NCBI GenBank assembly: GCA_002269645.1 | Contig: NIVC01000166.1 | Location: 124,001-188,000, forward strand | Direction of reading: 5' to 3' | Origin: Macrostomum lignano | Lineage: Eukaryota | Length of the DNA stretch: 64,000 bases | In this document: in pieces, positions 1 to 64,000 of the stretch | Layout of the letters: the number at the start of each line of letters is the position of its first letter | How positions within the stretch are numbered: the stretch's first letter is position 1 | Notes under the pieces: model-generated | The model's input: the letters and a program-made list of their open reading frames with translations, nothing else | Database searches by the model: none | Told to the model about the DNA's origin: nothing | Position numbers and translations under genes: made by a program

Positions 1-569
1 TTGTCAAATATATATTGTAGTAGTTCTCCGCCTGAATCGGCATTGCCATAGTCTATAAGGTACACAAGGGCGCGCATGCCCCTGTAAGCCTAATATGACG
101 ACAATATGAATAATATATAAATAGTGATGGCATGAATAGTATAAACATAATAGCAAGGACAAAAATAATTAAAATAATTGATAGCTTAGAATAATCCTAT
201 TGCATCCGTTCGGTGTTGCCGAAGTCGATGAAATGTATAAGAGCGTCACCTCTGACGTTAATACCCCAAAGCCACATAATGTGCATTATACGGTTGGTAA
301 TTAAAGCATAACTACTGGCGACGAATTAAACTCATAAATAACTCAAAAAGAAAATAAAAACTGAAAAAAGCCATTGAAAACTCGGAAAAAAATGCATATA
401 GGAATATAGCTAGCTCAGTTCGCTACTCAGCCCATTGACGAGTGCAGCAGCGCCACCTTCGTCAAAAATTATTTGCAGATTTTGGTCATATTTCGCAAAT
501 TTCATAGTATAGCTATCATAGGTATATATTTGTGGGGCAAAAGTAAGCACTACACACACACACACCGCA

Positions 570-860
570 CGCACGCTTTCTTCTGCCTTTGGCGCGTAGC
601 GCCATCCTCTGCCTTTGGCGCGTGGCGCCGTTCTCTGCCTTGGCGCGTGGCGCCGTTCTCCGCTTGGCGCGCTGCGCCGTTCTCTGCCTTGGCGCGCTGC
701 GCCGTCTCCGCCTTGGCGCGCTGCGCCGTGTCTCCGCCTTGGGCGCTCTTGCGCCGTCTCCGCCTTGGCGCGCCGCGCCGTGTCTCCGCCTTGGGCGCTC
801 CTGCGCCGGTTTCCTTCCGCCTTGGCGCGCCGCGCCGTGTCCCGCCGCCCTTGACGCTTG
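570..860. repeat. GC/CpG-rich degenerate minisatellite (~20-22 bp units, core GCCTTGGCGCG..GCGCCGT) in the Gypsy 3' UTR
   Basis: Tandem units are visible directly; a homologous array lies at ~52170-52580 on the opposite strand. Confidence 0.85.
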
Positions 861-1393
861 GCGTCGTTTGCCCGCAGTTGTCCGGACTGTGTCTCTGTGC
901 CGTGCCTCTGCTCTGCATCCTTTGCCTCATCCATCTGTCATCCTTGTTCTGTGTTTTGCCTCATCCATCGTATCACTTCTGCGCGTCCGTTTGTCGTTTT
1001 TATGATCGCGCGCCGCGCGCTCTGTTCCGCGCTACTTTGTGACCATTATCATATTTTGTTATGTTTTGTAACGCCACCATACTATGCTACTCGCGCTCAC
1101 CGCGCTCTACTGCTCTGTAATCCACCTACCGTCTCCTTCGTAATGTTCTGTAACTTTCTGTAATCCTACCACCTGTTCTGTAATTTTGACTTCGATTATT
1201 CAGCCACTTGTAAGCCTGTGGGTTAGTAATCCCTAAGGCCTCCAGTAATCATATACTCACATAAACTAACTCAACTCCACTGTAATTCATTCTACTGTAA
1301 TTTCATATGCTGCGGTCATGCTGTGTTTCTGCCGTCACCCCGCGTGTTGGTTTTCTTTTGCGTGGCCCTATCCTTTTTCGGAAGGGAGGCGGG

Positions 1394-2225
1394 TGTGACG
1401 TTGTCAGTTAAAGGTGGTCCCGAAAAGGGCCGCTGGACTATATTTTCCCTTGTAATTTCTCATATTAATTTCTCCAATAGTTTATTTTAACGTTTACTTA
1501 TAGTAGCGTGCAAATAATTTTTATCAACTGCTAATTCACTGTGTATTGGATAGACCTTGCGCCCGTCTGTAAATTTTGGCACGATCGATAATTTTAAGTT
1601 CTCTCGCCAGCCAATGAAAACCACTCGTGCTTCGCGCTACCCCCCTCTGCGCTCCTTTATTAAACCCCCTGCCTGGCGGCGGGCACTCCACCTTCCTCTC
1701 TCCTCTCTTTCTTATCTGTTCTTCCGTCCCCTTTTGCGTTCTTGTCTGGCTGCCTCGAGCCTCCTTATTTCTCGCCACGGCCCCTCTGTCTGGGCCGGCC
1801 TACTCACACACTTACTTGACTGCCTGCCACTGTCTGCCACGGCTAACGCCAATCTCACCACTACGCATCTGCCACTATTGTACTCATCGCCGTCTGTTGT
1901 ACTCATCGCCGTCTGTTGTACTCATCGCCGTTACTCACCACGTTGCATCGTCTTGCATCACTCGCCTACCACTCGACTACAATCTCTAACTCACCTTCAA
2001 TTCAAAACCATTGTTGCAGCCGCCAGTGCCCAAAGCGCAATAAGTTCTATATTGATATTAACCGCATCGAATATTGATCTCAACAATAATAACCAACTAC
2101 GGCCAGTTTCCGGCCTTGTATGCCAAGTGCTCCGCTACACAAATCCGCTATCAAGACTTGACTCGATTCATTTGGGACTAAAACGGCCCTTTTAAGGGTC
2201 ACGGACAACATCAAATAACGTGACA
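1394..2225 (+). repeat. 3' LTR (TG...CA, ~832 bp)
   Basis: TG/CA termini, preceded by a polypurine tract at 1380-1393, homologous to the LTRs at 50860-51689 and 58631-59459. Confidence 0.9.
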
Positions 2226-2435
2226 GTATTCTCATAATTCAATGGGAATTAATCGTTGTAAGTGTGAAATGGGGAGATTGACCGAAATGAAGCGAGGATG
2301 AGCGAAGCGAGTTGAGCGAAGTGAAGACGAGCGATAATGAAGGGAAAAACGAGTCATTTCACACTGATAAAGGGTTAAATCGTTTTGAATTATGAGAACG
2401 GTTTGCTGGCAATTTTGTACCGTCAATATTATTCT
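2226..2435. mobile_element. Outer ~210 bp of a Polinton right terminal inverted repeat (second copy of the family)
   Basis: Near-identical to ~59608-59800. The terminus is a variant (…AATATTATTCT versus …ATATTACTACT). Confidence 0.9.
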
Positions 2436-4324
2436 CGTGCAATCTTCACTTCTGTCAATCTTCAACACCAGCCTACTCATATCGCATATCCTCTGTATTT
2501 TTTCCTGTTCTCTTGGGTGAGGTCTATTTTTTGTGAGCAAGTGAATGCTGGAAACTGCGCTCAAACAAACGCCCACAGTGCTGATCAATGTAAACATCAG
2601 GTAAATTTAAACTTGCTCAGAGCAAACACTGAAGGCCACGCGCCAGCACCTGGCACATTTTTTTCTCGCGATTAACGTGTTAGTGGAAACTCAAATTACA
2701 AATGTCAGGGCGAAATTTATTAAGGTGAGTTGGCAATACAGTGTAATTTGAAAAATATTGCAAGGAACTAACCTAGATATTTAGTTCTGTTACCACCGAT
2801 GACTTATGTGATGACTCATTTCCTATTAATTTTTCATCCACATGAATCTCTGCACTATTGTAGGGGTTCACTGAAGTGCGATGCACTCAACGAACTCTTG
2901 ATCCTTCAAGCTACGAGTACATTCCGACGTTGGATTGCTTTACGAGCTTCCCCCCCAGTCACGTGACCTCTCATTATGCGCACGCATCTTGATTTTATTA
3001 GCCAATCACAGTTTGCGCCGGTCAAGGACACATCAAGGCCTCTGTGTTCACGCATTGCACGAATGCAGTTTTCCACTCTTTCTGACCCCCGGCCCACTCC
3101 ATCCACAGCAGAAAGCCGTGCATAACGTCTACTTTAAGTAGCTTACATGCAAAAAAGATGAGGGCTTTTAAAAAAGAGGAAATAAAGTAACAATTTTAAT
3201 GGAACATTCAATTTCAATAAACTAGCGATATACTTTTCTATCTGCCTGTGAGATTTAGGGATATTTTAAACAAATATTGATCGAACACGGACAGATGAAG
3301 TAGAAGGATGCTAAAATCGATTTTGTAAAAAAATTATCGAGCTGGATGGAGGCAGGTAAGGAAACGGTGTATTTGTAGTATAGCTGACACATTTAATACA
3401 CTCAAGAGAAATCGAACCCCTACTTAGCGCTATGCATTCTAACCAGCGATATTTTGAATACTAAAAAATTTAGCGCGTTTTTTTTGAAGAAAAATACTTG
3501 GCAAGTTTTGGTAATGGCAATTTTCTGCGAAAATTTACATAACAAACAGCCAATGCAAGCGTATAGAATTGGTTAAGTTCATGTCTACGCTTGTAAGTGG
3601 TTGCTAATGAAAAGAAAATATCAACTATGAATTCTATAGAGTTTTTTATCAGTTCGCACATATAGCTCAAATACAAGACAAATTAAAAAAGTTTAAAAAA
3701 ATCTCTGCCAACTATAGTTACCATCACTGCAACACTACTATCCTACAGTAGCATAAATAGAGTGTTACAATCTCTTTTTGTTGAGAAAATAAAGAAATTT
3801 AGTAAGTTAAAGTAGTGGATAGCGGTTTCAGCGAAAGGTTTATATATAGAATTAAGAATACCATCACACGTTTGTTTATCAAAATAAACTTCAAAGATCT
3901 GAGTGAAAAACTGAGACAATCTCTGAGTTCAATTAGTCTGAATATTTTATGAAGCTGCAGATATTACATAAGCATCACTCACAATGCGATTTGATTGTTT
4001 TGTAATCTAGATTACATAGGCAATGACTGTCAGAACCATTTGTGTCTATACCATTTAATATATATTATTTTGAAATTGAAATTCTGTCTTAGAATCATTT
4101 CATTTAAACAAAAATGATGTGTAGTTTCCTGCTTCGGTACAATTTTTACTGGCGGAGCTGCATAACAGGCGCCTTTCTTTACTCTATTGAAGTTAGTTTA
4201 GTCTGTCTTGTCAGTCTACAAGCTGAGTATACGAGTATGAACATTTATTTAGTAACTATGGCTGCAAATCATCATTATCGAGATCACATTGATGTACTTT
4301 TAGTTTGGACTTATCACGTCAACG

Positions 4325-7300
4325 TCAGGCTGCATTCTGCCGCATGCCCAAAGTCGGATACTTCAGCGGCCTTCGGATAGTCAGCTCGCAGCAGGGCACC
4401 TGTTGTCCATTGCTCCGATCGAGCACCCTGTTGATCACTCGGGGCACCACGGCGGTGAACTCTTCGCGATCCTGATTGAAATCATCAGCCACCACTGAGC
4501 ACAGCTGCTGCGTGAACAAGCCGCCACTTTCCGGGTGTCGGCCGCTCAATCGTCCAGGCGATGTGCTATAAAAGTACATGCAGTCTTCCAAAGACACCTG
4601 ATTGACCTGTTGAAACAGGCGGTGATTCGCTGGCGCGTCGCGGCAGGATTGAATAAAAAACAACTTTGGTTTGTCCTTCAGCTGCTGGCAGAGCTGGAAC
4701 TTTGAGTAGATAAGCTGGAGAGCCACTTGTCTTCCATCGTGAGAGTAGATAAAATCGTGACCGCCGTGGCTCATGAGGCACACAATGATGGCTTTGGAGT
4801 TTCTCAGCTCCTCTTCCGAGCAGATATTGGCAGGCAGGTGGTCGAAAAAGTGCGCGTTAACGTTTTGTACCTGCCTGCAGTCGAAGCCGAGGGAGGTAAA
4901 GCAGTGGTAAAGCGCGTTTTCGGCCATATCCGCCATGGAGCCCAGGCGTCGCGGCAGGTCCAGCCCAACGAAATCGTAGATGTTGATCACCAGAGCGATG
5001 CCCCGGTGGATGCCGTCCATGGGGTATGGCCCGGCTCTACTGGAGTCTTCCTGACCCCCAGTGGATTCGTTCGGTTCGCCGCCGCCCGTGGCGCCCTCTT
5101 CTTCTCGACCGCTTCCTCCGGGTCCGGAGCCCGAGGGGGGTGGCGGCTGGTCGCCGTTGCCTTGTTCGTCTTGTTCCATTGTGACGCCTTGACTCGACAG
5201 ATTGGCTAGGCGCCGAATTCTGCAGTGAGGCGGTAAGTGAATGTGCGCTTGGTTATCGTGTCAGAATCGGTGACTTCACAAGGGTTGCTCAGGAGCCCTG
5301 GTACCATTCCCTTTCTTTCAGAAACGTACGACCGTTACAATTTCTGCATCTCCTTTCCCAGCATGATTGTTTGTTTACGAAAAAATTGTGCACAGCTGGA
5401 GCATCTTGTGCGGGTTAGTTTTGGTTGAACACTAAGAAGTAACGTGCGATAATCGATGCGAAATACCTTGTTCGTATTACTCGTAACACCAAGTACTCGT
5501 ATTTAAAACAAGATTTTATAATTTTTTAAAGCGTCTTGGTGGTCGATGAGCGTTAAATGTTTGCGCTGAAACTTTAACCAATCAAACTTACAATTTCTCT
5601 AAAACCGTAGCGCACTCGTAGTGCTCGCAGAACTTCGCCCACTGCTGAGCGTTCATCTTCCGCTCGCCTTCCCTCTTCCAGAAGTCCAGCTCGTCTGGTT
5701 TGTTTAGCCGCTCTCCCAGCTCAAGGAGAACGCTTTTGTGACCGCATCGAGCGGCCCAGATCAGAGGGGTGTTGCCGGAAAAGTCTGCCAGCTTTAAATT
5801 GGCACCCAGTTTGCACAGTTCGCGAGCTGTCAACTCCAATCCCAGCTTTGCGGCGTACAGGATTGCCGAGTATCGCATCGCATCCTGCAGTGAATTTCGT
5901 ACCATCATTTTAAAGGGTTAGCTTGTGAAATCAGAGTCCGAAACTATCTTCTTTAAAATGGGCTCCCTGTGTATTTTTGGAGGTCTAAGGCTGTATCCAT
6001 CTTAGGGACGTTTTCGAAGTTGGAGCAGGTACGGGTATCTTGGTGCATTACTATTCAGTGTGATTGCATAGCACGATTGAACTACCTTTTGGTACTACAC
6101 TCTGTGTTGTCAATCTCAGTTATGTCAGCTTGATCGCGGCACAATGAAGATGAGGCCAATAAGTAAATTACTTCAAAGTTCGTCATCCGATCAAAGAGTC
6201 CTTCCAGCTCTTTCCATCTTGTCAGAAATCTCAAAAGATATGTTTGTTCGGACTGACTGACAAAAGCGTTCGATTAGAGTTTAGAGGATTAAAACCACCA
6301 TTTGTATCGATTTAAATACACGGGAACTGCTTTCGCCTTTCTGCCTCTGACGATAATATGAGTACATTAAACTCAATTGTGTTACAGTAAATCAATAATT
6401 TTCTCAGTAAAGAAACTCATACCTGACGATTAATATCTGCTCCCATATTGACGAGCGGCTCCAGAACGTCTGTGCGGTTATTTTTGGCCGCAAGAATCAG
6501 TGGCGTCTGACGTAGATTGTCCTCGGCATTGATTTCCGCCTTCAAAGCGATCTCGTTACTTTTAAAAGCCTCGCTAAACGCTGCCAGTACACTCTTGTGT
6601 CCCTTGACGGCAGCCCAGCACAGGGCAGTCCGGCCCTGCACATCTTTTGCACCGATTTCCAAGGATTTTTTTAGCATCTCGCTGACGATCTCGTCCTTGC
6701 CTTTGATGCACGCAATAATCAGCGGAGTTTGGCTCATTGGCCCGAAAGTTTGTTTGCACTTTTCCGGAGTGTCGCTTTGCTTCCGGAGCTGCTGGTCCGT
6801 CCACTGGTCCGGCGATGCCGGTCTGAAATTGGTTAATAGTTGTTAGCCTGTCTTAAGAATTCTGTAAGTTTTTTTAACTCACTTCCAGTCACCAAACACG
6901 AACTACATGCAGCATGCAATACGCAAACCATGCAAATCATGCAAACCATGATTGGAAGATGCATGAACATGCACTTACAGAGATTCCTCAGTGGAGCCGC
7001 CGTCTAGGAAAAACTTCTTAGTCAGGCTGGTCACGGCTGACGCACCGGAGCCGAATCGCTCAGTTCCCTTCTTCATCTCCGCCAGGCCCAAGCGTCTGTT
7101 CACCTCTGCCACCACGGTCTCAATGTGCTCCTTGCTGAACTTCTCATCGCGAATGACGGAGCAAACTGTATCCGAAAGTGACCCGGTGCTGCCGCCACTG
7201 CACAGAAGAAATTCGTGCTCAGGCAGACGGAACGAGGACTCCTCCAGTGAGCAGGCCTCAAGGCCCTCCGGCTGCTTCTCTGCTTGAATGAAGAAGATCT

Positions 7301-10168
7301 TCGGCTTGTCCTTCAGACCGGGGCACTGGCTGGCTCGAAATCGGGCCACGATGTCTCTGACTTCGATTTCTTCTCCGTCGCTGGCAAAGACGCTGCCACC
7401 AGTGCCGTGTCCGATGAGGAAGCACACGAAGCTGCTTATGTCAGCGAGATCCTGCGAAGTTACCACATTGTCAATGCATCTCCAAAAATCTGTACACCGA
7501 GGATTGTTGTATTTCTCAACAATAAAACTGAGTTTTTTGAAAGCATCCTCTATGTTTTGAGCCTCGTTTTCGAGATTTTTTGAGGGTGGAAACGTCGAAG
7601 TGTCGCCGCATTGTTCCACGGTAATAATGAGGCACAACCCCTTTTCTCGAGTCGCCATCTCAAAAGTGTCGCTAGTAGACGACCTGTTTGGGATTAGAAA
7701 AAGCAACCTGTTTGTATTGCAGGGTGATTTGCAGATAAATTAACTTTATTTGACACTCACGATGCGTCCGGCATTAGAGCAAGTTTTGCTCCGTCTTGTG
7801 GACTTTCTGTAGGTGTGCTTGGTTCGGATGGACCCGCAATGGCTGAAAGTTTAGGGTACCGAGTATTTAGGACATTAGTTCATAAGTTGCTCTAATTATG
7901 CTCGATAACTCTAATTTATCAATCAAGCCTGGGTTAGTATATAGTGGCTTACCCCGTCCGTGAAGAAGAAACGGGTGTTTAAGAAGTTCAGTAGCCGACT
8001 TCCTTTGATCTCTTTTCTGAGCGGTGCAGTTTCGGTAGAAGTCCTTTAAAGTGTTCGGGCAATTGTCGGGCAGGGGTGGTGCTCCCTGGTTTTTAACCCT
8101 GCGAACGATGGCTAGCATGTTCTTGCAGTCCCGGTGAGGCCGGTCTCCAGTCACCATCTGGTAAATCACGCAGCCGAACGCCCAGATGTCGGAGGTGCAG
8201 CTGTACGGAGTGTCTTCCGTTCCCTCCGTCAGAAACAGCTCGGGCGCCATGAACGCTGGGTCGCCCTTTGGATTTCCAGTCACGTGATCAGAGGCCGACT
8301 CGACGAGTTGAACTGCCAAACCGAAGTCGATTAGCTTAATATTTCGGTTATCTTCTAACACCATGATTGTGCGACAGTTCACGTCTCTGTGAATAATTAT
8401 CCCTGAAGTCATTGTGTGAAGGTAAGATAGGGCGCTACAGATCTGGAAGGTAAAATTAAAAACTTGAATCTGAGTTCAGTTCTTGAGTAGTTTTTTCTTA
8501 ATATTTATCTTACCTGTTTTGCAAGCTGTGATACAGTGCCGTAGTCTAGCGGCTTGCATCTGTTGATGAAGCTCTCCAGTGTTTGGCCATCAATCAGCTC
8601 CATCGAGACCAAAACGGACGGCTCGGCTGTCACTAGCGACATGTCCAGAAACCGGACAATATTTTCATGTTCCAACTTACAAAGACGCTTCTCATCATTG
8701 AAAATTTCTTTTAACTTTCCAAGCTGCTGGTCCTGCTGCTGGTCCTCGCCCAGCTGTACAGGCAGTCGGATGACCTTCGCCGCCCGACGCTTGGTGCCCT
8801 GCTTCTCCACAATTTCCAGCACATCGCTGTGCGCGCCTCGGGCTATGTGTCGCTTCTTTATCCAGCCAGGAAAAACCTCGGCTTCCTCCGGGCTGAAAAT
8901 CAATATAGAAATTATTGCACCATCTCGAAGATAGGGTCCAAGAGAATTCCCCGCAGACAAATTGCCCGCCGAGATTTGCCAGCAGTGCGATTTGCCCGCC
9001 GAGTTTTTCCTGCCGAGGTTTGCCCGCAATGCTTTTTTCCTGCAGCTCATTTACCCATTTGTCTGCATTGCATTCTCAATGCTTAGTACATGTAAATCTT
9101 AACAAAGAGATTTACGAGTACACGATCAAAACGTTTTGCATGATAGTAACTGCTTATCAAAAGGGGGGCCGTAGCCCAGCGGTAGCGCAGCTGCTCTGGT
9201 GTGCCAGCGACCCAGGCTCGATTCCAAGTGCAGTCACATTAATTTGGGGCTGAATTGGAATCTCGGCTTGGCTCTGCTCGTGCAATTAACGGCCTTGAGA
9301 GCCAACCCCCCAAGGCGCAGTGAAGTGCACATGCCTAACGATAATATAAAATTAGGGCCGCTGTACACTCCTGTGTGAGTGTGTGCCTGCGTAACGTATC
9401 CGCGCGCTTGTATGCCTGCTCAGGGGAGTCGGCGGAATGGGCAGTAATGCCTCTCGCCGGTTGTGTGCCCATGTCGCTTAAAGTGCGCCAAGGTGCACAC
9501 AACCCCCCTGCCTCTAATAAAAAAAACTGCTTATCAAATGATTTTGGGGGGGGGCAATGCAGACAGAATCTAGCTGCCAAATGCGCTGCAGTAAAAAAGC
9601 ACCGCGGGCAAACCCCGGCGGGAAAAAACTCGGCGGGCAACTCGCTCGCGGGTAATTCACTAGCGGGCAAATTGCACTGCGGGCAAATCTCGGCGGGCAA
9701 TTTGTCTGCGGGCATTTCTCGTGCTCCCGTGCGACGCTAAGCTACCCCAATCAGTCTTGTCGTATCTTTTATTTCAGAATCGTCCAAGAGAAATTGCACA
9801 CTGGCGCATAGAGTGGCGACTTTTCAATATGGCTGAGTATAAGTTAATTTAACTTTTAACATTTAAACTTGCTTGCTAAAGGCAGGGACGTAGCCAGGAT
9901 TTCCGATTAGGGAGGCACGTCTGCTAGAAATTGGAGGCCCCAAGCGCCGGATTACATTAGCCCTAATAGCTCCGCCGGTCAAAGATTGAATAAATAAATT
10001 TACAGTTCATTTAGAATTGATTTGAACAAAATAGCAATATTTGACCTGCGCAGCCAAGGATGACCAAAAAGACTTTGACAATTCTCCATTTAAAGTACGA
10101 GTTTGGAAACAATGCAACGAATTCACTAATCAACTCTGTATTAGTTAATACACTTACCAAGGCTGCAT
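4325..10168 (-). CDS. Kinase-like / inactive caspase-like / ankyrin x6 / caspase multidomain protein, paralog A (~1084 aa, 8 exons)
   Basis: Hand-derived GT-AG exons: 10168-10158, 8892-8514, 8442-7953, 7842-7761, 7683-6979, 6822-6423, 5884-5592, 5219-4325. The sum is 3255 nt, one open frame, intron phases 2,0,1,2,2,0,2. Motifs: HRDVNCRT/DFG/APE; GHG + QAEKQ; TPLxxA ankyrin repeats; SHG + QSCRD. Confidence 0.85.
8934..9728. mobile_element. Foldback/MITE-like element with ~150-bp inverted arms built of ATTTGCCCGC sub-repeats, in intron 1 of paralog A
   Basis: 8942-9050 is the inverted complement of ~9590-9720. No TSD was identified and the ends are approximate. Confidence 0.7.
9163..9240 (+). 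mobile_element. tRNA-derived SINE head or tRNA-like fragment
   Basis: GGGGCCGTAGCCCAGCGGTAG resembles an A-box and GGCTCGATTCC a B-box; no complete cloverleaf. Confidence 0.55.
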
Positions 10169-10891
10169 TTTGAGCAGAGTACAGGACTGGGGTCTCCTCA
10201 GGTAGAATTCTGTAGGCTTGGTCTTGACAACGAGAGCTTTGCAAGTAGATAGATTATGTAGACTGCGCTGTCTAGTTACTTGTAGACAGAGGGCCAAAAT
10301 GGCGGGTGGAGGGGAGGAGGGAGGGTGGCATGAAACACATTGGAGTAATGCACGGGGCGGGCGGCCAGTCCTCTCTACCCGCATTTACCCTGCGCAGCAC
10401 CAACCCCAGTGAGCGGCAGAAAGGCAGAAAACTGCATGCACAACTGTACAATACGGAAACAAGAGCTATGTGTATAGCCTTTATGGCGGATAGCTGAAAA
10501 AGCAAAAACTCTAAAGTACGTTTTTGTAATCGGGTCTGATATGGGTTCGGCTGAATTTGAAAAATGGAGACGAGATGAGCGACGCTACTAAAAGCGCTGC
10601 TGGTTTTGCAGCGATATTGTAGCCTCTACGCCAAAGCACGTGACAACTGCTTTAGGGTATGAGAGCTCTTTAGTGCTGGAATGTACGCCAAAGATATGGT
10701 ACCTTGTTCAGACTTCTTTCCCTAGATGCACACTGTGTCAGACAGTGGTTAGGATAAATGAATAAAAATGAATAATGTGACAACCTAAAAATTGGGTTGC
10801 AGAAAATTACGCCAGTTTTCCAGCGTTAAGATTTGCCTAGTAGCGAAATCATTGCTGTAGGGCGATTAAATTAAACGAGAACTCCCTGTCC

Positions 10892-13800
10892 ATGGCCGAA
10901 GGTTCTGAGCCAGGGTAAGAAATAAAACCAAATTTCACGCTTTTATCGAACTGTTTAAGCCATGTAAAAGTATTATTAATACTTTCAGATTTCAAATTGA
11001 CTTAAATATAACAAACTTGCTTTTGCTTGCGATTCATTTTGGGATGTTCTAGGAATCGCTTTTGCCGCCTCAAAAAGACTATATAGTCCTTGAGCTTGTC
11101 CCAAGTGAATGTTGCATAATCTTCAAGCCCTTGCCAGTATCGATACCGTTGAATTGATCAAATATTGCACCATTTCGTAGGCTCTACGACGAGAAATGGG
11201 ACAAGGTGAAGCTCCTCAGTCGAGGAGAGTTCGGCGAAGAGGTGCACGAGGTGCTCACCGACTTGAAGAATGTCTGCGCCGCTAAAATCATCCGCCTGCC
11301 AGTCACCGAATCGCATCAGGAGTCTAGAGACTCAAAGATCATCGATCGCGTAGTGAAAACAACTCAACAGCTTTGCCGTCTGCGTCACGACAATATCATC
11401 CGTTTCTACGAAATCAAGCACAAGCAGTCGGAGTCAACCGTTGAGGTTCTGATGGAGCTGATCACCGACAAGACACTCGGCGAGTTCATTGGTAGTAAAT
11501 GTCTGCCGGAAAAAGAAGCTAGGATTTTGTTAAAGCAGGTGAGTGATGATATTGAGCACATTGATCGTAGTATAATATCTCGAGATTACTTGCCTACTAC
11601 TGACGGGGGCGCAGGCGCCGCGATTAGGCAGCGAGTCCTCTATCGCAACCTCAAGGTAAAGGAGACCAATGTTTAACTTGAGGGTGCGCCCAGCCCCCGC
11701 CAGTAGTCGACAAGTTTGCAGAGGAGGCATCGGCATCGACGACCCTCATCTCCGGGCCGATATCCCGGACAAAGGCGCGAAGGTCACAGATGTTGTCTGT
11801 CTCCCTGAGAATGCAAATCTCCCTGAGGTCGGTTCTGTTTTTCGAGATCAGATATTCCGAGACTTTCCTGTTTAGATTATAAGCATAACAGAGCGGGTCT
11901 GCCTGTACTCGGCGCAACTGTTACAAAGGAGCTGGTGTTGCTGGTGGAGCAACTCCTGCTAGTATGACGGGTGATTTTCGACCTGGGCATGGGTGTAGCC
12001 TCACCAAAAGGTGGCTGCCGTCAGGGTTGCTGAATACCTTGGCGAGAGAATCCGCGAGCTTGTTACCCAGGATATTGCTGTGACCGGGTGTCCAGGTGAT
12101 TTATTATAGTTTTAAGGACTGAGAGAAATTGAGAACGACTAAAATGACTATTGTAGTCTATAAAAACTGATAAACTACGAGTACGAACTTCTTAACGAAT
12201 TAAAAAGAATATGAAGACTTCCAAGACTTCGAAGCCTTGTATCTTCTTATTTACCACAGCTAACTGCTATGCACTCTTCTAACCTAAAAAAACCTTGCAT
12301 CGTCGCGCTTTGTAGGTCTGCGACGCTCTCCGCTATTTGCATTCGGAGACGCCCGACAAGCCGTGCGTTATTCACAGGCAGATCAACCCCAGCACCATTG
12401 TGGTGTCGGCTGATGGGCTCAGGGCTAAGCTAACTGACTTCGGATTGGCCATCCTGCTGGTCAGCGCCAAGGCGCATCACCTCTCTGTGCTACGCGGCGA
12501 CACGCACTACATGGCTCCCGAGCTGTTTCTGACCAAAGAGACCGAGGAAACGCTTTACAGCTGCGCCTCGGACATCTGGGCGTTTGGCTGCCTGCTCTAC
12601 CGCATGACGGCTGGCAAGAGGCCGCACAGCGACTGCAAGAACATGCTCACTATTGGGCGTCGGATTCAAAATGAAGGCGCGCCGCCGCTCCCCAAAGAGT
12701 GCTCCAGGGTGATGCAGGACTTCTATGCCAAGTGCACAGCTCACGATAGAAAATACAGAGAGACTGCGGCGCAGTTGATGGAGCACGCGTTTATTGTAAA
12801 AGGTAAGCGTGTGAAAGCAAACGACTGTTGCTAATTTGCTCAGCAGCTCGGCGGTAAACGCGTTTAGCTGTCCCGTCAAAGACCTTTTGAGTGTGAGTCA
12901 TATAGCTATTTAATACGGACAAAATTTTCAATGAAAATTCGACAGACCAAAAAGAATATTTTTTGTGCAGAAAACCTTTAAAATTAGAAAAAAACTACAG
13001 AAAAATTTAAGAAAATCAAACATTATTCAAGTAGTACTACTTAGCAGTAGCTAGACATTCGCTTAGAATAAATGTTTACTTAGTAAATTTAAATTAACTT
13101 TAGCTGCCAATTTTTTCGTTTTTAGAGCTGTCTGAATTCAAACTTTTGACTGAGGACGAAGTCCGTGGCACGAAAGATGACTCGTGAGTACTCAAAGGTA
13201 TTTTTATAAAAAGATTATGTGATAAAAGAATTGATAAGTTTTAAGTTAGGGGCTTCTATAAGCAAACGTTCTCGTGTTTTCGAAGTTCTCTTTGCAATAT
13301 GGGTGTTACAAAATGCGTTACTTCAGTCAAACTGCAGTGCAGCACTTCAAAGCCAGGCCGATACGGGGTTGCTGTCTGGTGATTGCTATTCAGCAGTACG
13401 ACGAAGCTGTCCAGTTAAGTACGTGCCCAGGGGTGCAAGAAGACGCTGACAGGATTGAGCGCGTCTTTCAATCACTGAAATTTCAAGTGGAACGCCTTGA
13501 AGACACTAACAGTGTTGACATTTGGCGAGCCCTGCAAGCCCTCGGCAGCTTCAGTAAGTGGCAACAACTCGACAGTTTTGTGTGTTTCATCATTGGATGC
13601 GGATCGAATGACATCATCTACGCTAGTGATGGGGAGGAGATCGAAATCAAGGAGATTGTGACCAGCTTTCGGGCTAGCCGATGCCCAGCTCTGAGGGGCA
13701 AGCCAAAACTGTTCTTTGTGCAGACGCACCGGGATTGTGCGGAATCAGAAGCGTCTTCTCTGCAGCTTCGAGAGGCAGACTTCCTTGTGTGTCGCTCTGT

Positions 13801-16261
13801 CGTTAGACAGAGTGAGAGAACATTTGTGCAAGCCCTATGCGACGTCATCGAGGACACTCATAATCTGGCCGAGGATGTTGAAGCCCTGATCGATATGGCC
13901 AACTCGAAGGCCTTAGGAAAGCTCAATAAGATTTCGAGTCTCAATAAAAAACTGATGCTACATCCTGAGCCCGAAACATCTATGTAAGTTTATTGAGGTA
14001 TTTTTGCAGTCGAATAATTTTATCGCATTTCAAATCATTTTTCACGGCTCGTGAGCGGCTTCATGAAATAGTAGTTCTGCCAACGTTCTAAAAAGAATCT
14101 GTTCCTCTAGCATTCCTTTAGATAGGGAAGCGTTCGAAATTGCTGAAGTAAAATGCGCACATCATAATTTTGGAGAGAGACTATTGATGGACAGGAAGGT
14201 AACTCACAGGTTTTGTTTAACTAGAATTCACTAGCCTGATTTCAAAAATTTTAGGGACGCGTCTCCAAGCAAATGGTCCGATGAACAGCTTTCTGAGCTG
14301 TGCAACTCGTTAGGAAACCAGGAGAGAAGATTCGGGCCACTGAACCAGACTTTGCTCATGATTGCATCGGCTAAAGGCAAGGAAGAACTCGTGAGCCATC
14401 TTCTGAAGCAGGGACATCGACCAATTATCGATCTCGTCAGGGCCCAGGATGTTCAGATGCGGACTGCAATCGCCTGTGCTGCCATTCAAGGACACGAAAA
14501 TGTTCTCCTAGCTTTCACAAAGGCATTTGAGAACAATTCGGGCAATCTGGAAGCAGAAGTGAATAGACCCGACAGCCTGGGACAGACGCCTCTCATTCTA
14601 GCCGCCAGAAATCGTAGAAATTCAGCTCTGGAACAGCTTGTCCAGATGGGCTCCAAGTTGAACCATCAGGTAAGAACACAACCGGATGTTTTAAAATGGC
14701 TACCAAAGCTTACGCTCGTACACAAGCTTTACAAAAAATTACCAGCGCAAGTTTCTTTCATCCGCAGGACTCTATGGAGTACACAGCTGTTGCCTATGCA
14801 GCCATGGAGGGATTTGATGACACGGTTCGCATTCTGTGCAAACTGGGAGCCGATCCGAAGTTGCCAGACTTCCTAAAAAACACTCCTCTCATCTGGGCTG
14901 CTCGTGGTGGTCATAAAAATGTCATTGAAGCTCTACGCGGCCATTTGAGCTGCTCAACCGACGAGGATCACTGGCGAGCGAAGGGGGAGGAAGATATGGA
15001 TGCACTGGAGTGGGCTAAGCTGTGTGGGCACTACCAGTGTGGCAGCTTCATTCAGGAAGCGTAAGCATTCGCTTTTACTACAGTCTGGGTTTGCTTTTAC
15101 CAGGATTATTTCAGGTGATTGTGCGAACATCGTAATTTTGCTATTCTCGCAGAAGAAAAGTAAACTTTTATATGTTATTGAGCTATTTCACCAGTGTGTG
15201 GGAAGCTTTATCATATACATGTAAATACGAGTAGATACTTGAATTTTCAATGTAACAAGCTTTTGATTCAACAATTGAGAGTTTAAATAAACCAGCAGTG
15301 CGTTGAATTTGCTCAACATTCGTCTATTCGCAGAATCCGATCGCTTGCTTCACCAACGGGCCCAGCAACAACTCCATCCACCGAGAGCTCAGGTGACAAT
15401 GACTCCGGCGGTTCACCGCCAGGCGGTGCTGCGGGGGGTGGTTTGTCCAATCAGTCCACGACAAGACCCGGCGGATCCGCTGGCGATCCCCCTGAGGGGC
15501 CTAGGACAGGCAGGTCTACGACTCCACCGTATCCCATAAGCGGCACGCGAAGACGACTGGCCAAAATCATTAATATTGTCGACTTTGTGCACGGCTGTGG
15601 CATACAACGGCGAGACGGCTCAATGAACGAAATGACAGAGCACCATCTCTACAGGTGCTTCACTCGTCTTGGATTTGAAATCAAGCAGTATCTCAATGTT
15701 GGGAGTATTTTTTTCGAAAATCTTCTGACAGTAGACTACACTGAGGAGGACTACAATAATGCAGATGCGTTTCTACTGTGCATAATGTCTCACGGCGAGC
15801 AGGGTTACATCTTCGCTTACGACGGAGTTCGAATTCTTCTAGAGAACGTGTTTAGACAGTTTCGTCAGTGCCCAGGCTTGCGCAAAAAACCGAAGATTTT
15901 CATCGTACAGGCCTGCCGCGGTCTGGAATCGGACAGATTCACGGCCAGGCAGCCCGGCCAGTTCAACAATGGAGCGCACGAGGACTGCCTGTGCGTCTAC
16001 AGCACTTACAAACGGAACGTCAGCTTTCGCGACAGTAGGCGTGGCGGCTATTTTACCAGAGCACTGAAGGATGTCATACTGACAGATTTCGATCGGAACT
16101 CAGATGACCTGCGGTCTGCGTTCACAAAAGTAGTTGATAAGGTGGCTTCTGAGACCAATACTCAGCAGATTCCAGTGTACCAGTCAACTCTGAGACAGCC
16201 GCTTCGCTTGCCACCGAAAGGGGTGTCTACCACTGCAACACAGAGCTCAGACCGCTATTGA
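10892..16261 (+). CDS. Pseudokinase / inactive caspase-like / ankyrin x6 / caspase multidomain protein, paralog B (~1072 aa, 8 exons)
   Basis: Hand-derived exons: 10892-10914, 11181-11538, 12316-12802, 13126-13183, 13327-13983, 14255-14669, 14768-15060, 15334-16261. The sum is 3219 nt, open frame, same phases as paralog A. Motifs: HRQINPST/DFG/APE; GCG + QTHRD; ankyrins; SHG + QACRG. Confidence 0.85.
11680..12096 (-). mobile_element. Degenerate 3' fragment of an RNase H-bearing non-LTR retrotransposon in intron 2 of paralog B
   Basis: The minus strand translates WTPGHSNILGNKLADSLAK (RNase H C-terminal motif), followed by frameshifted sequence resembling the C-terminus of the 19.6-kb element. 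Confidence 0.7.
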
Positions 16262-17539
16262 TCTGCATGCGAACAGTGCTTCCAGAATGTTCCTATTTAT
16301 TATGCAACTATATCCAGTACCTATACTGGTAATGAAATCAGGATATGAAAAATGCCATATATCCTTCTTTTCATTTTTAAAGTTACAGCAAATTTAAAAC
16401 TTTTGGGTCGCGTGAATCGATTCAGAGACTATACTTACTCGTACTTGGAAGCACTGGTTATTCTGTTTGAACAAATGTACCCTTTTTACACTATGAATAA
16501 TGTTTAATTATCAATTGGCAAATGTATCAAGCAAGATTTTTAACTGTGCTCAAACTCTAGAAATGAAAATCAGAGTTCAGTAATATAAATATCATCTCAG
16601 TTTGGCTTTGCCAGTAATCATATATATATTTACCTAATCACTGCCAAGTGACAACATTAAACCCTGTTAAAGTATCAAAAGCTTAAAAGCGATTTTTTGT
16701 TTTTTTTCAAATAAAACGTTTTCTACAAAGTGCCGCCCACAACAGATTACACGTTAATCATTTCAAGGATCAATTGGACCAGAGAGCTTCAGGAGTTAGG
16801 AATATCTGGAACTAACCGCGGTTCCATCACCAAATCTTCCAATCTTCATGTTCAATGTTACTATGTCCCGACTAGTATTTGAACTCTTGAATTTATGACA
16901 AAATATTTATTCGGTGAATTATAGTTTCTTGCTTCTATACTGTAATAACTGAAGATTCATCTAGTCTAGATATGAGAATGTGCCACTGCTCGAGCAGTTT
17001 ACATATTTATCTTCAGCTTGAAGCATACATCTGCCTCACTATAGCCTCACTATAGTAAGACGGTAAACATGAGAGATTTTCATCACTATTCTGAAGCTCC
17101 CAGTCGAATATCTTTCCTAAGAGCGTGAACGATTACACGAGCGTACTGTCAACGGCAATAGTGAGACAGACTTTGGTCAAAGAAGAAGCAGAACTTTACT
17201 GGGGACAGCTGACATGCAAATAATCCAGGGCTGAGATTGTTAGCCATATGGTATTAATATTAATAATAAGATAGATGAATTATTCGAGTAAAAGAAGCTT
17301 GGCCACCTCGTGTACTTTAGCCAAGACTATAGATTATTCCTTGCCGAAAATCGATCGCAAAAACTGTAATAACTCACGCGAACTCCACTGGTTAAGCTAG
17401 AACCTCATAAGAAAACTTAAGCGACTGATAGTCAGCGCACGCGTATAAATATTTAATAAGCACGACATAAAAAAGTACACGATACGCTCGTACATGTACA
17501 TGCGAGGACGAACAATCAATGACGTGCATACACTTATAA

Positions 17540-17675
17540 CGGCTCATTCACACTGCCATCAAACTAGCCACCAAATCACACGACCAATGTACGAGTACAA
17601 AGGAATCATATTTGATGTACAAATTTTGTGGTCACACATAATTTGGTCTTATTTTATGGCAGTGTGAACAAGCCT
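17540..17675. mobile_element. PIF/Harbinger-like MITE
   Basis: TIRs GGCTCATTCACACTGCCAT / ATGGCAGTGTGAACAAGCC, with TAA on both flanks (17537-39, 17676-78). Confidence 0.7.
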
Positions 17676-18199
17676 TAAGCAATAACCGACGTGCCCACGC
17701 AACCCCTTACGCCAAAGCAGCCCCAGACTAGTCTAGTGGCACTCTGCTACAAAAACAAGTCTGCAGACATCAACAGCTACACCTGTTCTGAAAAAAAGAC
17801 ATGGAAAAGATAAAAGCCTTTCGCGATGCTTTCCCGCCTGCTTCAGGGAAATTTCTCAACAAGCAACAGATTCACATCCTGTTTCCAGACAAAAAACCAA
17901 CCATGAGGAGTGGCCCTTGAATCAAACAGGAGCCTCGGTATTCAATCAATGCATGACTCATGACTCAAGAGCGTCTGCAGCAGAGAAAGCCACTTGAGCA
18001 GCATTTCCACATAAAATTTTCTGTGGAGGGAATTAGTGAAATTCTCATGCATAAAAAACTGCATTCTGATTTTAAGCAAGTCACGATCGATCATTTGTCA
18101 GACCAAAATAATAATTCATACATAGATGCACTCGTGCTTCGTCTGGACACCATGGTGTAAATATTGTGCCAGATAATTTATTTGACAACGGCTTGTATT

Positions 18200-18605
18200 A
18201 ACGACAGCGTCTCTATTAAGTGAAAACCTCTCCATTTAAACAACAGCGTCTCTAAGTGACAATGTCTCCACTCTTTATTTAAATGACAGCGTCTGTATTA
18301 AGTGGCAACGTCTCAATTTAAACGACAGCGTCTTTATTAAGTGACAACGTCTCCATTTAAACGACAGTGTCTGTATTAAGTGGCAACGTCTCCATTTAAA
18401 CGACAGCGTCTTTATTAAGTGACAACGTCTCCATTTAAACGACAGGGTCTTGATTAAGTGACAACGTCTCCATTTAAACGACAGGGTCTTGATTAAGTGA
18501 CAACGTCTCCATTTAAACGACAGGGTCTTGATTAAGTGACAACGTCTCCATTTAAACGACAGCGTCTGTATTAAGTGGCAAAATCTCCATTTAAACGACA
18601 ACGTC
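18200..18605. repeat. 39-bp minisatellite, ~9-10 copies
   Basis: Unit ATTAAGTGACAACGTCTCCATTTAAACGACAG(C/G)GTCTT(T/G); no unique spacers. Confidence 0.9.
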
Positions 18606-19556
18606 CCTACTCAATCTTTGGCGTCATCATTCACGGACAGAGTCCCCATTCAAGAGGTGATGTCCCTATCAAAGAGACGGTGTCACCTGAGTTCGATGCT
18701 GACATTAGTAGTCGGAATGTGCGGTAAAACAGTATAATAGCCAATTTTGCCAATCGAGCCTACGCTCGTATGAGGAAGCAATTTCTTCCTTAGTGGTATA
18801 ATCAAGTGTGGAAATGATTAATTGCTCGTAAGTCTGAGAAATCCATTCTCGTAGTGCATGGTAACACATTTAGTGGTTAAGTAAAGTACGAAATACCAGG
18901 CAGGATTTTGTCGAGCTTGCCTTTTACCAAGGAGTACACAAATAAAGCTTTATAGTTGGTTCAATTTTTTAGCGTTGCACCGAATGTAAAAGTCTGTGCA
19001 TTTCAAACTGCTGAATGACCTTGCATTGAGCTAACGGTAGCATAAGAGCTCATCTTATTATTTATCTATACGTACAGTATTTATATTCCCATTGCGGCCT
19101 CCACATGTACTGTGACCGCTATCCAAATCGCCCATATTTCCCGGCATAATCTTTTGTGTAAAACGCCAAGCAACAAAACTATCAAAATCAGGCTACGAAA
19201 GGCTGTTTCGTTACCGATGTTGGATTTGAACATGATTTGCTGGAAGCGTGTATTGCAGCAAGCTTGTAAATATTAAAGATAACGATTTTAAAAAGAATAA
19301 TAAAGGTGCCACTACGTATAGAAAGACGTGGGAAGTTAAAATGGTAAGATTATTTTTTTAATTTTTAATTTCAAAGTCTGTTTAGGCCGTGACAAACAAA
19401 AGTGCAATCGGAATAGTTACTACCTGGTTTGAATCGTTGCTTTTGGTTCGACAAGGAATAGATGCTAGGATATACATTTTAAAGCATTGTTAATCACTAA
19501 CCCTTATTAACAGTACAAGCAAGTGGCGATAGTAGAACCAGATATCGGGCTTTGAA

Positions 19557-22532
19557 CTTGATTTACTTAACTTAGCTGCAGGGCGGTCCGAAGACGCAGC
19601 GGGGAGGCGAGCGTCGCCCATTCCGCTAATCCCTGAAAGACCCGCATAGGCTAGGGCGCGGGGCCGGTCAGGGAGGTCTGCCGGTCCTGTCTGCAGCGTT
19701 GTCTTCGGTGGGGAAGACGGAGGCTCGCTTGGTGGCCCGGAGGAACCGGATGAGCCGTGGGATGTTCTCGGGCCGGCAAACGTCGTCCAGGGACGGGTTG
19801 GGCTCGAGGTGGTTGAGCCGGTCTCGGTTGAAGGCCGGGCAGTAGCAGACGAAGTGCTTGGCGTCTTCGTTCTCGAGGTTGCAGAAAGGGCAGAGTTCGC
19901 TCCGGCGGGAACTTCGGAGGAAACAGTGCCTGGCAAAGCAACCGTGACCTGTGAAGGTCATAGTGAGAGCGCGGATATCTTTTCGATTTTGGTTCAAAAG
20001 GATTCTCCGCAGCTTGAGGGACGGATTGGGCACTGCCGCACGGGATTGGCGGCAGTTGGAGATACCATCCCATCTGCGCAAGTGCAGGATGTCCGCCCAG
20101 TCGTTAATCTGACGATTAATGACAGTGGCGGGGATGGGGGCCAGGGGCACGGGGCCAAGGGGCGAGCCGGAACAGCCTGCCTTAGCGAGGGAGTCGGCGA
20201 GCTCGTTACCTTTGAAGCCGGCGTGTCCTGGGATCCACGTAAGCCGGACGGTGTTCCTCCGAGCCAGCTTGTTGAGCTGCCCGATACAGTCGCGGACTGT
20301 TCGGGAGTTCGTAGTGGTGTGAGACAGGGCCTGCAAAGCGGCCTGACTGTCAGAGTGGAAGAGAATTCTTCTGTCCTTGAAGTCCCTGCAGTGGAGCTCA
20401 GCTGCGCAGGAGCTGATGGCAAGGACTTCGTTCTGGAAGACGCTGGAGAGTCTGCCAGTGTGTTGGGCGTGAGTAGCGATCACGCGGCCGTTGATAAGGA
20501 TACAGACTCCAAAGCCGGATAAACCGTCTTTGGAGGATCCGTCAGTAAAGCAGTGAACCTCCTGAGGGGCCCAGCTGTCGTTGGCGTTCTCCCTAGAGGG
20601 GATAGTGACCTTGAAGCGTTGGTAGAGATTGAGGGAGCGCGGCTCAGCGTCCGAAAGGACAGCCGCATTCCCACTCTCCTCCAGAACTTTAAGGCTCAGG
20701 TCAGAGTGCGGCAGGAGCTTGTGCCTCGCCATCGCTCTTTGTGGCTTGAAGCTAACGCCGGCCTCGATGAGCCGGCGGGTGGTTTTAGCAGCCTCGCGAC
20801 GGACAAAGATGTCCAGAGGCGGGAGGCAAAGAAAGGCGTTGAGGCCGTCAAAGGGAGCAGAGAGCGGGACATTCAGGATCATGCGGCACGCGCGTCCCTG
20901 CACCTTTTTGAGGGCTTCGTGGCAGGTTTTAATCTGCAAGGCGCTGGTCCAGACCAGGCCGGCGTAAGTGACGGCCGGTCGGACCATTGCGGTATAGATC
21001 CACCAGAGCCGCTTCGGGGTGAGGCCCCAGGTGGTGCCGACGGCTCTGCGCAGCTGCGCAAGAATCGCAAGGGCTTTTTTGGTTTTGGCCTGGACGTGGG
21101 TGGACCAGCTCAGCCGGTGGTCCAGCGTAACGCCGAGACACTTGGTTTGCTTGCAGGATGGGATTTCCACCCCGTAAAGCTTTAGTGGGCGAATACGCCA
21201 GTTAACCCTGCTGGTGAACATGATCGCGACAGTTTTGGTCTCAGAGAGCCTGAGGCCGCACCTGTCCGCCCATTGTTCAGCAGAGCGAATAAAGTTTTGC
21301 AGAAGGTCCCTAAGGGTTTCAGGTGACGGACCGGATGCCACGGCTGTGACATCATCGGCGTAACCGACCTTGAGGATGGGGTCAAGATGGCTGTCCTGGA
21401 GGAGCTCATCGATGACCATGTTCCAGAGGACTGGAGAGAGGACACCGCCCTGGGGGCTGCCTTTGCAGACGGTTACCGTCCGTTGGTGGCCCAGCAGGTG
21501 TGCGGTGGCAGTACGGTGGCTGATCATATACATGATCCACCGGGTGAGGTGCGAGTGGGTTCCTCTAGCACGTAGAGCTCTGTCGAAAGCCTCAAAGAGG
21601 ACATTATCGAAGGCTCCAACAATGTCGAGGAAGACAGCGAGAGCGTAGCCATAGCCAAGAACGGCTTTCTCCAGCACGTCGACCAAGACATGAAGCGCGC
21701 TCTCCGTGGACCTGCCTGCCCGAAAGGCGTGCTGGTTCTCACTGAGCGGCTTGTTCTTCAGTTCCACAGAGAGGAGGCGCCAGAGCACCAGTCTCTCTAA
21801 CAGCTTCACCAGTGAGGAGGTGAGGCTAATTGGTCTGAAGGATTTAATGGACCGGTAGTCCGGTCGGCCGGGCTTGGGGATAAAAACCACCTTGGCCTCG
21901 GTCCAGGGTTTCGGAACAAAGCCGAGAGCAATGCAAGCTTTCAGAAGCCGGCAAAGGTTCCGCAGGAAACCGGTTCATTTCACCGCCTCCCGCAGGAAGG
22001 CTGGCACAACGCCGTCCGGTCCTGGGGATTTGAAGGGTTTGAAGGAGGAGACTGCTTTAGTAACGCGGTCCTCCGTGATGATTGAGTCAGCCAGTACGTG
22101 ACCGCCCACTGAGTGGTCAGGGGGGTCGGTCCTGGCTGGCTCGTTCGGGAAAAACGCTGTTAGCATCGCTTCCAGTGTTTCTCCTGGGTTCTCAGTGAGC
22201 GAGCCGTCGGCTCTCTTGACTGAGGAGAGTTTGGACATTTTGTCCAGGGTGAGGGCTTTAACGATTCTGGAGGTGGGGCGGGAGCCCTCAAGTTCCTCAC
22301 AGTATTCGCGCCACTTGTTGGTTTTGGCGTTCCTAACCTGCCTCTTGAACTCGTGGATAGAGTTCAGGTAGGCGGTTTGGTCGGCCGGGTTTTTAGTTTT
22401 TTGGGCCCTGCGGTGAAGCCTTTTGGCTCTGCGACGGAGGTCGCCAAGCTGCGGGTTCCACCATGGGGCCGACTGTTTGCCTTTATATGCCTTTAGTGGG
22501 CATAAGGCTTCGAAGGCAGCAGTGAGCGAGTC
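19557..22532 (-). mobile_element. 5'-truncated non-LTR retrotransposon (I/Loa-like group: RT + RNase H + C-terminal Cys/His finger)
   Basis: 11-bp TSD CGGGCTTTGAA (19546-19556, 22533-22543). Motifs PQGGVLSP, YADD, FTDGS, WIPGH..GNE.AD and CPFC…H…C. Confidence 0.9.
19668..22532 (-). pseudogene. ORF2 (RT-RNase H) with a single in-frame TGA at 21977-21975 and no endonuclease domain
   Basis: ORFs 21975-22652 and 19668-21890 are in the same frame, separated by one stop. Sequence beyond 22532 is flank. Confidence 0.85.
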
Positions 22533-23789
22533 CGGGCTTTGAAACCTGAGTAGTAAAACTAGCTTGCAATTAAAAATACAAGGTTCATCACAAAGTTCTC
22601 TGTATTGGACTGTAACTCTCGACCAGTTAAAGGTATTGCATTGAAACTTCACACAAGACTGATTTCACATCATTTCAGCCTGTTCATAAAATTACATCAA
22701 CCGCATTGAGCACATTGCATAATTTTACAGTACAAGTTATGCACCGACTAACCGTTTTCCTTAACACCCATTATTCTGTTGAGCCTTTTAAACTTGGGGT
22801 CTTAACAGAGGTATCAGTCAATTTCGAGAATCAATTCAATATTTAACTTTAATCGCATGTTTTAATTACTCGTACAAGACAAAATAAGTTGAACCAGAAA
22901 AGTAAACTTGTTGTCTCGAGACCTGACCGCGACTACGAGCGTAACATAAAAATTAGCAGTTTGTTAAAATCAATGGTTTCAATATACGACAATTGATAAT
23001 AAATTTCTATTTTATTGGCCTTTCACGCTCAAGCCTCGCAATTCTAACTGTTAACTATCTGCATGCAAGCTGCCACAAGAAGTGCATCTTGAGCAGACCC
23101 CAATCGAATTAGTTGGAGCTCATACTTTGTCAAGTCTTGGTGCGTAGACGTTAATACAATATGCAAACAGACTTTCTAACTTGATCGCAAGTCCGAAGCC
23201 TAATGATTGGATTGTATACTTTGCCCAGTGTCCTGAGCTAGACTGTGAGTATTAACTACAGTACAAAGCAAATGCATTGTGTAAACAAGGCTGATTGGCA
23301 AGTGCTCATGTATTTCTCTGTATTTATGCGGCGTACGTAGAGACACAAAAAAGTTTGCAGTCTACACAGGCCCTGCAATCAACTTAAGTTTATAAAGTGT
23401 AGAATTTAAGACAGATGTATTGACAGTAGCCTTCACCAGCAACTGAAGCTACAATATTCTGAAGCTGAGGTAAGAACTCGCATACAGCGTTTATAGCTGC
23501 TTTCCCGTTTTCATATTTAGTACCGAGTTCATTTTAGTACGAGTATGCGGTAGCTTCACACGAAAATTTTCGACTGTCAGAGTGCAAAATTAAAAAAAAC
23601 AGGAGATTCTAAATCGAAAAACAAGGCAATCGAGCGCAAAACTCCTCAAATTTCACGTCATCACTTGACGGTGGCTGAAGAGGATATAGCTCGAATGTGG
23701 AATTAAAAATTAAGCCTGATTAAAAACCAACATAAAATACCTGCTATTTCCAGACAAATATGACATAACCTACCACATGAAATTTCAGA

Positions 23790-24629
23790 ACAATTCAACA
23801 GCGTCTGTTCCCTACTGGGAACTGGAAGGCTATTGAGGGTTCCACAAGCTGGTGTTCTCATGGCTGTTCCCACTGTTGATGCTGTTTGGAGCCTGGGGAA
23901 ATCTGTCCTGTCTGCTGGTACAGCTCCGAAAGCCTCATTGCTTCCCCTTCTCAGTGCGCTTATCTGCTGCGCCTTCGACAATATACTGGTGACCGTCAAG
24001 TCCGAAACACACTACTTGGCCCCAGTAGTCATGGGGAGAATCTTTCACCTGCATGATTTTCGAAGGAACCCAAACTACGCGGCGTGTGTCGCGTATTATA
24101 TTTTCACGTTTTGGCTAGTCCACGGCAGTCCGTTTATCCGACTAGGACTGTGCTTTCACTCGCTGGTGGTCACGCTGGCCGCAGTGTTGCTTCGGAAGCG
24201 TAACGTGACAATCTACCAGCTCAGCTTGCTGCTGCTGAGCTCAGTGCCCTGTATTCGAGTAGCCAGCTCTGAGTGGAATGTTAAGACTCAAAAATGTCGT
24301 TTTGTAAACGACTGGAATGAGGCAATCTACCGAATCTACACGGTGTTTTTAAGCGACTGTTGGTGTTCTGCTGCCTGATAGTTACAATGTTGGTCATTCT
24401 GGTCAGCTTGAGACGCAGTCGCAGGCAACTAACGGGACCAGGGACCAGCAGCGGATCACAAAACGGCCCTAAAACGCGGTCCGTGATCAGCATATTTATG
24501 TCGACCAGCCTGATATTTTTCTCGCGCGAGCTAACGCGCACTCGTGTTTGGCCATTATTTCACTCCGTTACCTACTATACAATCAACCATTGTCTACCTC
24601 TAAAACCGTATATACAACCTACCAAATAG
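23790..24629 (+). pseudogene. Class-A GPCR pseudogene (two frameshifts, C-terminus lost)
   Basis: LVFSWLFPLLMLFGAWGNLSC (TM1) lies in one frame, TM2-4 in ORF 23833-24378 and TM5-6 in ORF 24360-24629. All are homologous to the 26.5-kb gene. Confidence 0.8.
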
Positions 24630-26464
24630 AATTGTAAACAATTTTTTGCATGTTTTCCTTCGAAAGTTAACGAACTGTACTTCTTTGTCTGTTTTTGGCT
24701 GGCTCTAGTTGCTTCTATATGAACTATCTGTTTAAAGAACATTTTTCTCTAATAAATTCTGCTACCAAAAATTAAATGTGTTGCAACCAAATAATGATAA
24801 TTCTATTGTCATTAGTCTTTGAAATGTTGGTGCAAAAAGGTTAACCAACTAACTGTTTAGCACACATCCCAATTTTAAAGTGGAAACAAATCAAGAGGTA
24901 GTTTATATTGACAATCATCCATACGAGTAAAAGTGAACAGCTTTTAACATCCGAAAAGCGCTCAGAGAAGCCGAAGATCTGTGCAAAAGGACATGCGGGC
25001 ATGATTTGGTCGCCTACCGGTACATGCAGCTAACCATCGTACTGAATGCTCTGGAATTCATTTTAACTGTCCGAAACAAATTGATCTTGCTAATAATACT
25101 TGAAGTAATAATTAAGAGAGTTTACACACGCATTTGTCTGTGTTCATCTGCGACTCTACTGGGTTGCATTCTTCACGTATGATAAACCAAACTTTTACCG
25201 TTTTAGCTCAAAAGTAGCTATTTTTTATTTTTTCGAAATAAGTACCTTAAAAACCTGTTCCGCTTCCAGTCCAAATCTGACCGTGATCCGACATCCCATT
25301 CGGTGCTCTTTTTACTCCGGGTTCCCGGTGGTCTCAAGGTCTCATTATTATCTGAGAAGTCATTGAACATAAAAGACGCAATTAGCATTGCAGAAGGAGT
25401 AGTGAACTTCTTTGACTTTGTTTTAACGATTGCACGCTGGAATCGATAAAACAGTTGGATTGTTTTAAAATTAAAGGACTCTGTCCCTCTACTAATCGTT
25501 TGTAGCTCAAAGAACAGTAGTATATATAGTGTAGATAATGAACTCAACATGAAAGCAAAGCATCGATTTGAATTATTAAAGCCCCTTAAGTCGAATGCCG
25601 CGCTGTTAAGCGCAAAGAAGCAAAGCAAAGAGAAGCATCACAAAAGTTTAGCAAATACTTGAAGATGATATTGGCCTAACGACTGTCGACATCCCATGCC
25701 AAGAGAAAGATCTCGATTGCCCCTATACGGAGCTTATTGATTTTAACGAGAGCAGTGGAGGACTTCTGCCGAGAGCTGATGAGTTGTAGGATAGGAAAGG
25801 AGCTGTATGTACTCTCTTGAGCTGAAAGATGCATATTAGCTGTGTACCGACGTATTACTTAGGCACCATAGAATTAGTTTTCATCAATGGTACACTTTGC
25901 TTGGGCAAATAATCGCCATTGAAGTTTGCACCCACGAGCCCAGTTTAACTAATTAAAACCAGCCGTTTGTCACCATTGCAAAAACGACATACAGTTTGCG
26001 AGATTAAAAAAGAGCAATAGGAACTAAAGCATTCATGGGATAAATGCGAATAACTTTGAAAACTTTTAGCAACTCTGCAAACAAACATTTTTACGGAAAG
26101 AAAATAGCGAGATCTAACTTGCTTCCCTTTTAAGGCTTTCGATAAATCGCATAAGAGTACAGACAAAACTTTTCACTCAGAGCATTCTCAAAACAACTTG
26201 TTGAAACAGAGCAAAGACATCAGGACATTTTGCCTTCGTAGTCAGCCTAAGGACCACTAGAACTTTTAGTCATCTTTGAGCGAGCCTTTATACTTTTTGT
26301 GACTCCGACTTGCTATTGGTCAGCGACGACCAAGTCCATTCAAACCAGTGTGTAAAACGGTACGAATAAAAGCTGATATAAAACGGTCCCGACTAAAAAG
26401 AGCTTGAGACCGATCTTCACAAATTTTCTCCACCTTCTGATAATGCTGCAACGGAAGAATTGAA

Positions 26465-27610
26465 ATGGTGAGTTAAAGCATCATGGTTTTTCTTTGAAGC
26501 TGAAACCACGAATAATCAATGGCCTTGACGTTTATCCACCTCTAGACCAACGAGACAATCAGCAACCTCATCCCGTCTGAAGGAGGCTTCGAGAAATTCA
26601 ATAGGTTGATCTTCTCCTGGCTATTCCCCCTCGTGATGGCATTCGGGACCTTCGGCAACGCCTCGTGCATGCTGGTGCTCCTGCGAAGACCAAAGTGCTT
26701 TCCTTTCTCTGTCCGGCTTAGCATGCTCAGCTGCTGCTTCGTGGACTTCCTGCTCGTCGCTGTGAAGTCCATCACGCACTATTTGTCCCCAGTCGTCATG
26801 GGAACAATCCTAAACGTTAGCGACTATAGAAGGACCTCGAGCTTAGCCGTGTGCATCTTATACTACTGGCTAACCATCTGGCTTCTGCATGGTAGCCCGT
26901 TTTTCCGTCTGGGCCTCTGCTTTCACTCGCTTGCCGTGACTCTGGTCCCACTCAAGCAGGCCACGTTGCTATGCAAAAGGAACGTGGCACTGTACCAGCT
27001 GCTACTGCTGCTGCTGAGTCTTATACCCTGCACCAGGATGTTCAGCACCTACTGGGTTGTTGAGTTACACAAATGCTTTTTCTATGAGGACTGGATCGAG
27101 GTTTTCTACAGGATATTCACGGTGTTTGTAGGCCGAATCGTAGTGGTAGTGTGTCTGTTGGTGACCCTGCTGGTCATCTTGCTGGGCGTAAGGCGCACGC
27201 GGGATCACCTGCGCGGATCGGTGATCTCTGTCGGTAGTTCTCGCGCTGCTGGGCCTCAAACCAAGGCGGTGACCAGCATCTTTGTGATGACTAGCGCCAT
27301 TTTCTTTTTGTGTGAAATGCCGTACAGCATACTGAGAGCCCTGCTGAATCTAGAGCTAATCAGGGGCACCAGCGATCTGAGCGAGGTGGTCCGTGTATTG
27401 AATGGTCTGATGTACGTAAACCCGGCTCTCAACTGGCTGCCTCTCTTGATCGGAGCGAAGTTTCGACACGAGTACATAAAAATGTACTGCTGCTTGTGCT
27501 GCCGGGTTCAAGAGAGCTCCAATAGATCTCGTTTCAACGAAATTTCAATGACAGCTCGTGCGAATCAACAACGAGCGAGCGCTAGTGCCTCATCAGTGCA
27601 GGCGGCTTGA
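26465..27610 (+). CDS. Class-A (rhodopsin-like, peptide/chemoreceptor-type) GPCR, ~355 aa, 2 exons
   Basis: Exon 1 is the ATG alone (26465-67, followed by GTGAGT). Exon 2 runs 26546-27610. Protein starts M-TNET (N-glycosylation sequon) and shows GN in TM1, CEMPY in TM6, VNP in TM7 and a Cys-rich tail. Confidence 0.85.
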
Positions 27611-29688
27611 TGAAATCTGGTTTCGAGCGGTTTGTTGCACTTTTTGAGCGGATTTTGCAACTGGAAGCCGCGAGTCGTCTGAGTTACTGAAATGAGGTTC
27701 TGAAACCCATCACTTTTTTCTAGCGAGTTTGAGTCACAAGAACTGGATCAATTGGCTCGTACAAAAGTGATACTTTACTTTTCCTTTCTATGTAAATCAC
27801 TTAAAATTTTTCTGATGCACATGCTTTGTAGTTGCAGCACTTTAGCATATTTAATACGCACTACCTATAAAACTATACCCAACGTTTTATCAAGAAATTT
27901 TTCGCTTGTTGTGTGTTGCTACTGAATTAGAAAATTTAAAGCTTGACCATAAAAATTGTTTGAGAAAGGGGTCGTTCAAACGTTTGGAACCATCTACAGT
28001 ATGGTTGGCCCTAATTCCCATGGACATGCAGGTTCATATCTGTTGCGCCAATTAAATTTTATTTGTATGTTGTCTGTCAGTTATTTTCTTATATAGCTGC
28101 GTTTGAATAAACAAAAAGGATGATCTGATCATAATATTATTGTTGTCCAAAATATACATGTAGTGATCTGTTTTATGAACGATAAGTCAGAGCGAATCTA
28201 TGCCACACTTGGATCGATTGGTTTTAGCTATAATTTGGTGGTAGAAAGGGAGATGCAAATGGCTAGATATCACGGCTATAGATACCGGGTTCTCGTACAC
28301 GTACAAGAGTTCAAGATGACGACATAAAAATCGTGTTTTTGGATAAACCATCATTTTCGCTGCTAAAGATGATGAGTTCTTATTTACTACTTTCAGTACA
28401 GCTTATAGTGACTTAGAATTTCCACAGACGATCGATGTATAAAGACGATGTATTATCAGAACCATAAAAGTAGTGAACTTTTTTGTGACGTCATGTTTCC
28501 AAGCAGCAGATCAGGCGACTGAAGGAAGTTGACTGATCAATTTCAAACTGAATGTCAAACACAAAGGAAGCCTCAAACAGAAACAATATGTCAAACATAA
28601 AAGAATCGTCATGTTAATTATCAAAGAAGCGCCATGTTGAACATTTCATTGGGAAATTTCTGAGATGTCAGAAGCTTACGGGGTTAATTGTTGAGATGTC
28701 AAGGCTTTATGGTCATAAACTACATATAGTTTGTTGAAAAAAATTCGATTGTTTGTTGGCTCCACAACGCTGATTGCTAGCCACTGTAAGATTTTTACAC
28801 GTGGATTTATCTGAGCGATAATATCTATGCTTTCATGCAAAAACTTCTGCACCTTTGGTTGGAATTCCTGAAGAACTGACAGCTTATATCTTGCCATCGC
28901 TGTGAGCTGAGCTTCCACGAATTAAAGAAAAGTGTAAAAATTAAAAAATTAAGCGATTAAGTTTCTTTTTCAATGCTTGTCTAAACCTATGCGTAGTCTT
29001 TGTGTATTGCATGACTCATATGCTGTCTTTACATTCCTTAACTATGAGATCTAAAACTTGCCTCATTTCTACGGCATAACAAGAAAAAACTGCAAAATAA
29101 TTGGGTAAAAACCCGTTCTTTTAAAAATTTAGGGCACATTTGTTCTAGGATATACGGGCTGCATGCAGTGCTGGGGGGGGGGTGAAATCGCAATAGTTCA
29201 AAGATTATTCGGTTATTATTCGGTTGTAGGTGAACTAATTTTTTTCCTCATAAATCTTATCAGACTGTTTATTGATTCAATAAGAATATTATCTTCAATG
29301 ATTTTTTTGCTTGCATTTCTTTGGAAAATTAACAAAAATCGGTGGGCAATCCTGTTTTTTAGTTTAGCGACAACATCGAATAAAGCTTTCTACGGATCAA
29401 TATTGATGCATGGAACAGCGACGCCCAAGAATCAATAACAGGGAAAATATCCGACACCCTGGGAGAGCTCGGACCCTGAGCTACTATTTGGAGCCATGAG
29501 TGTCAGAAGGTATCCAACAACTCTCTGCATGCTCTTACTGAAATCGATTCGTCTTATTTCAAACCATTTCAGGTGTTATCACTCGCTGTTATTGTTTTTA
29601 TAGAAAATGAGTTAGCGAACTGAAATGTCCCGATATAAGTGCATTACGAAAGTAGACGAGACGAACAGTTCTCTGGATATAAAATTAA

Positions 29689-32448
29689 CCTCTTCCACAC
29701 TGATGCATTTGGGTCTCACTCATGCAAGTGACGGATGGTACGCATAGCGTACCATAGAATATTTTGTGGGCGCAAAAATTTTGGCAGCACACCCTTAAGT
29801 GCCAGCTAGGCGGGAATTTTTCGCTTTGCCTATCTTTCTTTCTTTACGAGCGGCTTATTATTTTACGGCGTTTATAATCGTTTGATTTCGATCTTCTTTA
29901 ATTCACAGCTCCACCGATTGACCGCCTGGTTTGTGTGTTTCTTTATTACGGTTAAATATCTTTTTCCTGTGTTACTTTTTATACTATTTTGTGTTTGAAC
30001 ATTTTAGTACGCTTTTCATTTGTGTATATATCCTGTTTATAAAGTTATAGGCTTTATTTTGTATCGCTGTTACATTATAAGTTATTTTAATTAGAGCTTT
30101 TTGTATCGAATATGGCCATGCAGTTTATTCGTCAGGCTCTTGTGGGTCTTCGTGGTGGGCCAGCTGAGGTCTCGAGCGATTCTGACGACGGCTTTGAGGA
30201 CGAGATTTTAGAGGAGGAATCTATGGATGAAGATGTGACTGAAGAACAAGGCGATGATGCTGAAATGCAGTGGCGAGGCGTGACTGAGGAGACGGATACA
30301 TGAGAAAGCGCTGATGTGGAATTTTTCGGTGTTGAAGGCCTGAATCATGAAGTTCACGTTCCCGCCGACGTTGAGAATGGAGTCGGAAGTTTCTTTTCAA
30401 TGTTCGTTACTGACGATCTATTGGAAATGTTATGCAAGTTTACCAATGCTAGGGCATGGGCCGAGGTGCATTCATGCGAAGAAGATGGTCTTGATCAAAT
30501 GCCTGCAAGGTTGTCAGCTTGGCGCGATTGCACAATTTCCGAGATGAAAAAGATGCTAGCCATAATCATGTACATGGTTGTCGTCAAAAAGCCCGACATG
30601 CGTGCATATTGGTCCACTGATGAGTTTTACGGCAGCAGCCTGTTTCAAGGCGAGTTTTGCATCGCTCGAGAGCGCTTCCAACAAATCCTCTCCTTCTTAC
30701 GCTTCTACGATTGCCAGGACAACACGAACGCCGACGATCCACTAAGAAAGGTGCGCCCATTCCTGCAATATGTTTGCCAAATTTGCAAAAGAAACTACTC
30801 ACCAGGCAGGGAAGTTGCGATCGACGAGGAGCTGGTTCTTCATAAGGGCCGGCTCATTTTCAAGCAGTATATTCCTAAGAAGCGGGCTCGCTTTGGAATA
30901 AAAACCTACTGCCTCGTCGACGCCAAAACCGGCTATCTCTGGAACATACTGGTTCATTCAACACCGGATGAAAATGCTCGCTTTGGAGAGGGCCTGGGCT
31001 GCGCTGAACTCAGCATAACTGAAAGAATTGTTGTTGAGCTCATGCAAGATCTTTTCGGCTTAGGCTACCAAGTATTCACTGATAGTTTTTTCACGTCAAT
31101 TCGACTTGCCAGTTTTCTTCTCGAGAAAGGCACCACAATCACCGGTTCAGTCCAGGCAAATCGAGGCATCCCAGACTCGCTTAAGACTGCTAATATTCCA
31201 GCTCCCAGCTTTCGCTTCATGCGTAAAGGTGATGTCCTGGCAATAAAGATGACCGACAAGAAGGCAAGTGGCGTCAAGACTTTGCATCTCCTCGACACTC
31301 ACGGTGTTGCCGGCTCGGTCGAGCGACAGACCATCCGCCGCGGAGGGCTAGTGCAGCTGGTTAGGAAGCCTACGAGCGTTGCGAACTACACCAAATTCAT
31401 GGGAGGAGTCGATAGACTGGACTCGTGTCTCCAACCGTACCACCCTAACAGGAAGACATACCGATGGCATCAAAAGTTAGCGCTCCATCTGATGTTTCAA
31501 CTGGTGCACAATTCCTGGGTTGCCTACCAAATTTCAGGTGGATCCAAGCCTTTTCTGCGATTTTTGGAAACCTGCATCACTTGGCTAATGAGGAGCACGG
31601 GCCCTGGGAAGCTGCGGTGCATCCGGACGACGCCTGCTACACACGCTGGTGACGGACACTTTCCTTCGAAGCTCCCACCTACCCAGGGAAATCCACGTCC
31701 GTCTAAGCGCTTTCGCGTCTGCTACAGAAATGGAGTATCAAAGCGCACAGTGACCGTCTGCAAGGGTTGTGTGAATCAGCCGGGACTGTGAATTGGAGAC
31801 TGTTTCGAGCAGTGGCACGTTTAAGTGCAGTCCCTGGTTCGTGTGACTCCTCAGCCAGCGTTTAGAGCTTACACAAGTTTGCGCAACTTATCCTGTGCAA
31901 TGTACGAAACTTGAGTATGTATCGTTGTTTATTATTCTCGTTCTAATGTCAGATATGGATTAGATATTGTAAAAAGTTGTAAATTTTTACTAGCAATGAA
32001 CGACATCAGACAATTTAGTTATCTGAAAAAATTACAGGTGCTTGTGAGTTCCAGGTAGCTCGTATGGGGTCGAAACACAAGAAACAAATGCTTAAAAACT
32101 TCAAATATCAGTTTTTTCCTCGATACCTCCTTCAAAAAACCTTTCTCGTGTTTTATACTTTGCTGTTCCAGTGTTCCAGTTTTTATTGCAAGAAATTATT
32201 GAGAAATTGTTCGATAAATTAGTTTATTTCTATAGTACTTAACCATTAAAAGCTTTAATAAAAAAACTTTCGAAAGCCACGAAGTAATTGCATCTCTAAT
32301 CATGGCATGCATGGCGTACCATTCGTCACTTGTAAGTCTGTGTTCTTGCGTCTTAAGATTTCTGCAGGTTTAAAAAAGTTGTCTATGATAGTAAGCGGGC
32401 AAAGCTGTGAGCCATGGTATGCTATGCGTACCATCGGGTTCGATAGGG
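29689..32448 (+). mobile_element. piggyBac-family DNA transposon (decayed; termini approximate)
   Basis: TTAA at 29685-88 and 32449-52. Subterminal inverted repeats 29735-54 and 32415-34 match at 19/20. The extreme termini match poorly. Confidence 0.7.
30112..31824 (+). pseudogene. piggyBac transposase with two in-frame TGA stops (30301-03, 31789-91)
   Basis: DDD motifs AIDEEL, FTDSFF and GVDRLD. The frame continues through both stops to the C-terminal Cys-rich domain …CFEQWHV. Confidence 0.9.
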
Positions 32449-32523
32449 TTAAGAGTACAGGGCGAAACGGGCTCTTTGATTTTGTTTATTCGATTGCACA
32501 CGGTTATCAACTGAACCGGTTAA

Positions 32524-32784
32524 GGGTCTGTAAAAAAGCTGGACGCATTGGACACACTGGACACATTGGACACCCCTTATTTTAACAAAAGTCGGAATTC
32601 AACAACTAATTGTTGATACTAATAATTCAAAGATTGCCAAAAGCGTAAGTAAAATTGTAATAATAAATAGACAAAGTATGTAATTACCGCAACGAAAAAA
32701 CAATTGAATTTCGACTTTTGTTAAAATAAGGGGTGTCCAATGAGTCCAGTGTGTCCTATACCTGTCCAGCTTTTATACAGACCC
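32524..32784. mobile_element. Small MITE-like inverted-repeat element
   Basis: GGGTCTGTAAAAAAGCTGGAC / GTCCAGCTTTTATACAGACCC plus internal inverted arms; no TSD found. Confidence 0.6.
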
Positions 32785-34128
32785 AACCGTTGGGTTTAAG
32801 GCAGTTTGCATGCTTCCCAACCTATCTATTAATTTGAAGGTATTTTAATTGGGAAAATTTTTACATCGGCTACACAACGCTAGTTTAAGGCTGCACCTAT
32901 CGAGAAAATAGGTGATTGCCGAATATTAAATAGGTTGGCTGGGTTCGACTGAAGCATAATTTTCTAAGACAGACAATTCGACGTTCTGTTGCTTCACAAT
33001 TTTTTTTCATATGCCCTCTCATCGGCAGTCAATATTTTCTCATCTACCTGTGGTGGTGATATATTTTAGGATCCCATGCATTCTTCATTTCAGCATTTAA
33101 AATTTTGAGCAGAAAAAAGGTAAGTTGTGACGTCTCTTGAACTATATTTAGCTGTGCCTCTTTTAACACGATATCTGCTCCGACGCAGATAAAATGGAAA
33201 TGATTGATTGAGTACTGCAGTTCAATGGACATTCATTGCCGTCTGTCTGTTCCCAAAAACAATATCCATGTTTCTTAATTATTCCTAGTTTCGGATAAAT
33301 GTATTCAGACTGCTTACTGACTGCAGCAATGACGTTTGCTTTTAAGTTGCAACCTTACATATGCTTGCTTTGGATCTCGTATAACCAACAAATTTTAAAG
33401 CTAGCATCGCTTTGAATCACCTGCGGGTCCAGATCGATCTCAGCATTGCCAAGGCACACAGACAAAGCAAAGCAAATCAAAGGAAAATGGAAACTCATTT
33501 CCTAATTGCATGGGGGGGGCAGATGAATGACAGCCAATAAGTGCAATTTTCGAAGAGAAAGCTATACTATTTATTCATTGGTTTGCACAGTGGAGACAGT
33601 AAAGTGTTCCCAGAGAGTGCAAATCAGAGGACATTTCAGCGTCATCAATCAGCGTCCGAAAAATCTTAAGGATAAATCCGCAGTTTCTATTTAGAAGTAG
33701 TGTAGGCTGCTGATGATGCTGAAGTAATTTAAATTTACTTCACAGAACAACAATTGTGCCAATCAAAAATGCTAAAATGTAATCCTATATTAGACGTCTT
33801 GAGCAAGATTTTTTTAATCAGAAAAAAATAGCGAGAAACTAACTTGCTATTGGATAGTTGCTTAAAATGCCACCCAATAAGAGTAAGGCAACGGATGTTA
33901 TTTAAACAGACCCTGCAAAAAAGAACTCCTTATCAATTTAGGCAATTTTCCCCACGGTTTTGATGCGACGGAAGAATTGAAATGGTGAGTTAAAGCATCA
34001 TGGTTTTTCTTTGAAGCTGAAACCACGAATAATCAATGACCTTGACGTTTATCCACCTCTAGACCAACGAGACAATCAGCAACCTCATCCCGTCTGAAGG
34101 AGGTTTTGAGAAATTCAATAGGTTGATC

Positions 34129-34453
34129 AGTAGTAATATACGTTACAAAATTGCCAGCAAACCGTTCTCATAATTCAATCAGTTTTACCCTTTATCAGTG
34201 TGAAATGACTCGTTTTCCCTTCATTATCGCTCGTCTTCACTTCGCTCAACTCGCTTCGCTCATCCTCGCTTCATTTCGGTCAATCTCCCTATTTCACACT
34301 TACAACGATTAATTCCCATTGAATTATGAGAATACGCTCTCGTCGTTCGCTTTGGTTTGCTGGCAATTTTGTAGCGCACCCAACACTTCTAACACTTCCA
34401 ATTCTCTATAACCCCTCGCACGCGCCGCAGGCGCGAACGGTCTTTTTCTGTTA
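34129..34453 (+). repeat. Left TIR (325 bp)
   Basis: Reverse complement of 59490-59814 with one mismatch seen. Confidence 0.95.
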
Positions 34454-34459
34454 TAAAAA

Positions 34460-34774
34460 ATGAACCGAGTTTACACCTTTTCTGTTAGTGATACTTTTGA
34501 GACTGTTGCTAAAAATGCAGAGATAATAAAACAACATATTTTGAATGGAATAATTGATGAAGTTTATTTAAAGTATGATGATAAGCACGACCTAAAACTT
34601 TATCCATTAGAGTTGGATGGGATGTATGATTTAGAACAAGAGGGTGAGTTAATATTTCAACTTGGAGATTATTTAAATTCGGATGATTGGGAGGTTCGTT
34701 CAGATGATTCCAACTCAACAAATAGCTCATATGAAACTAGTGATTCTGAGAATGAAATTGAAATTTTTATGTAA
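34460..34774 (+). CDS. Viral hypothetical protein, acidic C-terminus (104 aa)
   Basis: ORF with TAAAAAATG start context directly inside the TIR. Confidence 0.6.
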   Translation: MNRVYTFSVSDTFETVAKNAEIIKQHILNGIIDEVYLKYDDKHDLKLYPLELDGMYDLEQEGELIFQLGDYLNSDDWEVRSDDSNSTNSSYETSDSENEIEIFM

Positions 34775-34777
34775 AAA

Positions 34778-35002
34778 ATGAACTATTACTCTATAACAGA
34801 AACGACATTTATTGTGAAAAATATATATAAAAAAATGAAGGTAAACTACTCCTACATCGGAAATGTGCCGATTAATGAACTTAATGAAAATTTAAGTTTG
34901 ATATCTGTTGAACAAATGTCAATAATTATATTAGTAACAATAATAGTAATAATATTGTTTTTGTTTGTTATAAAAAATTTACTTCCCTGTTGCCTTAAGT
35001 AA
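34778..35002 (+). CDS. Small viral membrane protein (74 aa, one C-terminal TM helix)
   Basis: Hydrophobic run IIILVTIIVIILFLFVI; TAAAAAATG context. Confidence 0.55.
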   Translation: MNYYSITETTFIVKNIYKKMKVNYSYIGNVPINELNENLSLISVEQMSIIILVTIIVIILFLFVIKNLLPCCLK

Positions 35003-35012
35003 TTGTTCAAAC

Positions 35013-36646
35013 TTAGTTAGCAGACATTAGCTGGTTCTCATAAAAAGAACCTAATATTTCTTCACCATCCTTATCAGCAATTATATAGGTTGTAGGATTT
35101 GTATTTAAAACTTTACTGATGGTAAATTTCTCACTTATCTTCCAATATCCTTTTCTTCCTTTTTCAAACTTATCTTTCCATTTATAGATATAAACAGAAT
35201 CACCAACTTTAAAATCATTAGTTTTCTTTTTTTCAAATTCTCCAAAAGTAACTTTAACGTTTTCAGGATTGTTATAAGCTTGTTGAGGAGTCATCTTTAT
35301 AGCCGAATGATATGAATTATTATAATCTTTCACGACGTCTGGTAATATTTTTACCCACTTTTGGTTTCCATTAAGACTAAACTGAAACCACAATTTCTTA
35401 CCTAAAGTTCGATTAAATCTTTCAATTAATGCATTTTTGCTTTCTCCATAAATAGAATAAATTTTATTAATATACTCCCCATTCGCGTCTTTTTTCCTTT
35501 CTTGTCCTTTTTCAAAATGATATAATTTATACATATGAGGATTGTAAAATTCTTTTCCCTCATCAACACACAAGCGTTCGCTTTTTTCATCAAGACTTCT
35601 AAAAGCAGCAGCAACATCCTCTCCTTTTTTGGATTTCAAAGGAACTGCCCACGCGTATCGAGTAAAACCATCCAATATGGTTAAGATATATTTATATCCA
35701 CTATCGATCGGCATCGACATTAAATCAGCATACCAAATTTCATTTTTTTTGAAGTTCATGATTTTTCTATAAAATTTAGGTTTTCGATATTCTTTATGAA
35801 GAATCTTTGCCTTATCAGAACTTAACCCACTGCCACTTAATAGTAAACACTCAACACAATTATTTCCATGTTGATTGTAATTAATTCCCAAACCAAATTT
35901 AACTTTAGACTGCAGAATCTTTTTAACCATCCACCTAGTTAATCTTTGGCCTACTGACAATCCTTGTAAGTTATCTAATCCTTGAATCATTTTTTGATCG
36001 GCTTCATGTTTTAATCTTAATGCTTCCTCGGGTGAGTTCTTATCAGCATCTCTGTATGCTAAGTCATGATAGTATGCTAACCAATCAATACCGTTAATGG
36101 GAATTGAATCAGCTTTTGGAGTGTCATCAGGATTTAATCGGAGATCGAGTCGAGTCAACCCGGCCTTTATACCTTTGCTTTCACAAAGGAGTAGACTGTG
36201 TCTTAAGCTATCATAAGGATTGACTAAGTCCCTCAAGCCCACCAGCGTACAGTCGTTGCATCTCAACCATACTCAAGTCATACGAGGTTAGGTTTTCGAT
36301 TCACTCTTGTCCATATATATCTTCAAGCTTGTTACCGTTGGGAACAGGAGTTACCTGTGTTCCTTCAGAAGATTTCTCAACTGAAGTGGTACTTGAAGCT
36401 TTAGGAGATTGAGTGAGCGGCCGGTGTTGCCACTAATAGTGACTAGCAGTAGGTTTGCTTCTACCACTCGGGCACAGCTCGAGCTCCACCCGTGAAATTA
36501 TGCGATGGCAGGTGTAATTCATTTGTATACCTTCCAGTAGTAAAAACGCTTGGTAAGCTTGTTAATCCTTTTTGTAAGTCTAAAAATCCTCCTTCAAATA
36601 CTAATTGGTCGAACCTACGGTTCGTGAACATCGTTCGGTTGCTCAT
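35013..36646 (-). CDS. PLA2 (parvovirus/adintovirus-type) fused in frame to rve integrase, interrupted by a group I intron
   Basis: Exon 1 (36646-36488) ends ELHLPSHNFTG. Exon 2 continues TRLDLRLNPD…PINGIDWLAYYHDLAY (PLA2 HD motif), then integrase D-D-E (WYADL, VDEGKEF, ERFNRTL) and a Polinton-type C-terminal domain. Confidence 0.85.
36156..36487 (-). ncRNA. Group I self-splicing intron, IC1-like (~323-332 nt; 3' splice site ambiguous between 36165, 36164 and 36156)
   Basis: P1 CGGGU/GCCCG with U.G at the 5' splice site; P3 CACCGGC/GCUGGUG; P4 UCACUC/GAGUGA; full P5abc (P5a CUUCAAG/CUUGAAG, A-rich bulge, GAAA-capped P5b, P5c); P6 AUC/GAU; P7 A(C)GACUGU/ACAGUCU; J8/7 AAGAC; P9 CCUUUGU-GAAA-GCAAAGG. 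Confidence 0.9.
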
Positions 36647-37130
36647 TTTTAATCTTTGAAAAACACTTTTCTATCATTTTAATAATTTCCAAATATTGAT
36701 CACCATATAAAAAATTTAAAGCAAATTCCCCAGTTAACAAGGTAACTCCATTATCAAATACCTTTTGTACGGGGTTTTTAGTAGTATTATTAATGCAAAT
36801 ATAATATAAATCAAATTCGGGATTAACATATTTAAATTCTAATAACTTTTGAATATTTCTAAATCGACTTGATGAATTATCTGTATTATCAGAAGATTTT
36901 AATTCTAACGCAATTTTTCTTTCGGTATGAATTAAATCAATTTTGTTTATTTTTTCAAAACCAAAATGTTCAATAGCTAATAATTCATAAAGATATCCAA
37001 GTCTCATTTGAATTGTTTTAATACGGTTTGCAATTATTAATTCATCTTGAAATATCTTATTTAGTATTCTGTCAGAACCAGCCTTATCATAAATAGGTTT
37101 ACAAAGACAATCTTTTATCGTATTTTCCAT
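36615..37130 (-). CDS. PD-(D/E)XK restriction-endonuclease-like protein (171 aa)
   Basis: LGYLYE…KIDL…ALELKSSDNTDNSSS…KL resembles the Eco47II/Sau96I-type pattern D…E-x-K-x-x-x-N-T-x-N-S-S-S. Recognised by eye. Confidence 0.65.
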   Translation of the reverse strand: MENTIKDCLCKPIYDKAGSDRILNKIFQDELIIANRIKTIQMRLGYLYELLAIEHFGFEKINKIDLIHTERKIALELKSSDNTDNSSSRFRNIQKLLEFKYVNPEFDLYYICINNTTKNPVQKVFDNGVTLLTGEFALNFLYGDQYLEIIKMIEKCFSKIKNEQPNDVHEP

Positions 37131-37157
37131 TTTATAAAAAATAAATTTAACAATTAA

Positions 37158-37829
37158 TTAAACTCCTGTATGTCCAGCAGCTTTCGCAGCAGCTAAAACT
37201 AGTTTTCGCGGAGTTTTAAATCCTTCTCCAACAGCCGGTTTGTTATTTATAGAACCAACAATTCTTTTATACAACCCAGTATTTTTAACACCTCTTGTTC
37301 CTAACTCATCATAAAAATTTTTTGCACTTACTAATTCATCTCTAGTATAGAAATCAGGGTCAAATTTTACCTTCGGGTTCATAACAATATTAAATGCTCC
37401 ACCCAATTCTCTTAATAGCTCTTCCCGATTTTTATCAACTCCACCAATTCGATAATTATTATTACCTAAATCTGTCACAGCAATACTAGGTGGCAAATCT
37501 CTCCTAAATTCCTCAACTCTACCCAATTCTGCACGTCTAATCTCATCAACTCTACTTACCGCTTGAGCAGCTCCATAAGTAGGCGGCTCATCTAAAATTT
37601 CATCCTCTTTTGGTTCGGTATTCTTAGCAATTTTTTCCAGAAGCTCTTTATCTGTTTTTTCTAGTTCACTAATTTTCCCCGTAATAGGATTAACAAAAGG
37701 AGCAGCAAATCTTTCACCCGCTAATTGTATTCCTAACTTTCTTTTTTGTAAATTTCTAACAAAATCAGAATATCTTTGCTTCTCTTTATAAATCGCTAGC
37801 TCTCCATCAACGTCCATAAATTGACTCAT
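37158..37829 (-). CDS. Conserved Polinton-type hypothetical protein (223 aa)
   Basis: N-terminal helical segment with NPITGKI, reminiscent of the F.PIT..L Polinton proteins. Confidence 0.55.
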   Translation of the reverse strand: MSQFMDVDGELAIYKEKQRYSDFVRNLQKRKLGIQLAGERFAAPFVNPITGKISELEKTDKELLEKIAKNTEPKEDEILDEPPTYGAAQAVSRVDEIRRAELGRVEEFRRDLPPSIAVTDLGNNNYRIGGVDKNREELLRELGGAFNIVMNPKVKFDPDFYTRDELVSAKNFYDELGTRGVKNTGLYKRIVGSINNKPAVGEGFKTPRKLVLAAAKAAGHTGV

Positions 37830-37863
37830 TTTTTAACATAAAAAACTTTTTTAACTTAAAAAA

Positions 37864-39339
37864 ATGGCTGAAACAAAAACTATATGGAGTGATAAATTTC
37901 ATTTCAAAAAGCACCGTCAGTATATTAATGAGGTTAGGGCAAGAGATTTAAATTTTACTCTACCAACAAGTGATAATTCAAATAACTTTACTACCGGAAC
38001 GGTAACTTTTGACATCGGTGCAACCAACACTATATTGGATATGAAAAATGCGTTTTTCCGTGTTAGATGGTTGTATACCAGAAATGATGGAACTGCTCTT
38101 GCTGCCGGTGATATCGCAGATCGTTCTGGAATAATAATAGAAAATGATTGGTTTTATAAATGTTTTTCCCAAGCACAACTATCAGTTAATGGAGCCGAGG
38201 TTGAGACAGCATCAAACCCCGCAGAGATTAATGGAGTTTTGAAACATTTAAATTATACTTATTTATCAAAACAAGTTGGTGATAATGTTGGGTGGATGCC
38301 TGATAAGGGTAATGGACAAGCAGTAGTTTTCCCTAATGTACAAAACGCAGCAGCTTGTGCAGATGCCGCAACTCTTGTTGCTTATCTTAATACCAATATA
38401 GTTCCAGTTGTAACCACCATGACTAATACAAAAGATATTAATACAGGTTTTATAGATCGTCAGAATAAATTCCCAGTCGCGGTTTTAACCACAGCAACAG
38501 CATATGAGCAGGACTTCTCAATCTTCCCGCTATTTGGGTTCTTCTCACCAAATCGGGTATGGAAAGGATTAAAATTTGGGATACAGTTGCAAATATCTGG
38601 TGGATATCAGCCTAGGATACTTTATGGAACCTCAATTTCAACCGATATAGCAGTTCGTATAGATTCAATTCAATTAGTTGTACCAACTCTTGAGGTAACA
38701 GCCCCACTTTTAAAACACATCGATAATCAGTTAACGCACGATCAGGATATATTTTATTTGAATCGTCGACATTTTATGCGAACCATTAATAATAATCAGG
38801 ATTCATTCCAGTGGCAGATAATTACATCAAAACGTCGGGTGAGATATATTTTTGTTTGGTTTAAAATAACAAACAGAAGGAGTAAAAGAGCAAATGGGGA
38901 TTTATATTGGCTTCAATCCGGTGCCATAGCAGAACAAGCAGCCACCGCATCAGACAATGCGGCTTCAGCTATTAACGAGTTTAATGTTCAGAATATCCGC
39001 CTGCAGGTTGATGATCAATATTATCCGGTTAAAGACCCCCTTAATCTAAATATAGCAAATAATAATGTTAATGATTTTATAAAATATTATCAAGATTATG
39101 TCAAAAATGAAGCGTATGCAGTCCCTCAGTACACACCCACAGAATTTCTAAACATTCATCCAGTGGTTGTTTATGATCTAACGGCACAGAAAGAAAACGT
39201 AGCCAATGTTGGACTTAATTACATGTTAGAGATTAATAAAACCGGCAATCAGGCAATCGACGCCCACGTATTGTTTCTAGAGGAATATATGTCAATTGCT
39301 AAAGCTGATGGCACGATTGTTCGTGACGCCCCGCTGTAA
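37864..39339 (+). CDS. Major capsid protein (double jelly-roll, Polinton PY type), 491 aa
   Basis: Size, beta-rich composition, motifs LSVNGAEVE, RYIFVWF, IRLQVDDQYYP and HPVVVYDLTAQ, and position before the ATPase. Confidence 0.8.
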   Translation: MAETKTIWSDKFHFKKHRQYINEVRARDLNFTLPTSDNSNNFTTGTVTFDIGATNTILDMKNAFFRVRWLYTRNDGTALAAGDIADRSGIIIENDWFYKCFSQAQLSVNGAEVETASNPAEINGVLKHLNYTYLSKQVGDNVGWMPDKGNGQAVVFPNVQNAAACADAATLVAYLNTNIVPVVTTMTNTKDINTGFIDRQNKFPVAVLTTATAYEQDFSIFPLFGFFSPNRVWKGLKFGIQLQISGGYQPRILYGTSISTDIAVRIDSIQLVVPTLEVTAPLLKHIDNQLTHDQDIFYLNRRHFMRTINNNQDSFQWQIITSKRRVRYIFVWFKITNRRSKRANGDLYWLQSGAIAEQAATASDNAASAINEFNVQNIRLQVDDQYYPVKDPLNLNIANNNVNDFIKYYQDYVKNEAYAVPQYTPTEFLNIHPVVVYDLTAQKENVANVGLNYMLEINKTGNQAIDAHVLFLEEYMSIAKADGTIVRDAPL

Positions 39340-39398
39340 GCGGTGCAGGTCTCCGACCATCGCCCCGTTGTAAAATTAGTTAAATTTTTTCTTTAAAA

Positions 39399-40154
39399 AT
39401 GGTAAAAGCAAAACACGATAAAATATTTCCAAATGATCCTTTTCTTTGTTTAGTAATCGGAGGATCAGGTAAAGGAAAAACACACTTTGTTTACGATTTA
39501 TTAACAACAGATGGAATGCTAGACTATAATAATTTAATAATTTATACTAACAAACCTAGAATAAAATATTATGAATTTCTTAAACATGGATTAAAAAACA
39601 AATTAAAAAAAGATATTATGTTTAGAATGTTAAGAGCATATGAGCAATATGAGGACGATGATGAACCAAGATTTACCCTCGACGACATTGAGGATTTATG
39701 TAAAACAACCGCAAAAGAACCGGAAAACACCACCGAGAGAGCCCCAACTGTTAGAGTATCAACCCGATTATCCTATGATCAAATTCCAAAACATGATAAA
39801 ACACTAATTATTTTTGATGATTGTATTAATGATGGTGATCAAGAATTGCAAAAGGAAATTTTTGTTAGTGGTAGAGGAGATGGAATTGGAGCTTTTTATC
39901 TAACACAGTCCTTTAGAGATTTAGAATCGATTATAAAAAAGAATGCTAGCTGTTGTGTAATGTTTGATTTAGATAGCTATGATTTACAAAATATACACGC
40001 TAGATTTAATCCGGGGTTGGATATAAAACCATTTAAAAGTATGTGTAAAAAAATTTGGGATGATAGCCAATACAAACATATTTATATCAATCCGAGGTTA
40101 GAAAGGAAACATAGAATTTTAAAAGATCTTAACGAGGATAACGAGGAGGAATAA
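39399..40154 (+). CDS. A32/FtsK-like genome packaging ATPase
   Basis: Walker A GGSGKGKT, Walker B LIIFDD, and GR…YLTQS. Confidence 0.92.
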   Translation: MVKAKHDKIFPNDPFLCLVIGGSGKGKTHFVYDLLTTDGMLDYNNLIIYTNKPRIKYYEFLKHGLKNKLKKDIMFRMLRAYEQYEDDDEPRFTLDDIEDLCKTTAKEPENTTERAPTVRVSTRLSYDQIPKHDKTLIIFDDCINDGDQELQKEIFVSGRGDGIGAFYLTQSFRDLESIIKKNASCCVMFDLDSYDLQNIHARFNPGLDIKPFKSMCKKIWDDSQYKHIYINPRLERKHRILKDLNEDNEEE

Positions 40155-40200
40155 TCGTTCCTTCGGAACGCATGCTTCGCATGATTCTTCCACTATAAAA

Positions 40201-40986
40201 ATGGCTACAAATTTAGACACTATAAAACAATTGGTAGATCGAACTAATTCAAAATATAGTACAACCTTACAGTTTATAATGACAACCAGTGAACAACGTA
40301 TTCAATTGCGCGATCCGTTACAACTCGATCAAAGCCTAAGTTATCAAATAGGTTTGATATTATTTTCAGTTTTTAACATGCCTCAATTAATTAATGCAAC
40401 AAATAATCAATTTAGATATTCTAAAGATTCCGGAGCCAATTGGACAACATTTAGCGTTAACCCAGGAGCATATTCTTATACCGATTTGAATGCTTATATA
40501 GAAGGAGAATTAACAGCTAATGGAGATTGGGTAGCAGGCGCGATTGTTATAGGGGTTGATTTACCATCTGGAAGATTCACACTATCACTAGGATCCGGAT
40601 ATCAGGTTGATTTCACAATTGCAAATTCACTCAGAACCATACTCGGATTTAATTCCCGAATCGTTACCACATCAAGCACCGGCGATACAGTGGGAAATAT
40701 TGAGGGTGGAGTTAACACAATTAATATAACAACCGACATATCAAATGGTGGTTATATAACAGACGATAATGGAGTTTTGGTTCAACGTGGAATTATTTAT
40801 TCAATCCCATTTCTTGCTGTTCCAATTGGAGAGAAAATGATTGTTTCACCCCAAACCCCTATATATTATCCTTTAAATCAATATAGTGTTCAATCAATTT
40901 ATATTAGGATTGTAGATGAAAGCGATAGATTAATAAGTTTTGGCGGACAGTCAATAACGGTAATTTTACGGATAAAACAGGTTTAA
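40201..40986 (+). CDS. Minor capsid (penton) protein
   Basis: C-terminal PIYYPLN…SIYIRIVDE.DRLISFGG…LRIK pattern typical of Polinton pentons. Confidence 0.75.
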   Translation: MATNLDTIKQLVDRTNSKYSTTLQFIMTTSEQRIQLRDPLQLDQSLSYQIGLILFSVFNMPQLINATNNQFRYSKDSGANWTTFSVNPGAYSYTDLNAYIEGELTANGDWVAGAIVIGVDLPSGRFTLSLGSGYQVDFTIANSLRTILGFNSRIVTTSSTGDTVGNIEGGVNTINITTDISNGGYITDDNGVLVQRGIIYSIPFLAVPIGEKMIVSPQTPIYYPLNQYSVQSIYIRIVDESDRLISFGGQSITVILRIKQV

Positions 40987-40996
40987 CATTGTAAAA

Positions 40997-41170
40997 ATGG
41001 GTAACAATAATAGTTTAAAAAAACAATCAGATAAAGTTCAAAATGCAAAGGATAATTATGAAATCGAACTAACAAAATTGAAACAACTGCAAGCAGAAAA
41101 AATACGAAAGGAGTTGTTAAAATCCAAACCTACGAAACTAACCAAAACCAAGAGTTTTTCAGGAACATAA
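40997..41170 (+). CDS. 57-aa basic protein with N-myristoylation consensus (MGNNNS), absent from the ORF track
   Basis: TAAAAATG start; fills the gap exactly between penton and protease. Confidence 0.6.
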   Translation: MGNNNSLKKQSDKVQNAKDNYEIELTKLKQLQAEKIRKELLKSKPTKLTKTKSFSGT

Positions 41171-41171
41171 A

Positions 41172-41612
41172 ATGACTTTGAATTGGCAGTTATTCAAACA
41201 AAGATATGGAACTGACACAACAAGCAATATTGAATTAACAAATTGGGCGCGGCAGTTAAAAATAAAACCATTCAGATGTGTTATGCGAGATGAGATCAAA
41301 GACTTACCACAATATGGATCTTACATTGTCAATATAGAAACAACAAAAAAAAATGGTGTTCATTGGTCAGCTCTTTATTCCAAACCAAAACTTGTTTATT
41401 TTTTTGATTCATACGCGCTTCCTCCGTTACAGGAAATAAAAGACAAATTTAATCATACTAAAAATCGTTTATGTGGAGATCACCACGAACAATTTCAAAC
41501 ATTTGATAAAAGTTATTGCGGGCAAGCAGCGTTGTATTTTTTATATAAAATTAATAATTCTAAGGAAAGACCCGAAGACTTTAAGAATATCATACAAAGC
41601 ATGCGTGCCTAA
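41172..41612 (+). CDS. Adenain/Ulp1-like cysteine maturation protease
   Basis: GVHWSAL (His), YFFDSY (Asp), Q…SYCGQ (Gln/Cys). Confidence 0.92.
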   Translation: MTLNWQLFKQRYGTDTTSNIELTNWARQLKIKPFRCVMRDEIKDLPQYGSYIVNIETTKKNGVHWSALYSKPKLVYFFDSYALPPLQEIKDKFNHTKNRLCGDHHEQFQTFDKSYCGQAALYFLYKINNSKERPEDFKNIIQSMRA

Positions 41613-41679
41613 GGCACGATCGGACGGAGTCCGCGAACCTTCGGTTCGATTTTATACTCTATAAAATAGACAGTAAAAA

Positions 41680-43551
41680 ATGATATTTTCTGGAACACCC
41701 TCATGGAACGGAACAACAAGTACTGGTGGTGGTACATCTGGTGGAATAAGTGTTACATTCGGAGATAACCGATATATTAATGAAGATGAAGGTTATAAAA
41801 AAACTGAAATTGATAATAAACTAAATTTAAAAAGAAATGTTGCAGATTCCTATACCAAAACTGAAATCGATACTTCATTAAATTTGAAAAGAGATATTAG
41901 TGATTCATATACAAAAACAGAAGTTGATAATGGGTTAAATTTAAAAAGAGATATAACCGATTCTTATTCTCGAACTGATTCTGATTCGCGTTATGTTCAA
42001 ACCACCGCAACCGGAACCTTGGATATGGACAACAATCGAATTATAAATGTTGCAATTACAACGAATAACTCGGTAGTTGATAAGAACTATGTCGATAATC
42101 AGGTGGGTAGTCGTAACGGCAATATCAATATGAATAATTTTAAATTAACAAATTTATTATTTGGAACAGAGGCCACAGACTCGGTAAATCTCGGGCAGGT
42201 CAACGCTCGAGCTAATGTAACCGACACCGATATTTTTACCACGCCGCTTACATCAAATACTTCAAATCCAGATGTTGTTCTTACAGCATCCGAAAATAAC
42301 AACGATGCTTTTCGAGTTGGAGATGGAAGCCTTGCGACACAATGGTCACCAAATACCGGAACCACAACCAATATGGAAATTCAATTTGAATTTTTAGGTT
42401 ATAATCGAAGAATAAATGAATTAAGAATTACAGGCAGCGCAACAATTGATATTCCATCGGGATGGTCGGTTCGTGCAAAAAATGTTGCTACCGATGCATG
42501 GACGGTATTACGAACGTCGGGATCCCCAATTCAAGCAACTTCATTAGCATTAACTAATTCAACGGTTAATTTTTGGAAATATTATAGCGTTTTATTCCCA
42601 ACTGGTGGAACAGTTACACAGCCTATCGAGGTTCGTCTAATACAATTATTTGAACACCGAGTTGAAATTCAAGATCTTAATTGGCCGAATCAAATACTTT
42701 CTGCAACCCCGCGAGCGTACGTAGATCAGGTAGCAACCCCAACATCAAATGGCAGAGTGTCTGCTGGTGATAAAAATAAATTGGATAACATTCCCGCGAT
42801 TGATGCTGCATTATTCGAAGCAGTAATTTGCAATTGGACTGGATATCAAAATCCAACAACCGCCGGAGATATATATCCAGTTGGTTCTTTAATTGGCGAC
42901 GCTTCTTATATCGATTATCAAAATGGTGCTAGAATTACTCGTGAAACTGCTGGAGTAAGTGGTGCATTACAATTCAATTTCACACATTTTCAAAATATAT
43001 CTGTGTCTTTCTTTTTCAGAGTTGCTAATGCTACAGGAGGTGGTGCAGATGCGGTTTGGTTTTATGCATATTGTCACGAACGACCAACAAGCGAAAGCGG
43101 GACGGGTTTAGCAACAGACGCTGGATTGATAGTTTTTGCAAGTGAGTGGCATGATAAATTTGGCCTAGTTTGGAGTTCTAAAAAATCAGACGGATCAACC
43201 CGCGCGGATGTTAATACTGACGCGGATCAAACTGTAGACTATGCAAATATTGATAATGGTGATTGGCATTTATTTGAAATTAATATTTTAAATCAAAGGG
43301 TTTGGTATAGATTACATTCATACAATGTCTCAGCCGATTCTTATACCCTCATTGGGCAGAACGTTTTCACATATGATAGTGGAAATTGGGGAACTTTAGA
43401 TAAATCTGGAACTCTTATGGGTTTTGGTGCTCGAACTGGAGGATCGGATGCTGCACATTTTATTCGTGGTGCCGCCGTTTGTGGTAGCACATCATTTGGT
43501 TATGTTTTTCCATCTACCGCATATTTGGAAAAACCGCCTGTAGCAATTTAG
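41680..43551 (+). CDS. Fibre/spike-like receptor-binding protein (623 aa)
   Basis: YTKTE(I/V)D..LNLKR repeats x3-4 and MDNNRI/MNNFKL shaft-like repeats, then two beta-rich modules resembling discoidin-like and ConA-lectin-like folds. Confidence 0.6.
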   Translation: MIFSGTPSWNGTTSTGGGTSGGISVTFGDNRYINEDEGYKKTEIDNKLNLKRNVADSYTKTEIDTSLNLKRDISDSYTKTEVDNGLNLKRDITDSYSRTDSDSRYVQTTATGTLDMDNNRIINVAITTNNSVVDKNYVDNQVGSRNGNINMNNFKLTNLLFGTEATDSVNLGQVNARANVTDTDIFTTPLTSNTSNPDVVLTASENNNDAFRVGDGSLATQWSPNTGTTTNMEIQFEFLGYNRRINELRITGSATIDIPSGWSVRAKNVATDAWTVLRTSGSPIQATSLALTNSTVNFWKYYSVLFPTGGTVTQPIEVRLIQLFEHRVEIQDLNWPNQILSATPRAYVDQVATPTSNGRVSAGDKNKLDNIPAIDAALFEAVICNWTGYQNPTTAGDIYPVGSLIGDASYIDYQNGARITRETAGVSGALQFNFTHFQNISVSFFFRVANATGGGADAVWFYAYCHERPTSESGTGLATDAGLIVFASEWHDKFGLVWSSKKSDGSTRADVNTDADQTVDYANIDNGDWHLFEINILNQRVWYRLHSYNVSADSYTLIGQNVFTYDSGNWGTLDKSGTLMGFGARTGGSDAAHFIRGAAVCGSTSFGYVFPSTAYLEKPPVAI

Positions 43552-43568
43552 AAATATTTCTATATAAA

Positions 43569-43895
43569 ATGGCTTTTAGTAGAACCCCATCGATGCGACA
43601 AAATAATGTTATTATTCCAATTCCTAAACAAGAATCAAATATAAAAACTTTTAAATCTCATACGCGAATTTTATTTAGTGGAGTGAATGTTCAGGATAAT
43701 AAGAAACTTCAAGAATTAATTAAATTATTAAAAAATCATATTATCCTTCAAGAGTTTTGGAAAATTGGATTTAAATGGGAGAAAAAAGAAAGAATAACTC
43801 CAATACAATACCTATTAAGCTCAGGACAAATCCCCAAAGAGCGCGGGGAATTCATTTTGGTGCTATTAAAAATAGACGAGAATGTCGGTGTCTGA
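43569..43895 (+). CDS. Viral hypothetical protein (108 aa)
   Basis: ORF with TAAAATG context. Confidence 0.55.
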   Translation: MAFSRTPSMRQNNVIIPIPKQESNIKTFKSHTRILFSGVNVQDNKKLQELIKLLKNHIILQEFWKIGFKWEKKERITPIQYLLSSGQIPKERGEFILVLLKIDENVGV

Positions 43896-44538
43896 AGCAG
43901 ATAAAAGGGAACGTGACCATTTTAACCAACGTAAAGGCCACATGTTAAGTAATGTTGATCGTATTAACTATGATTATGATTTATATAGTAAAAAAGTAAG
44001 AAGAGTTTCAAATCATATCAGAAATATGGATTTTTTCAATATTGGATTTGGAAGTTTATCGATGTTATGTGTAATCGTTTTAGGTACTTTACAATCTATT
44101 CCAACTCTTAATTTATCTCAATTATTTTTAGGTATTTCAATTGGCTCAATATCAGGTTTTGAATTAATTAGAAGTTTATCAATACTTTTAGCAATTAAAT
44201 TATATCTTAAAAAAAGAAAGGAAAAATATAAATCATTAAGAGACGTTGCAAAACAATATAAAAATCAGTTATATTTATATGTGCAAAAAATATTGGATGA
44301 CGGAGAGATAAAAATTCACGAGTTATCAACCGCGGTTGAATTATATGAAAAATATTTAAAAGATCGAAATAGAATTTTAGATGTTGAAACTTTTACCGAT
44401 ATAGAATTAAAAGAATTACGTTTGGACAAACCCAAAGCTCCACCTATAGATACATTAGGTATTTACGAACCTGAAACTATAACAATGGGTGTACAAAGCC
44501 CGCGGTCAGGAAGCGCTGTGGAACTTAATGTTGTTTAA
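43882..44538 (+). CDS. Viral two-TM membrane protein (218 aa)
   Basis: Two hydrophobic segments flanked by basic helices. Confidence 0.6.
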   Translation: MSVSEADKRERDHFNQRKGHMLSNVDRINYDYDLYSKKVRRVSNHIRNMDFFNIGFGSLSMLCVIVLGTLQSIPTLNLSQLFLGISIGSISGFELIRSLSILLAIKLYLKKRKEKYKSLRDVAKQYKNQLYLYVQKILDDGEIKIHELSTAVELYEKYLKDRNRILDVETFTDIELKELRLDKPKAPPIDTLGIYEPETITMGVQSPRSGSAVELNVV

Positions 44539-45047
44539 TCATGAATTGTCATGTGTACAAAGTACAATTTATTTAATGCATACGTTATATATTCTTCCCA
44601 AAGTGGTAAATCTCTTTTAATTCTAGGTTTAAATTTTTTATCAATACATAAAAATTCCAATGACTTTTTCAGTAACATTTCGTTAGGTATGTTACCTATC
44701 CTTATAAACTTTGTATTCTCTCGCATAAGAAAATTAAAATAATATCCAACTAAAATTAAAATCCTTTCGGAGTCTTTCGAACTTAATCCCTTTCCTTCAT
44801 TTAAATGGAAAAAGTTGTTATATAAATAAACATTATTTCCGGGTATTAAAATTGGATCAGATATGTCTCTTGTAAGATTTCTTAAAATTGTGTTTTTAAA
44901 ATAGTAATATGAGTTTTCAATCTTTTTTGTTTTTTCAAATTGATATATTTTAGAACATGAATAACACATATGATATATATCTCCGTTTGCTGTTTGAGCT
45001 CTATGCATAGTCACATTACATTTTTTACATACATAAATGTCTTTCAT
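44535..45047 (-). CDS. Zn-finger protein (CxxC…CxxC), possible transcription factor
   Basis: CKKC…CYSC at the N-terminus. Any relation to poxvirus VLTF3 is only a guess. Confidence 0.5.
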   Translation of the reverse strand: MKDIYVCKKCNVTMHRAQTANGDIYHMCYSCSKIYQFEKTKKIENSYYYFKNTILRNLTRDISDPILIPGNNVYLYNNFFHLNEGKGLSSKDSERILILVGYYFNFLMRENTKFIRIGNIPNEMLLKKSLEFLCIDKKFKPRIKRDLPLWEEYITYALNKLYFVHMTIHD

Positions 45048-45075
45048 TTTTTTTGTTATTTTTTTAGATTAAAAA

Positions 45076-45408
45076 ATGGAGAGCTGGTTCAAAACCGATT
45101 CTAATGTGATTAATTATCTCACAACAAATATGTTGGAGAATAAAGAATATAATATTATATGTTTGAGACAGGTTAAATTTATTGGACTTCAATCGATATT
45201 TTTACAATTAGATGGTCAAACAATACTATGTCTAAGTGGGAATGATGTTAAAAATTTTCCAGTTTTAGTTATTAATAAACCTAAAGCATTCATTATAAAA
45301 TACAGCACCGAGGGTGGGTTGCAATTTAAACTAAAACAAACAAATAATAAAAAGAGTGACAGGACTGTAAAATTGGCTTCCGTTTGGGAGGCTGACGAAG
45401 ATGACTAA
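45076..45408 (+). CDS. Viral hypothetical protein (110 aa)
   Basis: ORF with TAAAAAATG context. Confidence 0.55.
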   Translation: MESWFKTDSNVINYLTTNMLENKEYNIICLRQVKFIGLQSIFLQLDGQTILCLSGNDVKNFPVLVINKPKAFIIKYSTEGGLQFKLKQTNNKKSDRTVKLASVWEADEDD

Positions 45409-45685
45409 ATTTTTTTATAAGAAAATGGAGACAATAAAAATCCTTATCACTAAAGAGCGTGAACTTAATGATATTAATAAAAAAATAAATATAATGTTTT
45501 ATAGTGATTATGGGGACGACATGTTTCCCATTCGATATGAGTTGGATAAAAAAATGCGTTTTATAAAAGCTGCGATTGCTTATGCTGAAACAGTAATTGA
45601 AATTGAAATAGATAGATTGGTTAGACGAATAAAAGTACTTAGGAAAAAAAATAAAAGAATGTTTAAGTTACCCTGCCGACTGTGA
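45401..45685 (+). CDS. Viral hypothetical helical protein (94 aa)
   Basis: ORF overlapping the previous stop. Confidence 0.45.
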   Translation: MTKFFYKKMETIKILITKERELNDINKKINIMFYSDYGDDMFPIRYELDKKMRFIKAAIAYAETVIEIEIDRLVRRIKVLRKKNKRMFKLPCRL

Positions 45686-45749
45686 GGATAATTGGTGCTC
45701 AATAAAATATGAAATCGAATTGGATATTATGCTTAAACAATTACATGCT

Positions 45750-48700
45750 TTAGTTTTTTTCAAGCGCTAGTTCATCAATATCGAACTCAAAACAATTATA
45801 ATCAACATCAAATAGTAAACTGTTATAATATTCAATTGAATGTTCGTGTTGCGGTTTGTCATCAAAATAGTTTTTAAAGAATGGTTTCATAACTCCGTTT
45901 TTATCCGGTTTTTCTCTTTTAAATGTGTTTATCGTAGAAGTATATGTTTTTGATATGGTTGAACCGCTTTGAGGAATTATTATACCACCTTCAAACGTTC
46001 GTTTCCACGGAGCATTATTATTTACTTTTATTTTGACTGTCCATCATATAAAGTTTTAAACGATGCAAAATTAATCTTATCATTTGCACATCCTTTAAAT
46101 GTTTTTTTCTCTTCCATAATAAAATCATCTTTCAACAAAAGACAATATTTAATTTTAGGAGCGATAAAATATCCGAATATAATTCCACCCTCTCCATAAT
46201 CGTTTTTTCCTTGACTTAAATTATTTCCAACATGACCGTTTTTATTTAATGTGTCCCAATGTTTTTTATGTATATATAACGAATCCGTATCGCCGTAATA
46301 AATTTCTGGAGTCTTTGAACCATCTATAGAGGCGATAAAATTATTCATTATCCTTCTTGAATGAGCTAAGATAAATATTCCTAATTGTGCCGGACAAAGA
46401 CCTGTTGTAGGATTATCATCCTCTTCTAGATATTCTTGTGTGTCTTTCTTTTTTTCAACATAATATAAATCGTCACATATTTTCTCATATGACTTAATTG
46501 TGTCATCGTATTCTGTTTTTAATGTATTCAAATTCCAGAGATGCGTTGTGAAAGTAATGTCTCTTTGAACCGTTTTACCATATAAGGAATTTAACAATGT
46601 TTTTACTAATTCAGAACCCGCCTCGTTATTTTCTTTTTTAAATACTTTTCTCATTTCAAAAAGGGTTGTAATATAATTCTGAAACGGAGAGAAATCGTAA
46701 TTTTTTTCATATATAATTCCACTATATATCTTTAATATTTTTCCACCCATTCTTACAATTTCTTGTATGTCTACGGAACATAAGGTGTCGATTACCTTTC
46801 CATTTCTAAACCTATTTAATGTTTTTGTTTCGTTTGCTTTTGTTTCCGGATTATAAAATTTCTCTTTATCTTTCGATGGGAGATGTTGAAGAAAAACGGT
46901 GGTAGGGTTCTCATACATAATCTTTAAAACCGCTGTTTTTGGTCGAAAGGTTTGTGAATTAAATTGTGTCAAAAAATCCTTTTCCTCGCTTATATCAAAA
47001 ACTCTGGCTGTTTCTGCTCTTGGATATTCACTATCCTTATCAGACATAGCAGATGGGTACAACGAGACTCCATCAAAATTCATTAAACAATCTGATACGG
47101 TACCCAATTGGTTTTTTAATTTAATTGCGATTTTCTTTTTTTCTTCCATATCGCTTTTGAGATAAGTTGATATAACCTCGCATGGGTCGCTTGTTGGTAT
47201 TTTTAAATGGTCTTTTACAACGTCTACAATTGTTTGAAAACAGTCACTTTCGTATTTATTTATTAGTGCAAATACTCTGCCTCCTTTGACTGCGTCCCTC
47301 ATAAACTTTCTTATATAAGGGTTGGTATGAGAGTGAACCGAAAATTCTTTTCTTAATAGTGTTTGATATTTTGCTTTATCAAGTTTGCTCAAGTCAAAAT
47401 AATCTTCGATTTTCAGAGGAGATATAATTTCTTCAACTTTTTTAATGTAATTACTTTTTTCTTTTGTCTTTAGGTATTGTTTCATTTTGTCTTCAACTCT
47501 AACAAAATCTTTAAACCAACATTTTAATGTTAAGCTCGAACATGTAAGAGCATCAAACATTGTCATTCCTCCAATTTCATATGCTATTTCATTATACTTA
47601 TGAATACAGGCACATAAAGAAATAAGATCAAATTGTAAATATTCATACCATTCATCCATGCGCTCTAGGTAGTCGTGTTCGGTAATGTCGTGAACCATTG
47701 ATGTCTTGCGCAAATCCTCTCTAATTGTCATTGATGAGCAAAACTTTTTTAAACTCATTGATGCGTGTTGATATGAACAAAGCATTGTAATGGTTTGTTT
47801 CGAATCCTTGTGATTCTTCTTCTTATCTTTGTTTATAAACGCACTAACCTCTTTTGACATATAATCGTTTACAAAAGTGATTGATAATATTCCTCTTGAG
47901 GTTTTAAGAATTTTAATTGGTTTTATATTACAAAATAGTGGTATGTATGAATCGAAGCGGGATGAGTTGTGTGCGATCAAAACAATCTTTTTTGACCTAA
48001 CTGTACCAAGGTATTTAAACATTTTTCTAACACAGTCAACCTTTGGTTGCGAACCTTCGGTACGATCGGACTCCATCCGCGAACCTTTGGTTCGATCCAT
48101 TTTATCTCCATCTGTTTGAAAATCACAACCGCGATCTGATATCAAGATCTTAGTTAGTTTCTTTATTGTTTCTGGGGTTTCGTTACAATTATTAGAAAAG
48201 TCGTTATAGTTTAAAAGACCAACTGCATACGGGCATGCTTGTTGATTATAATTTAAATATGTTTCAAAATCAAATATGTATACATTTGATTTATTGGGAT
48301 TTGTGGGTGTATTAAACATTTTTATCTCTTTAACATTTTCAGACGTTGGGTTTTTAAATACTACTTTATAATTGTTTTTTATCCGTTCAAGACCGATTCC
48401 TCGTTGTTTATTAGATATAAGACAATAATGACCAATGTGGTAATCGGGTGTGTGATAGTAATTTATTAATAACCAGTCGTGGTGAATCCCTCTTTGAGAC
48501 TTTGGTTCAATTCCACGATTATTAGGATTATACAGCCCTATATTAAGATTAAAATATTCGTTGAATTTTCCAATTCTTGAATTTGTCATTAATCCTCTTT
48601 GGGTTCTTGAGTCGTACAACCAACCACCATATTCGTCTTTGGATGGGGCTTTATCACCATAAATAAACTGAACACACTTGTAGAAACAATTTCCATCACT

Positions 48701-49180
48701 AGGTATGTAGCAGTACTCATCTTTATACTCTGCAATTTCACACATGACATTTGTGCCCATACCCTGCTTTGACCTTTCGTGTTTAAGTGTGATTTCGTTT
48801 GGTGTCATTTTAAGTCTTCCAGAAAACACACTTAAATTCATGTCGTAGTTTTCTACCAAATGCTTAAACCAAGCTTGAAATTGACTTATATTATAAAATG
48901 TTGCTAAGTATTGATTAATCTCTTCGCGATCATCTCCGGTTTTATTATAAAAATATTGTACCCTCGCATTAGTAATTTCAACACTATATCCGTTTGAAAG
49001 CTGGGTTTCAATAAAATCTAGGACATTCTGCATTGGTTCAAATCGATAAACCCTAATAAACTCATCTAATGATTTTTCATTCGATTTATTCTGCGCTTTC
49101 CGACGTATTTGTTTCTTTTGGTTTTTTTCTAATTCTGCTATTCTTTTTTCATATTCAGCCTTTTCTATTAAACGCTTCAT
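45750..49180 (-). CDS. polB: Protein-primed family B DNA polymerase; apparent 1-nt frameshift at ~46035 cuts off the last ~90 aa
   Basis: Exo motifs FDFET, HNSSRFD and LQFD; polymerase motifs DGVSLYPSAM, KTLLNSLYGK and YGDTDS. A second frame continues APWKRTFEGGIIIP… to a TAA at 45752-50. Confidence 0.93.
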
Positions 49181-49399
49181 TTAATATTCTGCCCTTATAT
49201 TATTTGCTAATGCGTTTATTTCCTGTTCTTGTCTTTCTCTTTCTCTCTGCCTTTCTCTCTGTCTTTCTCTTGCTCTTTGGCGGCGTTGTTGTCTTTGGCG
49301 CTGTTCAATTTGTTCAATCTGTCTTTGTAATCGATTGAACTGTTGGCGCTCATTTGCAAGAAGTTGTCGAATCTGATCTGGGGTCATTCTTTGTTCCAT
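49181..49399 (-). CDS. Small Arg/Gln/Glu-rich coiled-coil protein (72 aa)
   Basis: RQRERQRERER low-complexity helix; stop abuts the polB ATG. Confidence 0.55.
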   Translation of the reverse strand: MEQRMTPDQIRQLLANERQQFNRLQRQIEQIEQRQRQQRRQRARERQRERQRERERQEQEINALANNIRAEY

Positions 49400-49483
49400 T
49401 TTATAGAATAAAATTTATATAATGTTTGAATTATTGATTTTTTAATTTTGCGTTTTTAGTGTCCAGACCCTCCCCCCAGGAGC

Positions 49484-50458
49484 CTATTCGAAATCTGCTT
49501 TTGGTAATAGCAATCCATTTCCCATAACGTTTGAATTTAAGAAAATTCCTGAACCTGCTTTTGGTCGCATTTCGAGATATAATCCGCTTCCATCGTGTTT
49601 TTCAATGATGTTAAAATCTTTTCCTAAATTATTAAAAATCTTCTGAACTGCTGGCCTAAAATTAGCTCCAATATTATCAAAAAATCCTTTAGCTTTCTCA
49701 CCCGTTTTTTCTAAAGTTTGACCAAATTCCTGTAGTTTATCTGCGACAACTCCGCTTCCTTGGGTTGTTCCTTTTAGTACCAAACCGCTGCCATTTAACA
49801 GTAAACCTTTTCCGGCTGCTAACCTAGCTTCTGCATTTCTTTTTTGCTCTGCTGTTGCTGAACTACTATTAATGGTATCAATAAGTTTCTGTTTGAATTG
49901 TGCGTCCTGTGTTATTTGCTGTCTTTGAAATTCTGCATCTCGTTTAGCTTTTTCATCCGCAGCTTTTTTATCATTTACTGCTTTTGTGATTCCAGCTGCA
50001 CCCCCTGCTATTCCACCAGCTGCTCCTATTCCTGCAAAAATTATTGGTAATAAAGTTGCTAGTGGTAATATTCCTCCTTGTTTTGCTTTTAATTCTGCTA
50101 ACTGTTTTCGGTTATCATGAATTCTTTTACCTGCTAAACCGGCTGCTCCGGCTGCTCCGAGGCCTAAAAGAATTGGTAAAATAGGTAACAATCCACCGTC
50201 TTTTTTAGTGTGAGTCTCCAATAAAAATTTTACATCGGAGTCTGTCAGCCTATAATTTCTACCATGATTCTTAAAGGATATTGGCCTTCCTTCTTGTGCA
50301 TATTTTGCAGCAAGTTTAAATGTATCGATATCGTAGTCAAGTTTTTTACCTAAACGATCCAATCTTTTTAACATTGTGTGACTATGTTTATTATCGTCTA
50401 GATTTAAAGTGTCTACAATTTCTCCTATAAAATATAAGCGATCATTATCCGTATCCAT
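49484..50458 (-). CDS. Virion core / membrane-active precursor protein with repeated GG and GxGL motifs (324 aa)
   Basis: KKDGGLLPILPILLG and KQGGILPLATLLPIIFAGIGAAGG hydrophobic segments; repeated GKGL/GSGL/GSGI/GNGL. Confidence 0.65.
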   Translation of the reverse strand: MDTDNDRLYFIGEIVDTLNLDDNKHSHTMLKRLDRLGKKLDYDIDTFKLAAKYAQEGRPISFKNHGRNYRLTDSDVKFLLETHTKKDGGLLPILPILLGLGAAGAAGLAGKRIHDNRKQLAELKAKQGGILPLATLLPIIFAGIGAAGGIAGGAAGITKAVNDKKAADEKAKRDAEFQRQQITQDAQFKQKLIDTINSSSATAEQKRNAEARLAAGKGLLLNGSGLVLKGTTQGSGVVADKLQEFGQTLEKTGEKAKGFFDNIGANFRPAVQKIFNNLGKDFNIIEKHDGSGLYLEMRPKAGSGIFLNSNVMGNGLLLPKADFE

Positions 50459-50468
50459 TTTTATATTG

Positions 50469-50859
50469 TTAAAATTTTTTTAATCCTTTTCCGCCTTTAA
50501 TAGTGGTTAACATTTTATTAAAATCCTGAATATCTTTATTACTTATTGGCGTGGTTTTCGTGGGGGTTTCTGTTGGTTGTGCGGCTTGTGCCAGCTTTAA
50601 ATCTTTTATTGCATTTATTTGTGAGAGGGTGTCGTTAAAATCTCTCAATTTCTTTAGTTCTTCTGCCGCTCTAGTTGCTTCAATTCCTCCTTTTACAGCA
50701 TTTGTTATAGAACCTGCTGCGGAGCCTGCTTGCCCTATAAGACCCATATTGTCTTTAACAAAATTCGCTGCTGTTCCAACCACATCAAAAAGTCCCTCAC
50801 CTCGGTATTCAATTGGGTCTCCTACCTGCAATTCGTTCAGATTTTGCATATGAGTAACG
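50469..50859 (-). pseudogene. First gene inside the right TIR, split by the Gypsy insertion (true start ATG at 59471-59469)
   Basis: Removing the Gypsy and one TSD copy gives AAAAA-ATG ACA CAC GTT ACT CAT ATG CAA (MTHVTHMQ…), in frame with ORF 50849-50469. Confidence 0.8.
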
Positions 50860-51689
50860 TGTCACGTTATTGGCGTAGCGGCCAGCTATGCGGTGACCCT
50901 TAAAAGGGCCGTTTTAGTCCCAAAATAAGTTGAAGTCAATTCTTGTAAAGCGGATTTTGTAGCGGAGCACTTGGCGATAAAGGCAGGAACTGCCGTAGTT
51001 GTCTTTATTGTTAATATCAGTATTAAGTTTGGTTGTTACTGGCAATAAACAGACTATAGCTTTCTGGGCACTGGCGGCTGCAGCAATGGGTTGAATATAA
51101 TTTGGATATGAAGTCAAGTGGCAGGCGAATGACACAATGGCGACGTGACGTGAGCAGTGGCTATGATCACAGTGAATGCAGTGAAACGTAGTGGTGAGTT
51201 GGCGTCGGTCGTGGCGTGAAACAGTCAAGTAAGTGTGTGAGCAGGCTGGCCCAGACAGAAGGGCCGTGGTGAGAAATAAGGAGGCTCGAGGCAGCCAGAC
51301 AAACAGATAAGACAACTAAGAGGCCGCAGGGAAGGAAACAAGGGACAGGTGGAGGAGAGACGAAAAAGGGGTGAGGGGTGCCCGCCGCCAGGCGGGGGGT
51401 TTAATAAAAGAGCGCAGAGGGGGGTAGCGCGAGCACGAGTGATTTCATTGGCTGGCGAGAGAACTTAAAATTATCGATCGTGCCAATTTTATACGGTTGC
51501 GAGAGAGGATAGCAAAATATACAATGAATTATAAATTGCCACAAAATCGTTGGGCACTACTACAAGTAAACGTCGCAATAAACGAATGGAAAAGTTTAGT
51601 TGAAACGGTGAAACTGAAGGGTTGAATGACTATGGAGAACAGCAGTCCAACGGCCCTTTTCGGGACCACCTTAAACTGACAACGTCACA
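50860..51689 (-). repeat. 3' LTR (830 bp)
   Basis: Near-identical to 58631-59459 (one substitution and one G-run indel noticed). Confidence 0.95.
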
Positions 51690-51703
51690 CCCGCCTCCCT
51701 TCC
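51690..51703 (-). promoter_or_regulatory. Polypurine tract
   Basis: GGAAGGGAGGCGGG on the minus strand adjoining the 3' LTR. Confidence 0.85.
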
Positions 51704-52169
51704 GAAAAAGGATAGGGTCGCGCAAAAAGAAAACCAACACGCGGGGTGACGGCAAGAAAAACACAACGTGACCGCAGTTTATGAAATTATAGCAGAGTGA
51801 ATTACAGTGGGGTTGAGTCAGTTTGTATGAGCATATGATTACCGGACAAAATTACAAAGTTCCAAAGGCTACAGACTATTACGAGAACAGAACATTACAG
51901 GGCAGTAGAACACGGTGAGCACGAGCAATACAACATGGTGGTGTTACAAAAACATTACAAAATACAGCAATGGTTACGGAAAGTAGTGCACGACGGAGCG
52001 CGCGGCGCGCGCGAACACAAAAACGACAAAGGACGCGCAGAAGTGATACGATGGATGAGGCAAACACAGAACAAGGATGACAGATGGATGAGGCAAAGGA
52101 TGCAGAGCAGAGGCACGGCACAGAGACACAGTCCGGACAACTGCGGGCAAACGACGCCAAGCGTCAAGG

Positions 52170-52580
52170 GCGGCGGGACACGGCGCGGCGCGCCAAGGCG
52201 GAGAACGGCGCAGCGCGCCAGGCGGAGACGCGGCGCAGCGCGCCAAGGCAAAGAACGGCGCAGCGCGCCAAGGCAGGAAACGGCGCAGCGCGCCAAGGCA
52301 GGAGAACGGCGCGGCGCGCCAGGCGGAGAACGGCGCAGCGCGCCAAGGCGGGAAACGGCGCCACGCGCCAAGGCAGGAAACGGCGACAGGGCGCCACGGC
52401 AGGGAACGGCGCCACGCGCCAAGGCAGAGAACGGCGCCACGCGCCAGGCAGAGGATGGCGCTACGCGCCAAGGCAGAGGATGGCGCTACGCGCCAAAGGC
52501 AGAGGACGGCGCTACGCGCCAAGGCAGAGGACGGCGCAGCGCGCCAGGCGGAGGACGGCGCTACGCGCCAAAGGCAGAGA
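52170..52580. repeat. GC/CpG-rich minisatellite in the Gypsy 3' UTR
   Basis: ACGGCGC(AG/TA/CA)CGCGCCAAGGC units. Confidence 0.85.
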
Positions 52581-53587
52581 GAGCGTGCGTGCGGTGCGGT
52601 GTGTGTGTGTGTAGTGCTTACTTTTACCCCACAAGTATTATATCTACCTAGTGTTTATGGAATTTGCGAAATTTAATGATCAATTGCAGTTGATTTTTGA
52701 AGTAAACGACGCTGACCTGATCAGCCAGCTGCGCAGCGTTACGCTGCACTCGTCAATGAGCTGACCAGGGTCGCGCTGCACTGAGCTAGCTATGTTCCTA
52801 TATGCATTTTTTCGAGTTTTCAATGGTTGCTTTTTCAGTTTTTATTTTCCTTTTTGAGTTATTTATGCGTTTCACTAGTCGCCAGTAGTTATGCTTTAAT
52901 TACTAACCGTATATTGCACATTATATGGTTTCGGGGTATTACTATTAGCGTCAGGGATGACGCACTTATTCATTTCATCGACTTTGGCAACACCGAACGG
53001 GTGCCATTGCTATCAATTATTTAAATCATTTTTGCCATTGCTATAATGTTTATACGTGCCCTAGTGTATTTTATCGATTATGGCAACGCCGATGCAGGCA
53101 GAGGACGTCTACAGAATATTTTGACAACTGTTATATTTATAGTATTCATCTCGTAATCATTTTTCGACCAATATATGCATTATTTTATGCCATATTTATG
53201 CATTAATTTTTTAGTTTACTTTTGAATATTTGAGCTAAGGCTAATGTCTTATCTACTATTTGTTTCTAGCGCCGTAGTGTATTCTATAGACTACGGCAAC
53301 GCCGACCAGGTGCAGTCGGAGTTGGGTGCTGCGATATTATATATATTCTTGCGTTAGAACAATATAGTATTTATACTGTCGGCATATTATGCTAATTCTG
53401 CTAGTGTTTTATTTTTATTTTATTTATTTTAGTTAGCTATATAAATTATCAAATTGCAATGTCGCTGCAGTTTATCCCCTTGACTACGGTGGTTGGCTGT
53501 TGGCTGGTACAGCTGTGGAAGTTGTGCACACTAGTATCTGGCAGTGAGTAACAGCTGTGGCTTGTGTTTTGTGGCTTGCGGCTGGCA

Positions 53588-53815
53588 GATGCCGCAGGGA
53601 CCTGTGACCAACAGGTGCCACAGGAGGTAGTTTAACGCCTTGCCCGGGGCGTGAGCTTGCGGTCTACAGGTGCCGCAGAGACCTGTGGCTGACAGGTGCC
53701 ACAGGAGGTAGTTTTACGCCTTGCCCGGGGCGTGAGCTTGCGGTCTACAGGTGCCGCAGAGACCTGTGGCTGACAGGTGCCACAGGAGGTAGTTTTACGC
53801 CTTGCCCGGGGCGTG
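53588..53815. repeat. 81-bp tandem repeat x~3 just downstream of pol
   Basis: CAGGTGCCACAGGAGGTAG recurs at 53612, 53693 and 53774. Confidence 0.85.
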
Positions 53816-53827
53816 AAAAACTGGCGG

Positions 53828-56800
53828 TTAGTGTCTGCTTCCCCACTGCTGGAGCAGGTCGGACACTTGACAGGTCCGGTACCTGACAGGCGGGCGGATG
53901 GGGCGTCCGTACCTGGATCTGGGTACGTCAGCCGGGGCTGGTGGCTCAGCTGCTTGCGCAGCGACTGGATTCGCAGCAATCTCAGGTGGTTCTAATTGCT
54001 CGGAGGAAGGGTCCCCCAAGGAAGCCGTGTACAGCGACTCTGAGCTGTCTTGGCTGTGGCTGGTGTCAGTGTCTGTGCTGTCAGTGTCAGTGTCTGGTTG
54101 TGGCTGTCCCTCAATAACTACAGCATCGCCAGCTTCGGCGAATGGTTGGCCTTCTCCCGCTTCAGCTCCCGCCCCCTCCTCAAAGGCGCCTGAAGCTGGC
54201 GGTGGTGGATTTGGCCCTGGCGCTCTGCGTGGGCTCTCTGGCCGGGCAGAGGAAGGCTGGGGAATGGTGACGAGGCTAAGCTCGCTCGCGGGTCCGCTGG
54301 GCGGGTTCACACTAGGCGCTGGAGACCTGGCATGGGTGGCCTCACCATACCGGTCAACTACGTCTTGGTAAGTGGGCTGTCTGATGCACGGTTTGAGGCG
54401 GTCAATGTTGTAAATGTTATGGCGCGGATTTGGCACCCGATCTGCTGGGTTTAGGAGACCATACTCGGGACTAAACGGTAAGTCCGCTCGGAGCAGCGCT
54501 GCACTACTCGGTATGGCCCCAACCACACAGCGGGTTCTATGCCCTTGTGGTTCGGGTTCAAGACCCAGACTAACTCTCCCTCGTGGAACTCAGCGCGGAG
54601 GGCGCGGCGGTCGTAATACCTTTTCTGCCTCTCCTGGGCTTTACCCCTAGTGCGGCGGGCTAGGGCAGAGGTTTCGACTAGCGTGCGGTGCAACTGGTGG
54701 GCGTACCTCTCCGGCTGGTAGTGTTCATTTGGCGGTGGATTGTGACAGAGGTCGAGCGGTAGTTCGAACTCACGCCCGAAGAAAAGTTTGGCTGGAGTAA
54801 ATCCGGTGGATTCGGCGACTGTGGCACGGATTGACAGGGCGGCCAGGCGGCTGGCAAGGGGCCAGTCGCATTGTCTCTCAAGACAGATGGCTCTAATCTG
54901 GGCTTTCACCGTCTGGATCATCCTCTCAGCTTTACCGTTAGCCTGAGGGCGACGGGCTGTGATCCGACCCATGTCAATCTGTAGGAGCCTAGTTAATTCT
55001 ATCATGGTACTATTGATGAAGGCAGTTCCGTTATCAGACACCAGCTGCTCCATCACCCCATACCTGGCAACCCATTCAGTCAGGATGGTTGTGGCAGTGG
55101 TCTCTGCGCTGACGTCGGGAACAGGGACTACTTCAACAAACCCGGTGAACCTGTCGATCATAACCAGCAGGTACTTGTACCCGTCACACTCTTCGAACGG
55201 GCCTGCGTGGTCCACGTGGACAACCTGGTTCGGGTAGCCGGACAGTTCTGGTTGCATAGGGGCCTTGAGCTTACGCTTTGACTTCTTAGTCTTAGCGCAA
55301 ACGGTGCATTCGGCCAGGACCCCCTTGACTATAGTATCTAAGTCGGAAATAACGAAGCGCGCCTTCAGGGCGGCCATCGTCTTGGTGATACCGCAATGGT
55401 TCAACTGGCCATGATACTGAAGGACCAGATGACCGACGTCTGCGGTCTCAGGCACCACCAGGCGCCTGTTGGCAGTCTTGGCTTTGGAGGATTTGGCTAA
55501 GTACAATAGACCCTCGACTACTTCAAGGTCATTGAATTGAGCCCAGAGTGAGCGCATTTCCCGGCTACAACCCTGCAGTTCGGCCTTGGACAATGGCTCA
55601 GTCTTACACTGGACACTGGCGATTAGGCGCGCCATGTCAACACAGGAGTCCTGGGCATTCTGGGCCCAGATGAGCTCAGGTGGCACTTGGGATTCGGTTT
55701 CAGGTTGACGGGATTCAGTCTCTGGGCTAGGAACAGCACCGCTAGCAGTAGCGCGGACATTCGGCGTTGGTTCAGCCGGGGCATCTGTGTCAGTCTGACA
55801 CGCTACGCTAATGCCTATGGTCTGGACGCACACCTGACGCAGTTCTCTAGAGGGGGGCGTACGCCGGTGCTTTGGGTCTTGGTCCAGGAATTTCCCTTTA
55901 AATTCCGGAATCTGGCTGCACGTCGGGCAGTCAAAGTGATCGGCTCTGAATTTTGGCAGTCTACTAAGAGCGTCAGCAGGCACGTGGTCAACGCCTGGAC
56001 GGTACTGGACTGTGAAATCGTATTCGGCTATTCGTTCTAGAGTGGACTGCTGGACCTTCAGCGGGTACAGTTCAATGGTGGCAAGCCATTGGGCCAGCAT
56101 ACCAGTGGCATGCTTCTTAGAATGCAGCCATTTGAGCGCGGCCGCGTCCACCCGGACAGTGAAAGGCTTGTCTAATAGATAAGGACGGAAATGCTCGAGC
56201 ATCAGAACGAGCCCTAGCAACTCCCTCATGGTGGCGCAGTAGTTTCTCTGGCTACTGTTGAATTTTTTGGATGCGTAAGCTATAACTTGCTCTTGGCCAT
56301 CTGGCCCGAGCTGGTACAGCACACCCCCAGTGCCGTCAAGCGAGCTATCGCAGTCCAAAATAAATTCGCGCCCTTTGGCAGAGAGGTCTGGATACGCCAG
56401 AATCGGTGGTGAACAGAGGCTATGTTTGAGTTCTTGGAAAGCCCGTTCATGATGCGGTTGCCATAGAAACGGAGCATCCTTTTTGGCTAAGGCATACAAA
56501 GGCGTGGCGATGATTGAGAATCGCGGCACGAATTTCCGGTAATAATTCGCAAACCCAAGAATGATAGAAGCTGTTTCTTAGAAAGCGGTTTAGGCCAGTC
56601 TTGGACAGCCTGAGTCTTCGCTGGGTCAGCCTCAATGCCCCGGCTAGACACAACGAACCCCAGGAATGCGACCTTGTCCTTAAACAGCTCACACTTAGAC
56701 GGCTTAATTTTGAGACCGGCTTTTCTAAGCTGCCAGAGGACCAGCGCGAGATGCGCGATCATTTGGTCGTTGTTGACAGCCTTAATGATAATGTCGTCTA

Positions 56801-58312
56801 AATAGATGAGGCTGACCTTCATCAGGAGAGGTCTAAACACCTTGTGCATCAGTTTCGCGAAATTGGCAGGTGCCGTCTTGATCCCGAATGGTACTACCTT
56901 CCAGCGGAAGGTGCCTTGGGGGCAGGCAAAGGCGGTGTAATCTCTAGCCTCCTCTTTGATCCCTACCTGCCAGTACGCGGAGGTCAGGTCAAGGCTAGAG
57001 AATACAGTGGCCCCGGCAAGGCTGTCAAAAGATTCTTCTATGAGTGGCAGAGGGAAGCTACACGGCTTGATGAGCTTATTGACGGCCCTATAGTCTATGC
57101 AAAGGCGTTGAGTGCCGTCCTTCTTCTTGACCAGAACGATAGGCGACACCCAGTCAGAGTCACACTCCTCAATGACCCCCTGTTCGAGCATCTGCGCTAT
57201 GTTCTGGTCTAAGAATTCTTTTTGTGCTGGCGTGGTGCGCCTGTATGGTTGCGCAACAGGCTTGGCCTTAGGATCTATTAACTCTATGCCCATCTCGTGT
57301 AAATTGGTGTGGCCTAAATCTGCGTTTGATCTAGAAATTTGGCTATTGAAGTAGTTGAGCAGTTTCAAAACGGTGGCGAGTTGGCCCCTAGACAATTTGG
57401 CTTGGTCTAGTTGGAACTGCGTTGTCAGCCATTTGGCTAACTCCCTACTGGCGGCGGCAGCTTACTGAGTTGGCTGGTGAGGTTAGCTACATTGTCCAGG
57501 CTAAAGTCAGACTCCTTCAGGGTCGTCTGAGCTATGACCTCATGACTATCTAATTCCTGGAATGAGGCAATTTCTTGCCCCCTAGTTATCTGAATAGGCT
57601 GTTCCCCACTGTTGAGCACGCGCACTAGTATGTGGTTAGTATCGCTAACTGAGTCTAGAGTCTTGGCTACCAACTGTTCGGTCTCTGGTCCGAGGATCCG
57701 GGACATGACTATACCGGAGGTGTACGGCGAAGAGTCGAGGACACGACTGGGGATCAAGGTTTCCGAGTGCGGGGGCAATTCTACCGTGCCGGCGGCCATC
57801 ACTCGTCGGAGTTGGAAAATCCCCTTGTCCCCCTCAATGACTGGTACCGACACCCCTGCTACTAAAGCTCGGCCAGAGTTGAAGTCTAGCAGCATCTCGA
57901 AGCTGCGCAGGAAATCCATGCCTAACAGGGCTTCCGTGGTACAGTAAGCAGTGACTAGGAATACATGTTGTTTAGTCGTATTACCTAAGTTGATTTCGCA
58001 GCGTAGCGACCCTAGGATGTCTACCTGAGAGCCGCCGAAGGCGGTGGCACGCTGCTTATTGGCACTAGGCGTGAATATGTTATTGACGGGGTCAGCTGCG
58101 ACCAGTTTGGCTTTCACGTCAGCACCCATGATGCTGGCATTGGCGCCTGAGTCTAGACAGGCCAGAACTTTAGAGTCTCCTACTCCTAGCTGCACGAAAC
58201 GACCAGCGACGACTCGCGGCGACGAGCGAAGACCGGCCGAGCAGTCAGGACCCCTGGGCCTGACGTGGCACAGGCTCTCGTAGCCTTGCGGACCGAACCT
58301 CAGGCGTGGCAC
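53828..58312 (-). pseudogene. pol: Gypsy pol (aspartic protease, RT, RNase H, integrase with GPY/F) broken by about three frameshifts
   Basis: LDSGA (protease), YLDD (RT), DCDSS…ELLG…DAAAL (RNase H), H..H..C..C and VDHAG/SDNG/AER (integrase), WLGPY. Frames change near 57430, 56570 and 54480. Confidence 0.92.
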
Positions 58313-58418
58313 AGACTCTCGCAGCCTTGCGGACCGAACCTCAGGCGTGGCACAGGCTCTCGTAGCCTTGCGGACCGAACCTCAGGCGTGGCACAGGCTC
58401 TCGCAGCCTTGCGGACCG
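58264..58418. repeat. 41-bp tandem repeat x4 where gag would be
   Basis: CGTGGC recurs at 58264, 58305, 58346 and 58387. Confidence 0.85.
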
Positions 58419-58607
58419 TCAGGCAGAAACGTGGCAGGCCGGCACTCAGTCACGAGCCGGCAGAGCTGAGCAGAATCTTGCTGACGCTTGGTTGCGAGCT
58501 GGCAGGGCTGAGCAGAAGTCTTGATGGCGCTGATTACGAGCTGGCAGGGCTGAGCAGAAGTCTTGATGGCACTGACTTAGTTGCGAGCCGGCAGTGCTGA
58601 GTAGGAG

Positions 58608-58624
58608 TCTCGGTGGGACCTCCA
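58608..58624 (-). promoter_or_regulatory. Primer-binding site complementary to the tRNA-Gln 3' end
   Basis: Minus strand TGGAGGTCCCACCGAGA, 6 nt from the 5' LTR. The plus strand TCTCGGTGGGACCTCCA matches the known metazoan tRNA-Gln 3' end. Confidence 0.85.
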
Positions 58625-58630
58625 AAATTA

Positions 58631-59459
58631 TGTCACGTTATTGGCGTAGCGGCCAGCTATGCGGTGACCCTTAAAAGGGCCGTTTTAGTCCCAAAATAAG
58701 TTGAAGTCAATTCTTGTAAAGCGGATTTTGTAGCGGAGCACTTGGCGATAAAGGCAGGAACTGCCGTAGTTGTCTTTATTGTTAATATCAGTATTAAGTT
58801 TGGTTGTTACTGGCAATAAACAGACTATAGCTTTCTGGGCACTGGTGGCTGCAGCAATGGGTTGAATATAATTTGGATATGAAGTCAAGTGGCAGGCGAA
58901 TGACACAATGGCGACGTGACGTGAGCAGTGGCTATGATCACAGTGAATGCAGTGAAACGTAGTGGTGAGTTGGCGTCGGTCGTGGCGTGAAACAGTCAAG
59001 TAAGTGTGTGAGCAGGCTGGCCCAGACAGAAGGGCCGTGGTGAGAAATAAGGAGGCTCGAGGCAGCCAGACAAACAGATAAGACAACTAAGAGGCCGCAG
59101 GGAAGGAAACAAGGGACAGGTGGAGGAGAGACGAAAAAGGGGTGAGGGGTGCCCGCCGCCAGGCGGGGGGTTTAATAAAAGAGCGCAGAGGGGGTAGCGC
59201 GAGCACGAGTGATTTCATTGGCTGGCGAGAGAACTTAAAATTATCGATCGTGCCAATTTTATACGGTTGCGAGAGAGGATAGCAAAATATACAATGAATT
59301 ATAAATTGCCACAAAATCGTTGGGCACTACTACAAGTAAACGTCGCAATAAACGAATGGAAAAGTTTAGTTGAAACGGTGAAACTGAAGGGTTGAATGAC
59401 TATGGAGAACAGCAGTCCAACGGCCCTTTTCGGGACCACCTTAAACTGACAACGTCACA
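58631..59459 (-). repeat. 5' LTR (829 bp)
   Basis: TG…CA, adjacent to the PBS. Confidence 0.95.
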
Positions 59460-59489
59460 AACGTGTGTCATTTTTTGTTCTATTTTTAG

Positions 59490-59814
59490 TAACAGAAAAA
59501 GACCCTTCGCGCCTGCGGCGCGTGCGAGGGGTTATAGAGAATTGGAAGTGTTAGAAGTGTTGGGTGCGCTACAAAATTGCCAGCAAACCAAAGCGAACGA
59601 CGAGAGCGTATTCTCATAATTCAATGGGAATTAATCGTTGTAAGTGTGAAATAGGGAGATTGACCGAAATGAAGCGAGGATGAGCGAAGCGAGTTGAGCG
59701 AAGTGAAGACGAGCGATAATGAAGGGAAAACGAGTCATTTCACACTGATAAAGGGTAAAACTGATTGAATTATGAGAACGGTTTGCTGGCAATTTTGTAA
59801 CGTATATTACTACT
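59490..59814 (-). repeat. Right TIR of the Polinton (325 bp)
   Basis: Inverted copy of 34129-34453. Confidence 0.95.
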
Positions 59815-62800
59815 TTGATCTTCTCCTGGCTATTCCCCCTCGTGATGGCATTCGGGACCTTCGGTAACGCCTCGTGCATACTGGTGCTCCTGCGAAGACC
59901 AAAGTGCTTTCCTTTCTCTGTCCGGCTCAGCATGCTCAGCTGCTGCTTCGTGGACTTCCTGCTCGTCGCTGTGAAGTCCGTCACGCACTATTTGTCCCCA
60001 GTCGTCATGGGAACAATCCTAAACGTTAGCGACTATAGGAGGACCTCGAGCTTAGCCGTGTGCATCTTATACTACTGGCTAACCATCTGGCTTCTGCATG
60101 GTAGCTCGTTTTTCCGTCTGGGCCTCTGCTTTCACTCGCTTGCCGTGACTCTGGTCCCACTCAAGCAGGCCACGTTGCTATGCAAAAGGAACGTGGCACT
60201 GTACCAGCTGCTACTGCTGCTGCTGAGTCTTATACCCTGCACCAGGATGTTCAGCACCTACTGGGTTGTTGAGTTACACAAATGCTTTTTCTATGAGGAC
60301 TGGATCGAGGTTTTCTACAGGATATTCACGGTGTTTGTAGGCCGAATCGTAGTGGTAGTGTGTCTGTTGGTGACCCTGCTGGTCATCTTGCTGGGCGTAA
60401 GGCGCACGCGGGACCACCTGCGCGGATCGGTGATCTCTGTCGGTAGTTCTCGCGCTGCTGGGCCTCAAACCAGGGCGGTGACCAGCATCTTTGTGATGAC
60501 TAGCGCCATTTTCTTTGTGTGTGAAATGCCGTACAGCATACTGAGAATGCTTCAGACGCTGGAGTTAGTCAATTGGACAAGGATGCTCAGCTACATTGCT
60601 CTTCCGCTGAATGGTCTGATGTACGTAAACCCGGCCCTGAACTGGCTGCCCTGCCTGATTGGAGCAAAGTTCCGGCTCGAATACATGAAGATGTTCTGCT
60701 GCTTGTGCTGCCGGTCTCAAGACAGGTCCAGATTCGACGACATGTCAAATATACAGCGGTCAAATCAGCAGAGAGCAACCACTAGTACCTAAGCGATGCA
60801 GTCTGCCTGATGAGATAAATAGGAATCTAACTTGGTTCCGACAAAAACAAGTATAAAAAAATCTAAAAGCCCTCTGAATTTAAGAGGTCCCACATTGTCA
60901 ACTCATCAATCACTCTGTCCACAACACTATAGCTACAATTTAGCTTTTCAAGCCAGCTGCCACGTAATCCAAACAAGACTGTTAGAAATTGAAATATCCC
61001 TTTATCACCTTCCTATAATCTTATTTTGTTTTCTTCGTTTTTTCGAACACGAAGCACTATTTAAAACTATACAGTCTCAATCTATTTAAAACTATTACAG
61101 GCTTAATTGCTTTGTGTATGCACGTAAAACTTTGCAAACGTTATCTACTTAGCTTGAAAGCAGCTGTATCCATTAAAACGCTTGCTTGAAATCAAGACGT
61201 AAATAACGATCACGGTATACAGTGAACTTTTTTAAATAGCTAACCTGATAAAAGACGCTGAATGTCGAAATATGTCCTTAATAGATGTTTTTCGTGTAAA
61301 ATACATAATGTAAACTGAGAATTAAAACCTAAAAAACTTGCACTTTCCAGATTTAAGTGAGAAAAATCAAGCACATTCAGCAAAATTGACTCATCATTCT
61401 TTGCGATAGTTTCTTCTCGGGCTGGTATGAGCTAAAAGATCGCATAATGAAGTTGCAACTTGTTTTTTTCTACTACTTTTAGTAAGAAACGGAGCATCTA
61501 GGCAATTGCATTATCTCATCTCATCTAAAAATTTTAAAATTGTTTTTGGGCTTTGGAAGAACCAGTAAACTTAGAACTTTTTATGCGAAGTATAATGCAA
61601 AATTAGGAAAAATAAAAGAACAAATCCTTGTACTCGTATATTTCTGGTATTGTACATTTGTTAGTTTGCAACCGGAATGCTAACTAAATGAAGACTGCTC
61701 AGAGAAGGCTCACTCGAACCCCAGTCAAAGGACGCCTTAAATTACACGTCAAGAAAAGATCATTCTTCATTTGATGGCGGTTGAACCCGTCCTTAAAAAT
61801 GCATTTTCTTAGAGATTTAGAACAAGATTTTTTTATCGTTTCGTAATTTTGAGTCATGTCTGTCTTAGTAGACTTCTTTTCAATTTTACAGTTGCAGTAA
61901 ATTTTATTGGGGTTTTACTTCACGTGCCATCATCATTTGTGATTGCGTAACAATGAGAGGTCGTTGAGCACTTTAATGTATCCAATGAAGTTCCTTATTT
62001 ACTCCAGTTGCTGAATATGGTAAGTGACAGAAATTGTTGAAACGAAATCAAATTCAATGCTTTATTTTTGTTTAACAGAATGCTGCACTGACTTCACAAA
62101 CGATTGAACTTCTTCAACTTTTCATAGGCTCGACTAGGAGAGGGGGCTGTTCCAGTAAAATATCCTGTAAAATGCTATAATTCCATAACACTTAAAAAAA
62201 GAAGAAAATACTTTTTCTTGGCTCTTTACTTGTCAACACACGGAGTAGACGACGTTCAGATAGGTAGCAAATGTGGAAACCTTGCAGTCGAAGTAGCCAT
62301 GATGACCCACTCCATTTTTATACATTAATCAGCTGTCAACTCCTCAAGCTGTCTTTCATTACGGCTGTGGCTAAATTCAAATCAAGCAGGAAATGGAAAT
62401 GCATAGCCAATGAACGCAGAGTTGAGGTGAATAGCTTCTACGGACTGGCTGAGACTGGACTGGTCCAGTGATGAAAAAATGTTTTATATGAAGAATATAA
62501 AAACATACCTGCCTACCGACAGACCATTTTTAGTATACGGAAGTAGCGGATATCATATTAAGATGCTCGGTATCTGAAACAGAATCTAAACAGCTATTTG
62601 AAAACCTCGAAAATATGGTGGTGAGTAAATTCTGCGGGGCCTGGCGCTTCTTCTTAAAACCGGGCAGAATAATTTACGATTTCATCCTTTTAAAAGCTCT
62701 TCAGCCTGAATAATGACGTGGGTAAAAATTCAAAGAATAATTTCTCACATCCCTCGAAGTATAGGAATAAGATAAAATTTTAATAATCACAGGATGGCTG

Positions 62801-62939
62801 TAAGCCACCCTGATGCCACGCCTAAGACGACAAAATCCCACAACCATCGCTGAGGGAACTCTGCCTATTCCGCTGTCTTCTGAGCACATACAGTCGCGCT
62901 AATGCGACTGTATTCATCATCAATTAGAATTTAATATCC

Positions 62940-64000
62940 TCCATTGACTAGACCTCCGCATCCTCATTAACTCGACCTCCGCATCCTCATCAACTAGACC
63001 TCCGCATCCTCATCAACTAGTCAGCATCCTTCATTAACTAGACCTCACCATCCTCATCAACTAGACCTCATCATCCTCATCAACTGGTCAGCATCCTCAT
63101 CAACTGGACCTCCGCATCCTCATTAACTAGACCTCCGCATCCTCATCAACTAGTCAGCATCCTTCATCAACTAGACCTCACCATCCTCATCAACTAGACC
63201 TCATCATCCTCATTAACTAGACCTCCGCATCCTCATCAACTAGACCTCCGCATCCTCATTAACTAGACCTCCGCATCCTCATCAACTAGACCTCCGCATC
63301 CTCATTAACTAGACCTCCGCATCCTCATCAACTAGACCTCCGCATCCTCATTAACTAGACCTCCGCATCCTCATCAACTAGACCTCCGCATCCTCATTAA
63401 CTAGACCTCCGCATCCTCATCAACTAGACCTCCGCATCCTCATTAACTAGACCTCCGCATCCTCATCAACTAGTCAGCATCCTTCATCAACTAGACCTCA
63501 CCATCCTCATCAACTAGACCTCATCATCCTCATTAACTAGACCTCCGCATCCTCATCAACTAGACCTCCGCATCCTCATTAACTAGACCTCCGCATCCTC
63601 ATCAACTAGACCTCCGCATCCTCATTAACTAGACCTCCGCATCCTCATCAACTAGACCTCCGCATCCTCATTAACTAGACCTCCGCATCCTCATCAACTA
63701 GACCTCCGCATCCTCATTAACTAGACCTCCGCATCCTCATTAACTAGACCTCCGCATCCTCATCAATTAGTCAGCATCCTTCATCAACTAGACCTCACCA
63801 TCCTCATCAACTAGACCTCATCATCCTCATTAACTAGACCTCCGCATCCTCATCAACTAGACCTCATCATCCTCATTAACTAGACCTCCGCATCCTCATC
63901 AACTTGACGCTCAGCATCCTTCATCAACTAGACCTCATTATATCCTCATCGACTAGTCAGCGGCCAGCATCTTTCATCAACTAGACCTCAGCATCTTTAT
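62940..64000. repeat. 23-bp satellite (CTAGACCTCCGCATCCTCAT(C/T)AA) with variant units and higher-order pattern; runs off the window end
   Basis: Direct tandem repetition, with alternating CATCAA/CATTAA units and recurring CTAGTCAGCATCCTTCATCAA variants. Confidence 0.95.

Follow-up and report, generated by a model that had tools for sequence, protein, structure and literature searches.

A Ty3/Gypsy lineage of Macrostomum lignano is inserted in Polintons more often than random integration predicts, and this excess appears for the most part to be explained by base composition and to lie away from the Polinton ends. At least eight independent insertions of the lineage were found in Polintons, each at its own site, corresponding to about 1.6% of approximately 505 insertion events; the excess is real and measurable, and targeting is weak at most. 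We consider it probable (roughly 0.6) that the lineage is an ordinary Gypsy one whose copies insert into the AT-rich, dispensable DNA of Polintons that have already integrated. Two of the eight insertions, elements 1 and 2, lie wholly or partly in the window, i.e., the whole stretch of 64,000 nucleotides analysed here (contig NIVC01000166.1, abbreviated C166, positions 124,001 to 188,000 of the forward strand), and are referred to as the discovery cases. Positions given without a contig are those of the window.

The window contains a Polinton bounded by a left terminal inverted repeat (TIR) at 34129..34465 (+), starting with AGTAGT, and a right TIR at 59477..59814 (+), which measure 333-338 nt and are 99% identical. 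The 6-bp target site duplication (TSD) TTGATC is found at 34123-34128 and 59815-59820, and the same motif forms an empty paralogous target site at 26606..26611 (+), where the host repeat occurs a second time. Additional Polinton/Maverick traits were present, namely an rve integrase (35013..35990, minus strand; PF00665, E 4e-7, just below the gathering score), a packaging ATPase (39399..40154, plus strand; PF04665, E 5e-7), and a protein-primed-type DNA polymerase B (46028..49180, minus strand; PF03175, E 2e-18). The reading frame at 37864..39339 (+) is a lead for the double jelly-roll major capsid protein, with a feature score of 0.98 to capsid-like clusters, a recognition score of 1901 against a threshold of 2300, no match in Pfam, and only non-significant matches in PDB. 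Likewise, the candidate frame for an adenovirus-like cysteine protease at 41172-41612 had no Pfam match. The frame at 36615-37130 weakly resembled Eco47II-type restriction endonucleases (E 1e-5), and its position is occupied by different sequence in other Polinton copies. The right TIR holds a long internal palindrome around a purine-rich loop (59565-59814; DNA fold z -7.6). Elsewhere in the window, four caspase-domain reading frames are accompanied by kinase and ankyrin frames in a partly inverted arrangement (4325-16261), and an RT-RNase H frame of another retroelement (19668-21533) and a piggyBac-like transposase (PF13843; 30400-31791) were identified. Short Polinton derivatives (2-4 kb) that have lost internal sequence, with both ends present or with rearranged ends, occur on C393, C1040, C762, C52, and C2506, the last of which also carries a doubled TIR.

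Gypsy element 1 starts upstream of the window at C166:116346. The 3' part of its internal region occupies 1..1393 (+) and ends in a polypurine tract (1381-1393), directly followed by the 832-bp 3' LTR at 1394..2225 (+; TGTGAC...GTGACA). The 5' LTR is located at C166:116346-117215, and the paired LTRs differ by three mismatches and one 38-nt indel. At its end, at 2225, the 3' LTR abuts GTATTCTC, which begins at 2226, while the bases before the 5' LTR read ...GAGAGCGTAT; the TSD of element 1 is therefore the 4-bp GTAT, with one copy at 2226..2229 (+) and the other at C166:116342-116345, just before the 5' LTR. Beyond the 3' LTR, the stretch 2218-2431 gave a 94% BLAST match to the TIR of the window Polinton, and the 208 bp at 2226..2433 (+) form the outer portion of another Polinton's right TIR. 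The inner part of this TIR adjoins the 5' LTR of element 1 on its upstream side and is a 100% match to the left arm at C166:85035-85223. This upstream Polinton starts near C166:84830, ends at 2433, and is followed by its own 6-bp TSD, CTCGTG, at 2434..2439 (+); its TIRs, compared in two pieces, are 98-100% identical, and element 1 is present in the right one only. On the strength of the GTAT TSD, both LTRs, both parts of the TIR, and the CTCGTG duplication, element 1 is a true insertion into one TIR of an integrated Polinton. An assembly join or recombination at 2226 was ruled out, since the TSD and both LTRs are present. The sequence-only reading, which had placed the LTR-TIR junction about 210 bp from the terminus (208 bp as measured) and had expected a second Polinton just upstream, with the 5' LTR, a GTAT duplication, and the rest of the TIR, was borne out in each of these respects. 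Both ends of the upstream Polinton read AATAAT (2428-2433 and C166 ~84830), whereas nearly all other Polinton copies have AGTAGT there; its 6-bp TSD is nevertheless clean. It also includes an exact tandem duplication of 7.2 kb (C166:98555-112954, 100% identical) that spans part of polB and a CACTA-like insertion and is possibly an assembly artefact.

Gypsy element 2 lies in the opposite orientation at 50860..59459 (-), with LTRs at 58631-59459 and 50860-51689 that differ by one mismatch and one indel, a pol split over reading frames, and the TSD AACG at 50856-50859 and 59460-59463. It had been described as lying inside the right TIR of the window Polinton; its actual location is 17 bp (BLAST edge, 59477) to 22 bp (ungapped edge, 59482) interior to the TIR edge and 355 bp from the terminus, between the right TIR and the terminal reading frame 50469-50849. 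The two elements are 96-98% identical in their gag-pol DNA and 72-75% in their LTRs and, given their orientations and their different TSDs (GTAT vs. AACG), represent independent insertions, as had been proposed. Both are recent, as the few differences between the paired LTRs of each indicate. The elements encode, in this order, a gag with a zinc knuckle, a protease (a weak match, E 0.04), reverse transcriptase, RNase H, and integrase, and have the TG...CA LTR pair, TSD, and polypurine tract expected of Ty3/Gypsy LTR elements. A domain-family search of pol returned no chromodomain at the integrase C terminus up to E 1, and the best protein match over pol was 98% identical and named from M. lignano. 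The polyprotein bears a cold-shock domain (PF00313) between the zinc knuckle and the protease, in the region C166:119048-119998 of element 1 and ~58100-58600 (-) of element 2; a protein bearing this domain matched element 1 at 99.7%, and the domain is also found in a related family. The gag and the polyprotein part that follows it are in different frames. Across the lineage, the LTR ends are conserved and the interiors very variable, and at least two sister LTR families have the same first 16 LTR bases.

The frequency of insertion was assessed in the 764-Mb genome assembly, in which the Polinton TIR motif gave 96 matches. The LTR motifs of the lineage occurred 256 times for subfamily A and 305 times for the related motif V (561 in total), the latter linked to the lineage by LTR similarity alone (~68-85%). 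From these counts, about 215 insertion events were estimated for A and about 290, an assumed figure, for V, i.e., approximately 505. These motif counts served as the denominator because the shared LTR 16-mer (383 matches genome-wide, 0.50/Mb) also catches sister families. Among 60 newly sampled LTR sites, taken from 80 picked in two of the three match lists with 20 sites set aside as already covered or at contig ends, 35 belonged to the lineage and 25 to sister families, and none of the 60 had Polinton flanks. Two-LTR elements made up 11 of 55 sampled sites. Polinton DNA was estimated at ~0.7 Mb from 324 kb of matched stretches, the window copy, and the TIR-pair lengths of the other copies. 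The assembly is redundant, with one locus assembled up to four times, which touches insertion and Polinton counts alike.

In the numbering of the window Polinton, the insertions other than element 1, which is in the TIR, are located at position 3864 (C271, two LTRs with an internal deletion), 4270 (C3225), near 8440 (C1412), 8901 (C1075), 9876 (C56), 16048 (C1197), and 16731 (element 2), with those on C3225, C1412, C1075, C56, and C1197 being solo LTRs. Five of the eight are of type A and three of type V. Random insertion predicts 0.46 such events, so the observed number corresponds to a 17-fold excess; without the two discovery cases, six were observed against ~0.44 expected (14-fold, P 7e-6, for random insertion before correction for GC). 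The count is a lower bound, as long copies were picked for their excess length and the expectation takes in all Polinton DNA. The sequence-only reading had expected enrichment in Polintons, and this part stood; about 98% of the ~505 events nevertheless lie outside Polintons, a distribution which that reading had itself named as refuting it.

Chance combined with local transposon density could produce such a pattern if the pair in the window had come together coincidentally in repeat-rich DNA and the remaining matches came from a few old, heavily invaded Polintons. The window was chosen because of its two cases, and insertions are indeed clumped, with several each on C1197, C271, C1412, and C986 and none in many copies. 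However, the six other insertions are in six different Polintons and exceed expectation by the margin given above, and a young age of the Polintons could only lower that expectation. The contigs show no regional excess either: among the matches listed (complete to C2273), which were counted by hand, six 16-mer matches fell outside Polintons in the 13.35 Mb of 32 Polinton-bearing contigs, i.e., 0.45/Mb vs. 0.50/Mb genome-wide, and regional co-location was rejected as the source of the excess. Chance is accordingly disfavoured, and we rate it as quite unlikely. By hand tally, Polintons hold some 20 other insertions, comprising other Gypsy elements and further solo LTRs, CACTA-like elements, one LINE, and one tyrosine-recombinase retroelement. 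This last type is represented by one case, a Ngaro/DIRS-like element with RNase H, a tyrosine recombinase, and split direct repeats inside a Polinton at C1412:81315-85805, the same pairing as in Cafeteria.

The spread of the sites bears on the proposal of the sequence-only reading that the lineage prefers Polinton termini for insertion and may travel in virions as a hitch-hiker. This model could draw on the location of both window elements within 355 bp of a right terminus, on the GTAT site being at the base of a stem within the internal palindrome of the TIR, and on the Ngaro retroelements of Cafeteria burkhardae, for which the available part of the source places 4 of 20 sites in TIRs (PMC8547959). 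The six non-discovery sites, in contrast, fall ~3.9, 4.3, 8.4, 8.9, 9.9, and 16.0 kb into an element of 17.1 kb, none of them less than 700 bp from an end (0.49 expected) and one within 1.1 kb (0.77 expected). For 66 Polinton ends, the inner sequence examined extended to 1.5 kb or more, and three of these ends had an LTR of the lineage within 1.5 kb; two of the three are the discovery cases and the third has its LTR 1.3 kb in, so that the other 64 ends examined gave one LTR within 1.5 kb and none closer than 1.3 kb. Terminus targeting is thus largely refuted. Hitch-hiking receives no support, because no insertion site was common to two different Polinton loci: all eight sites differ, and in the sequence examined no LTR-bearing Polinton had been copied to a second locus. 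Element 1 is confined to the right TIR, and the solo LTR of C56 is missing from the copy on C929, which has the same host flank (99.5% identity). In two cases, the insertion was later than the integration of the Polinton. An amplified LTR-bearing Polinton was also rejected, given that the sole shared insertion, a related one on C100, C327, and C1382, has identical host flanks and is one locus assembled three times. Full elements, moreover, add 8.6-9.9 kb to a genome of 17 kb, for which a capsid size limit may apply. Taken as a whole, the model of terminal targeting and transport in virions is very improbable.

Base composition offers a simpler account. Flank GC at 55 unique target sites was 0.37-0.38 within 400 bp of the site and 0.40-0.42 beyond, and 0.34 for two-LTR copies. 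Polintons have a GC of 0.33-0.34 (0.336 on average over windows) against a background of ~0.47, a non-random proxy taken from 320 windows at 41 loci (Polinton flanks plus the window), so that GC would explain less of the excess if the true genome value were below this figure. On this basis, GC alone predicts a 4.7-5.6-fold enrichment in Polintons, or 8.6-fold with coarser binning. With a GC factor of 5, six insertions were observed vs. 2.2 expected (P 0.024), a 2.7-fold residue; with a factor of 8, the expectation is 3.5 (P 0.14), and setting Polinton DNA at 1.0 Mb while keeping the factor at 5 gives 3.3 (P 0.12). For subfamily A alone, the 5-fold correction left three observed vs. 0.93 expected (P 0.067). 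A bias for AT-rich targets accounts for approximately 5-fold of the 14-fold excess, and the 2-3-fold residue is marginal. Regarding other features of the target, a sequence-specific site was rejected, as 14 upstream positions at 55 sites showed no consensus except A at -7 (32/55), the T at -1 being inflated by the procedure by which sites were picked. A second favoured host element was likewise rejected, with low power, since the only matches among flanks came from duplicate loci or short repeats.

The marginal residue raises the question of whether a real but weak bias of the lineage for Polinton DNA acts on top of the AT bias, for example through an integrase or Gag that recognises a bound protein or a chromatin mark on Polintons that are silenced or transcribed. 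Such a bias is possible, though we think it unlikely. It would be consistent with the eight independent sites and the raw excess of 14-17-fold, with the 2.7-fold residue, and with the absence of a regional excess on Polinton-bearing contigs. Further in its favour, a hand tally of Polintons gave ~15 LTR-type insertions, of which the lineage contributes over half (8), although the species is credited with 137 LTR families, mostly Ty3/Gypsy, in the available portion of the survey of these families (PMC12801592). Sister families, which make up ~40% of the 383 16-mer matches by sample, have an equally low flank GC (0.39, 22 sites) and gave no Polinton insertion in the sequence examined. Against it, the residue disappears with the 8-fold GC factor or with 1.0 Mb of Polinton DNA, 98% of the copies are elsewhere, and pol lacks a recognisable chromodomain. 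Two LTR families used as controls (144 and 54 matches) had one Polinton match each, at a rate similar to that of the lineage under study, but they do not discriminate because both are too small and were chosen for their Polinton match. It is doubtful that, beyond the AT bias, Polinton DNA partly tethers the lineage, whether through a protein bound to Polintons or through a chromatin state specific to them.

The preferred reading, nesting in AT-rich and dispensable DNA, can be laid out as follows. A recently active Ty3/Gypsy lineage would integrate genome-wide, with 4-bp TSDs and little sequence consensus, favouring sites whose surroundings are AT-rich for a few hundred bases. Polintons would act as 17-kb AT-rich islands (GC 0.33-0.34) in DNA of ~0.47 GC; the host can probably dispense with them, and for both reasons Polintons may collect and keep insertions after integrating; other transposons would collect in them in the same way, and many insertions of the lineage would later shrink to solo LTRs. 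The AT bias would arise at integration and not through selection, neutrality probably adds to the retention of insertions in Polintons, and the two together could account for the remaining 2-3-fold excess.

Retroelements nested in virophages or polinton-like viruses have already been described in protists. In C. burkhardae, according to the available text, 91% of type 1 Ngaro copies are in EMALE virophages, and the use of EMALEs as a vehicle is left open (PMC8547959). The two systems have in common a retroelement that has repeatedly entered AT-rich endogenous virus-like elements, with sites in genes and spacers and occasionally in TIRs; in contrast to the tyrosine-recombinase Ngaro, the M. lignano element is a DDE-integrase Gypsy in an animal genome with ~1.6% of its insertions in Polintons (partial text of PMC8547959). 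Measured against type 1 Ngaro, the lineage does not have most of its copies in endogenous viruses (8 of ~505 events), but it does show an excess over random there, 14-fold before and a marginal 2-3-fold after GC correction. Cryptophyte polinton-like viruses likewise carry nested RT elements, which the accessible sections describe as GC-rich, 4-9.5 kb long, with direct repeats, and located in genes or spacers; the hosts of that case are protists, and those sections give no genome-wide enrichment test (PMC12220804). Among nested LTR retrotransposons of plants, some families have regional preferences and palindromes are frequently targeted, as far as the available text goes, and there the hosts are other LTR elements, whereas here they are Polintons (PMC6911290). 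For M. lignano itself, LTR retrotransposons amount to 21% of the DNA of a published assembly in the part of that report at hand (PMC5730564), and the word 'polinton' occurs 0 times in the available text of the LTR-family paper (PMC12801592). In the literature covered, with subscription papers outside its scope, no measured Gypsy-in-Polinton enrichment in an animal was found.

The 14-fold excess represents one route by which endogenous Polintons get broken up. The residue beyond the AT bias, if it held up, would point to a new integrase-targeting cue. Tethering, if true, would provide a DDE-integrase counterpart of the Ngaro-EMALE relation and a safe haven for the Gypsy lineage, with endogenous virus copies being disabled by insertions in the putative capsid gene, in other genes, and in a TIR.

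Follow-up and report, generated by a model that had tools for sequence, protein, structure and literature searches.

The window analysed, 64,000 nucleotides of Macrostomum lignano contig NIVC01000166.1, carries on its minus strand (10168 to 4325) an eight-exon gene, here called gene A, which is a genuine single gene encoding a four-module multi-domain caspase (Table 1). Its coding sequence of 3255 nt specifies 1084 aa followed by TGA, the frame is open throughout and all seven introns begin with GT and end with AG. A sequence-only reading of this DNA had spliced six ORFs through GT-AG sites into a frame of about 1084 aa; we reproduced that model exactly. Two short exons, the first (11 nt) and a linker (82 nt), bring its six large ORFs to a total of eight exons. 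Pfam searches of the spliced product returned Pkinase (residues 16-289, E 1.3e-44), two stretches of Peptidase_C14 (E 3.3e-55, the best at 859-1071) and three stretches of Ank_2 (E 8.7e-23, the best at 664-745). The module order is protein-kinase domain, Cys-less caspase-like domain, ankyrin repeats, disordered linker and intact caspase.

The gene model stands beyond chance on these E-values, on a 98.9% identical 1084-aa model in UniProt (A0A1I8FVW6, P0285) and on a paralogue with the same exon number and identical intron phases. Together with the residue states below, the Pfam and UniProt matches bear out the proposal of a single gene with kinase-like, dead-caspase, ankyrin and live-caspase modules; the accompanying remark that no caspase of this architecture was known does not hold, the same protein being already in UniProt. 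The UniProt models P0285 and P0001 begin MQPC/MQLC, and the exon 8 product is 100% identical to three other database copies. The exon 1-exon 2 junction recurs in the GenBank transcript-derived PAA89053.1, there in another frame. Transcript-derived support for the exon 5-exon 6 junction comes from PAA94590.1, a homeologous copy of gene A, and none comes from gene A itself over the exon 6-7-8 junctions.

Table 1. Features of gene A, its paralogue gene B and the interval between them (positions in the window).
Feature	Position	Strand	Remarks
Gene A exon 1	10158..10168	-	ATG + 8 nt (M-Q-P, then 2 nt of codon 4); donor GTAAGT
Gene A exon 2	8514..8892	-	kinase N-lobe
Degenerate Gly-loop IARGAHSDV	8846-8820	-	exon 2
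Beta3 Lys43 in AAKVI	8783-8769	-	exon 2
Gene A exon 3	7953..8442	-	kinase C-lobe
Catalytic loop HRDVNCRT	8391-8368	-	exon 3; Asp kept, Asn to Thr
DFG	8328-8320	-	exon 3
MAPE	8250-8239	-	exon 3; APE motif, aa 196-198
Gene A exon 4	7761..7842	-	82-nt Pro/Ser-rich linker, kinase to pseudo-caspase
Gene A exon 5	6979..7683	-	pseudo-caspase domain, aa ~326-550
LIGHGTG, aa 410-416	7418-7398	-	exon 5; GHG His retained
FFIQAEKQ, aa 451-458	7295-7272	-	QAEKQ in place of QACRG; catalytic Cys to Glu
Beta6-like SLTKKFFL	7028-7005	-	exon 5; conserved
Gene A exon 6	6423..6822	-	conserved SPxxW(S/T)DxQL lead-in, then first ankyrin repeats
Gene A exon 7	5592..5884	-	rest of ankyrin repeats; NTPLIWAAR motif invariant
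Gene A exon 8	4325..5219	-	linker and caspase; TGA at 4327-4325
Gly/Ser/Pro/Glu-rich linker	5194-5045	-	exon 8
Catalytically complete caspase domain	5005-4367	-	exon 8
Spacer between divergent start codons	10169..10891	.	723 bp
Gene B (P0002, BOX15_Mlig030125g1)	10892..16261	+	1072 aa; head-to-head paralogue of gene A, same four modules
Gene B exons	10892-10914, 11181-11538, 12316-12802, 13126-13183, 13327-13983, 14255-14669, 14768-15060, 15334-16261	+	unique GT-AG solution, equal to P0002 exactly

Residue states of the modules

The kinase domain is closest in the PDB to WNK1, SLK, BRAF and PAK3 (E 1e-29 to 1e-23) and not to RNase L. Given its Gly-loop (ARGAHSDV) and the replacement of the catalytic Asn by Thr in HRDVNCRT, it is probably a degenerate, catalytically impaired pseudokinase. 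The 'kinase' of the sequence-only reading is corrected accordingly.

The first caspase domain retains the His of GHG, carries QAEKQ and lacks the S1 arginines, just as the sequence-only reading had described: the first Arg position aligns with Ser, and the loop bearing the second is shortened. In the PDB, phmmer matches it best to the ancestral effector caspase-3/6/7 (E 2.2e-21), over the large subunit only. This pseudo-caspase is retained in three paralogues at 32-55% identity, and the Cys is absent from all of them. Conserved blocks persist nonetheless (SFVCFxIG, ASDGEEIE, KPKxFFxQ and SLTKKF), and the beta6-like SLTKKF(F/Y)L holds four residues that are invariant across paralogues; such conservation despite an ancient Cys loss argues for a maintained function.

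About five ankyrin repeats and a disordered Gly/Ser/Pro/Glu linker of roughly 50 aa, some 300 residues in all, separate the two caspase folds. In the second fold the expected His, Cys and S1 arginines were all recovered (PRRLGS, aa 876-881; MSHGGH, 936-941; IQSCRD, 976-981; SGRHPESG, 1012-1019). A phmmer alignment to caspase-7 sets RRLG on VRNG, IQSCRD on IQACRG and SGRHP on SWRSP, so that the His/Cys dyad and both arginines are in register; the C-terminal caspase is accordingly predicted to have an intact dyad and an Asp-specific S1 pocket. Both caspase domains are most similar in sequence to effector caspases-3/7.

Paralogues, selection and origin

Genes A and B diverge from a spacer presumed to be a shared, putative bidirectional promoter region. 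Their proteins are 39-41% identical, each gene has eight exons, and the intron phases (2,0,1,2,2,0,2) are the same in both; the small gene B exon at 13126-13183 is homologous to gene A exon 4, in the same phase. Gene B has a dead kinase (HRQINPST), GCG and QTHR in the pseudo-caspase and QACRG in the caspase. Paralogue C, which lies on the homeologous contig about 15 kb from the head-to-head pair, shows the same arrangement in a single continuous frame, and its C-terminal caspase is also dead, the last catalytic Cys having been lost (QANRG), so at least some members of the family are not working proteases. The four-module architecture is kept across paralogues at about 40% identity.

Gene A is one of a set of '[head]-ANK-caspase' proteins specific to the M. 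lignano lineage. Among these, P0122 lacks a pseudo-caspase, P0131 and P0128 bear other heads, and all three share with gene A a collinear ANK-linker-caspase module with every catalytic residue present. Weak Mab-21_C matches occur on P0128 (24.7 bits, cutoff 24.1) and P0131 (21.9 bits), and the P0131 head had no sequence match in the PDB. A separate M. lignano protein, P0241, combines ANK, kinase and caspase.

Purifying selection acts on gene A, including exons 6-8. Relative to its homeolog A', dN/dS is 0.32 overall (20 synonymous and 22 non-synonymous differences), and the active caspase shows four synonymous and no non-synonymous differences, an all-synonymous outcome with a probability of ~0.0025 under neutrality, as calculated from site counts. 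For the pseudo-caspase the comparison is uninformative (one synonymous and three non-synonymous differences).

If other pseudo-caspases are set aside, the best match of the pseudo-caspase is the P0241 caspase (92 bits), ahead of jellyfish and mite domains (73 and 66) and the M. lignano ANK-caspases (41-44). For the active domain, the ANK-caspases P0122, P0131, P0128 and P0130 give 101-140 bits and its own pseudo-caspase only 53. Internal duplication as the source of the two domains was rejected, each scoring higher against a different M. lignano caspase lineage. With the ANK block 37% identical to that of P0131 over 237 aa and the ANK-caspase modules collinear, this pattern indicates that gene A most likely arose when a kinase-caspase module fused with an ANK-caspase one; the internal caspase would have lost catalysis afterwards.

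A candidate mechanism and its alternatives

The structure of gene A, its domains and residue states, its conservation, the purifying selection on it and its family context are demonstrated. By analogy, it is plausible that the protein is an initiator-like caspase whose activity is regulated, with a dead partner built into the chain. The long N-terminal region would serve as a regulatory pro-domain, in which the pseudokinase and ANK modules may bind partners or ligands and promote clustering. Through the beta6/alpha5 dimer interface the pseudo-caspase could form a cis pair with the active domain, as in cFLIP-L/caspase-8 and modelled caspase-X, setting an activity threshold with restraint at rest and activation on induced proximity. 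The partner idea draws on the Cys-less domain kept in all paralogues, its invariant beta6-like residues and the caspase-X precedent. The role might lie in cell death or immunity, the latter only hinted at by the sister fusions with weak Mab-21_C matches. Several observations count against parts of this model. The roughly 300 intervening residues, unlike in caspase-X, weigh against intramolecular pairing; an AlphaFold2 model of the protein was of too low confidence (pLDDT 46.9, pTM 0.30) to bear on it. Effector caspases-3/7 are activated by cleavage, not proximity, so the effector-like character of both domains speaks against a proximity-activated initiator; the dead C-terminal caspase of paralogue C does so against a protease role family-wide. 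Taken as a whole, a real four-module gene of fusion origin encoding such a caspase is the best explanation, with a probability of about one half.

The early-stopping GenBank models count against the full-length reading. The transcriptome-guided annotation of the contig gives gene A as a 559-aa partial kinase plus caspase and leaves exons 6-8 uncalled, and the models of two further copies are 533 and 583 aa long; truncated alleles or isoforms may exist. Exons 1-5 (kinase-pseudo-caspase) and 6-8 (ANK-caspase) could then yield separate products, the 1084-aa chain never being made, whether from two genes, from an operon with an SL trans-spliced downstream cistron, through a short isoform that predominates and ends in retained intron 5, or as an annotation artefact. 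M. lignano uses SL trans-splicing, retention of intron 5 leads to an immediate TAA, and many 'tandem caspase' models elsewhere may be mis-fused neighbours (in Gryllus, 577 aa versus separate 287 and 299 aa). The short models, however, stop early owing to a 10-nt gap (PAA89053/PAA70070) or a 1-nt GG-to-G deletion (the A' assembly) and not at a natural gene end; PAA94590.1 reads through from exon 5 to exon 6, intron 5 is merely 156 nt, and exon 6 has no conserved start codon, Met585 in A being Leu in B. With full-length transcriptome-guided models for gene B and its homeolog (1072 and 1073 aa), the exon phases shared by A and B and the selection on exons 6-8, separate products are highly unlikely. 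The same frameshifts, the degenerated kinase motifs and the Cys lost from paralogue C would also suit a lineage-specific duplicate in decay, its function no longer maintained, but that is hardly credible for an open frame under such constraint, with an architecture conserved across paralogues; moreover, the GG-to-G deletion is missing from A'-type models of another assembly (P0001) and is plausibly an assembly error.

Possible, though somewhat unlikely, is that the pseudo-caspase is a fusion relic, spacer or docking surface and no dimer partner, the protein working as other platyhelminth ANK-caspases do: its N-terminal region would just bring the enzyme to a platform or substrate, with trans-dimerisation or cleavage as the activating step. 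Sister proteins with the same catalytic module and other heads or no pseudo-caspase, the long ANK block and linker, and the uninformative homeolog comparison fit this idea, but the domain's retention in all three paralogues, its conserved blocks and the precedents of caspase-X and caspase-16 speak against it. We consider it distinctly improbable that the protein is a ligand-gated sensor-effector of a flatworm-specific innate-immune arsenal, in which ANK and pseudokinase would bind a small molecule or pathogen ligand, as RNase L binds 2-5A, and the resulting oligomerisation would switch on the caspase. The beta3 Lys and DFG would permit nucleotide binding by a pseudokinase with decayed catalytic residues, Mab-21_C belongs to the cGAS/OAS-like family, and the gene family is expanded; on the other hand, the domain order of RNase L differs, the Mab-21 matches are borderline and a search for expression or infection data found none.

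Comparison with known systems

The product of gene A is a variant, so far unstudied, of the multi-domain cell-death proteases already known, and its sequence is public. RNase L (ANK-pseudokinase-RNase) and DAPK1 (kinase-ANK-ROC-COR-death domain) likewise couple a kinase or pseudokinase and ankyrin repeats to a death or immune effector; in gene A the effector is a directly fused caspase and the domain order is different. A protein named DAPK1 (Merluccius polli) appeared among distant kinase-plus-ANK matches.

The accessible part of a 2024 report describes ankyrin-caspases of flatworms, like gene A in having ankyrin repeats N-terminal to the caspase domain, as restricted to parasitic species, and mentions "a M. 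lignano caspase with a kinase-like pro-domain". For the Macrostomum protein, that part of the report makes no mention of ankyrin repeats, of a dead second caspase domain or of a degenerate kinase, and the protein may be gene A or another, given that P0241 also exists.

Single-chain pairs of a dead and a live caspase are already known, in corals, where they have been put to partial test, and in mammals. In cFLIP-L/procaspase-8, a pseudo-caspase acts through the beta6 dimer interface to regulate a live caspase (PDB 3H11, cited in PMC4715348); there, two proteins are recruited via DEDs, whereas gene A is one chain with putative pairing and caspase domains nearer to caspases-3/7 than to caspase-8. 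Mammalian caspase-16 joins an N-terminal caspase-fold pro-domain without a catalytic site to a C-terminal active caspase and arose by internal exon duplication (PMC12198278); it has no kinase or ANK and is of independent origin. Coral caspase-X (Acropora) likewise has a dead caspase domain at the N-terminus and an active one at the C-terminus; modelling cast the dead domain as a cFLIP-like partner in cis, and its deletion increased killing of HeLa cells (PMC4715348). Caspase-X is not orthologous to gene A, having adjacent caspase domains and no kinase or ANK, whereas the domains of gene A derive from two M. lignano caspase lineages and lie about 300 residues apart.

Gene structure and copies of gene A

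Splicing of gene A at canonical GT...AG sites, found in all of its introns, joins eight minus-strand exons (see the table) into a CDS of 3255 nt, comprising 1084 codons and a TGA stop. A frame of ~1084 aa assembled from six ORFs had been proposed in the sequence-only reading; its length is exact, and the chain adds to the six large ORFs a first exon of 11 nt and a linker exon of 82 nt. In the product, Pfam delimits a protein-kinase domain at residues 16–289 (E 1.3e-44), two Peptidase_C14 stretches (E 3.3e-55, best 859–1071) and ankyrin (ANK) repeats, the latter placed at ~586–756 by PDB matches and followed by a linker and the caspase at 859–1071. UniProt A0A1I8FVW6 (P0285), also a 1084-aa model, differs from the product of the window by only 12 substitutions, and the exon chain had therefore already been predicted independently. 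Its database name is only 'Protein kinase domain-containing protein', and a literature search with the gene identifiers returned no match.

The neighbouring gene B is arranged divergently, with 723 bp between the two ATGs, and encodes the same series of pseudokinase, pseudo-caspase, ANK repeats and caspase at 39–41% identity to gene A. It has eight exons, with intron phases 2,0,1,2,2,0,2, as in gene A. In the transcriptome-guided Mlig_3_7 annotation, GenBank lists one full-length four-module product of 1072 aa for gene B and one of 1073 aa for its homeolog. In gene C, the third paralogue, the last exon reads through linker and caspase in a single unbroken frame, and the annotated split lies inside a GGT-rich low-complexity run.

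GenBank gives short models for the copies of gene A (559 aa, partial; 533 aa; 583 aa), and the 559-aa call would make two genes of the locus. This alternative is largely rejected. The 559-aa and 533-aa models stop downstream of a 10-nt gap seen by comparison with the window contig. The 583-aa model (PAA94590.1) stops downstream of a 1-nt GG-to-G deletion that the homeologous assembly L003 carries in exon 6; this deletion may be an assembly error since models from another assembly with the homeolog-type sequence (P0001) are in frame. Moreover, PAA94590.1 crosses the exon 5–exon 6 junction, and intron 5, which separates the pseudo-caspase exon from the first ANK exon, measures only 156 nt. The short models may represent truncated alleles or isoforms, or assembly or annotation errors. 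The junctions of exons 6, 7 and 8 are placed by prediction and homology. In model PAA89053.1, on the window contig, an artificial 10-nt gap is implied at 7061–7070 and the TGA stop lies at 7033–7031.

Comparison with the homeologous copy A' (L003) bears on the same exons. The two copies share 98% DNA identity, and their CDSs differ at 20 synonymous and 22 non-synonymous positions (dN/dS 0.32). Taken separately, the kinase has a dN/dS of 0.53 and the ANK region one of 0.43; the pseudo-caspase, with one synonymous and three non-synonymous differences, offers no statistical power. All four differences in the active caspase are synonymous, with a probability of ~0.0025 by our own arithmetic, synonymous sites being 22% of all; the exons downstream are therefore being maintained as coding sequence. 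Judged from sequence, gene A is a real, single gene.

Intron 1 of gene A carries inverted-repeat arms (8934–9052 and 9579–9728) ~0.5–0.7 kb apart, with pairs of 66 nt at 89% and 49 nt at 88% complementarity and GCCCGC-rich subrepeats, which represent a foldback/MITE-like insertion; ~0.8 kb of this intron is missing in L003. Elsewhere in the window, the low-GC block, which includes several unassigned ORFs besides those in the table, looks like an integrated Maverick/Polinton-type element. The interval bounded by the pair of 133-aa ORFs is an LTR (gypsy-like) retrotransposon, with minus-strand ORFs matching reverse-transcriptase RNase H-like and integrase domains and more ORFs resembling protease and reverse transcriptase. 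The two ~330-aa ORFs have a multi-pass-membrane, GPCR-like look and no Pfam match.

Coordinates of gene A, its paralogues and other features (window positions unless a contig is named)
Feature	Position	Strand	Remarks
Gene A, exons 1–8	10168-10158, 8892-8514, 8442-7953, 7842-7761, 7683-6979, 6822-6423, 5884-5592, 5219-4325	-	GT...AG splicing
Gene B (P0002, BOX15_Mlig030125g1)	10892-16261	+	Unique GT-AG solution reproduces P0002 exactly
Gene C	NIVC01000006.1 (L004) 6001-10176		Annotated as 846-aa partial gene and separate 243-aa caspase gene
Tandem repeat downstream of gene B	~18200-18605		Self-matches shifted 39 nt and ~77 nt, 87-93% identity
Non-LTR retrotransposon ORF	19668-22652	-	RVT_1 and RNase H, 740 aa; GC-rich patch; 225-aa ORF upstream
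Paralogous intronless ORFs, ~330 aa	26606-27610 and 59815-60792	+	Related fragment 23833-24378 (+)
piggyBac-type transposase ORF	30316-31791	+	Intact-looking; DDE_Tnp_1_7, E 1.3e-71
Low-GC block	~34000-50500		28-37% GC
rve-type integrase	35013-36266	-	In low-GC block
A32-like packaging ATPase	39399-40154	+	In low-GC block
Protein-primed family-B DNA polymerase	46028-49180	-	In low-GC block
LTR (gypsy-like) retrotransposon interval	50914-59086		
133-aa ORF pair	50914-51315 and 58685-59086		132/133 aa identical; flank retroelement ORFs

Catalytic residues of the kinase and caspase modules

The C-terminal domain of gene A has a caspase fold (MEROPS C14A/Peptidase_C14), scoring 187.7 bits against PF00656 (cutoff 21.4) with its best stretch at 859–1071, and matches caspase-7 in the PDB (E 5e-21). 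Its catalytic dyad, MSHGGH (936–941) and IQSCRD (976–981), lies in register with SHG and IQACRG of caspase-7. The residues of the Asp-specific S1 pocket (Arg179, Gln283 and Arg341 in caspase-1 numbering) are likewise all found: the RRLG of PRRLGS (876–881) falls on caspase-7 VRNG and supplies the first Arg, the SGRH of SGRHPESG (1012–1019) falls on SWRS and supplies the second, and the Gln of QSCRD is kept. Across five M. lignano ANK-caspase modules, the His, the Cys and both S1 arginines are invariant (the arginines being R311 and R447 in the family alignment). Possible autoprocessing sites in the linkers, the xExD-like motifs MEQD, GQED and SLED, are not conserved between genes A and B, except for an Asp before beta5; alignment places this Asp at VEAD of caspase-7, a position not known to be cleaved in that enzyme.

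The internal domain, which corresponds to the first Peptidase_C14 stretch, matches an ancestral caspase-3/6/7 in the PDB (E 2.2e-21), over the large-subunit part only. Here the His is kept (GHG), Glu replaces the Cys (QAEKQ), Ser occupies the position of the first S1 Arg and the loop for the second is shortened, so that the domain, a caspase fold that has lost catalytic residues, is a pseudo-caspase. Among paralogues, the Cys position holds His, Ala or Glu, and the His is kept in genes A and C and lost in gene B and P0004. One of the best-conserved segments in the paralogue alignment is the beta6-like SLTKKF(F/Y)L. The sequence-only reading had assigned the residues of both caspase domains as found here: those it listed for the C-terminal domain (His, the Cys of QSCRD and both S1 arginines) all align with caspase-7 counterparts, and its account of the internal domain (His kept, QAEKQ for QACRG, S1 arginines absent) agrees with the PDB and paralogue alignments.

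For the N-terminal module, the same reading's term 'kinase' holds for the fold (Pfam E 1.3e-44) but not for an active catalytic set, the Gly-loop and catalytic Asn having decayed. Related M. lignano kinases form a large family (43–49% identical) whose consensus, drawn from relatives outside the caspase fusions, is GRGGFGEV/AAKTL/ESERNL/HRDINCSN/DFG/APE and is canonical, with intact DFG and APE, except for a family-wide Asn at HRD+2. Gene A has ARGAHSDV in the Gly-loop and HRDVNCRT (Asn to Thr) in the catalytic loop, and keeps Lys43, the HRD Asp and DFG. The full catalytic set (GxGxxG, beta3 Lys, alphaC Glu, HRD Asp, catalytic-loop Asn and DFG) is thus incomplete; the module is a probable pseudokinase that may retain nucleotide binding. 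Its nearest PDB structures are WNK1, SLK, BRAF and PAK3; RNase L and the RIP kinases are not close to it. The kinase of gene B is clearly dead (Gly-loop SRGEFGEE, catalytic loop HRQINPST, alphaC Glu lost), and its terminal caspase carries a canonical QACRG. Gene C has SRGDRGET, HRNINCKT and NFG in place of DFG, and its terminal caspase reads QANRG for QACRG (codon AAC) with a shortened S1 loop; given the residue losses in its kinase and its internal and terminal caspases, all three are predicted to be dead, and gene C is a candidate regulator. In gene A, the residue content leaves the C-terminal caspase as the sole catalytic centre predicted to be intact.

Relatives and origin of the architecture

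When the active caspase domain was searched exhaustively with HMMER, only four representatives came up at E≤1e-30, namely P0001, P0002, the M. lignano ANK-caspase P0122 and a mite tandem-caspase model (P0121), with further M. lignano fusions among the representatives from E 1e-22 and weaker. These M. lignano fusions show three layouts: ANK-caspase (P0122, P0130), weak-Mab-21_C-ANK-caspase (P0131, P0128) and ANK-kinase-caspase (P0241). No neodermatan ANK-caspase was retrieved with either the active caspase domain (E≤1e-30) or an ANK-caspase module profile, the matches of the latter being dominated by generic ankyrin proteins. A tick, a jellyfish, mites, insects and Daphnia likewise have ANK-caspase and tandem-caspase models. 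Some of these non-flatworm tandem-caspase models may be mis-fused neighbouring genes; an example is the 577-aa model of Gryllus, whose counterpart in a sister species is a pair of separate genes.

Two origins were weighed for the paired caspase domains. Internal tandem duplication, as in caspase-16, is rejected because the two domains reach only 53 bits in direct comparison, versus 92 and 101–140 bits against two different M. lignano caspase groups. Other pseudo-caspases aside, the internal domain scores best against the caspase of P0241 (92 bits) and reaches 41–44 bits with M. lignano ANK-caspases; the 101–140 bits are those of the active domain against the ANK-caspases. In addition, the ANK block shares 37% identity with the P0131 block across 237 aa, and collinearity with P0122, P0131 and P0128 extends over the entire ANK-linker-caspase module. 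From these scores, the ANK identity and the collinearity of the module, we infer a fusion of two caspase lineages, in which a kinase-caspase module was joined to an ANK-caspase module and the internal caspase lost catalysis afterwards.

In P0131, P0128 and P0013, an ANK-caspase (or ANK-kinase) module is joined to heads with borderline Mab-21_C matches, and P0131 begins with a GS...DxD-like NTase motif. Such proteins may be cGAS/OAS-like-ANK-caspase fusions. The P0131 head found no match among PDB sequences, and the Mab-21 link therefore stays weak.

Proposed mechanism and known systems

Because the C-terminal caspase has the only catalytic centre predicted to be intact, the remaining ~850 residues would act as a regulatory pro-domain. 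For caspases with long pro-domains, activation comes about by induced proximity; pseudo-caspases, cFLIP-L among them, use beta6/alpha5 to pair with a live caspase. Coral caspase-X killed more when its dead domain was removed, and its two domains were modelled as a cFLIP/caspase-8-like pair (PMC4715348). On this basis, the pseudo-caspase of gene A is proposed to serve as an in-cis partner of the active caspase and to set its activation threshold, with the pseudokinase and ANK modules supplying a binding or clustering input. Conservation of the beta6-like segment fits such pairing without proving it. Against the in-cis model stand the ~300 residues between the two caspase folds and the effector-like sequence of both domains. 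AlphaFold2 on full-length P0001, which is nearly identical to the gene A product (seven-sequence alignment), gave a secondary structure compatible with kinase, caspase and ANK folds at a pLDDT of 46.9 and a pTM of 0.30, values too low for a fold search or for inter-domain contacts to be read.

A broader scheme seems to us improbable, though it would unite the M. lignano family as self-contained, ligand- or partner-gated death switches of the form [sensor head]-ANK-caspase, with heads of the pseudokinase-plus-pseudo-caspase or Mab-21/NTase-like kind. There, the pseudokinase/ANK part of gene A would sense as RNase L does with 2-5A, the in-cis cFLIP-like pseudo-caspase would convert sensing into caspase activation without adaptors, and paralogues whose enzyme-like domains are all dead, gene C for instance, would be dominant regulators.

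If the in-cis mechanism is true, gene A would unite in a single compact polypeptide a caspase, its dead-caspase regulator, and pseudokinase and ANK modules for recruitment or sensing. It would then be an independently evolved case beside coral caspase-X and mammalian caspase-16, and would connect a free-living flatworm with the 'ANK-caspases' of parasitic species. Lineage-specific domain shuffling is common among invertebrate caspases, and this family illustrates how kinase-caspase and ANK-caspase modules can be shuffled into new death or immune proteins, with successive loss of catalysis yielding putative pseudoenzyme regulators, in the kinase, next in the internal caspase and, in gene C, also in the terminal caspase. 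Practical value is modest at present; the appeal is to specialists in cell death and pseudoenzymes, in a tractable flatworm that is open to RNAi and transgenesis.

A 2024 survey of lophotrochozoan apoptosis genes describes ANK-caspases as a clade of parasitic platyhelminths, with ankyrin repeats directly N-terminal to the caspase, as in gene A, and places an M. lignano kinase-caspase as sister to that clade rather than inside it (PMC11463336). For the Macrostomum protein, the text of that survey is silent on ankyrin repeats, on degeneracy of the kinase and on a second caspase domain. It also reports that platyhelminths lost FADD and that parasitic ones lost DED-caspases as well (PMC11463336), a background against which this family would give platyhelminths alternative initiator-type architectures. 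A dead-plus-live caspase chain is common to gene A, coral caspase-X (PMC4715348) and mammalian caspase-16 (PMC12198278). However, caspase-X of Acropora consists of two adjacent Peptidase_C14 domains and no others, whereas gene A has kinase and ANK modules and caspase domains that lie apart; with these extra domains and two caspases from different M. lignano lineages, gene A is not a caspase-X orthologue. The likeness to RNase L is architectural only, the gene A kinase being closest to WNK/STE/TKL kinases in the PDB, so the cFLIP and RNase L parallels drawn in the sequence-only reading are reasonable as analogies but not as family memberships. That reading also knew of no caspase with this architecture: the four-module reading is apparently undescribed, but the protein is in databases and dead-plus-live chains are known. 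The four-module reading, the pseudokinase character, the fusion origin and the all-dead paralogue appear new to the literature; gene A itself is not categorically new and joins two known kinds, caspases with unusual pro-domains and tandem pseudo/active caspases.

Follow-up and report, generated by a model that had tools for sequence, protein, structure and literature searches.

A group I intron in a Polinton gene of an animal nuclear genome and its likely link to a restriction-like nuclease

Introduction

Why should a self-splicing intron reside in a protein gene of an animal nucleus? Nuclear introns of group I are described as confined to microbial ribosomal DNA, in company with His-Cys nucleases (PMC3679873), and likewise as rDNA-only in microbes (PMC8395846). 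The locus considered here lies in a window of 64,000 nucleotides, the whole stretch of DNA that was analysed, in which a group I intron had been predicted from the letters alone within the PLA2 sequence of a Polinton. It was asked whether this insertion is a true group I intron, whether its host is an animal, whether it is still spliced, and what could account for its position.

Results

The Polinton and its interrupted gene

The predicted Polinton context was borne out (Table 1). The marker set of protein-primed polymerase B (pPolB), rve integrase and A32 packaging ATPase was found with Pfam, and the element is bounded by terminal inverted repeats of 337 bp (98.8% identical) flanked by a 6-bp target duplication. 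This duplication lies within a host repeat, an empty-site paralogue of which is present at 26606-26611. A Gypsy-type LTR element (50860-59459) interrupts the Polinton near its right end. The capsid candidate gave no significant match in Pfam, PDB sequences, PHROGs or a homologue search, and its single-sequence structure model was uninformative (pLDDT 30). Significant family matches to a double jelly-roll capsid, a penton or a cysteine protease were not found in the Polinton. Protease-like motifs, judged by eye, occur at 41172-41612.

Table 1. Positions of the Polinton, the interrupted gene, the intron and neighbouring features in the window
Feature	Position	Strand	Detail	Basis
Integrated Polinton/Maverick	34129..59814	.	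16.7 kb up to 50860, then right end	Terminal inverted repeats, 6-bp duplication, empty paralogue, Pfam pPolB/rve/A32
Left terminal inverted repeat	34129..34465	+	Target duplication 34123-34128	98.8% identity to right arm
Exon 2	35013..36155	-	Remaining PLA2 (HD..Y helix) in fusion with rve integrase; internal ATG 35990	
Group I intron, family A	36156..36487	-	5' end 36487 firm; 3' end one of four candidate Gs	RF00028, helices, covariation
J7/9, P9 with GAAA loop, 3' tail	36156..36192	-	Tail contains Pro-Gly codons 36163-36158, then bases 36157-36156	
Catalytic core	36193..36426	-	P3 36426-20/36246-40; P4 36416-11/36306-01; P6 36300-298/36262-60; P7 36256-50/36198-93	
P5/P5abc	36325..36406	-	A-rich bulge ~36336-36326; GAAA loop 36376-36373	
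Internal guide sequence	36469..36487	-	P1 arm 36473-36469 and 14-nt 5' extension able to form P1ex/P10	
Exon 1, PLA2-integrase gene	36488..36646	-	53 codons; the last is the loop glycine codon	Intron-less alleles L089-L092
Predicted PD-(D/E)XK restriction-like nuclease, probable Eco47II family	36615..37130	-	171 aa, free-standing	Pfam E 1.3e-5, predicted fold
Putative major capsid protein	37864..39339	+		Size and position only
A32-type packaging ATPase	39399..40154	+		Pfam search
Protein-primed DNA polymerase B	46028..49180	-		PF03175 E 2.4e-18
Right terminal inverted repeat	59477..59814	-	Target duplication 59815-59820	

PLA2 and integrase form a single fused frame, as is common in relatives. 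As had been proposed, the insertion splits the PLA2 loop motif, starting right after the loop glycine codon, and the unspliced frame runs into a stop codon at 36463-61. The further proposal that the integrase depends on splicing is best kept conditional, as the in-frame ATG in exon 2 opens a 325-aa integrase frame without splicing.

Three intron families at one site of an animal genome

Introns of three families (A, B and C) were found at this one site in the genome, with about 140 matches; the assembly repeats loci two to four times in near-identical copies, and these counts are not independent. Family A, that of the window copy, comprises at least 24 copies (40 of 177 candidates were scored). 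Families B and C gave 116 pattern matches, and among the 100 listed, a hand count yielded 77 B and 23 C. All 28 RF00028 genome hits that were scored belonged to family C (72.7-91 bits), and this model failed to report two omega-A loci of family B at E <= 0.01. The same site is occupied in an independent metagenome contig, L093 (80.6 bits to RF00028), and in the relative L025 (61.8 bits), and two public proteins read through the 3' end of the intron.

The expectation that intron-less homologues join at this position was confirmed by 22 alleles (19 of C type and 3 of A/B type), which read Gly-Pro-Gly-Thr; in the PLA2 loop, the insertion point separates the Gly codon from the Pro codon. Among the 76 relatives with a readable loop, 71 have Gly-Pro and 4 have Gly-Ala. 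In the exon-2 tree, A and B introns are interleaved, and family A introns are 97.5% alike versus 94.7% for their exons. Exon 2 is open in 18/24 A and 22/25 B loci.

The host of these Polintons was confirmed to be an animal, as had been claimed. The assembly (764 Mb) gave 86 Wnt matches and 141 matches to nuclear-receptor zf-C4, with 150 of the 361 zf-C4 candidates scored. Copies 99% identical to the window's intron share three contigs (C441, C87 and C2121) with zf-C4 genes, and it is because such near-identical copies stand on the same contigs as nuclear-receptor genes that the host was concluded to be an animal. Wnt genes occur together with family B and C copies on three more contigs (C506, C393 and C67). 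The nearest clusters of a caspase are eukaryotic, with Arthropoda the most frequent, and an arthropod cuticle family gave no candidate, nor any signal in the controls. No Wnt or zf-C4 match was among those listed on the window's own contig, C166, at the same coverage of zf-C4 candidates. The 13 listed 18S copies are 1812-1813 nt long, with no room for an intron in any of them; a local source in an rDNA intron was therefore ruled out among these copies.

The search for viral relatives gave a graded picture. A P5b pattern had at least 117 hits in viral contigs; blastn similarity to the introns was found in 4 of 120 loci, of which 3 reach the RF00028 cut-off. Among viral introns, the closest share 69-76% identity with families C and D, P5abc included, their main matches spanning 128-251 nt. 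The giant-virus-like loci L140, L150 and L198 score 53-88 bits against RF00028, and their introns presumably lie in capsid and VLTF3-like genes. Family A had no blastn match among the 120 viral loci tested, and its core pattern gave three hits in viral contigs, none at the Rfam cut-off; exon 2 as a query found no relatives in viral contigs. Since the nearest viral introns are 69-76% identical, a giant-virus source of the ribozyme is plausible and, judged from these similarities, likely. Of the original proposal, which had the virus acquire the ribozyme in a microbial host or during a co-infection, it is this source that gains credit.

Fold of the ribozyme

The claim that the insertion holds all core pairings of a group I ribozyme was upheld. 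All 15 helices checked are fully paired in the window copy, including P1 with U.G, P3, the unusual P4, P6, P7, P5abc and P9 with its GAAA loop; the arm homologous to P6a is also paired, judged by eye. The covariance model suggested as a check, RF00028, matched 36172-36489 with 38.8 bits (E 3.1e-8), which is under the gathering cut-off of 50 bits, and for this reason the whole-window Rfam scan at gathering threshold returned 0 matches. The folding z was -2.97, with 1 of 100 shuffles equally stable.

The U of the P1 U.G pair is contributed by the glycine codon of exon 1. A pair of P1 that is G-C in family A is A-U in families B and C and in L093, and the 5' extension of the guide has 14 nt in the window copy versus 9 nt in the majority of B and C copies. 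In P7, the guanosine-binding pair (G264-C311) corresponds to G36254-C36194. The segments 36292-36287 and 36271-36267, which we take to be an 11-nt tetraloop receptor, are near-canonical, one base off the consensus.

The periphery of family A is of IC1 type (P2.1, P5abc, A-rich bulge, GAAA loop and receptor). Its core is not canonical IC1: five of six P4 pairs differ, J3/4 has 3 nt, J6/7 is GCA and P6 is also altered. Because these four elements are off-consensus, whereas families C and L093 are canonical there, family A was not assigned to IC1, and the IC1 comparison made originally holds for the periphery but not for the core. Family A is also a mosaic, since P2 and P5abc are common to it and family B (P5abc 92-93% identical, P2 plus P5abc 92-94%) and the P6-P7 stretch is not. 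This stretch has 52-56% identity to B, C and L093 (54% to B), yet it is fully paired.

Covariation was assessed on 17 distinct cores, with 8 of 77 loci unparsed. It was found that 576 of 595 core cells are paired and that 21 of 35 core positions change on both sides. The U.G pair of the 5' splice site is present in 17/17 distinct cores, and G264-C311 with a bulged 263 in 16/17. It may be concluded with high confidence that the insertion is a genuine group I intron and that it resides in the nuclear DNA of an animal. Splicing probably still takes place in family A.

The 3' splice site

Of the limits originally given to the intron, the 5' end stood. The 3' end at G36156 is one of four candidates (G36165, G36164, G36159 and G36156), and its use would drop the Pro-Gly codons. 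Judged by the intron-less alleles, the homologous boundary lies near 36164, ahead of the Pro codon, and in families C and L093 the final G immediately precedes this codon. The two bases 36157-36156 after Pro-Gly are absent from intron-less alleles. A private mutation or an assembly error at these bases was ruled out, as the same 8-base tail is present in 23/23 matches.

The four candidates have different merits. G36164 is homologous to the L093 end and has a compensated 2-bp P9.0, and its use leads to a stop two codons downstream. The other three are in frame. G36165 would put Ala after the glycine, as in 4/76 relatives; G36159 has P9.0 and five consecutive P10 pairs; G36156 has a strong offset P10 pairing and loses the conserved Pro-Gly. 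Duplex energies did not discriminate among the candidates (-6.7 to -10.8 kcal/mol), and an out-of-frame G reached -12.9. G36164 is tentatively placed first, G36165 second and G36156 third, and G36159 is the most doubtful; taken singly, each is rather unlikely.

The terminal base is G in 23/23 listed family C copies and, by hand count, A in 66/77 listed family B copies; family B keeps P9.0 despite its mostly terminal A. Contigs of four presumed-RNA runs cover the family A intron unspliced, with no exon joint among the matches listed, and this was weighed neither way. None of the intron-bearing records is registered as RNA. If G36164 is used, a second excision is conceivable because the family A guide also pairs with the Pro-Gly codons. 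Family A would then act twice, first at G36164 and then to excise the dinucleotide 36157-36156, which seems improbable. If true, this double step would be a natural counterpart of trans excision-splicing, a reaction known in vitro and described as non-native (PMC2532722).

A restriction-like nuclease beside or inside the intron

Next to the window's intron is a gene for a predicted restriction-like nuclease. Its score against RE_Eco47II (PF09553) is 25.3 bits, for a cut-off of 25.9; the family C copy scores 30.1 and that of L093 18.5. The AlphaFold model of the protein (pLDDT 88) has EcoO109I (Z 9.6, rmsd 3.6, 166 aligned) and AvaII as its nearest folds, and EcoO109I was the only one with Z >= 8 among 48,161 structures. 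EcoO109I recognizes RGGNCCY and AvaII recognizes GGWCC.

In family C, the nuclease is located inside the P2.1 loop of the intron in 26/26 parsed loci, and the same is true of L093. In the A and B loci (n = 49), a free-standing nuclease is present in 17, and an HNH-like gene related to phage endonuclease VII/HNH families (E 2.8e-6) occupies the same slot in 31. Six of nine public nuclease homologues continue into intron (ribozyme) sequence, and one relative, P0041, is fused to a C5 methylase. A scan of 13 Polinton ORFs, 8 of them without a Pfam hit, revealed no partner methylase (some short ORFs lie outside the scan). Viral contigs searched with the nuclease and its alignment gave no relatives. 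Eco47II homologues have been linked to GGNCC, in the words of the source 'without certainty' (PMC10305163), and by kinship the nuclease is predicted to cut GGWCC or GGNCC.

Depletion of GGNCC

The Polinton contains no GGNCC in 16,732 bases versus 18.2 +/- 3.9 expected, and 0/100 shuffles were as low. Of 256 gapped words, none is more strongly depleted, and GGNCC is the sole word at zero. The host DNA is rich in GGNCC, and the flanks carry it normally (87 vs 73 and 52 vs 42 expected). The absence persisted when codon order was shuffled (0 vs 15.4 expected, 0/300) and when synonymous codons were shuffled with the protein fixed (0 vs 5.2 expected, 3/300), while control ORFs were normal (43 vs 44-47). 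Gly-Pro codons necessarily spell GGNCC, and the Gly-Pro dipeptide is missing as well (0 vs 9.3 expected, the lowest of 291 dipeptides); GGNCC is also missing in frames that do not code for Gly-Pro.

Similar values were obtained across the loci examined, which are not independent of one another: 2 sites in 81 kb for A, 0 in 81 kb for B and 9 in 79 kb for C versus 80, 91 and 116 expected. In A and B loci, the word is missing irrespective of whether the slot holds the nuclease or the HNH-like gene. The intron splits the GGNCC of the PLA2 loop, and three of four intron-less loci have no GGNCC apart from the insertion site; the exception, L089, has one more.

Depletion is well supported for GGWCC; the signal for GGSCC is weak, and this word alone is not clearly depleted (0 vs 3.2, 17/300). 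In 20/22 intron-less alleles, the glycine codon is GGC and not GGT, which makes the site GGSCC; this predominance is expected if GGWCC alleles were converted. Two other words are low, namely CCNGG (3 vs 16.8) and CANTG. Distant relatives, too, have little Gly-Pro outside the loop (9 vs 36), so that part of the Gly-Pro deficit is general to this protein.

Discussion

Taken together, the nuclease and the absence of GGNCC, both of which had escaped the original prediction, are the likely reason for the presence of the intron at this site. The explanation favoured with moderate confidence, as a reading of the sequences, is homing combined with immunity, in which the group I intron and a restriction-derived nuclease with a 5-bp site would act together. 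The Polinton population would have removed every GGNCC that it could, and the nuclease would cut GGWCC or GGNCC. The conserved Gly-Pro of the PLA2 loop would keep one site, which the intron splits in DNA and splicing would restore in the message. The genome of an intron-less competitor would be cut at its only site, which is the insertion point, and would then be destroyed or repaired from an intron-bearing copy. Homing would thus owe its specificity to the purging of a short site and not to a long target; in family C it would be intron-encoded, and in families A and B it would be collaborative, with the gene standing free. For the family to which the window copy belongs, an in-frame G is the probable splice site, so that the loop would be altered and the integrase frame kept.

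Several observations weigh against this explanation. The protein in the window narrowly misses the Eco47II cut-off, and kinship with a family does not settle specificity. A 5-bp cutter in the nucleus should harm a GGNCC-rich host, and the scanned ORFs revealed no methylase. CCNGG is low too, GGSCC is not clearly depleted and Gly-Pro is rare in distant relatives. The 19 intron-less C-type alleles persist alongside nuclease-bearing ones, the nuclease is present in only 17/49 A/B loci, and the interleaving of A and B may be plain recombination. Finally, the window intron is under the Rfam cut-off, and RF00028 did not report the two omega-A family B loci at E <= 0.01.

The strongest rival, which is possible but judged unlikely, keeps the ribozyme as a shield of the Gly-Pro site and dispenses with homing: the nuclease would serve as a weapon, aimed at a co-infecting giant virus, at rival elements or at the DNA of the host, or the restriction pressure would come from outside, and the intron would spread by ordinary recombination. 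It gains from the fusion of P0041 to a C5 methylase, from the restriction-modification systems that giant viruses carry (PMC12220804), from the location of the nearest viral introns in giant-virus-like contigs and from the lack of GGNCC in A/B loci with either slot gene. However, a nuclease within the intron, both in family C and in an unrelated contig, is the classic homing layout, and 3 intron-less A/B-type alleles stand against about 100 intron-bearing ones.

A less probable reading, which is compatible with the others, concerns function: family A and the omega-A members of family B would be decaying, non-splicing introns in defective copies moved in trans. The sub-threshold Rfam score of the window intron, its non-canonical J3/4, J6/7, P4 and P6, the stop that the two extra bases bring after G36164, and the terminal A in 66/77 listed B copies would all be explained in this way. 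Decay is hard to reconcile with the maintenance of all core pairs through two-sided changes, with exon 2 being open in most of the A and B loci counted, and with the three in-frame candidate Gs; moreover, a coral intron without a terminal G ligates its exons in vivo (ND5-717 of mushroom corals, PMC6545197).

It is more doubtful still that the intron is a neutral parasite served by a conventional long-target homing nuclease, either this one or the HNH-like one, with the GGNCC gap as an unrelated trait of composition or protein. The low Gly-Pro of distant relatives, the low CCNGG and CANTG, and the resemblance of the HNH-like slot gene to phage endonuclease VII/HNH (E 2.8e-6) speak for it, but GGNCC is uniquely at zero, including frames without Gly-Pro, and it coincides both with the insertion site and with the sites of the nearest relatives of the nuclease. 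A contaminating protist or alga as the source of the elements is largely refuted and very improbable: protist Polinton-like viruses do harbour group I introns (PMC12220804) and contig C166 has no listed Wnt or zf-C4 match (150/361 zf-C4 candidates scored), but family A shares contigs with zf-C4 and families B and C with Wnt, the target duplication of the window copy is inside a host repeat, and the listed intron-bearing records carry one organism label.

The homing-and-immunity explanation can be joined with the findings on the ribozyme into a wider reading, which is put forward tentatively. In a Polinton lineage that infects animals, a methylase-less 5-bp restriction enzyme of bacterial type would have been turned into a single-site homing nuclease by site purging; a ribozyme derived from giant viruses would guard the hard-to-recode Gly-Pro site; and the ribozymes would be active in animal nuclei, family B ligating at a terminal A and family A perhaps acting twice. 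The intron may thus both shield its element and spread between copies of it. Homing nucleases cannot act between scattered integrated copies unless homologous partners meet, which suggests that replication and recombination occur among genomes of these Polintons during co-infection.

The locus provides a sequence-level explanation for the position of an intron. With about 140 group I matches in viral protein genes of an animal nucleus, the folding of such ribozymes and their splicing from animal mRNA can be put to a direct test. That a single genome contains one nuclease both as a free-standing gene and embedded in an intron matches the stages proposed for the birth of a mobile intron, and work on RNA structure should profit from natural ribozymes whose core is rewired or whose last base is A.

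Comparison with known systems

With nuclear IC1 introns of the Tetrahymena type, the introns described here share P2, P2.1, P5abc with the A-rich bulge, the GAAA loop and its receptor, the 5' U.G and G264-C311; families C and L093 also share the canonical core motifs. They differ in residing in a viral protein gene of an animal nucleus, in the rewired P4, P6, J3/4 and J6/7 of family A and in the A with which most family B copies end. Animal group I introns are reported to be mostly mitochondrial and of IB4 type, in placozoans, corals and sponges (PMC11835236). They too reside in protein genes but are accompanied by LAGLIDADG nucleases and are neither nuclear nor viral; ND5-717 of mushroom corals resembles family B in having no terminal G. 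Giant-virus introns occupy other genes in another class of virus, and the identity of the nearest ones to families C and D includes P5abc.

The original prediction knew of no report from Polintons, and on this point it has to be corrected. For Polinton-like viruses from Rhodomonas, Paulinella and Desmodesmus, group I introns are already on record (PMC12220804). Like the present ones, they match RF00028 and interrupt protein genes of integrated elements; they are about 310-380 nt long (PMC12220804). They come from a cryptophyte, from Paulinella and from a green alga, the cryptophyte intron gene is a short ORF adjoining the capsid gene, and the passages on these introns name neither an intron nuclease nor site avoidance (PMC12220804). 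The accessible text on adintoviruses describes PLA2 and no group I intron (PMC8502044), and that on nematodes merely speculates about the source of HNH (10.1101/2023.08.22.554363). Within the freely accessible main-text literature searched, neither a group I intron in a Polinton of an animal nor an intron nuclease with a short site was found to have been reported; relevant entries could be contained in the tables of PMC12220804 and in the PMC11835236 database.

In the collaborative homing of phages, the nuclease gene adjoins an intron or is contained in it, and the target is split by the insertion of this intron (PMC11296320), and the hallmark of homing endonucleases is a long target, often >20 bp (PMC3943268). 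The layout is the same here, whereas the predicted site has 5 bp and would be unique through genome-wide avoidance. With Eco47II, EcoO109I and AvaII, the nuclease probably shares the Pfam family and, by prediction, the fold and GGNCC-type sites; unlike these enzymes, it had no partner methylase among the 13 ORFs scanned, and protection apparently consists of site loss plus the intron. The ribozyme class and the occurrence of group I introns in protist Polinton-like viruses are therefore known, the animal setting and the link to a nuclease are new, and the logic of homing and immunity through a short site, as proposed here, is apparently new as well.

Alternative gene upstream of exon 1 and scarce words

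The slot upstream of exon 1 was found to hold a zinc-finger HNH/endonuclease VII-like gene, alternating with the Eco47II-like restriction-like nuclease gene, in 31 of the 49 family A and B loci. The words CCNGG and CANTG were likewise scarce in the Polinton, and this scarcity could be due to the HNH/endonuclease VII-like gene. In four relatives of the PLA2-integrase protein (P0179, P0182, P0185 and P0193), Gly-Pro was replaced by Gly-Ala, and Gly-Pro was absent elsewhere in these proteins. The replacement is possibly a second route to loss of the GGNCC site.

Gene order varied within the lineage, as seen when family C loci were compared with L089. In many family C elements, including L035, this gene lay approximately 500 bp from a terminal repeat, whereas in the intron-less locus L089, a different viral gene was located upstream.

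Variation in intron ends and length

Among the pattern matches listed for the animal genome assembly G000, 66 of 77 family B introns (for example, at loci L073 and L060) ended in A in place of G. These A-ending introns retained G264-C311 and P9.0. Family B introns carried a swap of P7 pairs 4-5 and G at position 306. In the intron tree, the family B copies with a terminal G were split between two parts.

Family C introns were lengthened by inserts resembling the small hairpin element of the Polinton, and the 339-nt family B variants were probably lengthened by similar inserts. At locus L024 (contig C249 of G000), a family A intron with approximately 830 bp inserted into its core was observed.

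Other elements and giant-virus-like contigs

The features located are listed below. No Pfam matches were obtained for the 315-324 aa ORF of the host repeat.

Locations of the alternative slot gene, repeats and other elements
Feature	Location	Remarks
Zinc-finger HNH/endonuclease VII-like gene	L091:119-688	~190-206 aa
Caspase-domain ORF cluster	window 4325-16261	at least 4 ORFs, both strands
RT/RNase H ORF	window 19668-21533	
Host repeat, empty copy	window 26444-27616	
piggyBac-like transposase	window 30400-31791	
Host repeat, Polinton-split copy	window 33961-34128 + 59815-60816	
Small hairpin element, copy 1	window 36610-36624	in frame, exon 1 start
Small hairpin element, copy 2	window 41634-41648	intergenic, within Polinton
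Small hairpin element, copy 3	window 48080-48094	within pPolB ORF
Gypsy-type LTR retrotransposon, young	window 50860-59459	830-bp LTRs, 99.8% identical; within Polinton right end
23-bp satellite	window 62910-64000	

Two giant-virus-like contigs from IMG/VR (L140 and L150) each contained one gene, presumably VLTF3-like, with two closely spaced group I introns. In L150, the end of the capsid gene also carried intron-like sequence.

What the first reader, a model, noticed from the sequence alone, without database searches (positions are those of the whole stretch)
52950..53510. Retrotransposon 3' UTR carries an antisense array of Tudor-domain signature motifs: possible anti-piRNA device
Seen: four spaced GC-richer islands on the strand opposite to pol encode DALIHFIDFGNTERV (~52960), RALVYFIDYGNAD (~53055), AVVYSIDYGNAD (~53270) and AVYPLDYGG (~53467), separated by AT-rich spacers. 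Islands 2 and 3 lie in 36-37-aa ATG ORFs (53046-53156, 53244-53357). Islands 2-4 also fold as ~8-9-bp stems with 11-nt loops (e.g. GCCGTAGT/ACTACGGC). Established: [FY]-[IV]-D-[YF]-G-N-x-E is the aromatic-cage hallmark of Tudor domains, Tudor proteins are core piRNA-pathway factors, and Drosophila TART-A captured an nxf2 fragment that yields piRNAs against that gene. Inference: element transcripts are antisense to the most conserved codons of host Tudor mRNAs and could generate small RNAs that damp the silencing pathway. Alternatives are decoy micropeptides or a repeated RNA structure.
Basis: partly seen in the sequence, partly recalled or inferred. Interest (0 to 1): 0.8.

Follow-up and report, generated by a model that had tools for sequence, protein, structure and literature searches.

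The report
Tudor-motif coding islands inside a retrotransposon
A young Ty3/gypsy retrotransposon carries, on the strand opposite its pol gene, four short pieces that encode the most conserved hairpin of Tudor domains (core piRNA-pathway proteins); a second, diverged copy shows changes almost only at silent codon positions, so the pieces look selected, but how they act is not settled.

Summary

A profile of the islands finds almost only Tudor proteins: 13 of 16 PDB hits, and 167 hits at E<=1e-3 among 1.84 billion proteins. All 7 hits sampled are multi-Tudor PF00567 proteins.

A second, diverged copy at window 1-2202 carries islands 1 and 2. In their 24 core codons, 8 of 9 differences are synonymous (P=4e-5). 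Flanks have 12- and 65-nt indels. Among the islands of one copy, flanks are no more alike than shuffled sequence.

The repeated-hairpin idea fails: only island 3 folds better than shuffles.

Best reading (confidence 0.4): a captured, amplified fragment of a Tudor-gene exon, kept in codon register and probably read as peptide from antisense RNA. The small-RNA anti-piRNA idea has precedent (TART-A/nxf2) and could not be tested, because no host genome was available. Free third codon positions argue against its simple form.

The parts
50860..51689 (-). 3' LTR of element A (830 bp, ends TG...CA). The 4-bp target-site duplication AACG lies at 50856-50859 and 59460-59463.
   Evidence: 99.76% identical to 58631-59459; termini and duplication.
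51690..51703 (-). Polypurine tract (GGAAGGGAGGCGGG on the element's sense strand), directly next to the 3' LTR.
   Evidence: also present in copy B.
52030..52200 (.). About 170 nt with no substitution (two 1-nt indels) between copies A and B, just before the 25-nt repeats.
52172..52580 (.). 16 copies of a GC-rich 25-nt tandem repeat (GGCGGAGAACGGCGCAGCGCGCCAA).
52657..52764 (+). 'Unit 0', a small ATG ORF (MEFAKFNDQLQLIFEVNDAD...). In copy B it is fused in frame to a 174-aa Arg-rich ORF. No Tudor similarity could be shown.
52956..53003 (+). Island 1, DDALIHFIDFGNTERV. Flanked by cag| and |gtg. No in-frame ATG in copy A.
   Evidence: (Pfam TUDOR E=0.025).
53046..53156 (+). 36-aa ATG ORF that contains island 2 (RALVYFIDYGNAD, 53055-53093).
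53244..53357 (+). 37-aa ATG ORF that contains island 3 (AVVYSIDYGNAD, 53271-53306). The hairpin GCCGTAGT / ACTACGGC is at 53271-53297.
53464..53493 (+). Island 4, AAVYPLDYGG. It is in a different frame, is degenerate (N to G, F to P), and has no in-frame ATG.
   Evidence: 24 bits, E=1.4e-6.
53574..53816 (.). Three copies of an 81-nt tandem repeat, directly downstream of the pol stop.
53828..58312 (-). pol, split into four ORFs, each in a different frame from its neighbour. Protease 57437-58312, RT 56487-57395, RNase H-integrase 54451-56529, C-terminal piece 53828-54526. There is no gag: only about 430 nt separate the 5' LTR from the protease domain.
58631..59459 (-). 5' LTR. A primer-binding-site-like TGGAGGTCCCACCGAGA lies just inside it, at about 58608-58624.
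1..2202 (+). Copy B, the 3' end of a diverged relative in opposite orientation. LTR 1241-2202 (72-74% identical to A). Island B1 at 250-203 and B2 at 74-36, both read on the - strand. Cut off by the window edge.

Best explanation
What it is (about 0.8). The islands are descendants of a short coding piece of a Tudor-domain gene of the germline TDRD/Tudor type. The piece is the beta3-beta4 hairpin that supplies half of the aromatic cage. It was taken into the pol-to-3'LTR spacer of a Ty3/gypsy element in antisense orientation, probably as genomic DNA (one small exon with bits of its introns), and was multiplied to four copies. It is a stable part of the element family, not a one-off.

How it works (inferred, about 0.4 for the statement as a whole). 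Selection holds the islands in codon register. First and second codon positions stay fixed while third positions and the surrounding spacers drift. The simplest cause is that an antisense transcript of the element is translated across each 12-17-codon core, either as 26-37-codon ORFs or as micro-exons. The hairpin peptide itself would then be what matters, plausibly through some interaction with the host Tudor/PIWI machinery.

Shown: Tudor origin, position, retention in two lineages, and the codon-register substitution pattern.
Inferred: capture as exon plus intron, antisense transcription, translation, and any effect on silencing.
For: - Tudor origin. The island profile hits Drosophila Tudor, TDRD3 and TDRD1 chains at the beta3-beta4 position (13 of 16 PDB hits). 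It gives 167 hits at E<=1e-3 among 1.84 billion representatives. All 7 sampled are multi-domain PF00567 proteins. The hits that carry names are 'maternal protein tudor' or TDRD1. Local matches reach 63-100% identity over 10-21 aa.
- Part of the element. Both copies A and B carry islands 1 and 2 between homologous spacers.
- Codon register. In the 12-codon cores, A versus B gives 8 synonymous and 1 non-synonymous difference (pS 0.41 and 0.61; pN 0 and 0.04). Permutation gives P=4e-5 for synonymy and 5e-4 for third position. The two control frames give 1 of 10 and 2 of 10 synonymous.
- Not coding on the element's sense strand. The minus-strand ORFs break off in or at the island cores, and reading the sequence by eye puts a stop inside each core in the only frame where silent positions of both strands coincide (my reading, not a tool result).
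- Island against spacer. Cores of the different islands of copy A are 69-83% identical, while their 50-nt flanks are at shuffle level. The A/B spacers carry 12- and 65-nt indels.
- Exon-like edges. Islands 1 and 3 are bounded by cag|/tag| and |gtg, with the same phase and lengths of 46 and 40 nt.
- In-frame ATGs. A2, A3, B1 and B2 each have an ATG 1-12 codons upstream of the core.
Against: - No gene model is consistent across islands. A1 and A4 lack an in-frame ATG. B1 has lost the GT. A2 and B2 have no GT at the core edge. The supposed exons all share one phase and so cannot be joined in series.
- ATG context (4 of 6 islands) is not significant against a baseline of 0.30-0.36 (P about 0.1).
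- Only half of a Tudor fold is encoded. No beta1-beta2 partner was found (Pfam 15 bits against a cutoff of 23; unit 0 has no Tudor match). A free hairpin peptide has no known function.
- Only the cores are conserved between A and B. The rest of each small ORF is not.
- Third positions differ more (8 of 24) than the aligned spacers do (about 10%). Plain purifying selection does not predict that.
- Everything rests on two copies and nine substitutions.
Confidence: 0.4

Rival explanations
1. Small-RNA or antisense-RNA counter-defence. The element's own mRNA is antisense to the captured Tudor exon. Sense piRNAs or siRNAs cut from it target host Tudor/TDRD mRNAs and weaken the silencing pathway. 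Only the exon part is kept because only it pairs with the mature mRNA.
For: - There is direct precedent. TART-A carries four patches of nxf2 (63-228 bp, 93-96% identical) in its 3' UTR and yields piRNAs against nxf2 (PMC7785250).
- Drosophilid telomeric elements repeatedly captured, and sometimes amplified, aub and piwi fragments (PMC13534243).
- Here the fragment comes from the piRNA-pathway Tudor family, sits in the 3' spacer, is antisense to the element's mRNA, is multiplied four times and is kept in two lineages.
- Conservation stops at exon-like AG/GT edges.
- Third-position divergence above spacer divergence would fit a chase after a host gene that can escape only by silent changes.
Against: - Two copies in the same genome differ at 3 of 36 and 6 of 36 island positions, almost all third positions. 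The longest identical run in island 2 is about 8-11 nt. Both copies cannot match one target.
- Selection for pairing should hold all three codon positions.
- Islands are only 36-48 nt, far shorter than known captures.
- Island 3 is locked in a stable hairpin of -19.9 kcal/mol.
- No host sequence could be compared.
Confidence: 0.28
2. Inert relic. A host Tudor fragment was picked up and duplicated by accident and is decaying. The silent-site pattern would be chance, or would come from exchange of patches between islands that already differed mostly at silent sites.
For: - Gene-fragment capture by transposons is common, and most captures do nothing (established knowledge).
- Island 4 is degenerate, and island 3 has lost the cage aromatic residue (F to S).
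- No coherent ORF or splice model exists.
- Three of the six B2-specific variants also occur in other islands, so some patch exchange is possible.
- The A/B region is a mosaic with local identity ranging from 74% to 100%.
Against:
- The three A1/B1 changes cannot come from any known island of the array.
- Cores stay 69-83% identical while flanks fall to shuffle level. Uniform decay would not produce that.
Confidence: 0.15
3. A repeated RNA or DNA structural element (a hairpin with an 8-9-bp stem and an 11-nt loop), or a protein-binding site. The peptide resemblance would be a by-product.
For: - Island 3 has a perfect 8-bp stem, z = -3.5.
- Codons for A-V-V and D-Y-G are reverse complements of each other, so this motif easily becomes a palindrome (read directly from the sequence).
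Against: - Five of six islands fold no better than shuffles. The A2 to B2 changes break one pair and are not compensatory.
- No Rfam family matches.
- The Tudor match of the encoded peptides is far too specific to be a by-product.
Confidence: 0.03

Closest known systems
TART-A capture of nxf2, and capture of aub and piwi fragments by Drosophilid telomeric retrotransposons (PMC7785250; PMC13534243)
   Same: - A retroelement carries pieces of a piRNA-pathway gene in its 3' non-coding region.
- The pieces come as several patches or amplified copies.
- The fragment is present in all copies examined (here, both copies).
   Different: - Those are non-LTR elements in flies. This is a gag-less Ty3/gypsy element whose nearest pol relative is from the flatworm Macrostomum lignano (59% identity).
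- Known captures are 63-228 bp or longer at 93-96% nucleotide identity to an identified host gene. Here the islands are 36-48 nt, the donor gene is unknown, and conservation is at the codon level rather than the nucleotide level.
- No small-RNA data are available here.
Antisense-strand accessory genes of retroelements: HTLV-1 HBZ, HIV-1 ASP, and extra antisense ORFs of plant Tat-type Ty3/gypsy elements
   Same: - Coding capacity lies on the strand opposite pol, in the region before the 3' LTR.
- An antisense orientation lets introns survive retrotransposition.
   Different: - Those are real ORFs of 100 codons or more, with a mapped antisense promoter and transcript.
- Here there are only 26-37-codon ORFs or micro-exon-like pieces, and no transcript evidence.
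Tudor domain, Pfam PF00567 (germline TDRD/Tudor proteins)
   Same: - The islands reproduce the beta3-beta4 signature x-A-[LV]-V-x-[FY]-[IV]-D-[YF]-G-N-x-[ED]. Island 3 also has the following V....L.
   Different: - Only about 13-17 of the roughly 60 core residues are present.
- There is no beta1-beta2 part and no SN-like extension.
- The score is below the Pfam threshold.
Tandem repeat arrays in the untranslated regions of LTR retrotransposons
   Same: - The same element has 25-nt, 81-nt and 41/42-nt tandem arrays in its non-coding parts.
   Different: - The Tudor islands are not a regular tandem repeat. Spacing is 99, 216 and 193 nt, flanks are unrelated, and a nucleotide profile finds no decayed extra units.

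Membership tests
Tudor domain (PF00567) coding sequence | Beta3-beta4 signature with the cage residues ([FY]-x-D-[YF]-G-N) | tested here: met
   The island profile retrieves Tudor proteins almost exclusively, aligned at this motif. Islands 3 and 4 have lost one aromatic residue.
Tudor domain (PF00567) coding sequence | A complete domain (beta1 to beta5, about 60 aa) that scores above the Pfam threshold in one reading frame | tested here: not met
   the best score is 15.1 bits against a cutoff of 23, covering HMM positions 68-97 only. The other islands give no hit. Stops and frame changes lie between islands. Unit 0 has no Tudor match.
Anti-silencing by capture of a piRNA-pathway gene fragment (TART-A/nxf2 type) | The element carries sequence derived from a piRNA-pathway host gene | tested here: inconclusive
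   The sequence derives from the Tudor family, and the best matches are germline Tudor/TDRD1 proteins. The donor gene and its role in this host are unknown.
Anti-silencing by capture of a piRNA-pathway gene fragment (TART-A/nxf2 type) | High nucleotide identity to the host gene over at least one small-RNA length | not testable with these tools
   No host genome could be reached. Tudor genes of unrelated animals match only at the level set by the amino acids (at most 22 bits).
Anti-silencing by capture of a piRNA-pathway gene fragment (TART-A/nxf2 type) | Element-derived small RNAs antisense to the host gene, and reduced host expression | not testable with these tools
   This needs small-RNA and RNA-seq libraries of the host.
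Anti-silencing by capture of a piRNA-pathway gene fragment (TART-A/nxf2 type) | The fragment is present in all copies of the element family | tested here: met
   Both copies in the window carry it, but n = 2. The 59%-related M. lignano element L001 lacks it.
Antisense accessory gene of a retroelement (HBZ/ASP/plant antisense ORF type) | Sequence on the antisense strand evolving in codon register | tested here: met
   8 of 9 changes are synonymous, P=4e-5, and the control frames are negative.
Antisense accessory gene of a retroelement (HBZ/ASP/plant antisense ORF type) | A coherent ORF or spliced gene model kept between copies | tested here: not met
   ATG, GT and frame are not consistently kept, and the ORFs are 26-37 codons long.
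Antisense accessory gene of a retroelement (HBZ/ASP/plant antisense ORF type) | An antisense transcript and its promoter | not testable with these tools
   No expression data are available. The promoter scanner offered is bacterial and was not used.
Ty3/gypsy LTR retrotransposon | LTRs, target-site duplication, PBS and PPT, and PR-RT-RNaseH-INT in that order | tested here: met
Ty3/gypsy LTR retrotransposon | A gag gene upstream of the protease | tested here: not met
   Only about 430 nt, mostly tandem repeats, separate the 5' LTR from the protease domain. The relative L001 has a gag-pol ORF that starts about 1.4 kb upstream of where its pol similarity to element A begins.
Structured RNA repeat | The same fold in all units, better than shuffles, with compensatory changes | tested here: not met
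   with the pair-by-pair reading.

The most novel reading that the evidence does not exclude
A retrotransposon encodes, from its antisense strand, a battery of very short peptides that copy the aromatic-cage hairpin of host Tudor domains. It uses them as protein-level mimics or poison subunits against Tudor-PIWI assembly. That would be a peptide-based counter-defence against the piRNA pathway, rather than an RNA-based one.
Probability: 0.1. Interest if true: 0.9.

Novelty: new variant of a known kind. Interest (0 to 1): 0.6.

Why it matters
Transposons that fight back against the piRNA pathway are known so far mainly from fly telomeric elements that stole pieces of nxf2, aub or piwi. An LTR element outside insects that keeps a multiplied fragment of a Tudor gene would widen the phenomenon in three ways: to another element class, to another animal lineage, and to the scaffold proteins of the pathway. 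Its nearest pol relative is from a flatworm.

The codon-register conservation adds a second possibility. It points to selection on the encoded hairpin rather than on nucleotide matching, which would be a mode of action with no precedent.

Either way the element gives a sharply testable case. There are four 40-nt islands, two diverged lineages and a very young active copy.

Tried and rejected
1. Repeated hairpin. Folding all six islands shows that only island 3 is significant. No Rfam family matches. Rejected.
2. Coding on the element's sense strand as the source of the period-3 pattern. Stops lie inside the islands in the relevant minus-strand frames (sequence read directly). Rejected.
3. One long decayed ORF across the array. 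The frame of islands 1-3 has fewer stops than the other two + frames. But the A/B spacers differ by 12- and 65-nt indels, and B1 and B2 are in different frames. Rejected.
4. Serial or mutually exclusive micro-exons joined to 'unit 0'. Phases do not fit in copy B, and unit 0 has no Tudor match. Not supported.
5. A regular 100-nt tandem array with decayed units between the islands. A nucleotide profile finds only the six known islands. Rejected.
6. Searching for more copies or for the host:
   - a chimeric island peptide against 5.8 billion proteins (nothing);
   - exact look-ups of five window ORFs (nothing);
   - a viral-contig scan with pol (nothing);
   - a host caspase ORF (best relative only 31% identical).
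7. The nearest relative, a Macrostomum lignano element with 59% identical pol. It has gag and 3' tandem repeats but no Tudor motif.
8. Tudor genes fetched from three unnamed ENA assemblies (L122-L124). They share no repeats with the window, and their nucleotide similarity is only what the amino acids dictate. They are not the host.

Full report
SETTING

The window is transposon-rich animal DNA. It holds:
- a piggyBac-type transposase;
- a non-LTR reverse transcriptase;
- a Maverick/Polinton with a protein-primed DNA polymerase;
- kinase and caspase genes.

The finding lies in a Ty3/gypsy LTR retrotransposon ("element A") on the minus strand.
- Its LTRs are 50860-51689 and 58631-59459: 830 bp, 99.76% identical, with TG...CA ends and a 4-bp target duplication AACG.
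- A primer-binding-site-like TGG... sits just inside the 5' LTR. A polypurine tract sits just inside the 3' LTR.
- Protease, RT, RNase H-integrase and a C-terminal piece occupy four ORFs, each in a different frame from its neighbour, between 58312 and 53828.
- There is no gag. About 430 nt, mostly 41/42-nt tandem repeats, separate the 5' LTR from the protease domain.
- The closest relative found is a Macrostomum lignano element with 59% identical RNase H-integrase. Its gag-pol ORF starts about 1.4 kb upstream of where its pol similarity to element A begins.

The 2.1 kb between the pol stop and the 3' LTR reads as follows on the + strand:
- polypurine tract;
- a block that is 100% conserved between copies A and B;
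- sixteen 25-nt GC-rich repeats;
- an AT-rich stretch with the four islands;
- three 81-nt repeats.

THE OBSERVATION

They sit in GC-richer islands (45-60%) separated by 15-30% GC spacers. Islands 2 and 3 lie in 36- and 37-codon ATG ORFs.

Chance does not explain them.
- The strict motif never appeared in 100 shuffles of the window.
- A profile built from the islands hits almost only Tudor-domain chains in the PDB (Drosophila Tudor, TDRD3, TDRD1), aligned at strands beta3-beta4.
- Against 1.84 billion representative proteins, the profile gives 167 hits at E<=1e-3.
- All seven hits sampled are multi-domain PF00567 proteins. The hits that carry names are "maternal protein tudor" or TDRD1.
- Local matches reach 63% over 19 residues (island 1 against an abalone tudor-like protein) and 100% over VYFIDYGNAD.
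- Pfam itself gives only a sub-threshold hit to island 1 (15 bits, E=0.025), because just a quarter of the domain is present.

The hairpin claim does not generalise.
- Island 3 forms a perfect 8-bp stem (z = -3.5).
- The other five islands fold no better than shuffles.
- Codons for Ala-Val-Val are the reverse complements of codons for Asp-Tyr-Gly. This peptide motif therefore becomes a palindrome whenever five third positions happen to agree.

A SECOND COPY

- Its LTR is 72-74% identical to that of A.
- Its internal part is 77-100% identical, depending on the segment.
- It carries island 1 (RGDALIHFIDFGNTERM) and island 2 (MRALVYLIDYGNADS) before the window ends.

So the array belongs to the element family and predates the split of two lineages. 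The more distant M. lignano relative lacks it.

SELECTION

In the two 12-codon cores, A and B differ at nine positions. Eight are synonymous third-position changes. The ninth is Phe to Leu.
- Permutation gives P=4e-5 for that many synonymous changes and 5e-4 for that many third positions.
- The other two frames give 1 of 10 and 2 of 10 synonymous changes.
- Just outside the cores, non-synonymous changes are as common as synonymous ones.
- The spacers carry 12- and 65-nt indels.

Within element A, the cores of islands 1-3 are 69-83% identical, while 50 nt on either side are no more alike than shuffled sequence.

The pattern cannot come from coding on the element's sense strand. The minus-strand ORFs break off in or at the island cores. 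My own reading of the reverse complement puts a stop inside each core in the one frame where silent positions of both strands coincide.

I therefore take it as likely, though resting on two copies only, that the cores have been held by selection acting in the Tudor reading frame.

ORIGIN

- Islands 1 and 3 begin right after cag/tag and end right before gtg. They have the same phase and lengths of 46 and 40 nt. The alignment of all islands shows that this GT-containing edge is ancestral and was lost by a 5-nt deletion in island 2.
- Together with the AT-rich flanks and the antisense orientation, this suggests capture of genomic DNA, one small exon with pieces of its introns. Simple template switching onto an mRNA would give the sense orientation. 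This is inference.
- The array is not a regular tandem repeat. A nucleotide profile finds exactly six islands in the window and no decayed extras.

MECHANISM

Two explanations remain in play.

(a) Translation. Free third positions with fixed first and second positions are the textbook sign of selection on a peptide.
- Four of six islands have an in-frame ATG 1-12 codons upstream. This includes B2, where a 65-nt insertion displaced the old ATG and a new one sits directly before the core.
- That ATG context is not significant (P about 0.1).
- A1 and A4 have no ATG, and no splice model works in both copies.
- The product would be only half of a Tudor cage, with no known activity.

- It has real precedent. 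TART-A holds four nxf2 patches of 63-228 bp at 93-96% identity in its 3' UTR and makes piRNAs against nxf2 (PMC7785250).
- Drosophilid telomeric elements repeatedly captured and sometimes amplified aub and piwi pieces (PMC13534243).
- It explains why conservation stops at exon edges.
- Selection for pairing should hold all three codon positions. Yet two copies in one genome differ at 8% and 17% of island positions, and the longest shared run in island 2 is about 8-11 nt.
- Rescue needs either different targets for A and B, or a very fast chase after a host gene that escapes only by silent changes.
- The slight excess of third-position divergence (8 of 24) over aligned spacer divergence (about 10%) would fit such a chase. 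The neutral baseline is uncertain, however, because A/B identity ranges from 74% in the LTR to 100% in one block.

I weigh (a) at about 0.4, (b) at about 0.28, an inert relic at about 0.15 and a structural element at about 0.03.

WHAT COULD NOT BE DONE

The decisive comparison, islands against the host's own Tudor genes, was impossible.
- The host proteome is not in the protein collections: a host caspase ORF finds only a 31% relative.
- Exact look-ups of window ORFs failed.
- Metagenome and viral scans found nothing related.
- Tudor genes fetched from three unnamed assemblies share no repeats with the window. They match the island profile only on their coding strand and at 22 bits or less, against 24-37 bits for the islands themselves. 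That is the level set by the amino acids alone.

VERDICT

- The thing is a retained, multiplied fragment of a Tudor-domain gene inside a young, gag-less Ty3/gypsy element.
- It is best filed as a new variant of the known "transposon captures a piRNA-pathway gene fragment" theme. The unusual twist is that what is conserved is the reading frame, not the nucleotide sequence.

Noticed in passing
window 52030-52200 (copy B: about 985-818, - strand): About 170 nt with no substitution (two 1-nt indels) between copies A and B, although neighbouring segments differ by 4-25% and the LTRs by 26-28%. It contains a duplicated GATGGATGAGGCAAA motif and the start of an Arg-rich ORF. It is either a strongly constrained element or a recent exchange between the two lineages.
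   Followed up: partly
window 52172-52580 (copy B: about 600-860): Sixteen 25-nt GC-rich repeats, each with a small palindrome GGCGC-AGC-GCGCC. The GCGCGCCAA core recalls E2F-type sites (from memory, not tested). The repeats keep ORFs open in two frames on each strand. In copy B a 174-aa Arg-rich ORF (934-410, - strand) runs through them and continues in frame into 'unit 0' (MKFAKYDQNLQIIFDE...).
   Followed up: partly
window 53828-58630: Element A has no gag, and its pol is broken into four ORFs, each in a different frame from its neighbour (boundaries near 57395-57437, 56487-56529 and 54451-54526). Yet its LTRs are 99.76% identical. It is either a very recent non-autonomous copy that used helper proteins, or the assembly has indel errors.
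   Followed up: partly
window 34129-34465 and 59477-59814: These are 338-nt inverted repeats, 98.8% identical. They look like the terminal inverted repeats of the Maverick/Polinton (integrase 35013-36266, ATPase-like 39399-40154, polB 46028-49180). Element A is therefore nested inside the Maverick, close to its right end.
   Followed up: partly
window 2218-2431 compared with 59600-59809: Copy B abuts a 94% identical copy of the same Maverick-end sequence, 16 nt from its LTR. Both copies of this LTR family therefore sit in Maverick terminal repeats, at different points and in different orientations. This may be a target preference.
   Followed up: no
window 4325-9050 (-) and 11206-16261 (+): An inverted duplication of a gene cluster encoding a split protein-kinase domain followed by caspase (Peptidase_C14) domains. 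The + copy also has ankyrin repeats between two caspase ORFs. The caspase has no close relative in 5.8 billion proteins (best 31%).
   Followed up: partly
window 53574-53816 and 58264-58619: Three 81-nt repeats lie right after the pol stop. 41-nt (x4) and 42-nt (x3) repeats lie in the 5' leader. The non-coding parts of this element are built almost entirely of tandem arrays.
   Followed up: no
window 53271-53297: The perfect palindrome of island 3 exists because codons for Ala-Val-Val (GCC GTA GT.) are reverse complements of codons for Asp-Tyr-Gly (.AC TAC GGC). The reverse strand of this island therefore reads AVVYRIHYG. This is a trap for motif searches on either strand.
   Followed up: yes
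window 59815-60792 and 26606-27610: Two copies, 98.4% identical over at least 386 nt, of a repeat with a 325-334-aa ORF that has no Pfam match.
   Followed up: no
window 62910-63959: A satellite-like array with a 23-nt period and a higher-order spacing of about 297 nt, with strong negative GC skew.
   Followed up: no
window 19668-21890 (-) and 30316-31791 (+): A non-LTR RT-RNase H ORF of 740 aa, and a piggyBac-type (DDE_Tnp_1_7) transposase ORF of 491 aa that looks intact.
   Followed up: no
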